Assembly: GCA_046563655.1 (NCBI GenBank)
Contig: CM102283.1
Coordinates: forward strand, 6,758,001-6,822,000
Direction of reading: 5' to 3'
DNA from: Yuukianura sp. NJ FZ-2021
Taxonomy: Eukaryota
DNA length: 64,000 nucleotides
Below, piece by piece: positions 1 through 64,000 of the stretch. Position numbers and translations under genes: made by a program. Below the pieces are notes generated by a model. That model made no database searches and was not told the origin of the DNA. It was given only the letters and a program-made list of their open reading frames with translations. How positions within the stretch are numbered: position 1 is the first letter of the stretch; each line of letters opens with the position of its first letter.

Positions 1-151
1 CGCATTCTGCCAATGCTAATCAATCAAAAAATTTGTTTTGAATTTGTTTCTTGAAATTCAATATTTGCTTTTGTTTCCAGCACAAGTTTCCTGAAAACCA
101 ATAAAACGTTTTTTCAAACAAAGTGGAACAATCCGATGCACTATAACAACA

Positions 152-1139
152 ATGTCTCCGGGACAAATCACGTTGTTTATGGCTCGATTTCTGAAAATTT
201 ACTGCGCAAGCGCAGACATCGTCACTGGATTTCTTCACTCCGCAACACAAACTTTGAAATCATTTTTGTTCAAGTTTATCCTATACTTCCTGCTAACAAA
301 TTACGACAAAGAGAACCTCTCCATGTCATTTTGTGCTGTAAACACGTTGGACGGTGAGTCTGAAACCAGATTGTCAAGTACAACAATTCAACCAATCGCT
401 GCAGCGTCTAACGCCAATCGACCAATCACTGGACGCTCATCGTCCAATGCTGGCGCCAAACCTTTGAAATCATCCAAAACCTACACCATTTTGGTAACAA
501 AAAATGAAGGTTCGGGAACTTCTGCTGAAACTTTGGTCGAATCTGAAACTATTACTGTAAGTGGCCGTTCTCCGCGCAAACGCAATGACGGCAGTCAAAC
601 TTCAGTCAACAATCGAGGTACTGGAACAATTTTTGTTAAATTTTTTATAAAATGGTAATAATTTATACAATTTTAATATATTTTATATGTTTTTAGGTTT
701 TGAATTGTACGGCTCATGTTCCACAAAGTCCAACCGAGCAATGATTGCCAGCGCACTGGAGCGCTCCGTCTTTCCAGGACCTCCGCCCGGCCCATCTCTT
801 CGAACCGAAGTTCTGGAAGCGCTTTCCAGCGTTCCAGTGACCGTGACGCACTTTCTGATTCTTTTTCGAAACGCTGAGTCATGTCCATACCGTGGCCTGT
901 ATATCTTCAACCCACTCACTAACGTCATGGACAAGATCCATGGTCATGGTCCAGCCATTGTCGCCAGTGATGAAGCTATTGACCACTTTCTCAAGTTCAA
1001 TTCTGCTTCAAAAGGATTTGAAATTGTGCAGACCAAGCACCTCTCAATTACAATCGACGCTTTTACGCTGCCCAATTCGTATTGGCTTGGAAAAAAAGCT
1101 GGACCTATCATCAAGAAAAAGCAAAACAGATTCCTCTAA
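152..1139 (+). CDS. Short CKK-domain protein (CAMSAP/Patronin C-terminal microtubule-binding domain), ~302 aa, exons 152-617 and 697-1139
   Basis: Exon 2 (KSNRAMIASALERSVFPG...HFLILFRNAESCPYRGLY...GHGP...FLKFNSASKGF...TKHLSITIDAFTL..YW.GK) matches the Patronin CKK pattern. The phase-1 GT-AG intron is 618-696. An in-frame TGA at 92-94 lies upstream of ATG 152. Confidence 0.8.
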
Positions 1140-3108
1140 TGTAAAAAAGAAGTCAAATTTTGAAAGTTAGGGTTGTTAACTTAAACATTTGCATTTAGTG
1201 TAAAAAACAAGTCTTCAATTTTTGAAATATTAGTTTTTTTAGCCAAAATTTTTCATAGTCAACAGAAAAAAATTTCGCGAACTCGTTTTTTCAATTTCAT
1301 TTTTCAACCGAGAAGTTTTAGTTTTCTTGGGCTCAAAATTAAGACTTCCTGTATCGTATTAAATATTTTTCGAATCTCATATGAATAAAAATGGAAGAAA
1401 TTGATTGTTAAAATTGAGAAAATTGAGTTTGAAAAAGTCAAGGTCATAAGATGGGTGTCAAATTCTTTTCATGTTCTCAAATATCAATTTCGGAGACGCG
1501 ACTAAAGTTTACATAGAGTTTCTTTTCTCAACTTTGTTTTTCCATAGGTTAGGTGACTTTTTTGAAAAAGTGAAAGCGACACTATTAATTTAGATGTGAC
1601 TTTCTCCTTTCATTTGGCGTTAAATTGTCTTTTGTAAAACCAAACAGCTTGTAAGAATTCAATTTCGAAATGTGATATAGGAGCTAGCATCAAGCGAGGA
1701 ATGGAAAGTTTTCATAAGAAAGCCGTTTTTTTTTTTGGAAATGTCGTTCCGTTGTTCTGAAAATTCTGGAAAGACAGACACCCAACCACTATAAGAATCC
1801 GGAGCTTTTGCCACCCTGGCCTCCAGTTGCGCCCCGATTCACACAAGTTTAGCACGAAGTGAAAGTCAGCTTTCAGTCTCGCAGGGAAAGTCGGGGTGAA
1901 AGGGTTGAAGCAGCTTCAGAGCCAACCATTTTCAAAATTCTAAAATTTTGAAACAGTAACGAAACGGCTACTGATAATCGGTACTACCGATTATTCCGAC
2001 TTCAATCAAACAATCACAAGGTGAGACACAATTCTTCAAAATTTTCGAAATTTTGGCAACTGCCATTGGTGCTATTACCAAAAAAAAAATTTTTTTTTCT
2101 TTGCAATTTTCTGTTTTCTTTGATTAAGAAAATGAACTGTGAAGAGATTCTTTGTTAAAGTTGTTTTTAATTTTTTTTTAATAATTCGGAATTTAATATC
2201 AAAAAAGTTCGTCGAAAAAGTAGTTACTCGGTTGAATTTTTTTTTTGGACACCCTATTTTAGACATTTTCAAATTCAAAATAGTACAAAAGTATTGTAAA
2301 ATTTGTCCAGTCAATTATGGGTTTCCAATATCCAATTTATTTTTTTGTCGCTTTCAAAATGTGAAAAACTAAACTTCCTGAACCAGAATTCAGAATTCGT
2401 ATTTTGAAGTGAAAGTTTCTTCGAATGAAATTTTCCTGTAATGATTTCCAGTATTTTATTTTCGAACGTGTCAAAAATGCTTATTACATAGAAAAACAAA
2501 GATTTGAAAAAACAATTGCTTAATGGAACTGAGAAATTGAAGATTGGCAATGGATTTTGAGTCAACAAAATAATTCAACTTCGAAAGGTCAATTTATAGG
2601 GAAAAAATGCGAACTTGTTCAAAATCTTGTTCAAAAAAGTGTTACGACGGACGCGATCAACTAGAAAACAATGGAAAATTTTTCTCTGGTTCCAATTATT
2701 TTCAAAAATTTGAGTGTAATTCAAAAAGGGCTTGTTATTTTCTCCGTCCGTTGTCCGTACAATCGTTTGTATCGACCGTTTGTATTGCTTAGTTTGCAAG
2801 AAACGACTTAAAAAAGAAGCTGAATGTTTTCCGATATGTTTACATAAGAAATGGTGATACTGGAGATAAGCGTTTTTGTGAGAAGACGGTTTCTAATTCA
2901 GAATTAAGAAGACAATTTCGAAATTTCCATTTTGGCAATGCATGGCTATCTGTCCGAGTGGAGCCTAACTTTTTGTTAAAAAGTCAATTTCGATGAATAA
3001 AGTGAGAAGTGGCTCTGACAGTTGTGACTTGTTCATCGCTTCCATTTTGGCATTGACTAAATTGACCTAATAGCATTTCCCAATGAATATTGAAATATGC
3101 CATAAGCA

Positions 3109-3210
3109 ATACATTAAAAAGATCATGGTGACTCGCAACACATTAAAAAGTTGATGGTGACTCAAGTGAGCACTTGAAAAATTCATGCCAAGACACGAAA
3201 CACTTGAGAT
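3109..3210. repeat. Degenerate ~30-bp tandem repeat
   Basis: acattaaaaagatcatggtgactc and acattaaaaagttgatggtgactc, followed by two more diverged cacttga units. Confidence 0.5.
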
Positions 3211-3440
3211 ATAACATCAATCCACCCATTTTTCCAAAATTTCATCAACCAGGAACCTTGACTTTTGGAATGAAATTATGCAAAAGTTTTTGACACAAAG
3301 TTTTGAAGATATTTGAAAACAAAGAAAGTCTAGGAAAAGCAAGACAAGTGTGTTCAAATTTTGAAAACAAGTTAATTAACCAGGAACATGAGTTCAATTT
3401 GTAAAACGTTGTTGTTGATTAAATTTGAAGGTCAAAAGTC

Positions 3441-5958
3441 ATGGAGTGGAAGCGGGTCATGCAAGCATCTTCAGTGACGCTACTTTGGATCGTGCTTTTC
3501 GTGTCCCAAATCGCTGCATTTCCAGCGATTCCGCAACAATCTACTTCCTCCCTAGACAGAGGAGCGTACTCGCCATCGGAAGACTACGAACAACCACAAC
3601 CAGGTAAATTGTCTTGCAATTCAACTTTTGGAGGTTCATAATCAACAAAGTCTTGAAAAGTTACGCCCACGAAAACTTAATAATTAGTCTTTAATCATGG
3701 CTCAAAAATACTCAGAAGTAAAGTACAAAAAAATTATAAGCGCTTCGACCTTGTCAAAGAAAAAATTCCTTGAATTCAGGGAGTTTTTTTTTTCAAAAAC
3801 TTAAGTTTTTGAAAAAATATTCTAAAGATTTTGTAAACGGATTCAAAAGTCCGAACTGTAAAGCCCGATTGCGCAACTAACGTAAGTATACTAATAACTT
3901 TTTCATTTGCACCAGGAATTAACACACAAAAAATACTTTCTTTCTGAAATACGATCTGGGAATCGTAACAAGCGAAGTTTGCTATCATATTCACCTAATA
4001 AAAATGTTGTTGCTTTTGTAGTATTTATTTGCTCGTTTGACGTAACTGTTCCAAATTTTTGCAACTGGAGCTTGATGCAGCAACACATGAAATCAAATGG
4101 ATATCAGAGACTATAAAATATTAGTATTTTGAGCATGAGGGAAGATTTGAAGTGAAAGACGAACGGGGTTTAGATGGGATCTGTGTTGGCGTGGTGAAAG
4201 GAGTGAAAGGACTGGTAGGATCCCGAGATTTGATTTAGTATCTTTGTTGAAGTCAACTTGAAGGAAGATGAAGCTTAAGAGATTTTAATAATTCAGAATC
4301 CCACAGGAATCAATTTTCTTTTCCCTGTCTTAAAACATTTCACATTTCACTTTTCCCGTTACTGAAAGCGAAATACGTAGCATTCATCGCTAACACCACC
4401 ACCATATGAGCCTCGGAACAAAAACTTTATGTTCAAGAAAGAATGCATAAGCTGTCTTTTAAATTAGTCTGGTTCAATTTTCAAAATCTGTTCCATTCAA
4501 AACGAGGAGAAATTCTTAAAACCCCCGAACAACGATTTTCATACATTTAGATTTTTTTTATTTGCTACGTTGCGACAAAACACGTTGAGAAAGCAGTATT
4601 CAGAAATGGAGACGTTGCTGGCAAGTTACTTTTTGGTCCAAATTGTGTGAAATAACGAACTAATTTTCGAAGCGTCAAAAAATTAGGACAGTTAAAAGTA
4701 TTGAATTTCAAAATGTCCCGCCCCCGTACTATTATTTCACAAAATAATCACGCACAAGAATATTTGCAGAGTATTACGACACTCGATCTATACTTTTTGA
4801 AACCAAATTTTAAAAATACCGAAACCGCCAATTTCAGAATTTTCCAGTTACAACCTCTGAACTAAATTTACAAAGCATAACTCATTTTACAAGAAAATTA
4901 CCAAAAGTTACACACGCTTTTTATATTCTACAGAATTGAAATTCTGTTGGTCGTATACGATTTTGCTTGTTTAAAGATTCACCAAAAAGACGCAATAGAC
5001 TCTGTTCTTGTTTAAAAATTCACGCAATTCCAATTTCCCAAATGCAACGTGCCATTTCTTTTTATTTGACACACACATTACATAAGTGACTCTGTTTTGT
5101 AGCTACGTCGACTTTGTGCTTTCACCGCAGTGAAAGTCCGCAAATACTTGCCAAAGTGTATCACCACAACCACTTCTTTTGCTTTTTGGTCAAATGGTAA
5201 ATACTGGGGGAAAAAAACACCGACGAAGCTTAACCTTTGACTTTCTGCGAAAACCAAGTCGCAAGGACTCGTTGAACTAAATTTCAAACTCATTTAGTAA
5301 TGGCCCGCTATTTTGTTCAAGGCTTACCTAAAATTTGGTTACGTCTTGAACCTACGTTTTCCACCAAAAAATGACTTTTGACCTTTGACTTTGTACTCAA
5401 AAAGCAAAATGAAGGAGTTGTTGATCTAAGCACAATTTCAAATTCGTTTGAACAAACTCGCTAATGGCCCACTTTTTACTCAAAGCTAACCTAAATTATT
5501 TCGTAATGCTTTTTACCTAACTTTTCCTCCAAAAAGTTTCTATCGAAAATTCAAACTGAAATGAAGTAACTTTGCTCATTCTGTTCCTAATCAGAAGGTT
5601 TTCCCTCACTATACTTTTGGTGACAAATTGAAACCGACTTGAAATTGAGTTAGTTTAGGTGATCAAAATTTGACCTTTGACATAACTCTTGACCAAACAC
5701 GTCTGTTTCTCTTCTGTAGGTTTGAGGGAGATGCTGGAGGAATTGGAACGTCAGGGCGGGTTGTCAGGTCGAATGGAGCCAAGAAGCTACTACGTCTCTC
5801 CAAATCACAAAATGGCAAGAAAGTCGCAGAGATCAAACACACTGCGCCTTCGATTTGGAAAACGAAGTGAACTTGAAGACCGAAGTTCAGTCATGGGTGC
5901 ACAAAATCCAATTCCTTGGAAAGTACGTGATTCACCTGTTGCTCATGGCTTCTTTTAA
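3441..5958 (+). CDS. sNPF: Short neuropeptide F precursor, ~133 aa, exons 3441-3603 and 5720-5958
   Basis: Exon 1 encodes a signal peptide. Exon 2 encodes RK-SQRSNTLRLRF-GKR, an RLRFamide with amidation Gly and basic cleavage sites. Phase-1 splice sites are compatible. Confidence 0.9.
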
Positions 5959-6553
5959 AAAAGAGAAAGCCATTGGCTGGAAAAGGCGCCGAGATTCAAA
6001 ATGTGTAATGTTCCGTTTGTATTACTTATTTAGATAACAGAGGATGGAACAATGGGTGTGTAAATGGAGAAAGCAGAGAGAGAAAGCAGTCACGTTTTAC
6101 CATTTTTCAAAACCTGCACACGTCTTACACCGATTTTTAAAAACAGGCGCCACAACTACTACCACAACCATTACCTTACTGCAACCACATCCTGTCTAAA
6201 CTTCCGTTTTTAGTTTTCAGAACAAACTTGAATTTTAGAAAAATGAATGTTAGACACTCTGCGCTTGCGCATGGGCTTTTTAACAAAGAAATTTGGTCGG
6301 CAGGACTCGTTTTTGGGAATTTTGTTTTAGAAAACCAACGCAAGCACTCTTCAAATCTAAAAATGAAAATAGTTATGTAAATTTTAGTTTTCAATTTCTA
6401 GATTTTAGTTTAACGTAGCAATTTTATTCAAAATAAATTCACAATCTATTTCTTGGTTTGACTTTTTGAATTCGTCAATACCTTTTTCATTCGCGAGTAA
6501 TTCTTGAAATAATAGTTTTTGTTTCGTGAAAATCGTAAACTCGTGAAAATGGA

Positions 6554-7362
6554 TTACTTCTCGTTTGGAAATTTATGTGCAACGATTGTCACAAAAAATC
6601 GAAACATTTCAGGTCCAGTTTTTTCTCCACAGTAATCACAGTAGTAGTAGCCACATCGATAGTAGGCAATTGTTGGAAATTGAGTCACTTTGTGATTGGT
6701 GGCCATCTGGAAATCAAAATTTTGAAAACTTTGAGCTTGACCTTTGACCTTTACAAAGATTTGACCTTGTTTGAAACTTACGGAAGAATCGAGACTGCAA
6801 TTAGCAGCAACAATTATGCGTGGAATTTTGTCGCGATGAGTAGCGAGATGACGACCAAGTCCAACAATCGTTTCCAGCAAAGCATTGGAGCTTGGACAAA
6901 CTGGAAGAGGTCAAAGGTCACAAAATTTTGAAAAAGAAAAATCAAAATTGTAATTTCAAATTTTGGAAATTATGAAGCATTACATGGTTGTGGAAGGCCA
7001 AAGAGGACAAAAACATGCGGATTTCGGACAATGACTTCAGTCAGTTGCCAGTTGACGCCAATTGGAAGGACGACGCCCGGAAGCATCTCAAAAATTGCCG
7101 GTGGCTTGGGTTGAACCGGAGCCCCACCCTGCCAAAACCACCCCTTGGACGGTGGCGATGGTGGGTTTCGGTATAGCTGCTTGTACTGTGGTGGATGGAC
7201 TGTCATTCCACAGTACTTGAACACAAGCAAAATGGAAGTAAGTGCAGCAAATGACCAGAAAAATATCCAGAAATAGGACTCAAATGTTTCAAATCCATCC
7301 GAAGGCGGCGGAGTTTCATCGACGATGTCCAGAACGCTTGTAAGATCCGCGTCACCTTCCAT
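6554..7362 (-). CDS. Single-pass membrane thioredoxin-like protein (PDIA5-derived), ~216 aa, exons 7362-6984, 6900-6782, 6706-6554
   Basis: An N-terminal TM (YFWIFFWSFAALTSILLVF) is followed by a Pro-rich linker and a Trx-like domain: VFVLFGLPQPFCPSS...IVAANCSLDSS...KVTQFPTIAYYRCG..DYCGEKT. All splice phases are compatible. Confidence 0.7.
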
Positions 7363-8829
7363 TGTCCAAGTGAAATTTCTCAAAAATTGGAAATGTCTAA
7401 AAGTTTTAAATCGAGATCGAAATTTTGAAAAAATGGAAACAAAATACTTATAACTTCAGGAAAAAAAGCTCCTCAAAAATTTGAACGATTTTACGATTCT
7501 CGTCGTACGACAACAGGACAAACAAAAACAAAAGCTGGTTTCACAGTAGTCTTGACAAAAACAAATTTCAATTTTTTGAAATATTTGAAATAATAGAAAA
7601 ATTAAGCATTGTTTTTCAAGTTTTACGTATTTTTCGTTCGATAAAATGTATGAATTTTTAAACCATTTTTTCTTTTACAAATTTTTTCTGTTCATCCAAA
7701 AACGAAACAAAGAATGAGAGAAGTAATTAATTTTATTTTTATATTTTTGAAACCAGCAGCGTCATCATCCTTCCTTGATGAATTTGAAATTTTTCATTTT
7801 CTCTTTTCTGCTGCTACCAGGAAACACATGGAGAGTGTACAAGAGCAAGTCGCTTTGAAATTGGATTTCAGAATCTAGATTTTAATTTCTCTTTTTCATT
7901 TTTTTAGAAAACTAGTTTTCATTTCTAGCATCTGGTGATCCTACAGGAAGGAAACAAAAGAAACTTTTAGAATGAATCAACAGGCGAATCTTAAGATTTA
8001 CCAGGCGGAACAGAACAAACAGACTCTGAGATAAAATAAGACAAAAGTTTATCAAGTCCTTGGGAGTCCATTCAACAACAACAGAATTTCTTCTCTTAAT
8101 AGTTACTCCCGCCAACATGTTACTTTCTCCAACATTTTCCAGAATCGCTGTTCCAGAGCATGGACAAGGAAGATGTTAGACAAAGATGGAGATCAAAAAG
8201 TGGCTATTTCCAGAGGCCACTCTGGGACAATCTGGAACTCTTCTATCTCTCTTCTAATCCACAAAAACACGACATCAACTCCATTCATTAAGGCTTTTTC
8301 TGCTAAATAAGATTTTGGACCAGCTTTTTTCGAAACTTTTTTTTTGAATTTTTTTTTCGTTTTTCTGGAGTTGGTGCCAGACGGCGTCAGCTAACAACCT
8401 CCGCGTCCCCAAAAATTTCTTTTGCCAAAAAATTCAGTCCAATTTCCGTCAGCGTTTGCACAATGTTTATTACCCCACTCAAATCCTTTAGTTTTTTCCA
8501 GTATTTTAGTCTTTAGTCCAGAAAAAACCTACGCCATCATAAAATCTAGTGTGCTAGACACTGCTGGATTTTCTTTTAGTCAAAATTGGTTTTTATTGCA
8601 GCTTTAGTCTTTTGTATGATTAGGTTACGTTGTGTTAACCTAATTCCGTTATTTTTAGTATATGAAAATATAGAAAACTTGGATTATGATAATTTTGGAC
8701 GTTTGATGAAGCGTAGGCAGTTTTAGGAGCAGATTATGAAGATAAGTGGATTAATTTTGGAAAGTTTGAATTTTGACGGCGCGGATTTTGAAAAGTAGAA
8801 AAAATTTGGCGGGAGATAATCGTTTGAAG

Positions 8830-11800
8830 TTAGAGTTCGTCACGTCCCTTGGGGGCACGGAGCATGAAGTTGATAAATTCAGTGGTACGACGCATTCCAC
8901 TGTAGTCGGTGACGTAGTTTCCGTTTCGGTAGTACTTGAGGGTTGGGTATCCGTCAATCTTGTAGCGTTCCAGAGCCTGTGGTTTCAAAAAATGCAAAGG
9001 TCAACTAAAATGTTATAAAGGTCATTGACCTTTCGAGGTCAAGGTCATTGATCGCTGTTATACAAAAACTTTACATGTGGATACTGGACACAGTCCAACG
9101 CAGCCAGGACGGATTTGGGCGAATCGCGAGCCAACGCTGAAGCAGCTCGAGCAAAGTCGGGTTTCATAGATTTGCAGTGTCCGCACCCTGGAACAAACAG
9201 ACAAGAAAGGTTATTGACCTCAAATTCAAACAAGGTCATTGACCTCAAAATCAACAAAGGTCATTGACCTCAAATTTGAAGCTTGTTGACCTTGGTTGAA
9301 AATCGTGAACTTACATGGAGCGTAGAACATGATCAGAGTCGACTCCTGTTTCTTGATGAACTCTGCGATACTTTCGTCCGTCAGCTTGTGAATGTTGTCA
9401 CTTCCTGGAATGCCTTGCCAGTCCGGGTAGAAAGTTTTTGAGCTACCAGCTGGAGGTGCAACTTCGTTGCTAAAATCTTGTCTCTGTTGTGCATTATTTG
9501 ACCATTTGAATTGACGATGACGACGGTCCATTTGGAAATTTTGTAAGTGGAGAAAGCAGATGGTTACATAAAAAGAAAGTAAAAAAAGCAAAGTGTCATT
9601 CACTTGTTGACTTTAGAAAGTTTTTGAGATAAACGTTAGCGGAAGCAACTCAAATGGCTTCCACAGTAACTCTGAAAAAAAGCCTGGCAACATAAAAGTC
9701 AAAACAGCGACAGCAATATAAGAGACAAGCAAAAATCCCAGTAATCCATCCTAGCAAAAGCAAAAAAGCAAAAACGATAAGACTTTGACTTTGAAATAAT
9801 AGAGTCGTTAGATAGGACTGTGTCCCTGTTTTGACTTTTTGCTGTTTTTGCTGTCGCCGGTTTGACTCCAACCAACGCCCACCAGCAGCGGAAACGCTTA
9901 GGTGAAAGTTACTTGGAAAAGATTTACGAATTATGACAGAAGGAACGGAAAAGCTGAGTGATAAGATTAAAGGGTTAGGAACCACTTTAGGACTTACGAA
10001 GATTCCAAAAAACCGTAAAGCAAACGGAACGGCGGCAAACATCTTTTTTGAAAGTTGGAAAGTGAGGAGGTGGGTTCGTGGGATGACGGTGGGACCGTGG
10101 GGCCAGTGGGAGCGGTGAAGCGTGTAAGCCTAAAGCCGCAACAGGTAGGCAGAATGTCTCCCCCTTCGGCGGAAATGAAAAGACTCAAACGCTTCTGCTG
10201 TGAATCAAATTAAATTTTGAAAAGAAGCGCGACTTCCTACGGCGACGACAACTAAAACTCAAATGAGCACTCAAAAAAAGTGGCACCGGGAAAGTTTTCT
10301 TTTTTGAAAACTTCTGTTTCAGAAACTGTTTCTATGGAGACATAAAAATCTACAAAGACTTGAAAAGAAAAAGTTTAAGCGAAAATGGCGTACTTTTGAA
10401 GCTCGTAAACGAAAATGGCAATGAAATTTTTTTGTTACCGTTCGGCCTCCCTGGTAGTGCGTCATTTTGGCAAGATTAAAATGGCGGAAATGTTTGAAAG
10501 TTGGAAATCCTTTGATGTCGTATGCCTTGCACAGAGCTTTTTCTACCGTACAGTCCACAGCACCAAACAGCACATCAGCGTTGTATTTTAAGTCTTCAGC
10601 GGCACCAACGAACTCTGGTTTAGTCGCTTTACAGTGACCGCACCCTAGAGAATGCCCAGTTTTAAAAAAAAAAGTTGTTTAAAAATAAAATTTGAAAAAC
10701 CCGGCATAATTTTGAACTATTCTTACATGGCGCGTAGAACATCACGAGAGCATGGGCTTTTGGTGCCAAAGTACTTTCAAAACTTTCTTCATCCAAGTGC
10801 ACAACGGCTGACGGTTCATCCGACCACGGCGTTTCTGGCGGCGGCGGTGGTGGTGGTTCTTGTGGGTTCAACATGAATTCCACCAAACGCTCTTCGTCTC
10901 GAACATTTTCAGCGTCAAATGCAAATTCACCGTTGCGAAAATATTTAATTGTGGGGTAGCCTTTGACGTCGAATTTCTGTGCAATTTGAGTTTCTACCGT
11001 TGCGTCGACAGCGGCTAAGCGACCAGCGACGGCAAGTTCTTGAAGCTTCTGCGCAGCAGCAGTAAAAGCAGGTTTCATTTTCTTGCAGTGTCCACACCAT
11101 GGAGCATAAAACATGACAAGGACGGATGGAGTTTTCTGTAATAAAAAATTGAAGAGACTTGCAACTTAAATTGTAAAACTTTTCGGTTTTATTATGTCAA
11201 TTAAAAGTTAATGCTCGTCTGTGAAGAGTTTTGTGGCTTTGTGACATTTAGCACAAAACTGCAGTGGTTGTGTGGAGGTCACAAGAATTCATCTCGGCTG
11301 AAGTAAATTGATGACAATCTTAGTCCAGGGAGAAAGAAAGTTAATGGCCGCGTCAACTTAACATTTTCGAAGAAAAAAATTATTATTGTTTAAATGTTCT
11401 TTTCAAATTTTTGTGTTGAAATTTTTACAAGCTCAAAATTTCAAAATTTTGTACATCGCCAGAAATGTTTAGCTTACAAAAATACGTATTTTTTAACCCC
11501 AAGTTCAACTACACGCCCTCATTTTTCGAAAACTTCTTTTTGTACCTCATTTTGTAAAAAGTTAATTAAAAGTTCAAAGTAATTAAAAAAAATGGAAACA
11601 AAACCTGTGGTCCCGGTAGCCTACACTTTCAAAATTAAAAAAACAAAGTTTCTAAAAAAAATTGCTGAACTAGATTTATACATAACATTCGCGAACTACT
11701 AAATAAAAATGTTTTTGAAGCTTCTGTACATTTTTTTTAGGTTTTAGTTAAAAACTGTGTTACTAGCCCTAACCACAGCCCAACCATACAAAAAAAATTA

Positions 11801-14800
11801 ACTTCTGATTTTTTTTTTAAAACTACATTTGACGCCTACATTTGCTGAGTCCATTCATTCCCAAAACTGATTCAAACTAAGTCATTGTTTTCCCTGTTAC
11901 TACAAACCTGAGTTTGGAAAACGGGAACTTTCATCCATGCATTTCTACGGAACTTTCACCCGGGCGTTTCACCGGAATCTTCAGCCGGGCGTTTCACCCT
12001 AACTCCCGCATTTTCATCCGAAAGAATTAAGGACGCCCATTAATTCCCTGTCAGGTTTTAGTAAGTCTGGTTGTGTAATGAGGGATTTAGAGTACTGCAT
12101 AACCTAAACTACAAAATATCCTCCGATTCAATGGACAGTGAACTCCACTGGGACGAATAAGAGCAAATAATAGAGTCGTTAAACCACTTCTAATCCTATT
12201 CATTATCAACCATTCCACACTAATTCACCAGGGGGCGGAGTTACTTGTTAAACTTCAGCAGCACATAGGCTCCACCCCCTTTTGCAATTAAGTTTTGAAA
12301 TGGACTATAGACAATAGAAATGCATGTTCTGCGAAACTAAGGTAACAATAAATTCATTAGCGCTGTTCATAAAGTGGATACGATTTTACAAATGGCACAT
12401 TAGCCACAACTTCAGTCGTTCCGGAGTGTTAAGAACAGGCGGGTTTTCAGGGTTTTTTTTTGGAAAGTTTTGAACTTGAGCGGTAGTAAGTAGTAAGATG
12501 CACTTAGAATTTTGATGTTTCTGAATTTCATATTGTAGCAAATTGAACTTTTTTTTTCGAAAATGGGACCTGAACTTAACTTTAGCATTATGTTTTTACT
12601 CAAGTGCTGAAAGTTGTTACCTGAATGAATTCATGGAATGTACTTGAAGTGAGATGGACGACCTGACTAGGTTCTTCTGACCAGTGGACTTCCTTTGGCT
12701 TCTCGACTGGGGGAGCATCAGGGTCCCTTAAGAAAGAGACAATGGCGTCCTTTGTGTTTTCTCCATCATACGGTCTCTTCAGCTGTCCATCTCTGTGCAA
12801 AAAAAATGCAAAAAATTTACAGCATTTTGAATTTCAGAATTTGGAGTTTCTGCATTTTAATTTTTTAGGCAGTTCCTGAAAGACTTCTAAAATCGATAAA
12901 ATTGGACTAAATTACTAAAACTAGGAAATTTTTGGATCACGGAAGGTCAACTTCCCGAAATGCCCGTGTCCCTATTGAAACTTTAATTGAGGCCAAGTAA
13001 AGTTCAATTTGCAAAACACGCACAGTGTCTGTTCAGTTTTGTTTTTTGAAAAATATCAACCAATCTATTTTACGTAAAAACCGTCTTCTTTTTCCAAAAA
13101 CAAGGAAATTCTTTTTGTAGATGAATGGAACGATTATTTTTTTGAACAACTATCCAATTGTCATCAAATTCAGCAAACCCTATTTCTACAAGTCTTTTGT
13201 TTTTATGTTATTGTAATGTGATGAAAAGGCTTTTAAGCTAAGTTGAAATGTAGGTCGAAATTAAGAAAAGAGAAAGTTAGCTTTATGTTGGTATTTATTT
13301 CTTACCTAAAGTAAATCAGTGTAGGGAAGCCCGTAATGTTATATTTCTTGCGTAATTCGCTATTTTCAGGTCTATTGACATCAATCGCTGCCAGAATCGC
13401 TTCCTCTTTCAGTTCTGTCGCTGCATCAATAAAGTCTGGCTTCATCTTCTTACAGAATCCACACCAAGGAGCATAGAAGAGGACAAGGATCCCTTTGCCC
13501 GAGTCCTTCTGAGACTTGACTAGACGTAGAAGTGCCTGGAGACAGTTAAAAAGTGACAAATCAGAAGGGAGATGGAGACATGGAGGCTTTCAAATCAAGA
13601 ATCTCTTCAAATTGAGTGGAATGGGCCACCGTAAATCAAAAAAAGCCACAAGCTTAACCTAAGTATGCACTAGGTTAGGCTATGTTAGGATTTTTCTCCT
13701 TTCACTGTAACTTTCACCCCTCACTTTTAGTTCTTGTAAACTCCAAGTCCCAGAGGGAGGCTTTTCGGTGGAAGTGGAAAAGAAATCAAAGGAAAAGTTC
13801 AAAGGCGGACCAAAAAGCTTCTTCTGAGAACTGTGTTATGCCCAGGTCAAAGGGTGGGAATAAAGAAGCCGAAGAAGTGGGCGATCACTTAATCAAAGTG
13901 GGCGCACAAAAGTTTTACCTACACCGTAGTGAAAGTGAGTTCATTTAATTTAAAACGTGGTTAATTAACAACTACCTAATGAATTTTCTCAATTTCTCAA
14001 AAGAAACGGAAATTTCATTGGTTGGAGGCGGCATTTAATTTCTGTTTCTCACTTTCACTTCCGAGTTTTCCCAAAACCAAAGCATTCCTCACTTAAGCTC
14101 AACCCAAAGGCATGCTAACTCCCAGATTTTGAAAACTTGAACTTTTGAAATTTTTTTCTCAAAAATCGTTTTTCTCTCAGAAGTTTTGAACTTTGAAATT
14201 CCCGCAAATTGTATGTCAAGTGTTGAACCTGCTTAATGTCGGGTATTAAACACTTGAATTTATGCTGTTTCCTGTGTATGGTAAAAAAGCAAAGAAAAGA
14301 AAAATTTCTTCTTTTTTTTGAAAATTTATTAACACTTTGTGACATTTTAATTTCATTCCCTCTCGCCAAAAGCAAAGCGTTCGCTGCTCCCACTTTTTTT
14401 TAGGCTCAAGCTTTCTCTTTCTCAAAATTTTTTTTTTCCTCAAAACAATTTTTTTTTGCGTTGCAGACAGCAGGATTTGAACACCGCGCGCACTGAAATA
14501 CGGTCCAAGATGAAATGTGAAATGCTTTCAAGACACAAGGAGGTTCTGGAAATTAAATATTTAGACCCCCTTAACTGCTTTTCTCCGTTTCACCTTAACA
14601 CAAGAGGGAAAGTGACATTTGAAAACTGTAACTTCCAGAACATAACTCACCCTGCTCAACAGCAAGGGGTTGAATTCGTGGTGGGGAGGCCTTAAAGAAG
14701 TTAAGCTTCGCCTTAATGCAGTTAAGTTAAGCTTTGTTTAGATTAATGTACTCACAGTGGGATCCTGGAGATGGTGGATGGGGGCGGTGGTGGGATCTTC

Positions 14801-17800
14801 TTCCCACGGAAGTTCCCCTGTAGGATCCTTCATGAAGTTAACGACAGAGGACACTTTGATGGCACGGTCATAATCTTTGTTGAAGTCTCCATTATGGTAA
14901 TGCTTCAAACTGAACAACGGCACATCATCACCAGTCTCGACTTTCCCCTTCTTACACAACTTTCTCCCTTCCCTATTAACCAAATCAAATAAAAAATGTA
15001 ACTATTATCATAAAAATATATTATATACGGGAATTATATTACTTAAAATATAGTATAGGAAGAACGTCGTAAACGAAATTAGGCTAGTAAGATCTTGGAG
15101 ATCTCCAGCAGAATTCTTGTTCACGTATTTTTGGAAATCAAATTTTACTTTTGTTCTAAGGCTCCGCCCACTTTCTACAAAAAATATTCAAAAATATAGT
15201 CGTTCCTCTTTTTCTAAAATTCTTTTTTGAAAGTGTGCTGGAATACGGTTTCAATATCCTTTTTGAGAAACCATAGCAGGAATAGGTTTGAGCACGTAGG
15301 CGGAAAATCATTTCATTTTCCATTCAACATTTAGTGTTGTGCGTGGGTTTGTCCATTTCGACTTTCTCTTTTTCCGCTCATGTTTCAATTCTTCGTTTTA
15401 TAATTTCTTTTTTTGATAAAATCGTAATTTGAGAATGGCCAGAGAAACGTCAATTTTAACTTCTTCATTCAACCGTAAGATGACAGAAAAATATCGAAAT
15501 AAAGTGTGCCAATATGCATTTCAATTCTAATTTACCGATTTTAATGCAGTAATTCATACAGTTTGCACGGCGTCTGCTGAACGACAAAGTCCGTCCGGAA
15601 TTCAACATTTTTTTGAATGGTGAATGAATTCTTTGTATTTTTTAATAAAATGCCCGAATTCGTAGAAAATCTTCGTACTAAAAATATACTCCAAGATGTA
15701 GGACGCAGTTCAAGCCATAAATTTTAGTTTCCTTTACACTTTTTGTCTTTCGCTTCAATTCCCCAGCCAATTCTTCACAGAATTTATCATAATTTTAGCC
15801 CAAAATGCAACAAGTAGTGACTGGAAGTCGTAGAAGGGTCGCATATGGCATACGACACGGGAAAAAAGGGCTAAAAGTAATTTCAACGCTGAAGGTGTCT
15901 CCACCACGGTGGGTTTGATGCCCCACCGTAATCGCTGGAAGCATCATCGCTCACCTGAAGTGACGGAGCGTTTGGGGGCAGAGATTAATGGAAGTGTTTT
16001 AGCGGATGAGCATCTGCTACTGAGATGATCTTCCAGCGTCCACTTAATGGAAACAGGTAAGATAATAGTGCAGCGCGTGTACTTACACAGACGCTTCGAT
16101 TTCCAGCGATTCAAGCGATTCCAGGATAATAATAGGATCCATTCATTCATGTCTCTTTAGGTTATGTTAAGGTTAGGTTAAACTCCAGGGAAACAATACA
16201 CCATATGCCCCTCTGCAGAATTTCTGAGAACAAAGGTCACCTTAAGCGCCTTTCACCAATCACCACTGCCACCATATTTCATTTTCCTAATTTGAAATTT
16301 GGCGGGAAAGCGGAACTCCAGACTTTCTGTGAATAGGTGTAGTATGGCATTTTGAGACAAGAAATTTCTGGTAAAGTGCTTACTCGTTAACTCAATTAAC
16401 CCGTTTCCCTGCTTAGCCTTGATTTTCCTATTGAACAAAAGCACTCAGAGTTCCGTTTTTAATAATTTCATAACAGTGTGCTTTCAATTAATGTTAAGAG
16501 AAGTGAATGTAAAATTAGGTTATGTGAAAACAGGGTTGGGAATTTAGCCTTAGATAGAAACGTAACTTAATTTCCAGTACATTCCATCATATCTTCATAG
16601 GAAAAGGGTGAAAATGGTGAAAGTTGATGAGAAATACCTCAGAGAATAGATTCTCATTACAGTACATGTTCAAACTATTTTCTATTTCAAGGAAAACTTT
16701 TTAGAACAAGCCCCTATGAATTACGTCGACTTAATCAATTAATTGTGACGTGAATGAAATGAATTATTGAGAACCTGCACCGACTAGACGCAAAAGGAGT
16801 AATAAATTAATTGATTTTTTTTTTGTGTAAACCCGCCAGGAAGTGAAAACAGTTTGAGCCTTACATAAATGGTGAAAGTAGTTTGCTACTTTATGTTTCT
16901 TTTTCCGCTGTCTGTCTGTCCGTCTACTGGTCACTATAACTCTGAAACAAAGGGACCAATTTTCAATTTATCTTTACAGAAGAACGTGATCCACATGGGA
17001 TTAATTTGTTTCCGGTTTGATCCGAAGTGGACAATTTCTGGGTCAAAGGTCAAGGTCAAGTACTTTTATGACGAAAATCAAAAAAATCTACAGAACTTAA
17101 TCGTCTCATTGAGGCAGACAACTTTTAAGTAGGTGACCTTGACCTGCCATCTACTGCCATGAAGGTATGCACTTCACAGTCAAAAACCTTGGTAGTAGTG
17201 GTTTCGCTTTCGCTACTTACATACAGCGTTTTCAAGTTTATTTCAAAATATACAAAACCTATAAGCAATTATAAACAGTTTTTTTTTGAAAAATTGTGTT
17301 AGGTTTAGGTTTGAGTTTTGAGGCTTAAACTTTGAGTTCAATTTGCAGCGTATTTTGGATAGTAGCAGCACTGCGGCTCCTTCGGCTGCGGACTGGATTT
17401 CTGGACAGTAGGTCCAGCCAAGACACATCCACATTTTGCAGCAGCCTTTTTGAACAGAATTCGATCTTCTTCAAGTGAAGATACTGAGTGAGTCAGCCCC
17501 TTGTAATCGTCCATGACCTCGCTCATTTCCTTCTCCGATCCACGGATTTTAATAAAAGTGTTGTCAAGGCCACGGCGCAGACGCAGAAGCGCTTCGTGAC
17601 GAGCCATAGCTCTGTTCCACGTTGACTGAAACAAACGTTGTTTCCGCTCAAGTCCTTCCACTAGAAACTCGTACCGACGGAGCTGCTCTTCGTAAAAGCG
17701 AGCGTCCATGTCCATTTCGTCCCAATGGTCCATCATAATGACAATGACGTTGAGCATATTGTGGACTTGGTCCAAGTAGTAGTTCTTGGCAGTGAGGAAA

Positions 17801-19653
17801 ATCCATTCGAAATTGTTTGAAAATTGAGTAATGACGTCATTGAATCGCTGTTTCTCAGAGGCAAGTTCAAAGTAGCCCATGATTTCAATTTCCTTTTGAG
17901 AATCTTCTATGGCTTTGGCCAGGACGACTGCAAAGTCAGCTCGAGACTTGTTAACTTCTTCGATGTAGGCAGTATCTGCATCTAGAACGGCCTTCTTCTC
18001 GGTAATCATCAGATCGTAGTCAATTGGAAGTTGTTTCATTTTTTCGTCATATTCAGAACCGTCAGTGAAAACTAATGCCCAGAATTTTTCAATTCTTCCT
18101 TTCAATCGTTTTCGACGAACTTCGTCTCGCATCATGGCGGAACTCAGAAGAAGTTGAGCTTCGTAGCGGAAGTGTTTTGCTTCTTGGGCTTTGATGACTT
18201 TCTGATCAGCGACGTCTTGATTCATTCTGTTGATTGATGATGTTGTCCACTCTCGCTTGACCTGGAAAAAGTTTCAAAATTTTGAAAGTAAGCTCTTAGA
18301 GTTACTTAGAATTCCTAGCTCCTTACACGTAGTTCCTTCAAGCGCAACAAGTAGAGACTGTTCAGTTCAGCAATCATGTCTCGTTCCATTTGAAACTTGG
18401 TTCGTTCAGAGCGTTCTTTGTCAATTTGGCTTCTCAACGTTTCACAGACGTATTCCAGCTCTTCTCGATTTTTGTGGTAAACATTGATTCCATCAAAGGT
18501 AAGTCCAACGTACTTTTTCGGAATCTTCTTTTCCTTTGGCTTGCCTTTCTTTCCTTTGCCTCCTTTTCGTCCTTTTGCATCTACAAATTGAATTAAAATC
18601 AATCCGATTACTTGGTACGCCCACAACGTAGAACTTAATTAGTAGACGCCCGAACACTAAAAACTTTAAGTATTTTACCTTTCTTCTTCTTTCCCTTCTT
18701 GGACGGAATCCGCTTCGGCGGCATCGTTCGTCACGAGTTTAAATCAGATTCACACAAACACAATCCGGCACACGGTAACGGTTTTTGTAGTAAGCAGTAA
18801 GAACAAAGTTCGGTACAAAAAGATCTTACGGTATTCGGTTTAGCTTGTTTGTGGGAGATGTCACGTTGTGTTTTTTGTTTTGATTTTAGAAAGTTCGCAA
18901 AAGTTTAATCTACCGTCGCCTAGGCAACATTTGGCATTCTTTGACAAAATCAAAGTTAAAGTGCATTTTAAACGGTAATTGAGGAGATGAGGCGCGTGAG
19001 GCACTTACTTTGTGGTGCAGTCAACCGTGACGATTGTTCCAACGCCACGAATGGTTTCCGCTGCCTGTTGAAGTACTTTGTACGTTTCAGTATTTGGCTT
19101 CGGAGGTCCATCCCGACCAAAGTACACGAGGATGTTTGTTTTAGTTTTGAGTAGGTGCTTCCATTCCTTGATGTCGTTGACTCCAGGGAGCCCTTTGTTC
19201 TTGACCTTTTGATCTCCAGCACCAGCAGCAGCAGCAGAAGTTAGAAGTAGAGTCAATGCTAGGCCAAGCACAATCCAAACTTCCAGAATCTGTAAAGATC
19301 CAAAACAAGAAAAGTTTAGACAAAGGTCAATTAGCACAAGCCAAGATTTGTTTAACACAAGGGAATCAAAAGTTTGTGATTAAAAGTTGTTCACAAGTTG
19401 ACGTAATTAAGCGTAACCAAAGACTCGACATGTAAAAGAGGGAATTCTGAATTTTGTTTTAACGCCAGTGACTTGTCGACATTGCGCATGTGCGCTGTTG
19501 GTTTTTTGTTTTAGTGTAAAGAATCCGAATCCACCATCCAGAAATGCACCAATTACCTATTCGATTCGAATTGTTCTTCCAGTCCAGTTCTGAAATTTTA
19601 CAAAAACATTCGAAATTGTGTAAACTTACCTTGAGTACTAATTCCATTTTCAT
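8830..19653 (-). CDS. PDIA5: Protein disulfide-isomerase A5 (PDIR), ~10 coding exons, b domain plus 4 catalytic Trx domains
   Basis: Approximate exons: 19653-19630, 19289-19009, 14972-14756, 13536-13306, 12792-12621, 11136-10727, 10645-10439, 9483-9315, 9187-9075, 8976-8830. Signal peptide, WCGFC plus three WCGHC motifs, YPT/FPT cis-Pro loops, and a C-terminal RDEL. Confidence 0.92.
9208..9270. repeat. 25-bp intronic tandem repeat (3 copies), each carrying an AGGTCAnTGACCT-type palindrome
   Basis: aggttattgacct at 9208, and aggtcattgacct at 9233 and 9258. Confidence 0.8.
11925..12020. repeat. Degenerate TTTCA(C/T)CC repeat array, possible MITE/TE remnant
   Basis: ggaactttcatcc, ggaactttcacccggg, cgtttcaccgg, cgtttcaccct and ttttcatccg occur within about 100 bp. 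Confidence 0.45.
16826..17220. mobile_element. Possible non-autonomous Helentron (HINE/DINE-1-like) element
   Basis: Follows a T-run and contains a (CTGT)n/GTCC microsatellite at ~16908-16925, ggtcaaaggtcaaggtca, the inverted tgaccttgacct, and short terminal hairpin-like sequences. No ORF of note. Confidence 0.4.
17338..18724 (-). CDS. GAS8: GAS8/DRC4-like dynein regulatory complex coiled-coil protein, ~407 aa, nested in PDIA5 intron 2; exons 18724-18679, 18580-18327, 18261-17338
   Basis: MPPK...KKGKK start, DG..(x)..REELE....LR.QIDKERSERTKFQMERD.I (compare GAS8 ELDREREERNYFQLERDKI), and KAQEAKHFRYE (compare KQKVKHLLYE). Splice phases are compatible. The C-terminal half is divergent. Confidence 0.72.
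18915..18928. promoter_or_regulatory. RFX X-box-like palindrome upstream of the GAS8-like gene
   Basis: gtcgcctaggcaac (reverse GTTGCCTAGGCGAC), about 190 bp upstream of the ATG at 18724. Confidence 0.6.
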
Positions 19654-20178
19654 GTAGAGATTGTCTGCGATAAACAATATGAAACGTTTTGATTTGAGTT
19701 TTCACGTTGTTGAAAGCACTTTGTGGTCAAGAATTGTCAAATTGGACTTTACTTAAGATGTAACGACTTCATTAATACATATTTCTGTTCAAAATGTTGA
19801 TTACTTACTGCAAGTTAATTGTTCACCGGCAAAGTTACTAAACTTTTCAAAAAATATTTGAATTGACAACCCAGCTGATCAATTGAGTTTCCCACTCTTC
19901 CGTTTCTGCCAAGTTCTTCTAATTTCTTGTCCATTCATACCAAAATGCTAGTCAATTCTTGGAAGATGAACCAAGCCCTCTGGCAACTTTTGTTCTTCTT
20001 TAAAGATCTCCTTTACCAAAAGTGAAGAAATAAAGTGGTTTTTCACACTTCCGAGATCCTGAGAACACTAACAAATTCTACTGTATCGAAAAATAGCTTG
20101 GGTTCGAAATTTTGACGGACTGGTAGCGTGATCTGTGGGAATTTACTTTAAACTAGCGGCAAGAATTTGAATTTCTAA

Positions 20179-20186
20179 GCGCCAAA
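20179..20186. promoter_or_regulatory. Possible E2F site upstream of MCM6
   Basis: GCGCCAAA (TTTGGCGC) about 130 bp before the MCM6 ATG. MCM genes are classic E2F targets, but the motif is short. Confidence 0.35.
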
Positions 20187-20312
20187 ATTATTTCCCTCGT
20201 TTTTGTCAAACTTTTTCATTACAAAGTCAAACAAAGGAAAACGCAAGTGCCTGTTTTTAATTCTTCTAATTACTTTGGCTTTGTAATTGTTAATTAATCT
20301 ACAGCTACAAGT

Positions 20313-23958
<3,646 letters not shown>

Positions 23959-24014
23959 TTTCCTGAGTTTCTTATTTCTATTTTTACTATAAAATATTTT
24001 CAAAATGAACTTTT

Positions 24015-26070
24015 CTAGTTAAACAGCATTTCTGTAGCATTGACTGGATATTCATAGTCTCTGTAAGTAAACAAGACGTACTCTCCCCATGTTAAGTTCA
24101 TCACATAAAGGACTAACACACAAACAAAGTTCAGGATGACCCCAGTTTTGGCCATGTCCGGTATCCTCATGTCGCCTGCACTGAAAACAACTGCATTTGG
24201 TGGATTGGATGTTGGGAAGACAAAGGCATACTGGCAGGCAATTGACCCCGGCAGGGTCAAATACAGCGGATGAATGTCAAGTTGTTTTGAAAGTGTAATT
24301 AGAATGGGAGTTAGCAGTGATACTGTGGCAGTATTGCTCATGAATTCCGTAACTACGGACAATGACAGCAGCAGTATAAGCAGTATTAATGGTTCTGGCA
24401 GCGACTGGAGTCCCATCAACTGTTGTCCAAGCCAATCCGACAGTCCGGAGACATCCGCTCCATCAGAAATGGCCAATCCACCACCAACTATGAAGATGAC
24501 ATTCCATGGAAAGTAGTCATTCAGATACTTCCAGGTCATCAGAGTCTCTCCAGCACCAACATAGTTTCTTCTGAAGTACTCCAGTTTCTGTGGAATGATG
24601 AACATCAGAATAGTAGCTCCAATGCCGACAGTTGAATCTCCAATGTCAATTTCCTCTGGGAACAGACTCTGCCATCCAGGAAATACTTGTGGTTCTCTTG
24701 TGAACCATAAAATGACAGCCAGACCCATTGTCCCAAGGACTCCAAATTCGTGGAACCCCATTGACCCCAATTCGGCATACTTGAGACGAAGTTTGTCTCC
24801 CATGGCAGCCCCTTCAGCGTCATCTGAATCTGAAGATTTGGCTTCTTCCAAGGTCAAATCACTGCCGTAAGTGGAATGTTTGGTTGATTTTAGATTTTGG
24901 TTTGATTTCTTAGTGAATCCAAGATGAACAGCGCCAAGAATACCCCACATTAGGAACATGTTTATCGCAGCAATAGGCATGCTGTAGGCTGAGTACGTGA
25001 AGAAGTTCAAATCCATGTACTTTCCATTTTGACCGACGTTTTCTCTGAAATTTTGAAAAAATTGTAATTAATTTTTCAGTTTTTTTGTTTTTCTTTAGAA
25101 TTTGGTCAACGCAGGACATCATCCGAAATATCTGCGCTGACTGAGGTTTAGTCAGACCGTGAGTTATTTTGCGTAATGGCGATCGATGTGGCCTACATTT
25201 TACTATGCTATTAATTAAGTTGTGAAGAATTACTGTTCAATTAGTTCCTTGTAGATGATTGCTGACTGTGACCCGATAATTGTCGCTGTTCCGCCAATAT
25301 TTGCGCCGTAACCTACTGCCAGCATGAACACAACGCGTAACTGCCTTTTGCGTTTCTCGTCAATCGTGTCACCAAGAGCGTCGATCAAACCAGATACAAT
25401 TGGAGCCATCATTGCTGCAACGGCCTTGGAATTTTCAAAATTCAATTTAAAAAATGCTGTAATTGGTTTGTTTTAACATTTTGCTGCTGTACGTTCTTAC
25501 AGTATTGACGACAATGACGCAACTCAGAAGCGTTGTAGTCGTGAGAATGCCCAGAAGAAGACGCCATGGACTGGAACCAATCAGCATCATTGTTTTTAGG
25601 GCAATTCGCTTGTGAAGGCCACTGTACTGCAGACCCAGTGCAAGACTGATGCCACCAAAGAACATCATCTGTGTCTCTTTCATGTAGTTGGCCACGACAT
25701 CACCAGTCGCCTGAACACCAAGCACTGGAAACAGAAATACTGGAAACAATGCTGTCACAGCCAGTGGCAGTACTTCCAGCATCCAGAAAAGGCCCATCAA
25801 AATTATTACGTAGGCGCATCTGTATCTCTGAAATTTCGAAATATTTTTAAACAAGAGTTCTACTTCCAACTAGCTAATCTTAGCATTTTCTGCTTAATTG
25901 CTTGTTATACATATATTATATTTTTTTTTGTTCTAATTTTTAGAATTTACCATTAAATCAACGTGCGTTTCACCAAGGAATGCAATCGGCAGCAGCAGAA
26001 ATGGAACGGTTGCGGCGAAAATGAACTTCCAGTTCCGCATTGTCGGTAATTTTGAAACGCCTTTGGCCAT
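24015..26070 (-). CDS. SLC13/DASS (Indy-like) di/tricarboxylate transporter, copy A; exons ~26070-25951, 25827-25501, 25424-25235, 25044-24015
   Basis: FWMLEVLPLAVTALFP, LHKRIAL, YGANIGGTATIIG, PWNVIFIVGGGLA, TEFMSNTAT, HPLYL and SNPPNAVVF motifs. Confidence 0.9.
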
Positions 26071-26764
26071 TTTGATTTTTCAAATTAAAAAAAAAACAGC
26101 GAAAACTTGTCCGTAAGTATAAAATATTTTGGTTGAGCTTGACGCCCTTTGAAAGCAATTGATGTGAAATCAAGAAAAAGTGGTACTTGTTATATCATAT
26201 CATTTATGAGTTTAACTGTCTAACCTCTGCAAATGTTTAGTTTTAAGTAATCTGTTAATGTCAAACTAATCAAGGATGATGATGTCACTGTCACGTACAC
26301 TTGAAGTCTACTTTCTAAATTCAATTTATTAGTTAATAGTGGATTCCCCAAAAATGCAGATAATTGTTTGATGTTTTCCTTACAAGGATTTAAAATCATC
26401 ATCAACTTCCTAACTAATCTCTAATTACAAATCCGATAATCATCATCAACACTTACTGTTCACTGATTGACAATGTCAAGGTCTTTGTCAAAAAAAAATC
26501 AAAATCACACAAAATACTGTTGAAGTCTACGTCCAAAGTCTAAAAAAGTGGTGGATTTAATACCGGGAATCCGGTAAGTCTTACATCAGTTTACATTGTC
26601 ATTAACTGGCAATCCCCAGATCAGTTGAATTAAAAGCTTAGAACAGTATTTAATAAAAACTGTCAATTGTTAATCATTTGAAATTGGGTTTACAGCACAT
26701 GACATTTGGGGAGTGCCAAAAAGATGTCAGAACGATAACATAAAGTATGAAAAAGAAGCTCACG

Positions 26765-27101
26765 TCAGTTTAGGTTGAAATTCTCGAAAGCCCAAATGAT
26801 GTAACTAAAATCGCTGAGCGCTTCCGATAAACGTTTTGCCTCTTTCTTCATGACCTCCGGCGGAAAATCTGAGGGTAGCCTCCCTTTACCCATGAGACGC
26901 TTTTCGTACCATTCGCCACACTTTTCATAATAAAGCTCCTTGAGCCTTGCAATGACGGCCTCCTTATCCTTAGATACACATATTTCTTATTAAATATGAA
27001 TTAATTAACTGATTATTAAAAATTAAAAAGATGAATTCGGTCTACAATATGTTTTTCGGTAAGTTCCGTTTGAAAAATCTTACAAGTTCTCCAGATTTCA
27101 T
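26765..27101 (-). CDS. Candidate small two-exon gene of unknown function (>=73 aa), exons 27101-27084 and 26968-26765
   Basis: A GC-richer, stop-free island translates as DKEAVIARLKELYYEKCGEWYEKRLMGKGRLPSDFPPEVMKKEAKRLSEALSDFSYIIWAFENFNLN*, with an AG acceptor and an in-phase upstream GTAAG donor. Confidence 0.35.
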
Positions 27102-27713
27102 GCTCGATTTCACTGTCTTTTATGAACAGTCTGCAAACGTGAGCGTCTAAACTTGGTTTTCTAATTTAAGTATTACAACGAACTTTTCCAAGAAGAAATT
27201 GTAAATGAAGAATGAAGTAGTTGAGCCTTAGGTGCTATATTTTCTGCCGAGTTGAAAGTAAAACGCAACAGTATTATAAAAATGAGACAGAACGCCTAAG
27301 GACATTTTCAACCCAGAAGTTTTTTGACAAAGGAGTGACGCTGTTTAAGAAAGTCCAACTCCAAATAATACCAAGTCAGCAAATAAACGAAATGAAAATT
27401 AGTTTATTATTTTTTAAATTTTAATTTTTTACTGCAAAGTTGTAAGTTTTTGGTAGTTTTGGATTCCGTTAGACTTTGAAGTAGAGTTACGTGCAAATTG
27501 TTGACTGCGTAAATAAATTTTTAACCCGGGATTCGTTATCGGTTGAATTTTAAAAATCTTATGTTCACTTGACCCACTTGAAATGTTTGGCTGTTCGTGA
27601 CCTTAATTGCACTATTGTTCAGGAGCAATTGAAATTTTTGACGTAGTTCAACATTACCTTATTAAAAGGTTACATTATCAAATTCAACAATTTAATTTTT
27701 ATCTCTTGTTTTG

Positions 27714-29817
27714 TTAACTTTTAGTAACATTTTGATACAAGTAGTTTGTGTATCCAAAGATGAAGTGTCCCCAAGTAACGTTCATTAGGTACAGGACGCT
27801 TATGCAAGCAAAGTTCAGAATAACGCCGGGTTTTGCCATGTCTCTGATTCTCATTCCGCCTGCGCTGAAAACTACTGCGTTGGGTGGATTGGATGTTGGC
27901 AGAACAAAGGCATATTGACAGGCGATGGCTCCTGGAAGAGTCAAGTACAGCGGGTGAAGGTCAAGTCTTCGGGACTGAAAAGTGAAAATAAAGGTCAAAG
28001 GTCAATGAATTATCAAATGCAGGAAAATAACATAATGACTGTGTAAATACTTACTAGAGCAATTAGAATTGGGGTAAGAAGAGACACTGAAGCTGCATTG
28101 GAAATCACTTCAGTAAAAATTGAAATTAAGATCAACAGAATCAGGAGAATCACAGGAGGCGAGAAGACTTCGAGACCCTTAAGGGCTTCCCCAATCCAAT
28201 CGGATAAGCCCGATGCTTTTGCGCCGTCTGAAATGGCCAGTCCACCTCCGACAATGAAAATAACGTTCCATGGAAAGTGTTCTTGGATGTACTGCCAAGA
28301 CAGTATTGTATCACCCATGGCGTCCCCAACTAGAATTTGAAGAAAGGAACTTTTCAATTTGAAACTTTGAAATGGCTAACTTTTTTTCTGAAATTCTTGA
28401 ACAGAAATTACGAACTTCTGTGACGAAATCCTTCCAGTCTCTTTGGAATGATGAACATGAGCAATAGAATTGCAATTCCAACGGAAGAATCGCCAATTTT
28501 CAAACTATTTTTGGGAAAAAGCGTAAACCAACCAGGAAATACTTGCGGATTTCTTGTAAGCCACAACATGACAGCAACAGTAAGTAGGCCAAGAACTGCT
28601 GCTTCGTGGAATCTAACTCTACCCAATTCGGTATATTTCATTCGCAGTATAACATCCATTTTTGGTTGAGATTCGAAATTGCTTGGTAGTTCCGAAACGG
28701 TAAACCGGTAGGAAGTCCGGTTTTGGTTCGGTTCGGCCGGACTTGAGCAGCGCCGGATTGGTTTTTGCAAAAACAGAACTCCTAGAATTAGCCACGTGAC
28801 AAACAAATTCACAATGGCAATGGGCATACTGTAGGCAAAGAACGTGAAGAAGTTCAAATCCAAGTATTTCCCGCTTTGTCCAACGTTTTCTCTAGAAAAA
28901 GCAAAATTTCAGAAATGTAAAACAAAAAGTTTCATTGATTTGTTTGAAATTTTGAAAAAGTTGCTGTCTTACCATTACATTTCAATCAGTTCTTTGTAGA
29001 TTATGTTTGGTTGTGAACCGATTATGGTCGCTGTTCCACCAATATTGGCTCCGTAACCAACAGCCAGCATGAACACTACTCGCAGTTTTTTCTTTCTGCT
29101 TTCTCCAATGTTGGACGTATCCAAAGTGTCCACCAATCCAGAAATGATTGGAGCCATCATGGCAGCCACAGCCGTATTCACACTTATGACGCAACTCAGC
29201 ATCATAGATGTCACTAGAACTCCAAGCAAGAGACGCCAAGGACTGCAGCCAATCAGAAGCATGATTCGAAGAGCAATTCGTTTGTGGAGTCCGGAGTATT
29301 GCAAGGCAAGGGCAAGGCTAATGCCACCGATAAACATCATTTGAGTTTCCCGCATGTAGTTGGCAACAACTTGTCCTAGAAAATATTTTTTTAAAGTTTC
29401 AATTAACAAAATTCAACAAAACATGAAATAAAATTTCAAAATTTATTTTGAAAAGTGATACCTGTACTTTGTATTCCAAAAAATGGAAAGAATACAACTG
29501 GAATCAAAGCTGTTATGGCAAGAGGAAATAATTCCAGCATCCAGAAGATTCCCATCACAAGTATCGTGTAACCACATTTGAATCTCTTTACAAAATAATG
29601 AATTACGTCATATAATTTGCATAATATAATATAATATCATTTACATATTATTAAATATACTATGGTGGTAGACAGTTGCTTAGAAAGTGTTCGTATTTCA
29701 TACCTTGGATTCCATTTCATTTTCTCCCAAGAAGGTCAATGGCAAAAGCAAGCCGGGGATTACCAACGACGCAAGTAGTTTCCAATTTCCAAATTTTGAA
29801 CACAATTTTCTTGCCAT
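27714..29817 (-). CDS. SLC13/DASS (Indy-like) transporter, copy B (tandem paralog, 6 coding exons)
   Basis: Same motifs as copy A (LHKRIAL, YGANIGGTATIIGSQPN, PWNVIFIVGGG, TEVISNAAS, SNPPNAVVF) spread over ORFs 29698-29910, 28975-29409, 28408-28863, 28013-28357 and 27714-27998. Confidence 0.9.
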
Positions 29818-30990
29818 TTCCAAAAACTTTGTTTTGCCCGGTTTGAAATTTGAATTTGACAAGAACCTCTTGCGGCTTAATGCAAATTTGTGTAAAAGAA
29901 AAGATTGCACAGAGCTTAGAACCAGAGTTTAGAATCAAATTGTAAATTGAAAAATTATGTAGCTGAGAATTAAGATGAGAACTTGGCCTTGAATTGCGTC
30001 AGAATATAAAAAATCCGAAAAAAAAGTCACTCTAAAAGACAAACCTTAAAGAAGCTCTAACTCTTTGTGTTTCTATGTAAAACAATTTATCTAATGTGCG
30101 AATTTTTTTATACAAGAGAAATTTTAGCTAACAATGCCCGTAAAGTGTATGTTGTGGTTTTTGATTTAAGAAGTTAATTATGTATAAGAAAAGACAATCA
30201 ACAGCTATGAAACTTTATTAGGAGTGAGATAGCACACATAACATACCGAAAACCAGTTCAAGGCTATGTAATTTTTATATTCCAAGCGTATCTTTACAAG
30301 CTTGAGACAAAGTATTAATCAAACTTAAGACAAAATGTGCATATTCATGTCAAATAATGTCATCATACCGTAAATTTCCAAATAATGCCATTTCTCCATG
30401 TGAGCGCCTCTCCCCCATAGGTTCATACACAAATTTGTAGGGAACATTTGGAGATCTGCGGTATCACATATCCTAACGACAAGAATCACTCAGCTTTTAC
30501 AAAATTGTCGACTTCCAAATGTTAGTTTTATTGTAGTGTTTCAATTGTCGTAAAAGCTTAGCACTGAAAAAATACAACTAAAGCTAAAAGTTGGATTTCA
30601 AGACTACAGTTCGACAAATTACTTTAAAACAGTGTGTGGCATTGGACACATTTGCGAAATTTTAAGACTTAACGTAAGTTATATTTTTTGTTTTTGGAAA
30701 ATTCTAAACCAAGATTGAAACGAAAGTTGAAAGAAACGAAAGAAGACAGTATCTTGTACAATTTTTTCGTTTTCGAAATTATCGAAATTATTAACAAAAA
30801 TTTTGAACGTGTTCGTTATATCGGTTTAAGTAGAAAACACTCAAAGCTTAGACACAACCGTCTGAAAAACTTCCAAACACTGAAAGCATTTTAAGCTAAA
30901 CTTTTCAGCATCTTTTTTTGCTTTAGCTAAAGTAAAATTGTGAATTTGTTTTTTTAGCTCTTTTTGTAAATTTTGAGTTGCAGAAACGTT

Positions 30991-31755
30991 TTATGCTTGG
31001 ACTGGCGGTTCATATCGAGGTGGCTTCTTCGGATCATTTTCAAAGTACATGAAATCGATGAGAAGCACTGCTCCCAGTAGTGTTGCTTTCATTCTTGGAT
31101 CCATTTCAAGTGGAAAACAAATCCCGTAGTTGTCAGCATCCGACGACACTCGAGAGTGACCTTGATACCGATCAAATTCCAAACCATCAAATTCCTTAGA
31201 GATTCTGCCGCAGTGTTCGCCGGCTCCATCCAACCCCTTGATCTTAAATTCCACATTGCCCATGAGCTTACAAGTACAACAGAAGGCCCATTTGGGGCCC
31301 TTGATCTCCAGCTTATCCTTCAAGGCTCCATCACGCACGACATACGTTGGACTAAAGATGGCACACCTTTCAGCAACTTGACCCAGAAGTGTTTCGGTTT
31401 CATCGGCCAATGTGACGTTGATTTTGGAGTCGTCGAAGAGGCCACAGAAGCACATGCGACATCCGCAACAGGAAGTGCATGAACAGGGTCGTTCGATTCT
31501 CATGATCGTCTTGCCTGTAAAGTCAATGACTTTGAACTTAAATGGACGACTGGTGCAACAGCAACAAATGAGGCAGTAGTTGGTCGTTTCGACGGCAAAG
31601 AAGATTCGTTCTCCCTTGGAATTGATGATTTCGTACTTATTTTTAGTTTCAAAACCGGATAGGATTTCGGTCACTTCCACCAGTTGCTTAATGAACAAAT
31701 GAGTAGTGGATTCCAGCACTTCAAGTCCGGCTGGAGTCGGAAGAGGTTCGGCCAT
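30991..31755 (-). CDS. Phospholipid scramblase (PLSCR family); possible upstream coding exon 32081-31852
   Basis: P.GLE.L, GFETKNKYEI, RPF, Cys-rich palmitoylation cluster, GRISKEF, DADNYGICFP, KATLLGAVLLIDFMYFE. ORF 31848-32081 can splice in phase 2 to an acceptor at 31768. Confidence 0.92.
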   Translation of the reverse strand: MAEPLPTPAGLEVLESTTHLFIKQLVEVTEILSGFETKNKYEIINSKGERIFFAVETTNYCLICCCCTSRPFKFKVIDFTGKTIMRIERPCSCTSCCGCRMCFCGLFDDSKINVTLADETETLLGQVAERCAIFSPTYVVRDGALKDKLEIKGPKWAFCCTCKLMGNVEFKIKGLDGAGEHCGRISKEFDGLEFDRYQGHSRVSSDADNYGICFPLEMDPRMKATLLGAVLLIDFMYFENDPKKPPRYEPPVQA

Positions 31756-33450
31756 TTTTAAAAATAAACTGAATTTTAAAACCGAATTCCGAAAACTGAA
31801 CTTGAAAGTTAGAAATCGAAATATTTCTTGGGCGTTACTACAAATGTTTACTCATTTTTTGAAAAGATGCTAATCGTGACTGGAGAAAATTTTGGAAAAG
31901 GAGAGAAGCTGTGAAATAAGAGACTCTTATATGTGACTGAAATTCCTTTATCGATCTTGGGCGGGATGGACTTTTTCTTGGTATGTTTTGAGTAAACGCG
32001 TTTCCTGGACAAGATCCTGGAGACTCCAGTCGGACTATTCCGATCCCCCATGTGGTAAAATTCCATAGGGTGCAGATCCATTTAAAAAAAATTGAATACC
32101 CGCAGTTTCGGTGTATCCAAGATCCCTACGGTTTGTCTGCCTTATGCTGGAGAAAGTTAAAAAAATGAAAATGAAGTGAAAGGGGAAATTCCATTTTATT
32201 TGTGCTGGGCAGTCGTAAAGAAAATGCATTTCATGCATGTCAGAATTCTTTTCATTTTCTCGGCTTTCGTTGGCTTTCAATGATATTTTGATGCTCATCT
32301 TCCCAAATTACAGTTTCACACGAAACTGGAATACCGTAGATTTCCAAATAGTGCACTACTTCTACAGACTTCTAAAGTAGTAGTTGTTGTTAGGACGCTG
32401 TAAATGTTGGAAACAATTTGTGCACTGGGTTCACTATTTGGAAATTTACGGTAGTACGGTAAACGCAGGATATCCCTTTCACTTCGGTAAGTAACGCATT
32501 CAATTTCAGAAATTGGACGCTAGGTCCATCAAATATTCTGGTGAAAGTAAATGCCAACTTCAAATTCAAACACAAAAAAATTCAATTGTTCACAGGAAAT
32601 GTTCATAAAAAATTAATCAAATACCAAATTTGTCTTTTATGAATCTCGAAAATAAGATTGATGACACCTTAATTCAGTTTTTATTGAAATCCAAACTCAA
32701 AGTTAATCCTCAGTTATCAACTACACACTGTGACTTGAGTGTTGCTACCTGTAAAGCTTTTGTGTAAGTCGTTGCTTTTCTAAGGTAAACCGATTTTTCA
32801 TTCCGATTTTTTAAAACATAAGTTCGATTATTTTTTCCAAGTGTAAGTCCATTTCCCTCAAAAGTAAGTCAATTTTAAACAAATCGATCTTTACAGCGAT
32901 TACACGTCCATTTCGAATCGAATTTTAACGAATTTTTGCCTAGTTTGAAAATGGCTATTAGACTAGCATAGATTTTGATTGTTGCCAAAGTGGATTAGTT
33001 TTAAGTTAGAAAAGCAGTTGAAAAATCTTAACCAGTGGTTGCAATACTACAATTGGTAATGATTTGGCGCGTAAAGCCAAAAAGTGTGGGACCATTTTAA
33101 AACTAAGTTCTAAATTAAATGTATAGTGAATGTAAACTCGCAGTTAAGTTCAATTTGTGCCAGTAGCTCTTTAAAAAGTTAAGTTCCGAGGCATGGCAGG
33201 TGAAGTCACTGTGATTAGTCTTGTGTGTTTCCAGTTTTTTCCAAAAAAAAATTCATTTCGCAAAAATCCAACAATTTTTGAAATCCACACTAATCCGGAA
33301 GCTTTCACAAGACGGAGATGCTTATATGCGGTTGGTGGCACTTTTCAAAAGCAGCAGGAGCCAAAAAATTGGCGGAAGTTTTTGAAATTTTGTAAACAGG
33401 GCGTTCATGCGCAAATGGAAATGTTTTCCAAAACGTTGGTTTTTGCATCC

Positions 33451-36400
33451 CTAGACATTGATGACTCGTCGTTCACCACATTCAGGACAAAACTTGGCGA
33501 CGGGCGTTGGATATGACATTCCGCACTCATGACAGAACTTTGCATAAGTCGGCAACAGTTGTGGCTGTTGTTGAGGTTGACGTTGATCAGCAGACGTCGG
33601 CAGACTGTCTTTGTTCTTTGACTGCGAATAAGAATGACTGATGACGAGTCGACTGTCAGATGCAGAAGTAGAGGCAGGTTTCAAATCTGACTGCTTCGGT
33701 GACTGATGCATTATTTCTGGAAGTCGTTGCCTAGAAGTTCTTGGATCGCTGGGTCGACTTGGCTGGTCGCCAACACTTAGCAGCGTCTCCAGCGCTTCAA
33801 ACTCCAAATCAGTTCCATCGGATCTAAAAACATAACAAAAACATACCATAACAAAAGGAAATTTCGGTCTAGCAGAAACCAGAACAGCATACTAAAAAAC
33901 TTTTCAAAAAAGTTTAAACTTTGCCACCGCTCGCTCCTTTCATTCATCACTGAAATCCACTTGAACCGAAATAGAAACACTTTTTTTTTAAAAAGAAAAA
34001 CAAAGTGGAATTAAAAGTTTGAAGTTGAAAAGTTGGAATTGAAGTAGAAAGAACAAACATGGATTTTTTCAAAGCTAAGTTGTTCAGAACAGAATTTTTA
34101 GAACAAGAAAAATGTTCCATCCTCTCCCATTTGTCGCTGATTTTGTTTGACTAAAAACAACATTAGTTCCAGCATCTTTCTACTTGTGGAAGGAAATACT
34201 AGTTTTCCCGGGTGTTTTAATTAATGGCTATTTCCGTTCTTCTGAGAACAAGGATCTTCGTGATATTGTTTCCAGTTCATTGCAAAACAAAGTTTTCGAA
34301 ATTTTTCATTTACGTTTTCAAGCGTGTTCGAAATTTTTTGATTTTTTTTAGTGTTCAGTTTTATTCTTAGCTTTGCTTTTGCTTGCAATTCAGGTTGATC
34401 CCGACAGGTTTTTTTGCGCTCCACTCATGCTTTGAAAAAAATGCTAATCTTAAAATTCTTTCGAGCAAATGGCTTGTTTTTCTTGATTAACAAACGGAAA
34501 CAAGAAACTTTTCATTTCAGACCAACCTAAAAAATGTGTTTCGGAAAACATGATTAATGAAAAAGAAATGAATGGAGAATTTTCTTCATAAGTGTTGTTT
34601 TCACAAAACGTTAAAAGAGTTGGAAATTCAAACGTAAAATTTAAGTAGTGAAGCTGAGCTGATGCTTGTTAAGTTAAACAAGCTCAGATTTTAACTAAAT
34701 TTAATTGGATTTGGAATTTACGAACTTTCATGTGTCGCGTGGGAGTTGGTTTAAACGCATGCGTTTTAGTGCTTTGTTCCATTTTGAACAAAGTCATAAA
34801 TCAGTTAAAGTCTGTGACAAGATCTTTATCTTTATTATTTTCTGTGAAATATTCCTTACTGTGGCAGGGAAAAGTCAAAATTTTGCACATGAAATTAGAG
34901 CACAACCGTTACTTCAAATCCATTTCAGGAAAACAATTCCCATTTTAAGAATTTTCAAAACATGAAAAGGTCAGAAGGAACCGGTTCAAACGGAATATTT
35001 TTAAGCAGGATAATCTCTTCAATTGTTTTCGAAATTTCGAATTGGAAATTAATTGCACAAACCAATCCTAAAATGGGAGGAAAAACTGTAAAGTTTAAAT
35101 GAACATGCAATGTATCAAGTCTCGTCTCTTCGAAGAAATGCTGGCGAAAGTTGGAAAGTTTGCAACAACGAAAATCCATTAAACTAAAATTTGCAACTCA
35201 ATTCGAAGTGCGACCTGGAATTCAAAAAACTCAAAAATAAACATAAAAATATTAATTTTTTTTACCGACTAAAAGCTGAATCAGCACTGCTGATGTTAGA
35301 CACACCGCCGCGGTCACGGTACTTGAAGTTGTCCATGCTCGAATCCGACGAATCCCGCTTTTCATCTCTTGAACCAACAGATCGCTCCGGAAAATGACTC
35401 GACCGGCTCATACTGTCAATTGTTCTCTCCTGTTCCTTCTTCTTGGCCCTTAGAATTTCTTCCCAGTAGCCTTCATCTGCCGAAATATTAGTAAATGGAT
35501 CTTCTTCCCTTAGAAATGAATACAATTGGTTGTAACTGAGTTTTCTTGGTTCCTGTTTCTCCACGGGGTCACTTGAGGTCACTTGGACACTCGCCAGGGC
35601 CCTGTCAAGTCCCACTTTTCTTTGCGTATTCGGTCTCTGCGGATGTTGTGGTTGCGATTTCAAAAGTTCTTCAAGTTGTTTTGCCGCTTTTTCATATGGG
35701 TCATACTTAGGGTCAGAGGTCAACAAAGTTGATTTTGCAGAAGATTCGACCTTAAGTCCCCCATTGTTGTTGTAATTTCCATAGGAAGTTGTATTTTTGT
35801 TGTAAAAGTTCATTGGAGTAATTATGAGTGGAGATTGCTGATTCGAATTTGTGTTTTCAAGTCCCTCCGGTTCAACCCGTTTACCATTTCGGAAAAAATT
35901 TCGACCTAATGAACTTCGCAGTTTTGAATTTCGACCAAATTGGTCCATGTAGTGTCCACCCTGGCCATAACCGGATGAGGGCACATGCTCCAACCTCTCA
36001 ACCGATTTTGTTTTGGCGGGAAGATTCGATTTGGTATTGACGCGCATGGGTGTTGGTATTTTTGACGGAACGTTTGTTGACGGCCGAAATCCTTGCGACG
36101 GTAGACGAAAAGAACGCGAACGAGCAAAATCGCCGTAACAAGAAGACGACAAAGAATCATTCGATTTTTTAAAATGATAGTTCCCACTATTTTTCCCGCC
36201 ATTTCCAAACAGTTTGTTTAAAGCATTCGTGGCAAAGTTATGAACAGGATCTTTTCCAGGGGACATTGACCTAAGGCTGGTCAAAGAATTGGAGCCTTTG
36301 ATTGGTCTGTATTTTGTTCTCACTTCTTGACGTTCCCGCGCTTCTTCAATTTCTTTCGGAGTTGGTTGGATTTCATATTGACGTCGTTCCCACAAGTCCC

Positions 36401-37217
36401 TGCAAAAACTAACATGGCGGTCGTATGCTTTTAAGCCAAAGGAACGTAAACAGTATGGACAGTCCTCTGAAGGGCTCAGGGCCCTTGCATACGAAGGGAC
36501 GCTTGATGATTGGTTGTTTTCAGTTGAATCTTCAGAGGATCCAAATTCAGACGAGTTAGCTCCAAAACTGTCACTCGTGTCATGGAACGACAGCGTCTTG
36601 GGAATAGAAGCAGAGCGATGGTGACCTCTAGAAGAAGAGCCTTCGATCATAGACGAGGTCATTGACCCCGAGCTTTTCTCTTTTCCAGAAATGCTGCCAG
36701 CATTTGACCTGTTTTGTAAACTGCGTCGAAAACTGGAGGAGCGTGAAAAGGGGGAGGGGTCACCCGGATCTGGTGGCGGAATAAAGTCGGCCACGCGTGT
36801 GTTTTTAATTCGCATTGCATGTGAGTCGTAAGTTGGTCGATTGGACTTCCGTTCCAGAATATTCACTTTGGTACAAACTTTGGAGTGGCGCTCCAGTGCT
36901 TCTGGACTAAAAGTTCTATTGCAAATGATACATGGCAGGAGGATTTGAATTATGGAGTCTGGATCAGGCTGATCTTCAGCAGAACGGTCGATGCCGGCGT
37001 TCGAATCCCTCGATCGTCGTCCAGAATCTTCTTCGACGACGGGAGATATGGGTTTCCGCTCATTGTAGAAATTGGCGCTGAATGATTTTGAAAGCGGGAT
37101 TTTCCAGCGTGGAATTCCGCTTGTAGCGTCCATGGCTTCTCCAGTACTGTAATGCATTCCGATGGAATTGTCGCGTTCCGGGGCAATGCGTGACGATCCG
37201 TAGCTCATCGATTCCAT
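33451..37217 (-). CDS. ZC2HC1: ZC2HC1 (FAM164)-family C2HC zinc-finger protein; exons 37217-35266 and 33823-33451
   Basis: LLPCIICNRTFSPEALERHSKVC, CPYCLRSF...YDRHVSFC, and C-terminal AKFCHECG..YP...AKFCPECGERR. The phase-2 intron is compatible. Confidence 0.85.
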
Positions 37218-40200
37218 AACTTAGATTCTAAAATCAAAATTTAAAAAAAAAAAAAAATTAAATTTTGAAAAAAACTGACAAATTACGTCCGGAATTCATC
37301 GATTCCCTATCCCTACCGTACGCTTCATGAAAAGAAACTAAGATTAAATATGGTTAAGAATAGAAAGAAGTTTTTCGAATTTCAAATGGCAGTCGGGCGT
37401 CACTTTTGTTCTAATTCACTGGAGAGGAATAACTAAGCGTTTTGCCTTGATTTAGTGTCGAAATTTATTAGAATAGCCTAGATAAAGAACGCTAGAACGT
37501 GCTAAAAATTAATTCTTTAGCCACTCCATGAATAATTGCTGACGTGTTTGGATTTGGGCATGCACTGTATAAGTTACTTCCACCATTTACTTACTTAAAC
37601 ATTATGCTTTGTCAAATTCTTCGTAAATTGCGAATCTTTGACTTGACCTTGGTAACTTTTGGTCTGCTGAGGGCTGGTGTGAGGCTTCTTCAAAATAAGA
37701 ATTACAAAAATGACGAAGAACCTCTCCCACGCCTCCGCCAAAATTTTTGCAACAATACAATCACTACACCCCACGCGCACTTGATCCAACAAGGTTGCTA
37801 ATTTTTTTTGCAAAAAGGTTTCGGCAGGCGTTTACCCAAAGAATTTGCACGTCACTTTGCCAGTTTTAAAACAACCATTAACAAAAAAAATGCAAAAAGG
37901 AAAGAAAAGTGCAGACATGTTCACGTTCTGCTTCCGTCTTCGTCAATTGCAAATTTGCAATTTTCTTCGCCAATTTTCCATTATGCTTTTAAGCAATAAT
38001 TTCCCGTAAATTGTTCTTTGCTAAGCTTTTCCTGTTTTGCTCTCGAAAATCCTACCTGGAAATTGCAATTGTGTTGCTAAATGACTATTACACAAAATTC
38101 GTAAAAATTTGCAAATCCTAAAAAAGTTTGTAAATAGTGTCACGCGGAGATTATAAAGATCAGCGGCAAGGAAAATCCTTTGAAGAGTCGGAGATAAAAG
38201 TTTATCTACTTTTGGAGCTTAAAGTAAACACAGTTTGAATAAGTTTTTTTGACACTTTTAATTATTTTTAGAACAATGACAACTGAATTGAAACTGAGTT
38301 GCGCAGAATGACATTGCTGTGTGTGTTGACCAGTAGACCGACTAGAAGTGACTAATCATCCGTCTTGTTGACAGTTTGGGGGTGTGTGTTGGTGGAAGTA
38401 AATATCAGCCAAGGTCATACTTCCCCCTCACCCCCCAAAATCTGCAACTTTAAATCTGTTATTTGCAAAGTGAAAAGTGGAAAGACGCACTTTTAGTTCT
38501 TCCGAAGCCTAGCGACAACCCAAGCCAATACCAAAATCCTATCAAGAATACTTTTTTTTTGCAAATCGTGATTTTGCACATATGCATGAAAGTGTTGAAA
38601 ATTTTAAATCTTACGAAATTTCACGACAAGAACTAAAACTTAAGTTTTGAGATCCTCTCAAGCCGGTTTGCTGAATTTTTTATCAACGAGTTTAAAGTTC
38701 TCTAGATCAACCTTTTAGATGTTGTGATGTTGAGCTAATGAATAGAAGTTTACTATTGCATTTTTTGGCTTCTTGTGTTTTGCAAGTTTTTTAAAGTTTA
38801 TTTTTATTCTGTCAAAAACTTGCATAGAGTTCAGCAAAATGTCTAGTAAAACGAGTTTGTCCAGTTCATACTTTTACTTAAAGTAAGAAACGCCTTAAGC
38901 AGTTGTGCAGTTTTGCAAAAATAACAAGTATTCTTTAAAAAATTGACAAAGTCCTGGCGCCGCTAAATTTGGAACTTCGCATATGGTTGATATAATTTTT
39001 TGTCTGTTATAATTTTTTAATTTTGTACTTTTAGTTTTACGACTCTTTTCTTTAAAGTTTTAGTTTTTTTTTAAGTTTTTGCTTTACTTTGAAATTATTT
39101 CACAGTTCCTGTGACAGACGATAAACATTGTACCAAAAAAGTGAACGAAATAAAAAGTTCTAAAAAGTGGGATGAAGACATAAATATTTTCCTGTTTGAA
39201 CAAGGATATTGAGCGGAAGACAAAGTCATTCTTAAAACACGCAACCACAACACAAACCAACCTAAAATGTACCAAGAAGTGGCACACGCCCAGTTTTCCA
39301 ATATTAGAAACCCTATCCAGAACTCACTTCTAGCTTCATTAGTACACTGCTAGAACACAACTTTTGAATTCAACCGGTAACGGAAAAGATGCCCGGGTTT
39401 TTATGAACTCCCGCTCATCTTCCGCTCACCCCCGCCCATAAATAGACTTCAAATTTTTATATTCTAGGAGATTCGCACCGATGGAAAATACTTTGAAAAA
39501 GGGAGTCCCTTCCAGGAACTTTGAAATTTTGTCCTTTTTAGAATTTTTTTTTGAAAAGTATGGTAGAAATTATCGTTCCAATTTGTTCCGCTTAGAAATT
39601 CTTGGTTTTCAAACTTTAATTTACGAAGGGACAGCTTCAGTCCTAACGAGCTCCGAAGTCTCTCACCCCGCCAAACCATAAGTCACGACCACCAGAGACT
39701 TGAGACACTTAAGTTTAAGACGAACAAAAAATTCACTTATTAGACACATTTCAATTTCAAATTTTGGAAATTCTGGACCTTAATTAACAATTTTTAGCAC
39801 AAAACAAGATCTTATTCCACTCAAGGCCAAAAACACATAACCAAAAATTAGGGGTTCAGAAAAGTTATAACTTATTATTAGAGATCACAAAAAAAGTTAA
39901 TTATTTTTGAAACTGGCGCTGGTCCAAGCCTGAATCCAATTTCAGCAAGATGACAAAGTACTTTAGATGGAATTTGCAATTATAAGTTTATAGTTAAAAA
40001 AATATAATAATGAAAAAAATAATGTAACGTCATACATTTAAGCGTTTATGGTAAATACAAAGTGTAGAGTATCGATTGCTAAAAAGTTTGGCAGTAAAAA
40101 CTAACAATCGAATGTTGGCGTTTAGTTGTTGGCCAGATTCCATTATACTCATAACATTTTTGAATCATGAAGGAAAACAATGGAATTAAGGCCGACGAGA

Positions 40201-43200
40201 ACCAATTTCGCACCAAATTGCTTCTACTAACAATTTTTTTGTTCAAAAAATTCTTTTCCTCCTCCAATTATGGAATCTTACCACAGAAGAAGTATTGAGG
40301 TCGTGGCTTGATCAAATTTGAATGATTCGAACTTGAGTAAATTTGGCAGAACACAGGAAGGAGTTTAACAGTAGCAATGAAAATGAAAAATCGGTGTAAT
40401 TTTGACCATTTGCGAAAAAATGTTTTCAAAAATCAACATACGTTTATCACACTTTTCCGTAACTTTTATGTAAGTTTTTTCTTGGCAAAAGTTTCCAACT
40501 TCCTTAAATTGTGCACAAACGTCTTGAATCTGATTTGTGAATGGAATCTCCGAATTCGGTTTTTATCTGTTTCTGCCAACACTTCCGTATCTTCACAAAA
40601 GAATGTGAGAGCAGTACATGCTACAAAACAGGACGCATGACGCTCATAAACTTTTTCTAAAAACACAAATAAATTGGCAACTAAGACACTAATAAACTTT
40701 TGAAAACACAAATAAAATTGAACTTCAAAACTTTCAAAAAAAAATGAAGCAGAAGGTCTGTGACTTTTTCGATGGTATCGGCAGCGTTTCTAGGAAACGG
40801 AGGTTCAAAACAAAAGTTTTTGAAAAAAAAGGTCTAGTTGTGCAATGGAACACTACGCAACGTCACTCAAATGAAAAATTCATGAAAGTCAATATCCGCT
40901 TTTTAGATTTTCGGCTTGTGACGTAGAAACTTAACGGCTTATGGCCGATTCTCGGTTTTGGCTTAGCGGCTAACTGTGGATTTTCGGCTTAACGGCTTGT
41001 TAGCAAACTTTTGTCTTTAATGAAGCGCCTTGTGTAACTTTAGGTTCACTTTTCGGTCCATACTTGATGAAGTCTGAAAGTCAACTGAAGCCCAAGGAAG
41101 TGTTATTGGATTTACATAGAACTTTAGTGTGATGACACGAAACTAAAAGGACTCGCACCCACTTCACTTTCATCTTTCAAACTAACAGGCGAAGACAGCA
41201 AAAAAACTGCTAAAAAAGTTTACGAAAAATAGCTTCCGCCGCTTATGTATTCTGCACTTTTGTTTTAGCAAAAAATCGGTAAAAAGCGAACGTCTTAACG
41301 AATGTGTTTCTTTATGCTCTCTGACTTAGGAATTTCAGCACGAAAAATTTCAGTATACCTTATCAAAATTGCCGAATTTTATGAGAAATTGGAAAATTTC
41401 ATAAAAATTGGCAAAGAATTGAAAACGATCAAAGAAATTCGTCACCTCTGAGAATGAAAATGTCCTTCCGTCTTAATTTAAGGTCTGTGGTGAGGACGTG
41501 AATAATTGTTGCATGAAGTTAGGTTAAAGTTAACTTAATTTGAACTTTCGCGGTCAATTAAGTTTTGGTTCTGGTTGAAAGTAACAAGAATGAAAAGTGA
41601 AAGGGGTGACGTTATTGACGTAGCGAGACCAAAGGGAGCCCTTCAAGTACCCTGCTGCGTGTTGATCTCTTGAGACGAAGGGGCATTTGTGTCCTCAAAT
41701 GATTCAAGTGGAGATTGAAGTATTGTGTCCTTCTGTAAAACTTGTCATTGTTGACTCTCGCAAAGGAAGTTCCATTTTTAGTCTATCATTAACGCACAAT
41801 CCAAACACAAAAAGTGACATGAAAAAAGTAAAAGTAAATGCAACGTTGTCGTCAAATATATTAAAAAGCTCAGACATACCTAAGCTTGAAACTTCAAAAA
41901 TTTACTTTCTAGTTGATCTTGAGACAAATTGAACTTCAAAATTAAAAAAATTTAAGAAAAGTTTGACAATAAAAGTTTCCGAGAATTTTTTTTCGCACAC
42001 ATTTGAGCAAAGCATCTGGTGGCATAGATTTGTTACAGATGTAAGAAATGTAATAATTTTTTAAGCAGCACTAAAGCTTTAGACAAACCAAAATTCAGCG
42101 AAAAGAAAAAGATCCAGTTTTGTTTTGGCCAATTCAAAAAAAAACTTTTTCGAAATCTGGCTTTTTAAATAGGTTAGGTTATGATTTGTTTGCTTCTTTT
42201 GGAGTTGTGGACACTTTGGAATGCATATAATTCGACCTTGTAATTTAAAAGCCTTTTATTTTTCAATTGCAAATAATTCATCGTCACTTTTTAATCTCTG
42301 AGTCGTTAGTAAGTTAAACATCAACTTGAGCATATCCTTTGTAATTAAGCAGCAACTTAATAGAAGTCACTTGACCTCAGAAGTGAGTGTGACCTCGACT
42401 AAAGATCCTTGAAGTGTCACTTATTGATCATCTTGACTTTCCTAGTTAATCAGTCATTTTAAAAGTCAATTCACTCACTTTAAAATAAAATATGACAAGT
42501 TACGCATGTAATGTCTTTGGATTAATTTTAGACATCTTTAAACAAACTTCTTTTGATTGTTGAATTTTAATACGTCCAAAGTTGAATGAATCTTTGAAAA
42601 TGTATACAAAAACATGTAGCATACTACACCTCCCCATCAGCCTTAATTCAAATTTTTCATTTTGAAAAAAGAAACAGAAGGATCTGAAGGAGGGCTAACA
42701 AACAGGGCGGTGGACCAGAAAGTCTCTCCAAAAAAGGAGTCACATCTGACACTAAAATTTTAAAAAGCTTCGAAATTTTGTCTCTGTGCAAAATTTTTAG
42801 CAATAGGAAAAGATTCCATTTTTGAAAAGTGTTCCAGAGATACCAAAAACACAAAAATTGTCACTTTAAAAATTGTGATTTTTTTTTTTGAAAAGGCGCT
42901 TTATTATCATAGAGGGTGATCCACTTACACACCTCTTTGTGTTTGGCACATAACACAAACACGCCTTCCACTTTAAACATCAAATTCCGGCGCTTTCTTT
43001 GCATTGTTTTTCGAGATGATCGGATTAAATTGTTGCAGAATTCAATTCGAAGGGAAGCGTGATGAGGAGATTTAAAATTGAGGAAACTAGCAATTACAAA
43101 CTGATATTGGATTCTGTATTGGAGCAGAGTAGAGGTGAGAATGGAGGATACGCCTACGAATAACTATAAGATCCAATTTCAACCTGTTAATTACTTTAGA

Positions 43201-43623
43201 CATCAACGTCAGACAGGTTAGGCTAACTCAAGTTAGGTTAGCCTAACTTTTTAATGCGGCAGATGAAGAGATTATACACGTGCTAATCACTGAACAAACA
43301 AAAACTTCATCCAGGAAGAGCGTCATAGATGTGCCCCGGTTGTGCATTAATCGTATTAGCTAAACTAACTTTTTAGTTTCAGAAAATTTCTTGTCTGACG
43401 TGAGTATTTCTGGAGGTGGCAATTTTCACACCTTGAATTTTAGGCTTTGTGAATGAAGCGAAAGAAAGATTTTCCCCAAAGATGAACATAACTTTTTTGG
43501 TTCACACGTCACAAAACTAAAGTGTGATTTTTTTTACTGCCTGTCTGCGCAATAGCATAAAAATAAATACTTGCAAAAATGCCGAAGGTTACATGACGAT
43601 GTTTTTGAATTTGGCGAATTACT

Positions 43624-43637
43624 GTTGCTAAGGAAAC
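43624..43637. promoter_or_regulatory. RFX X-box-like motif upstream of RSPH4/6
   Basis: gttgctaaggaaac, about 265 bp upstream of the ATG at 43900. Confidence 0.55.
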
Positions 43638-43899
43638 TGATAGCTTCACCACAAAGTCAAAGTTTGAAACAAAAATTTAAAATTTCGATTCCCCTTTGCT
43701 TCCTCGATTTTTCTTTTTTGTACTTTGCCGTGACCGCACAAGAATCAGATTGTCACTTTTGGAAATCCGTGCAATTTTTTGAACTTGATCGTTGGATTTT
43801 CAATTTCTGGACTTGAAACAACGTAAGAAGCTTTGTCGAGGTGCAATTTTAAGGTTGAAATTAATTGATTTGCTTAAATTGGTTTGATTTTTAGCCGTG

Positions 43900-46662
43900 A
43901 TGGGAGACGCTTGTCGCTGCGAGCCGTGTGACTGCGATCCGCCAACAGAGGCTGTCGGGGATGCCTGCGTCTGCGAGAATCCGCCTTGCGAATGTGGCCG
44001 ACCAAACGACGAGTGTGTTTGCAAACCATGTGACTGCGATGTTCCCGCGGATACTTGCGTTTGTGATCCGTGCGTCTGTGAGACTCCGCCTGGAAGTCCC
44101 AAGAACCCACCAGCAACGCCACAGGGAGACTACTGCGAACCAATCGGACGCGGATTTACTTTGAATGAATTCATTCGTGCTAAGGAATATTTCTTGACCA
44201 CCAGCACCAACTCTGGACTCAACATGTAAGAAAAACATTTTTAAAAAATTCAAAAATTTCCAAAATTCGGAATTCTTACTTCTCAGGTATGATCACTTGT
44301 CTGAAGTTCTGCGAAAGTTGTTGGATGCCCGAGCTCCACCGAATTCGGTAGACTTTCTGGAGGAAACCAGTTTGAACATCAAGCGTTACCGATTTGGGCT
44401 TCCAAACGACCTTGTTCGTGACAGCTACTACTTGTCGTCTCCACTTGCCGAAGATGCCATGACCGTCCTAAATACTTGGCGGGTAACATCAGAAATCTCT
44501 TGAGAACGCAATTTGACCTTTGACTTTGACCTTTGACCTTGATTTTTTATAGCAACATGCCAAGTGGTCCAAGTTCACAGCAGATCAAGGTGAAGAGGGC
44601 AGCGGGTATGGTGGATTTCCAAATCTGTTGCGACTGCTGTACTACTTGGAGCACATCAACGTCGGAATTCCGAGGGAAGAAATGTTTCGAATTGCTTTGG
44701 TTCATCGTGGACTCAACTTGACACATCCTATCAAACGCTCGAGGTAAATTTCAAAAATCTTTTTTAAAAAATTCTTTTAAAAATTCTAACATTGTTTTTT
44801 GAATAATTCACAAGATTCTGGGGAAAAATCTATGCATCTGAGAAAAACTACTACGTGATTGAAGCCGAGCTGAGTGGACCAAACGAAGATGATTTGTGGA
44901 AACTTGAAGAAGAAGAAAACGCCGTACCTGGAGACACAAGTGCGAATTTGCCCAACTACAATTTCATCAGTGGTCAAGAAACTTATGAACGTGCACGCTC
45001 CGCCGTTACAGATCCAAATGTGTTGATTCCCTACCAGGAAACGTAAATTTACCAATTTTTTAACCTAACTTTTCATTTTTAAAAAACTTTTGAATATTTT
45101 TTTGAAAAGGTCCGGCCTCCCGCCAGGACCAATCAATTGCGTCATGCCAGCATCAACAGCAGTGATTCCCGGTGAATTCGGTGGCGAAGGGTACGGAGAT
45201 GGCCCGCCGCTCGACCCTGCTGCTGCAGCGGAAGCTGCTTTGTGGGCTTCATATCAAATGGAAATGATGGGTGGGTTTCCCGTGCCACCGAAGATTGCTC
45301 CAGAAGTCGTCATTCCTTCGGAAGCAGACGGTCAAGGGGTCAACCGCAGAGCTTATTATGTCACAAACGAATTGAACGAAAAGTGGGTCCTTCTGCCTTC
45401 CGTTACTCCAAAACATGTCCAAGTATCGCGAAAAATTCGACGATTTCTTACTGGAAAACTCGACGCAAAGGTTAGGTCAAAAGAAATCCTTAACTGGCAC
45501 ACTTTTGAGAGGTCAAAGGTCAAAGGTCAAATTTTGGATTTTTCATATAGTTGACCACTTACCCAGAATTTGACGGGCGGGAAGCTCACTACTTGAAGGC
45601 TCTTCTGGCTCGAATCACTGCTGGATCTCAAGTGTCTCCGAAAGGCTACTTTCGTCGAACTCAGCAAATTGGCGACGAGGAGGAAGGCGAAGATGAGGAG
45701 GAGGAGGGGGAGGATGCAGACGATTATGGCGGCGGTAAACATTTGCAAATTCAAAAAAATCAACTTTTTGATTCAAAATGTTTTGATTTTTGAAATTGTA
45801 GCTGCAGACATTCTTTACGGAACGAAAAAGTTCCATCCGCCTCCAATGTCTGAACTTATGACACAGCCTCCAGCATTTTGGGTTCACCATGTGAGTAACA
45901 TTTTGAAGCAAGGTCGTGTGACATGGTGGAATCCGAAGTTGGCCCTCATGGACAAACAAGCAGACGAAGATGAGGAACTGGGCGAAGAAGAAGAAGATGA
46001 AGAGGACGCTCCTGGACGTGAATTTGGTCCGACGCTGTTCAGCTCCATTGGAAACGACGAAACGCTGGAAGGATTTTTCCCGTGGAGCCCTCGAGCTTCT
46101 TCGACGGTTTTCACGGAGTTCCAAATCGCTTATGTCCGCTCCAATCTTTGGCCAGGAGCGTCTTCTTTTTGCACTTACAAGTAGAAAAAAATTGCTTAAC
46201 CAAAAAAATTAAGTACCTAAGCTAGATTTTAACTTGCTGAATTTCTTAGGGGAAAGGTGGAAAATGTTTACTTTGGCGATGGAATGAAGTTTCGTGGGAC
46301 GTGTTTTGCCCCACCAGTTCCGGTGGGATCTGAGTCGGAGTACAAAGAAGGACCGGAGTTGACAGAGGTCGTTGACCCCACATTTGAACAGGAGCAAGAG
46401 TGGCTCACAAAGATGGAGGTAAATTTAAATTGACACAATTACATGGAAGTACAAGCTATCATATTATGATAGTTTCATAAGCCTTGCTAGATGAGACAAA
46501 TTTTGCATTACTTAATTTTCAGAATTTTTGTTCAAAATTTTTAAAACTTCGAAATTGTTTTAGTTGGATGGACTGAACGATGTTGAAGAGAAATTCGTGG
46601 ACAACGAAGTGACTGACGATGAAGACGAAGGCGGTACAACTGAGGAAGACGAAGATGATTAA
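43900..46662 (+). CDS. RSPH4A/6A: Radial spoke head protein 4/6-like with a Cys-rich N-terminal extension (multi-exon)
   Basis: [113 protein letters not shown]...[22 protein letters not shown], acidic tail. Confidence 0.9.
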
Positions 46663-46994
46663 ACTAATCAAATAAAATCATCATGCACACTTAAAAACAA
46701 CTAATTAAAAACAAATACAATTACTTTTTGATTTAACCCGCTTCTGCATCAAAGTTTATTCGTTTACTCGAACTTAAAATCCGTATGAATAAGCGTACGG
46801 AGAGAGTTGGCGTCTTTCTGAAAAAAGGCGCCAAAAAACTGTTGGGGAAAGATTTGCACAAAGCACAAGTATATTTCCAGTTTCCAATTTCCATTTTCCA
46901 GTTAATCTAACATCTAATAATAATGTATGTTGGTTGTGAATTGCAGCGTTACTAATTAAGTTGACTAATTAACAGTTGACATTATTTAAGCGAC

Positions 46995-47806
46995 ATGAGT
47001 AAAATTACATTTGTAACAGGGAATCCCGGGAAGTTGAGGGAAGTAATCGAAATCTTGGGTAAACATTTCCCGCGAGAGGTAATAAATGATTCGATTCAAT
47101 TGATTCCCAATTGTCAATGTCACCACTGACTGTGTCAATTAATCCCGTTCAAATTGTTTTTTTAAGCTTGTTTCGAAGGACGTGGATGTACCGGAGTTTC
47201 AAGGCGACGCAGACACTATTAGTCGGTACGGTAACGCTGGACAGCCAGCATCGATCATAATGCTGATCACTGGAATGATGAATGGGAAAGGAACTGAATG
47301 TGTTTGTTGCTTTGATAGATTGAAATGCAAGTCAGCTTTCGACATCGTTCAGGGTCCAGTAGTTGTAGAAGATAGTTGCTTATGTTTCACAGCACTGAAT
47401 GACCTTCCAGGGCCTTACATCAAATGGTTTCTCAAGGGAGTTGGTCCAGAAGGACTTCACAAGATGCTGAAAGGATTTGAAGACAAGTCAGGCACTGCGC
47501 AGGCCACTTTTGCTTATATGGATGGCACGAGTCCTGAGGTCAAATTATTCAAGGTGATTAGAGATAAACACCTAGGTTTAGTTAAATTGATTAATTGCAT
47601 AATGTAATTGCCATAAACTTTAGGGTATTACGAAAGGCACCATTGTGGAACCAAGAGGACAATCTGGATTTGGATGGGATTCATGTTTCCAGCCAGAAGG
47701 ATACACCGTGACATATGCAGAAATGACTCCAGAAGAAAAGAATAACATTTCACATAGGAAAAAAGCTGTAGAGGCAATGAGGAATTATTTTATTTCTATT
47801 TCCTAA
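46995..47806 (+). CDS. ITPA: Inosine triphosphate pyrophosphatase; exons ~46995-47078, 47167-47224, 47319-47553, 47623-47806
   Basis: [54 protein letters not shown]...KN.ISHR. Confidence 0.95.
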
Positions 47807-47963
47807 GTAATCAACAAAAATGTCCGTAAAATCTTCTATCTCTGACTAAAAAAATGTAGTTCATGTCCGAATTTGTTGTTGATTTACCTAAACTTACTTA
47901 TCATAGTTGGTCTTGGGCAAGGCAGACTTATCGAAACAGACTATAAACTAATCTTCAACTTCA

Positions 47964-49558
47964 TCATGGTTCCTCAAATGGCAAGAATTCGGAGGCTCTT
48001 TTGCCGGAGTAAATGCAGTCGTTGACACTAATCCCTTCAAAGGAAGCACCGGATAGCATAAGAGGGAGCTTCGAAGCTTTGATCAGTCGCTTGGCAGCAT
48101 CAACTTTTTCTGAATGGCCCACGGTGTACTGAGGTATACATTGGCGAGAGTGTTTGATATGAATAACATCGGGTTCTCGAGTAATTCCGAGTGTTGTTTT
48201 CAAGTATTCTTTCATGAGTCGTTCTGTTGATCCCTTGGAAGGAGACGTCCCTGACGCACTATTGTGTCTGCGAATTATCGTTAGCACAGTACTCTCACCT
48301 TGGTCAAAAACGCAACTGTCGAATACGACTCCAAGAAGACCGTCAACCTCTGGAGTATTCTCTACTTCATTAGATGGTACTAAAAAGCCGAATCCGTCTT
48401 CCTTCAAAACGTTTGGATCATTGTAGACAACATTTGCAATCACCACATCTACTCCCTCTATAGTGTCAATTAGCTGCGTAAGTGGCGAATGTGACGGTTT
48501 GGAGTTCCGTAGAATACTGGCCAAATTCCAGGATGGTATTGCGGAAACTATGAAATCGCAGTCTTGGGATTTACTTGGTTGGGTAGCATGCTGTTCAGTA
48601 TAGTGTAGAGTTGCCGGTGGTGCAGAACAGTCTGACCCATCTCCAAATTGAATCGAGTTTACTTCAGCATTGCGCAATATGTCAATCTTCATTTCGTTTT
48701 CAACTACATCTTGCAGTCGTTCCACCAACGTTTCAGTTCCGTTTTCAAGTCCCCACAGTGACCAACCTTCTTGAAGACAAGTGAGACTGATTGTTGATAA
48801 TCCAATGGCCTTGTATCCGGGAATCTGCACAAATTCGTCGACGGTGGTAGGTACATTCCGAAACCGAGCAATCAAGTGTCCCAGAATTACTGATCCATAT
48901 TTTTGCTCATACTCGAACTGTCTGGCGAGGGTTAGCTTCACTGAAATTTTCTGAGCATCACCAGCACAGACTCCGCGAATCAAAGGATCGATGGCGTACA
49001 TAGCAACGTGCTTACCAAAACGACGTTGTACAAAGTTAAAAACGGTGTCGTCGTTCCCTTTCTGTTAAAAAATAAGAGCAGGACAATTAAAACTCTCGCT
49101 ATCTTTCTATTTGAAATGACAAACTTACGTACATATCTTGGTGTAAAGAGATCCTTGATCACAGCAGAGATAAGTGGTTTTTCAAACGGTGGAACTTGCT
49201 TGTACACCATTGACAGTTCCGTGGGAAGACGAACGAGCTGACCTTTGCTAAAAATAAATCGATTCCTTGACGCTGGATTTGACTTTGTGACGTAAAGAAC
49301 TTTTTTGTCTAATCCAATTTCCTCCACAAGGTCCAATGTGTTGAATCCGCTGAGTCCAGCTGGTCGAAATGATCTAGGACCAGTGTCATAGTAAACTCCA
49401 TCGTTCTGCCTCACTGTTTCAATCCATCCGCCGCATCGATGTGACTTTTCAAAAATGATTGGCCTAACGGTATCGCCAAACTTCTTGCGTATGTAATATG
49501 CTGTGGAGAGACCGGTTATGCCTCCACCTAGGATTGCAGCGACCTTTGGTTTTGCCAT
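47964..49558 (-). CDS. PPOX: Protoporphyrinogen oxidase (2 coding exons)
   Basis: GGGITGLSTAY FAD-binding motif, GGWI, GPRS.R, NRFI, IDPLIRGVCAGD, GFGFLVPS, LGVVFDS, CIPQYTVGH, GISVNDCIYSG. Confidence 0.93.
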
Positions 49559-50065
49559 CTGGACGGTTTGCTTTAACTGCGACAAGTTAAAAGTTAACTG
49601 AAAAATTAAAAACAGATATGAGTGTCCTTTCATGTAAGCGAATTAGCGAATTTCTCCAGTTCCAAAGATTTATATTACCTTTTTTTGTTGAGCAGTCCTG
49701 ACTTTACTATAAGGTCGAGTGATTAGCCAGTGATGATTAATCCTACATCATCTTAATCCAAATCGTAAAAACAATCGCTAAAAATTCGATTCGAATTGAA
49801 TTCAATTCACGAATCACGACAAAAAAAAAAGTAAGCGAGGTTTCGCGCCCTATTTTTTAAATACGAAAAAATTCATTAAGAAAATGGAGAGAAAAACAGA
49901 CGCTAGAAAAACCATTTCTTATACAAACGAAATTGCATTTCAAAATTAAAGTTAAGTTAATCATTTAAGTGTTATACAAATATAATTAAAATTAATCAGA
50001 AGACAGTAAATTATAATAACTTAAGTTAATTCCCGCCTCAATCAAAACGAATTGCCATAGGCTTC

Positions 50066-50118
50066 TTGAACCAATTGGTTTTGAACCTTTTCATTTGAAC
50101 CAATTGTATTTGAACCAA
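50066..50118. repeat. ~15-bp period TTGAACC array (4 units)
   Basis: ttgaacc at 50066, 50081, 50095 and 50110. Confidence 0.55.
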
Positions 50119-51023
50119 CATGCCTGCTTCCTCACGTTTTTGGTATTTCAACTATTTCACACTTTCGCACAGGAAATAACCTAAAGCGTTTTGATTCTCT
50201 TCCGCTTTGTGTCATTTCACATTATGTGATCACCGCTAACTTAAAATTCCAATTTTTAATTTTTGGAAACAAACTGCTTTTTTACAAATTGACATCAAAG
50301 TCACACTCAAAATCATAAAACTTGAACTCCAAGGTTAAATTTTTCTCATTCAGCAGACGAAAATAGTATAATTTAGATTAAAAAAAAAAGATCATAAAAT
50401 GCTAACTTCGTAGAATATATCAATCCTAGACCGACCTTTGTTTTGTTCATTCTAAATTGTGCGAATTAAAACAAACATTTTAATTAAACTTGGCCCTGTT
50501 CTGTATTGTTTGTTTTACTAAATGCCTCTCAATTGTTTTCCTTCCCAGAATCTTTTAGTCGCAGAGTCAAGTGTCAAAGATTAGAAATCGCAGCGTACAT
50601 AACTTTTAAGTTGAGACATAATTTCTGCACCATCATCAATTTGTCTCAGATTCCGTTAAGTACTAACAATAATTCGGAGACACAGGAGCTGAATCAGCAC
50701 TGAAATATTTGTTTAATGCTATCACCATCAAATCCACCCCCTTAACTCTGTCCCATTGATTTCCTTGTGTCCTTACAACCAAAGTCAAAATCAAATTGAA
50801 CTTTACTAACTTACATTTCCAGTGTCTAATCTTATCACGGTCTAAACCAACACAAAACACCTACTTTTCGCACAGTTCAACAATAAAGTGCAATCTTTTT
50901 CGCGAAACAGCACAGGATTCACGAATAGTCTGGATTTAGTAGTTGAAGGACGCTGCTGTTCCTTTTTGCATTTTACACAATAAAGCTTCTACCGATCGAT
51001 GTCAAAAATTTAGCACTTTTGAC

Positions 51024-53619
51024 ATGTCGTTTAGGATAAGACTTAAATTTGTGCTAATTTGGACACTTATGTACCTTGTTTTAAACATTTCACATGCAGC
51101 GGAAGCATGGGATCCTGATGGACTCATCTACAGATCTGCCGGATTTGACACAGGTTTGCAAATTCACTTTAAAAAAAAACTTCAGCATTTTGACGTTTTC
51201 TACTAAAAGTGTAAAAATCTTGTAAAAACTCAAAAATTAACTTGTGATTTACTGCTGGAGTAGGAAATTGCACTACGCTTGAAAGCTGGAGCGGGGCGTG
51301 GTCTCGGGGTGACATGAGCGATGAAGCTGCGCATGTGCTGATCAACAAAACAGGAATGTCATTTGAACACAACTTGGTTTACACATGCGTCAAGTCCCTG
51401 GAAGACAATTACGTTATTCGGGAAGAGTAAGTGTGAACATAATTTGAAAAAAAGTCTAAATTTTTTTTTGCATGGTTTTTGGTTTTTTTTAATCTTGCTT
51501 TTGAAATCTAGAGATGGAATCAGCCCGCCTTGCTATCGCTGCTTGATCATCTTGAGAAGGCATTACAACGTCCTCCAGTACCGAGAAAGTAAAAATTTCA
51601 AATCTACAAATTAATTCAAAATTAAGATTTAAAAAAAATGCTCAGACTTCGCAAACTTTTTTTTTTGAACAGGTGAGTGTGACGACCAAGCGACATTTGA
51701 CGACTGCATGACAATGTCTCCCAGTTCACCAATCCTATCCCTCTTTCGCGTTGATTTTAAGACTGAGCCATGTCCCTTCGCGTCAGTAAAATCAAATTCA
51801 ATGTTAACTCAAGAAGTAATTTGCAGTTCAATTACTAATTGAAATACTTCACCTTTGCTTCCAACGTTTCAGTGAGCGACGCATGACATTTGATTATTCG
51901 GTGGACGGCAGAACATGTCCATACGAAGCTCCCGCGGGGTCAAACGTCGAAGCTTGTTCAGCCGCTGGAACAGTTTTGATGAACTACGAAGCTTGTGTGG
52001 ATGTCCAAGGCTCTGAAAAAATGAGTAAAACAGTATAAGACATTTCAAGTTGAAAAATTTCAAAATTTCAGAAATTCAGCTAGAATTTTGTTTTGAAAAG
52101 GGGAGGAGCTTACCTGTGTCGGTAGTTGGCAAGAAAATTCCCATAACTATTTCATCGGAAAAGTAATTCGGAGAAATGTCGGAGGCCACAAAGAAGAGGG
52201 TTTCAAGTGCTTCAATTTCCAGGAAATTCGGAGGCATAAAAGTTCCCAAGACGTCATTGGATATCAAGTGGCTCGGTCAGGCGATACTGGCTCATGCGCA
52301 CATGCTGTTTCACCTACCGATGGATCTTGGACTTACAAACTACTAGGTACAACTTATACCAACCTTGATTGAATTTGAATTCAGAATGACCTTTGACCTC
52401 TATTCCATATTTTTCTGTTCCCAGTGCAAGAGGAGAAGTTTGTGTCGTTCCCATCCTGGTTAGGTCCAGATCCAGATGAGCATGGAGAGAGTCGCTGGAA
52501 TGCGTTGAATCTAACGTTTCAATTTGTGGTGAATGCTGTTGGCGGGAAAATCCAAGTAGTTCCTACTCCAATCGATGCTGCTAGTCAAGCCATGAATACT
52601 GCCAGTATCCGGTCATATCAATTTACAGCCTCAAGAATTGACAACTTCACGTCAACTTATGCTGCTATTGACGTCATCGAAATTGTTGGATGGTAAGCTC
52701 AAAAGCATGAAAATGCTGTTCACAATTAGAAATTGGTAAAAAGTTTTGATGTTTCACAATTTGTAGTAAACGGTTGCCAATCTGCATGGACTTGTACCGA
52801 AGAGATGAAAATGTGATAGAAATCGAACTGTATCATCGTACACCAGAAAGCGATAGGACAACGTCCTGTCATCATCTTGTCAAAGTCAATCCCCATATCA
52901 CCTACACTCTTGTCAAAGACAGACCGAATCCAGTATCCTGTCCACTCACTGGTGTTTTTAAGCTCGATGTTCCTCCGGTCAGTTCACATGAACAGCACAT
53001 CGAAAAATGTGACAACAGTACCAGTACTACTGCCGCCATTCTGGAAAATACCGAGTTGGACCACTTTTTAGAAATTGGTTGCGGCGGGGAACATTTGAGT
53101 GATCTTGACTTTTACACTTCATGTAGCAATGGTAAACCGATTCTTCCTGGAGAAGCACTTCAACTGGTTTCTGGTAAAAAATCAAATTAATCAAGTTAAA
53201 TACTAAATTAGTCAATTAATTGAATTCAACTAGTAATTGAATCAAAGTGCTTACCGATACTTCCAGGTCTGGACTGTATTTCTTCCTGGAAGGAAGATCA
53301 GAAGACGTTCATCGTAGCGAACAATAGTCGTTTCGGTGTTCCAGGATACCGATGTCTCGAATTCTTGCCAAATCCAGAACATTCCACATACTCCGTGTTT
53401 GTCTCAATGGATGACTGCAAACCATCGTCGGACCAACGTCTAATCAACTGGACTTTCAGTGCTGCGCAGTATTCTGAATGTGGATACACAAATACCAAAG
53501 CAAATATGCAAATGTCAGCAGCACCACCACTAATACTGGACGGATTTTGGTTCATACTTGCTCTTCCCTTACTGGTCGGCGCAACATTACCTAAACTATT
53601 CTTGTCAGTTGTTACCTAA
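51024..53619 (+). CDS. Secreted, probably GPI-anchored Cys-rich protein of an uncharacterised arthropod family (DUF7042/7043/7044-like), ~9 exons
   Basis: Signal peptide, CYRCLIILRRHYNVLQYRE, SLFR...CPF, CMDLYRRDENVIEIEL, CPLTG.F, C..SW, YRC, and a C-terminal hydrophobic tail with no cytosolic segment. The family assignment is from memory. Confidence 0.7.
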
Positions 53620-54325
53620 ACTAGTATACAAAATCATTAATGTAGTGTAAAATACTTTAGAAATAAGCATTAAGTACATAAGCATAAGTACTGCGTCTTT
53701 TGTTTACTTGAAAATAATAAAAGTTTACTTATTTTTTGTAAGTCACTTGAAGAGAAGAAATTGTACTTGAGCAATTGGAGCAATGTCACTCAACTAACAC
53801 ATTAAATTGCTCCGAACTTTTGAATATTGAAATGAACAGACAGTGACAGTATATCTAGAAGAACCTGTAAAAAGTTGCAGTAAATGCCAATTTAAGTAGT
53901 GTAGGCTTTTAAAAATTAAGTTAAAGTTTAGCATAAAGAAATCCAAGATTATCAGGGTTACCGGATCGGCTTTCTTTTAGTGAGATCGGAGTCGATTGGT
54001 AAATTTAACCAAGTTTTTGCATTAGTATAAGCAGAGTGTAATAAGTTTCCGTTATAAAAAACGTCTGTTCGATTCAATATTCACGTAGTACATTATAAAT
54101 TGATACTTAACAAATTGTTTCAAAAATAGCAGAATTACATCTAAAAGACGCACATGCGTGCATTGTTATTCTTTAGTGATTGGCACATAAATCTAAAGAC
54201 AGGCAAATCTATTTCACTTTTCAGATCCAATTTTTAGTAAATTCGACTTTGTCGCATAAGGTGCCAAAGCCTCTCTGAATTATTACTTGATTTTTAGAAA
54301 TATTTGAACTTGTTCCAATACCTTC

Positions 54326-56938
54326 CTACACAACTCCAACTTGTGCAAGCTCCTCTTGAACACGCGTAAGGTACGTCGGATCAGGGTACCCGTAGGACTG
54401 GACACCTCCAGCGATAGACGTTTTATGATGAATGTTCCAAACGAGAACGTTTTGAGCCCCAGTGGTAGCACTCGTTCCAAAGACAAAGATGAGACGACGA
54501 TCAAAAGCAACTTTGAGCAGTTCAAGGACCTTCAAGCCTTCTGGAGAACCAGGAATGTACGCCGTTCGGTTAATTCCTCCAGTTCCACGAACGTAGTACT
54601 GGATGCTGTAAGTTGAGTAGTTCCCGTGTCCTGGAGTGGCGATTCCCTTCATTTCAGTTACAGTCATGGATCCATCGGGACATGTACCAATTTCCACACC
54701 AGTGACAGCTTTACAGAATGGACACTTTAGGAACGTATGCTTGGTGCCGGACATGGTGGTACCAGAAGTCTGCATGTAATCGTGGCACGGGACGCACAAC
54801 TTATGCTCACATTTGAGCTTCTATAAAATAAAACAATCCAAAAATCCAATTAAATATCACATTAATATCTTCATTAATCGTTAATTTGAATAAGATCAAC
54901 AAATATAACAAATCTTACCCGCCAATATTGAGTAGCCGAGGGGTAATCCACGCAACAAATTGTGCATTCCTCTTCAGCTCCATTCGGATCAGCATCAGGT
55001 ATGGAAGGCAAAGTCGCTGCAGGTTCAGCCTTCCGCTTCCCCTTCGACCGCGTTCCTTTGCTGCTTGACGATTTTGTACTGCCATCTGAATCTGACCCTG
55101 AACTGGGCTTGTCCAGTTTGATTTTCTTGAGAACTGAAGTAGAGGAACTGCTGGAAGTAGTAGCAATGCTTAGTGTTTGAGTAGCCGCACTCGATTCGAG
55201 TCCAAGAATAAGAGCATCAATTGTTTTTTCGACGTCGTAGTCAAATGATTTCAGCATCTCCAGGTTCTTTGCATCATCCGTAAATCCCAGCTCTGTAAGC
55301 ATGCTCAGCTTTACAGCCAATGATTCTTCTTCGTCTTCTTTCTGTTGTTGGGCTGAGTTGGCCCCAGAATCAGCTGTTTTGTCCTTATCGTTGACAGCGC
55401 CCATCTTGTTGTCCTTGACTTCTTCGTCTCCCTCCATTTGAGAAAAGATTGTTTGAGCAAAGAAAGGCCAAGCGACAGTTCCCGTAGGCGGTGGCATGGC
55501 AACACTAGTGCTTTGTTGTGTCCATGCAAAAGGCGGACTTTTGCTTCTCCAAGGTGCATTGGCATCCCCTCCTGCAGTTTTTGTTGGTCCCATGGAATAT
55601 GCGATGGTGTAGAGAGGGCAGCAATGGTAACGATTGTAAATCACATATTCATTGGCATGACTCGGACGTCCAGTAATAGAATCAAAAAATATATCCATGT
55701 GATTCCGTTGTTGATCCTTCTGTTTAGTCGGTTCTCGTACCATTGTATTTTTACTTGCCAAGTTGTCGACGTTAAGGCAATCTCCAAGAAGAACCATGAA
55801 GAGAAACAGTGTTCTATGCTGGTCATACTGGGCAGATTTGAGGGGATCATCTGCAAAGTAAATTCCACGTCCAAGTAGGCCACCAACAGCATTTCCGAGC
55901 CGCTCGTCAAGCCCCTGAGACAAAATAGCTTCCATATCCCCTCGAGTTCCATGGAATAGTAGGGCAACATTGTCAGAATAATCTGTGGCGAGAGACGGAT
56001 TCTTGTCAAAATTGGTATTCACGTGTACGCGATGAAGCAATTCGTCTTCTGGTAGGCCCAAATCTCCAAGCAGTGTCAAATCTTCAACTTTGCGGCTCAT
56101 TAGATCTTTCCTAGTTTGTGCAAACTTCCTCCAGAGTTCCGGATTCACGATGCGATTAATGGCAGTCACTTTTAAGTGTGGCTCGACTAGGTTTGCCAAA
56201 GCTCCATACTCAAATGACGTCTTGGGCACAGGAATAGTGTGATATGGAGCGATGACATGGATTGCCTGGTTATAAGATGCTTCCCAGTTAGGTGGCACGG
56301 CTGGTCGCGCCTTGACCTCATACTGGGCCAGAAGAGTCTGCGGTGCTGGAGCGGGTATTGGAAGCTGAGAATCGGCAAGACCAGGAACAAATGTGCTACT
56401 GGCTACTAACTTCTTCCTTCCTTTTTGCGTCTTCTTGATGGTTGCTGGCTGTGTTAGTGTAGGAAGTGCTGATGGAATAGCTGCTGGTGGCGCAGTGACA
56501 ACGTGACCATTAGTTGCAGCCGCTGAGTTTAGAAACTGCGCGTTTAGAAACTGCGCGTTTAGAAGACCTTGAAATGGATTTGGTGCAGTGTTTGCTGCAT
56601 AAGTGTATGGGTTGTTGCCATAGCTCGCGATAGTAATCCCAGGATAACTTGGTGCTGATGGATTAGCAGGCACTGGAGCATAGGCTAGCGAGCTGGAGGT
56701 TCCATTCGAGCCCTGTTTTTGTAACGTTAAACAAAACACAACGTCGTTAGTTTCCGTCCTGCTCTACCTTATTATGCTCTATTCGGAATCAGAACTTATG
56801 TGATCTCCACAACATTGGACTTACGCTTCCATTAGTACTAGCAGCTGCTGGTGGCAGCGGCAAAGACATTGTATTCTTAATTGCACGTTCTATAGAATCT
56901 TCGTAACGCTTAGATTTATCGTTTGCTGACTTTGACAT
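54326..56938 (-). CDS. PARP-type ADP-ribosyltransferase + UBA + RING + Deltex C-terminal (DTC) fusion protein, ~800 aa; exons 56938-56825, 56712-54919, 54820-54326
   Basis: ART motifs LLFHGT / GRGIYFA / NEYVIYN. UBA-like LSMLTELGFTDDAKNLEML...DVEKTIDAL. C3HC4 RING split by a phase-0 intron. DTC motifs RTAYIP...AFDRRLIF..GTS.TTG...WNIHHKTS...YGYPDP.YL.RVQEEL. Confidence 0.88.
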
Positions 56939-58461
56939 TACGCAAAGGGAGAAACCTATCAATTGTATAAACAAAATTGCTATAAAAAACTCATAATTAA
57001 CCAAAAAAGTGATATTTTTAGGGTCTTTCCTTACCACTTGATTCTCCAGAACCGCTTCTTCGTTTAATTCGAGTACTTCAATTTAGGTTGAAGAAATCAT
57101 TCATCCAAGAATAAAAAAATTCAAGTTTCTCCCACAACAAAAGGCAGACGTCAACTCACATGCAGCATACAAAGTAATCGATCACTATACGTAAAGAATT
57201 CAATCAATATTTAGATTACTTGACTTTTTAAGAATACAAGTAAGGGTAAAAAGTGTCACGACGAAAATAATTACCTTCAGGACCGGCATCAATGACCACA
57301 GACAGACATCACAATAATTCTTTCTCGACTATCAGTTCCGCCAGTATAAATCGCCCTGGTCGCGATAATTCACTTAATTAATCGCTGAATACCCCTCGTA
57401 CAATGTAGCAGGCCGGTTAGTTGTTGTCTGTCCGCGTTAGTGTCCGATCGTCCTTTGTCCTTGTCCAGTCCGGGGTCCTTATTAACTTCTGGTTCTCAAT
57501 TTATCTCAATCTCCTCAAGGAACAACAACAAATCCTAAAACTTTTGTGTCCATCTAAAAGTCCCATGGCAAGTCAGTTCGTCACCTGATTACTAGTCCAG
57601 ACAGCAGAATTGAGCATCTTACCTCTTATCCCAATGACATATTACCTAGTAATTAAATCAAGCAAGTAAGCATTATTAATATTTAACTTAAGCAATAGCA
57701 TCAACGTAAAACTACGATATTATATAATTATTTAAGATATTAATCAAATTTAGCACTTCATGTTTCACCTGCCAGAGAGTTGTACGGGTGACACTGTATG
57801 GGATTTGGTGAGCTTCTGGAGAGACCAGTCTACAATAACGAACGATTTGTGAAACAAATTCTATTACGAATTTCCCGCTTTTCTTAGCTTAGCGTCCTTC
57901 TGCTTAACGTTACTACTTTTAGAATAATAAGTTTATTTTAATAAATATAGTTATAATTAAAATAATTAAATAAATACACTAATTTCAAATTTTAAGTCCT
58001 AATTTAAATAACGACGAACGCCTCATATTTAGTGATTTTTTAAAAATTGTTCTGACTTGTCTGGATTAGTTTGATTAAGTTAGTGAAAGCTACTTTATAA
58101 TCTGATTCATGCCTGTCTCCGTGTGCGTGTGTCCAGGTTGGAATGTTATTGATTTTACCGTAGGAATGAATCCATTCCTTCGAATTTGTTTAATTTGATT
58201 TATTACGTCTTGGATATATAAATGAAGTAATTAGGAAGTTACAAACTAAAATAAATTAATCATGGTACAAACGCTTAATTTTTAGAGATGAAGACAACAA
58301 AAGGACAGGGAATGACAAATGAGATCGGAATAACCTCTGAAACTGGACTCCTTGGATGACACGAAGTTTGGTGTGGTGACCTTTGACCTTTTGAAGAACT
58401 AAGGAGGTCATCATGCTAGTTATTGTACTTTTGTTAGTTTGTTGACACTTGAAAGTATAGT

Positions 58462-61400
58462 TCATCGGACACGACCTGAGGGAGACCTTAAGTGTGACCG
58501 AATGTGACCTGTCCTTGTGTCTACCGGTTCTTGGTCTTGGCTCCTTCCACGCCTATTTCTACCCCAACGAGAGTGGTGTTTCAGTTGGGCCAAATACCTG
58601 AAATGAGTAAAAGTTATTAAACATTATTTAATTACTTAATTAACTTTCACTAGAATAAGTTAATAATTTTAGACTAAAGAAGCATAGCATGGCTAGTTGA
58701 AAACGTTCCACATTCAAAAAAAGTTAAATGAAAATAGAACAAGACAAGTTAGACAAGACAAGGAGAAATTTTCTAAAATGTCAAAAGCTTAGATCGTCAG
58801 CGACAGGTTAGGAAGTCATGCACATGCGCTTGTTAAGTAGCGTCGAAATTTTGAATTTTTGAAATTGGGAGGAATGTGCTGGTGATGGGATTAGTTAATT
58901 GAGTTTTTAATTAATTAATTAGTTATAGAAACTTTGGTACCTGCAATTTTATAAAGCTTTTCTTCTTCTTTAATTTTTTTGGACAAATTTTTCAGTTTAT
59001 TCTCAACTGTGAGCTACACTTTGCAAAAATGAAAACAAAAATCAACTGTGGCTGTGACCTTAAAAGTATTTCTAGAAAATGAAAAACTTGAAAAATTCTA
59101 AATTTTTGAAAATGTGTGTTAGTGGCTAAGGTGCTGCAAAATTGACTCGTTAAAATAATTTCCAAATTCTAATTTTTTTTTGCTTACTGAAGGAAGGAAG
59201 AGAAGGTGAACAGTGTTGATCGTACGGGTTACGCAAATTTCCTTTGTTTCGGAGGGAGAATTTGAAAAAATTAAAATTTGAACAGGAATTTTCAAAAACA
59301 CAAAAAGTTGAAAACGATTTAGGACAGACAAAAAGGACAAAAATTGTGCAAAGAGGATTAAGAAAATAGTTGAATTTAGAAAAGACAAAATTCTTGCCAA
59401 TTTTTGAAGATTTTTGATTTTTTAGAAAAGTTTAAAAAATCCAATGCCAGAAATTCTTGGGGTCAATCAAGTATCATATAAGAAGGGTTTAAAAAAGTTA
59501 AAAGTCAAACTTGTTAAAATGTTAAAAAGTTAAACGTAGTAAGTAATTAGAAGATAAAAGTTAATATTTGAAAATCCAAAAAGAAAACTATTATGCCGTT
59601 TTTTCTGTTAGATTACCGTTCGTTTTTTTGTTTCCTATTTTCTTCGACTCTTGTTCTGCTCACAACGGAAATTGACCTGCGTTCTAAAAAAAAATGTTCA
59701 GAACAAAAATAAGTCTCATAATTTTGATTTTTTTTTCATTCAAGAATACAATGGATCGTTGGTTCCACATGGTGATGCATGACGAAAAAAGAACAACATC
59801 AAAGTGAAAGTGCAGTTTTCACAGAACAGACAAAATCAATAACTTTTTTTTACTGTTTGTTTAACTGGGCGTTGCCTTTCTCTGTGTGTCAATTCGACAG
59901 CCAAAATCAATCAAATGGCGCCGATGTGACGCATTTTTCAAAGAAAAAAATTTTTTTGAAACAAATTGTAATTAAATTATAACCCAAACTTTAAAAAAAA
60001 ATGATGAAAGGTACTTGATTTCACCTTTAACTTTTCAGTCACCGTTACGCATGCGTATAGCTCTCAATCATTTCAATCCAGGTACAGTTTAGTATCACTC
60101 AAGAACTCAACATTGAAGCAATTTAAGAAAGACGCATTTTTTCAAAAAATTTCGCCAAAATTTTTTCCCGCAATTTCGTTCAATAAATTTCTCCAAATTT
60201 TTCTTTGTTCAAAATATCGGCGGTAAAAGCCTTTTAGCCCCATTTAAAATTGAAGGCTTTTCGTGGCATTAAGGCTCAAACTTTTTAAGGCTAAATACAC
60301 CACCCGAGCCCATAGAATTTGAAAATTGTCTTTTAACAGTTTTTAGGTCTTTTTGAAATTTGAAATTTGTTTGAAAATTAACTTTTTTTTTTGTTTGATT
60401 TGAATTTTGAATGTTAAGTGCGCCTATTTTCAAAAGTGGTGATTGGAAAAGTGATGGAGGGGATTGAAGGAGGCGAGAGAAGGGCGGTGGTGGGAATGAT
60501 ACTGCTGGAGTGGATATGAAGAGGCGGAGTTTGGGTGGGAATGATGGTGGGACTGATGGTGGTTGTGGTGGGGCTGATGAACAAGGTGATGGTCAAGACC
60601 AGCACGACTAAGACGGGGGAGGGCAGAAGAGTAGCGAGTGGGGACTTCCTCTTCCGGTGGCGGTCCTTGAAAGCGCCTTCAACAGACACAAGGAACAAAC
60701 AAAACATAAAATTTTGACATCAAAAGTAATATTTTCCAATTTTACGAAAAACACGAAACAAGAAATTGAAACTCAAAGTAGCATCCAATGACGCAAAATA
60801 AGTCAACATACTCTGATACTATTCTAAAAAATGTCAAAGGTCAAAGGTCGTCACAACTCATGCGCAGTGGCCCAGCCAAAACGCAGAGTTTTCTTTTTCA
60901 AAAATTTCTCAAAAAATTGAAACTAAAGAATAATACTCAAGACGTTACAAATATACTAAACATTTACATGGAAGCAAAGTTTTCTTTTGGTAGTTTAAAA
61001 TTTAGCGCCAAATGATATCTCAGTTTTTGTATAAAATTTTTAACTTTTTTGAAAAAACAAACCTGATACAACGGGTGATGTAGTCGGGCCAATTTTCTGG
61101 CAGCAGAACAACACAGAATCCAATGGAAATCGTCAGGATTCCTGCGAGCCTCATGTCCAAAAAGGTGAAGCCGTACAAGTAAATATCCAAAGCTGAAATT
61201 TTGAAAAAAAATGAAATTTCGAAAAATTGTGCAAAAAGAAAATGAGAAGCATCAAATTTGACAACAATTGATAGGTGATTGATGTACCTGCGGATACTGG
61301 AATGGCAAAAAGTAGTCCGACGGTAATGAAAAACTCGAATGTACAAGTAACCCCAAAGTTGTCCAGCATGGATACCACTGAAAATCAATTCCGTACATGT

Positions 61401-63874
61401 CAATGTCAGGATTAATTGAAGTTAGACTATGCATGTATAACCTAATCTTCACCTAATTGTACAAGGTTAGTTCAGTATTAACTTACGGAGAAAGCAACCC
61501 ACAGCCATTCCAACCAGGTCCCATGGCACGACTGGCCAAATGATGACCTCGACCCCAGTAAAGTACAAGGTCACGAAGATGGGCCACAGGATGACCACAG
61601 ACAGAAGTCCAATCACTGAGAAAATGAGAGCCACTTGCTGCGAAATAGTGGCGCCAAATCCAAACGACTTTTTCAAACTAACCTGAAAGCGTCAAATTTC
61701 AAAAGTTACGCAAAAAAAAAGTCCGCTAAAATTTCAGAAAAGTCAAGTTCAAAATTTCCCGCTTACTTTGAATACTGCTGCACATCCAGCCGATGCTGCC
61801 GCCAGAATAACGTAGCCCATCGTTTCGGACTTGTGTGTCTGACCGTCCATGTAGGCCAGTAGAGCAATTCCCATGTTGCTCAGGATGACGGCCATGATCT
61901 AGAAATTTAAAATTTCGAAAATTTCACAAATTCAAAAAATATTTTTTTTTTCAGAAATCTTACCCTGACTCCGACAAATTGCTGATGGAGGATGACCCAT
62001 GACAGAACATAGGAGAAAGACGTAGTGGTTGCGAAAAGTGCAAGTACTTCGGTCGCTCGAAGTTTACGAAGGGCTGCTAGTAACAAATAGTTTGTAGCCA
62101 ACCATAGGCAGCACAGGGCAGCACATCGTCCCAGAAATTGAACTGAAACCAAAAATTTTTGAAATTTTCAAAAAATTTCAAAAAACATTTTCTGCCAAAC
62201 TTTTTTTGACACTTACAGAGTGTCATTCCGCGTTCCCGGAATCCTTGAACAGCATCTGAGATGGCTCTGGACATAGTTTTCGGTCCTTTTCGGCCCATAC
62301 AGGAACAGAACCTGACGGTCAACTGATGTACGGGGTAGAAGAACATTGTAGATGCAGTGAGGAGCCATGCTGTAAAAAAGGGGGCGTTATACACTAGTCG
62401 GGTGTGGTCAACTGCTGGAGCGGGGGGCATTGTGGTCAGTTCAGTGGTCCTTTGGATACGCAGGTTATAGAGGGAGTTCCCCTCGGGGGACAAGTAGTGC
62501 GTGTAGGGAGATATTGTGACCCCATCTAGGTCAGTCGTCGTAGGTTCAACTCCTGTCATGGGGTCAAAGTTCAAGGCGTGGTGATTGGCTGCGAACAGTT
62601 CAGTTGTCATGTAAGCTCTCTTGATGGCATGGATAATCGTTGTCCAACAGAAACCAACCACCAGGGACAGAAACGCTCCGCAACATAACTAGGAATATTC
62701 AACAAGTTAAACAAATTAGGCTCTTATCGATTTGTAATTTGGCATAATTGACCAATTTGCAAAAAAAAAAATGGAAAGGAAAGAAAAAACGGAAGAAAAA
62801 AGTTCGCAGCTTTGAAAAAATCAACCCAGCCGTTTCAAGTGTTTACTATTTTTGTGGAAATTTCGCTAATGGCGAGCTCGACTAAAAATTGGGAAAACAA
62901 GTCATCAAAGTTTCAAAATCTTAATTTGCGGCCGTCAAATTGCAAAAAGTAAAATTTTGCAAGAAGACCCACAAAAAAAGTTCAAATAAAGGCATGAAAA
63001 TCATGCAAACTAAAAAATTAACAACAAAATCCCAAAAACTCAAATTTTATCATATGGATTTCTTAAAACAAATTTTCTCACACGGAAATTTAAAAAAAAA
63101 TGAAATTGTGTTACAAATTTTTCAGGACAAATATTTTGTGAATTTTTTAACTAAAATCATGTAAAAAGTGTTACACATCACAAACAAAGTTGAAACAGTC
63201 GAATGAAAAATTCAAAACCGAGAAATTGTGTCACAAAAATCCAGAAATAGCAAAAACTAGCACTGCCAAATATTTTTTCGCACTTTTTTGTTTACCTTTC
63301 TAGCCGTTTTACTGAAAATAGCTCTCCGAATAATTCCGAACGTTTTGGCAATAGGTTTCAAATTGGTATTGTTATTGTTATTATTATTATGATGTCCACT
63401 GTCTCTGCCATCCCTGTGAGGGGGATGACTATGCAGTCCTCTGTCGAACGACGACTGATGAATCAGTGAACTCTCCAGTGTCACAATGGCATTTGTGTTA
63501 CTTTGGGCTTGGACGTCCGCTAACAGTGGAACGCTGGATGCTGACGTGCCAGACCCAGCCGAACTGAGTCCAGTCCGTCGTCCACTAGTACTTTCCCCAC
63601 CACTCATTGGTCCATTAGTCCCACCACCACCAACTGATCTGTCAAATGTAACTGCCCGATGGACGGGATAGTTGTAGTCGTCACCGTCATCGTCCGTTAC
63701 AACTACAGACGGATTCCGTGTCCGTCCATGACTGCCTTCACCAAATAGTTGACTAACAGCAGCCGAATTTCTTCTGAGTTTTCTCGGATTGAAAATTGCT
63801 GAAATCCCTCCAGACACTTCAGAGAGCCGACGAGATCGGCCACCCACTGACGGTTGCTGCCCGTCGTTACTCAT
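58462..63874 (-). CDS. SLC35F3/4: SLC35F3/F4-like (putative thiamine) transporter, multi-exon; last exon 58597-58462
   Basis: YNAPFF..W, LWLATNYL...AL.KL.AT.V.ALFAT..SF.Y.LSW..LH.QF.GVR, ALLAYMDG, LLPENWPDYITR, and C-terminal RTGHIRSHLRSPSGRVR*. Confidence 0.88.
60430..60676 (-). CDS. Candidate alternative His-rich terminal exon of the SLC35F gene
   Basis: The AG acceptor is in phase 2 with the donor at 61062. The exon has 81 open codons ending in TGA and encodes 18 His. Confidence 0.5.
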
Positions 63875-64000
63875 TTTGTACTCGGAAGAGGCGGACGAGG
63901 GGAGTTCGTTAGGTTCTAATGGGTTTTAGGTTGGTTAGGTTTAGTAGGTTTTGTGTCCAAATGGCTTTTGGCTTGGTCCTAATCCAAATTTTGGCACATG

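Follow-up and report, generated by a model that had tools for sequence, protein, structure and literature searches.

A candidate self-contained ADP-ribose and ubiquitin writer: an arthropod gene predicted to join PARP, UBA-like, RING and Deltex C-terminal domains in one chain

In this work, we analysed a 64,000-nucleotide stretch of DNA (the window) and found a three-exon gene on its minus strand (56938-54326), the scripted translation of which gives a product of 800 aa. Judged from its sequence, the locus appears to be an intact, spliced nuclear arthropod gene, and its host is probably a springtail-like hexapod. The predicted protein carries a PARP (ART) domain, a UBA-like segment, a RING and a Deltex C-terminal (DTC) domain. 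We consider it rather likely that this intact chain, about 800 aa long, works on its own as a writer of ADP-ribose and couples this activity to ubiquitylation directed at ADP-ribose. In mammals, the PARP writer and the DTX ligase reside on different proteins, and the pairing of individual PARPs with individual DTX ligases is still under study. A protein that naturally fuses an H-Y-E PARP with a RING-DTC module is of interest as a "Rosetta stone" argument for shared targets of the two activities. All features given below lie on the minus strand, and positions are those of the window.

Results

PARP (ART) domain

The PARP domain of the original prediction was recovered in exon 2 by Pfam, where PF00644 matched residues 226-373 (55594-56037) with an E value of 7.9e-16 and 58.6 bits, above the curated cut-off of 26.7. 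When exon 2 was modelled with AlphaFold2, residues ~125-430 (55423..56340) formed a folded ART with a family-specific C-terminal extension, mostly at a pLDDT of 82-98. In the Foldseek search this model showed the ART fold, with PARP12 (2pqf, E 1.4e-13, TM 0.77-0.82) and the tankyrases at the top; TNKS2 matched with a TM of up to 0.80, and the PARP12 and tankyrase matches together ranged from 0.7 to 0.82. The catalytic triad, in the 800-aa numbering, is composed of His292 (55951..55953), aligned with the His of tankyrase-2 LFHGS and present in 30/30 family rows, Tyr323 (55858..55860), aligned with tankyrase-2 GIYFAE and present in 32/32, and Glu393 (55648..55650), aligned with the Glu of tankyrase-2 AEYVIY and present in 31/34. 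The codon positions, the tankyrase-2 alignment and the family conservation thus all agree with the intact H-Y-E triad that had been read from the letters of the window. Downstream of the ART core, the family-specific motifs PPFAW and WPFFAxxIFxxM (55435..55536, pLDDT 84-92 in the AlphaFold2 model) are kept in arthropod, chytrid and environmental members.

An H-Y-E triad alone is no proof of activity, nor of a mono- or poly-ADP-ribose product. In addition, the substrate and product of this ART are not readable from its relatives, because its kinship to characterised PARPs is only distant (E ~1e-7 in the PDB sequence search). This distance from every characterised PARP would suit a different reading, in which the ART is a non-catalytic or regulatory module for binding NAD+ or ADP-ribose, as proposed for PARP9, and the protein is a Deltex-type E3 acting on ADP-ribose from other PARPs. 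Three family members with Gln instead of the triad Glu point the same way, as the fold can evidently persist without the Glu. However, H, Y and E are all intact here and the Glu is kept in nearly all family rows. Moreover, another 28 columns of the ART region are either invariant or conserved to at least 90% across 48 sequences, and at every one of them the window has the conserved residue. On balance, we regard a non-catalytic ART as improbable and retain the catalytic reading.

UBA-like segment

The ART domain is followed by a UBA-like segment at 55177..55350 (exon 2 residues ~455-512), which was modelled by AlphaFold2 as three helices with a pLDDT of 87-96. Using Pfam, a UBA match was obtained in 10 of the 48 family members. 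The orthologous column is above the UBA_NBR1_C cut-off of 27 in Folsomia (29.8 bits) and Pseudolycoriella (61.9 bits), but the window copy is below it (E 2.8e-4, 21.2 bits). In the PDB, the NBR1 UBA is a weak match to the segment (E 0.011). The UBA-like domain that had been proposed is thus a candidate that draws on its orthologues, its three-helix model and the weak NBR1 match, although the profile does not reach its cut-off in the window copy itself.

RING and DTC domains

The RING was read off the spliced product as a C3HC4 type with the pattern C-x2-C-x15-C-x-H-x2-C-x2-C-x20-C-x2-C. Its first Cys pair, C-x2-C with the loop that follows, lies at the end of exon 2 (54919..54966) in nearly invariant Cys columns, and the other ligands lie in exon 3; among 44 sequences, the Cys and His columns of the RING are invariant or nearly so. 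Two orthologue RINGs exceed the Pfam zf-C3HC4 cut-off of 21 (P0026 with 23.5 bits and P0298 with 22.6 bits). Directly C-terminal to the RING lies the DTC domain (54332..54688), where Pfam PF18102 matched with an E value of 2.2e-37 and 128.6 bits (cut-off 25), a match that spans positions 2-133 of the 133 in the profile and stops one residue short of the C terminus. With the spliced pattern and this profile match, the C3HC4 RING and Deltex C-terminal domain of the original prediction are supported. Its "DTX3/DTX3L-like" label gains no specific support, since the best match to exon 3 among solved structures is DTX2 (6y22, 2.4e-30), followed by DTX3L (3pg6, 1e-27) and DTX1 (1.8e-24).

The residues of DTX2 that bind ADP-ribose and activate its 3' hydroxyl have been described (PMC7442474, PMC7615817), and our DTX2 numbering was checked against the residues named in those papers. 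In the alignment, DTX2 R535, S567, W578, H582 and E608 all have identical residues in the window DTC. Two positions differ, with Tyr, the residue found in DTX3L, instead of H594 and Ala instead of S568, whose contact is through the main chain. His767 (54428..54430), the first His of HHKT, is the equivalent of the catalytic, ADP-ribose-binding DTX2 His582 and is kept in 24/26 family rows, and Glu793 (54350..54352), equivalent to Glu608, is kept in 25/26; both are also nearly invariant among the 44 sequences. By this comparison of sequences, the DTX2 pocket for ADP-ribose is retained together with the catalytic His and Glu, although the replacements of H594 and S568 count against the favoured function.

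The close similarity of the window RING-DTC to DTX2 and DTX3L also bears on the product of the protein. Mammalian RING-DTC domains are reported to catalyse ADP-ribosylation of ubiquitin at its C terminus (PMC7500938). By analogy, the main product here might be ubiquitin ADP-ribosylated in an NAD+-dependent manner at its C-terminal Gly76, with the ART and UBA serving to position NAD+ or ubiquitin. However, such a product leaves the conserved, intact PARP triad without a reason, and we give this reading little credence compared with a protein that writes ADP-ribose and then ubiquitylates it.

Gene structure and genomic setting

The exon structure supports a single chain. Exon 1 (56825..56938) is tentative. 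It begins with an ATG at 56938-56936 and runs for 38 codons to a GTAAGT donor at 56824, and it was placed solely by this ATG, the open frame and the splice signals. When ten homologues were compared with the window by tblastn, exon 1 had zero coverage, with nothing beyond 56532, and no conserved N-terminal domain was detected upstream of that position. Some coding exon must nevertheless lie upstream of exon 2, whose frame offers no Met ahead of the ART domain. Following a tentative intron 1 (56713..56824; GT...AG, phase 0), exon 2 (54919..56712) has 598 codons, which encode a disordered and partly basic N-terminal region (the first 106 residues are disordered in the AlphaFold2 model), the ART, the UBA, a linker and the first RING Cys pair; homologues cover it from 56532 to 54913 in tblastn. 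Intron 2 (54821..54918; 98 nt, GT...AG, phase 0) divides the RING, and exon 3 (54326..54820) carries the other part of the RING (54713-54820), followed by the DTC domain and a TAG stop codon (54328-54326).

Two observations argue for one gene and not two. First, the RING ligands are split between exons 2 and 3, so that it takes splicing to assemble a complete RING. Second, the PARP exon precedes the RING/DTC exon on one strand in 10/13 related loci from a metagenome scan with an 8-row alignment, and a phase-0 intron is located at the same RING position in 7/7 of the related loci inspected. The prediction of one spliced ORF carrying all four modules is accordingly borne out at the level of the gene model. 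A wrong gene model, be it a false merger of a PARP-UBA gene with an adjacent RING-DTC gene or a pseudogene that is not expressed, could draw on the missing homology of exon 1 and on one related locus (L013) that carries a PARP fragment alone, but it is very improbable in view of the split RING, the shared intron, frames open across 2.4 kb with canonical splice sites, a gapless alignment of the exon 2/exon 3 junction to Folsomia and Bradysia proteins, and unbroken PARP-to-DTC ORFs on short Logan contigs (P0010, P0018).

The neighbouring genes encode PPOX, Ham1/ITPase, a radial-spoke protein and a scramblase, and among named sources the nearest to this PPOX are Collembola. The locus gives no indication of a recent foreign insertion: the GC and GC3 of the exons resemble those of neighbouring exons, no direct repeats were found around the gene (a single weak AT-rich inverted pair lies outside it), and there were no Rfam matches in 50000-61500. 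The proposal that the protein is an immune or stress effector found no support here, as the neighbours are housekeeping genes and nothing in the window points to immunity or stress.

Distribution and phylogeny of the family

The architecture is not confined to the window. PF00644 and PF18102 occurred together in 5/16 matches of the word search and in 13/74 matches of the DTC search, and both PARP and DTC regions were present in 36 of the 111 family proteins collected. Homologues were found in the springtail Folsomia candida (LOC110863369, P0006) and in sciarid flies, namely Bradysia coprophila (LOC119079443, P0005; LOC119066711, P0008; LOC119079799, P0314), Bradysia odoriphaga (P0300) and Pseudolycoriella hygida (P0020, P0298). 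Chytridiales have homologues automatically named "dtx3l" (P0026, P0028, P0034 and others), and Mesostigma has a more distant PARP and RING-DTC homologue. The arthropod carriers found among named sources are only this one springtail and three sciarid species, which agrees with the initial view that this is not a standard arthropod gene. The named PARP-(UBA)-RING-DTC homologues have in common with the window the domain order, the post-ART motifs, the triad and the DTC His and Glu, whereas their identity to it is just 35-46% in exon 2 and 45-54% in exon 3. The nearest relatives are metagenome sequences (P0017 with 69% by HMMER or 67% by tblastn; P0289 with 61% in the DTC).

In a quick DTC tree, the family came out as a separate starred clade (97; 49 rows), which excluded the DTX3-like, WWE-DTX and Mesostigma sequences and lay outside the canonical DTX1-4/DTX3L clades. 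In the full-length tree, Folsomia was placed among the sciarid paralogues. We do not claim horizontal transfer between springtails and sciarids from this placement; the AU test leaves sciarid monophyly unrejected (p 0.0725). Several chytrid members have a RanBP2-type zinc ribbon at the position of the UBA. When this segment of P0026 was used in a PDB sequence search, it matched the ArnA zinc ribbon (4.6e-4), Nup153 (0.02), RanBP2 (0.08) and Npl4 NZF (2.4), and Pfam reported no RanBP2 zinc finger in the chytrids at E <= 0.01. In two chytrid paralogues (P0036 and P0043), other residues stand at the positions of the PARP Glu and of the DTC His alike, and this double loss counts as one event because the two proteins are sisters in the tree. 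The joint replacement fits coupled activities of the two domains.

No account of a PARP-RING-DTC fusion turned up in our literature searches, although supplementary architecture tables (e.g. those of a fungal PARP preprint) may list such proteins. The protein is not a one-off, with homologues in a springtail, sciarids, Chytridiales and Mesostigma. On these sequence comparisons, the architecture marks a rare conserved family, the members of which public databases already contain under automatic names and which is uncharacterised as far as our searches show.

Discussion

Proposed function

In the reading that we favour, the ART domain would transfer ADP-ribose from NAD+ onto the protein itself or nearby targets, and the DTC pocket of the same chain would bind that ADP-ribose. 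The adjacent RING would recruit a charged E2, and the UBA-like domain may retain ubiquitin or ubiquitylated products. We infer these enzymatic steps, as well as the binding of ubiquitin by the UBA and the biological role of the protein. The fusion has been conserved, both active sites included, in arthropods and chytrid fungi alike, and a one-polypeptide system can be a compact and genetically simple tool for reconstituting the whole reaction. Its patchy distribution also poses the question of gene loss versus transfer. A broader proposal, which we put forward only as a speculation and hold to be unlikely as a whole, is that the family is a one-chain writer of the ADPr-Ub ester on its targets and a patchy conflict or defence module of soil and litter organisms such as springtails, sciarid gnats and chytrid fungi, possibly horizontally transferred, with a swappable ubiquitin-binding module that would be a UBA in arthropods and, in several chytrids, a RanBP2-type zinc ribbon. 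Ubiquitin binding by the chytrid ribbon is unsupported.

Comparison with known systems

One close parallel is the vertebrate DTX3L-PARP9 (and PARP14) system, which likewise couples an ART-fold protein with a ligase of the RING-DTC type. The DTC of DTX3L is close to that of the window (3pg6, E 1e-27), and both have Tyr at the position of DTX2 His594. However, DTX3L and PARP9 are separate polypeptides joined via the D3 domain of DTX3L (PMC10955461), whereas the window protein is a single chain. PARP9 has been described as apparently inactive (PMC4245714), in contrast to the window ART with its H-Y-E triad. None of the Macro, KH-like and D1-D3 features of DTX3L-PARP9 was detected in the window protein by Pfam, and Pfam scans covering this protein and 48 members returned neither a Macro nor any other N-terminal domain. 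The window gene is not a DTX3L orthologue; its family forms a clade outside the canonical DTX proteins.

Compared with DTX2, DTX1 and DTX4, which are WWE-RING-DTC proteins acting on ADP-ribose made by PARP1 or tankyrase, the window protein keeps the pocket and the His582/Glu608 pair. It differs from them in having no WWE domain (Pfam), in carrying the writer domain in the same chain, and in the Tyr and Ala at the positions of His594 and Ser568. Tankyrase and RNF146 provide poly-ADP-ribose-dependent ubiquitylation. Tankyrase-2 is about as similar to the window ART as PARP12 (E 1e-6; TM 0.7-0.8), and the window ART has the H-Y-E triad, but the window protein has no ankyrin or SAM domains (Pfam), has RING-DTC instead of RING-WWE, and has everything in one chain. 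Other fusions of PARPs with the ubiquitin system are fungal PARP6-like proteins with UBCc (E2) and Dictyostelium clade 3 PARPs with a U-box; they have no RING-DTC, and "Deltex" and "DTC" do not occur in the papers on these fungal and Dictyostelium fusions. By analogy with the mammalian systems, one chain would combine in cis the work that is divided in trans between DTX3L and PARP9 or PARP14, or between DTX2 and PARP1 or tankyrase.

Domain architecture and active sites

The window protein belongs to both the PARP superfamily and the RING-DTC (Deltex) family. As the original prediction had anticipated, the Pfam scan matched exon 2 of its gene (56712-54919, minus strand) to the PARP catalytic (ART) domain (E 7.9e-16, 58.6 bits, cut-off 26.7) and exon 3 (54820-54326, minus strand) to the Deltex C-terminal domain (E 2.2e-37). 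The ART domain is remote from solved structures (PARP12, 1.9e-7; tankyrase-2, about 1e-6), and in the same alignments His292, Tyr323 and Glu393 are matched to the H-Y-E residues of tankyrase-2, confirming the intact H-Y-E triad that had been claimed. When exon 2 was modelled by AlphaFold2 from a 48-row alignment (mean pLDDT 73, pTM 0.60), the model was confident at residues ~125-430 and ~455-512, with disorder before residue 106 and at 513-567. Using Foldseek, the ordered core was superposed on the catalytic domains of PARP12 and tankyrase (TM 0.7-0.82 on target). The second ordered piece consists of three helices in the model, and its best PDB sequence match is the NBR1 UBA (E 0.011); these helices favour the UBA-like domain proposed earlier, but the Pfam match to UBA_NBR1_C is weak (E 2.8e-4, 21.2 bits) and lies below the cut-off of 27.

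The triad is kept across the family. In a 34-row family alignment, in which only rows covering a position were counted, His was retained in 30/30 rows, Tyr in 32/32 and Glu in 31/34, the exceptions being the homologues P0036, P0043 and P0314 with Gln. Given these counts, and despite the remoteness from solved structures, a non-catalytic ART domain in the window protein seems rather unlikely. The PPFAW and WPFFAxxIFxxM motifs after the ART core (55435-55536, minus strand) are common to arthropod, chytrid and source-unnamed members; ordered in the AlphaFold2 model (pLDDT 84-92), they make up a family-specific extension without a nameable counterpart.

Against solved RING-DTCs, exon 3 matched DTX2 (2.4e-30), DTX3L (1e-27) and DTX1 (1.8e-24). 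A likeness to DTX3/DTX3L in particular, as suggested for this domain, is not supported, DTX2 being the better match; in the DTC tree the family stands apart from DTX3-like sequences. DTX2 numbering was carried onto the exon 3 alignment and checked against four residue identities (Arg535, Ser567/568, Trp578 and His594) given in PMC7442474. The window DTC retains the Arg, Ser and Trp, as well as His767 and Glu793 (equivalent to His582 and Glu608), and has Tyr for His594, like DTX3L, and Ala for Ser568, a main-chain contact. The His767 and Glu793 equivalents are kept in 24 and 25 of 26 family rows, respectively, and are at least 90% conserved among 44 sequences. Both rows without the DTC His, P0036 and P0043, have also lost the PARP Glu. 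In these chytrid paralogues the DTC catalytic His is replaced by Glu, and in P0043 the DTC Glu is also replaced by Gln. Judging from these substitutions, this lineage appears to have lost its two active sites jointly. The paired losses fit coupled activities, but count as a single event since the two are sister sequences.

Two Lys/Arg clusters of the window protein, KKTQKGRKK preceding the ART domain and TRSKGKRKA preceding the RING (approx. 56410-56436 and 55027-55053, minus strand), hint by their resemblance at nuclear localisation signals. Some homologues have comparable clusters, with no family-wide conservation, and the Bradysia proteins P0005 and P0007 carry an AT-hook-like RGRPKK.

Proposed mechanism

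The mechanism that we consider most likely is inferred wholly from domain anatomy and published Deltex biochemistry. The ART domain would put ADP-ribose on its own chain or on nearby proteins, the DTC of the same chain would capture that ADP-ribose, and the RING would bring E2~Ub. Ubiquitin would then pass to the ADP-ribose 3' hydroxyl or to lysines of the marked target, and the UBA-like domain would hold ubiquitin. That ADP-ribosylation of ubiquitin Gly76 is instead the main reaction we consider distinctly improbable.

Gene structure and splicing

The locus holds two head-to-tail minus-strand open frames of 629 codons (54874-56763) and 164 codons (54326-54820). An upstream coding exon is required because exon 2 offers no in-frame Met ahead of the catalytic domain. 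The nearest candidate, 56938-56825 (minus strand; ATG at 56938, donor GTAAGT), is tentatively taken as exon 1; no homology to it was found by tblastn of homologues against the window. Exon 2 has the acceptor ...AAACAG and donor GTAAGA, and exon 3 the acceptor ...TTATAG and stop TAG (54328-54326). DNA reading and scripted translation gave an 800-aa product with every junction in phase 0.

The case for one gene was built on comparative evidence. First, the RING (C-x2-C-x15-C-x-H-x2-C-x2-C-x20-C-x2-C) is complete in the spliced product only, with its first Cys pair at the end of exon 2 and the other ligands at the start of exon 3; as its halves flank a 98-nt intron, the exons must be joined to make sense. 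Second, PARP and DTC lie in a single chain in RefSeq/GenBank proteins of Folsomia candida, Bradysia coprophila, B. odoriphaga and Pseudolycoriella hygida, and likewise in several Chytridiales proteins. By tblastn, seven RING-DTC-bearing homologues matched exons 2 and 3, the exon 3 match starting at 54820 or 54817. Third, among the best 13 related metagenome loci, 10 have a PARP exon followed by a RING/DTC exon on one strand, two stop within ~120 nt of the PARP match, and one (L013) has a PARP fragment only. A GT...AG phase-0 intron interrupts the RING at the identical point in 7/7 loci inspected (L001-L007), after a W-[K/Q] pair (G for W in L006), and database 'proteins' from such contigs (P0001, P0003, P0289) stop in, or run through, this intron. 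The single spliced ORF with ART, UBA-like, RING and DTC domains is thus borne out by the three-exon model, the split RING and the single-chain homologues, and, the PARP fragment at L013 notwithstanding, mis-joined PARP and DTC genes or a dead gene are very improbable.

At L013:12-394, the 98-residue PARP fragment is accompanied by a short inverted partial copy, with RING/DTC absent in ~1.9 kb downstream; this locus may be a decayed copy.

Distribution and phylogeny of the family

HMMER searches of 1.84 billion representatives gave 589 proteins at E <= 0.001 and just 44 at E <= 1e-30. Both the ART and exon 3 regions, searched with phmmer, were found in 36 of 111 family-level proteins. Over 48 members, many of them fragments, Pfam reported PARP in 46, DTC in 22 and UBA_NBR1_C in 10. 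Of 20 representatives queried, 15 yielded source names, as did some further homologue matches. The named animal carriers are only the springtail Folsomia candida and three sciarid fly species, in agreement with the earlier view that this is not a standard arthropod gene. The named Chytridiales carriers are Obelidium, Rhizoclosmatium, Chytriomyces, Physocladia, Entophlyctis and Podochytrium; a 'Siphonaria sp.' record grouped with them was flagged as possible contamination. Mesostigma viride is also a carrier, with much lower similarity. The earlier interpretation is partly supported, in that the sequence prerequisites for the predicted ADP-ribose/ubiquitin writer, a putative immune effector, hold. 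Its architecture is that of a rare yet conserved family already visible in databases and not a one-off.

In a DTC tree (85 rows, quick method), the family formed a starred clade (97, 49 rows) separate from DTX3-like, WWE-Deltex and Mesostigma sequences, with poor internal resolution. In a full-length tree (26 rows, careful method, Mesostigma root), chytrids formed a clade (95/97), and all arthropod and five source-unnamed rows a second one (93/95, not starred), in which the metagenome sequence P0289 is sister of the window protein (91/90). Folsomia was nested among sciarid paralogues; sciarid monophyly was not rejected (AU p 0.0725), and transfer is therefore not claimed. The patchy distribution may reflect an ancient origin with many losses, or an old transfer.

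In Bradysia coprophila the family numbers at least four paralogues (P0005, P0008, P0033, P0314). P0333, a 431-aa DTC protein labelled as from an archaeal metagenome-assembled genome, groups with source-unnamed eukaryote-like sequences in the DTC tree and therefore probably comes from a mis-binned eukaryotic contig. At the UBA position, the chytrid members P0026 (residues ~262-290), P0015, P0034, P0023 and P0032 carry a W-x-C-x2-C...C-x2-C-G zinc ribbon, which the Pfam scan did not report; that of P0026 matched RanBP2-type fingers in PDB (ArnA 4.6e-4, Nup153 0.02, RanBP2 0.08, Npl4 NZF 2.4). This chytrid ribbon may represent an exchange of putative ubiquitin-binding modules. P0337, P0339-P0341, P0346 and P0348 (mollusc proteins, one nematode protein from Bursaphelenchus, and P0346 without a source name) combine a Macro domain (PF01661) with DTC, and all except P0348 also have classic RING-finger Pfam families; by their predicted domains, they are a further fusion of an ADP-ribose module to a Deltex ligase.

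Genomic setting

The genes nearby are of ordinary animal types, namely protoporphyrinogen oxidase (PPOX; 47964-49642, minus strand), Ham1/ITPase (47143-47607, plus strand), a radial-spoke head protein (45069-45554, plus strand) and a scramblase (30991-31851, minus strand). Among named sources, the PPOX exon comes closest to Collembola (Orchesella 43-44%, Allacma 43%), with Daphnia and insects at 32-35%, so that the DNA probably stems from a springtail-like arthropod. The PARP-DTC exons resemble neighbouring exons in GC and GC3, searches around the gene detected neither flanking repeats nor RNA families, and tblastn with homologues found no second PARP or DTC within the 64-kb window. Nothing in this setting pointed to contamination or a mobile element, nor to a cluster of immune genes.

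Comparison with known systems

Earlier fusions of PARP to the ubiquitin system include fungal PARP-UBCc and Dictyostelium U-box PARPs, as described in PMC4245714 and the preprint 10.64898/2026.07.25.740670. Full-text literature searches and term look-ups in the main texts of papers returned no description of a PARP-RING-DTC fusion. The window protein is orthologous to none of DTX3L, PARP9 and tankyrase; it falls in a separate clade, and macro, WWE, ankyrin and SAM domains are all missing from it. By analogy, its pairing of activities would be like that of DTX3L with PARP9/PARP14 and of DTX2 with PARP1 or tankyrase, but unlike these pairs, the window protein would act in cis.
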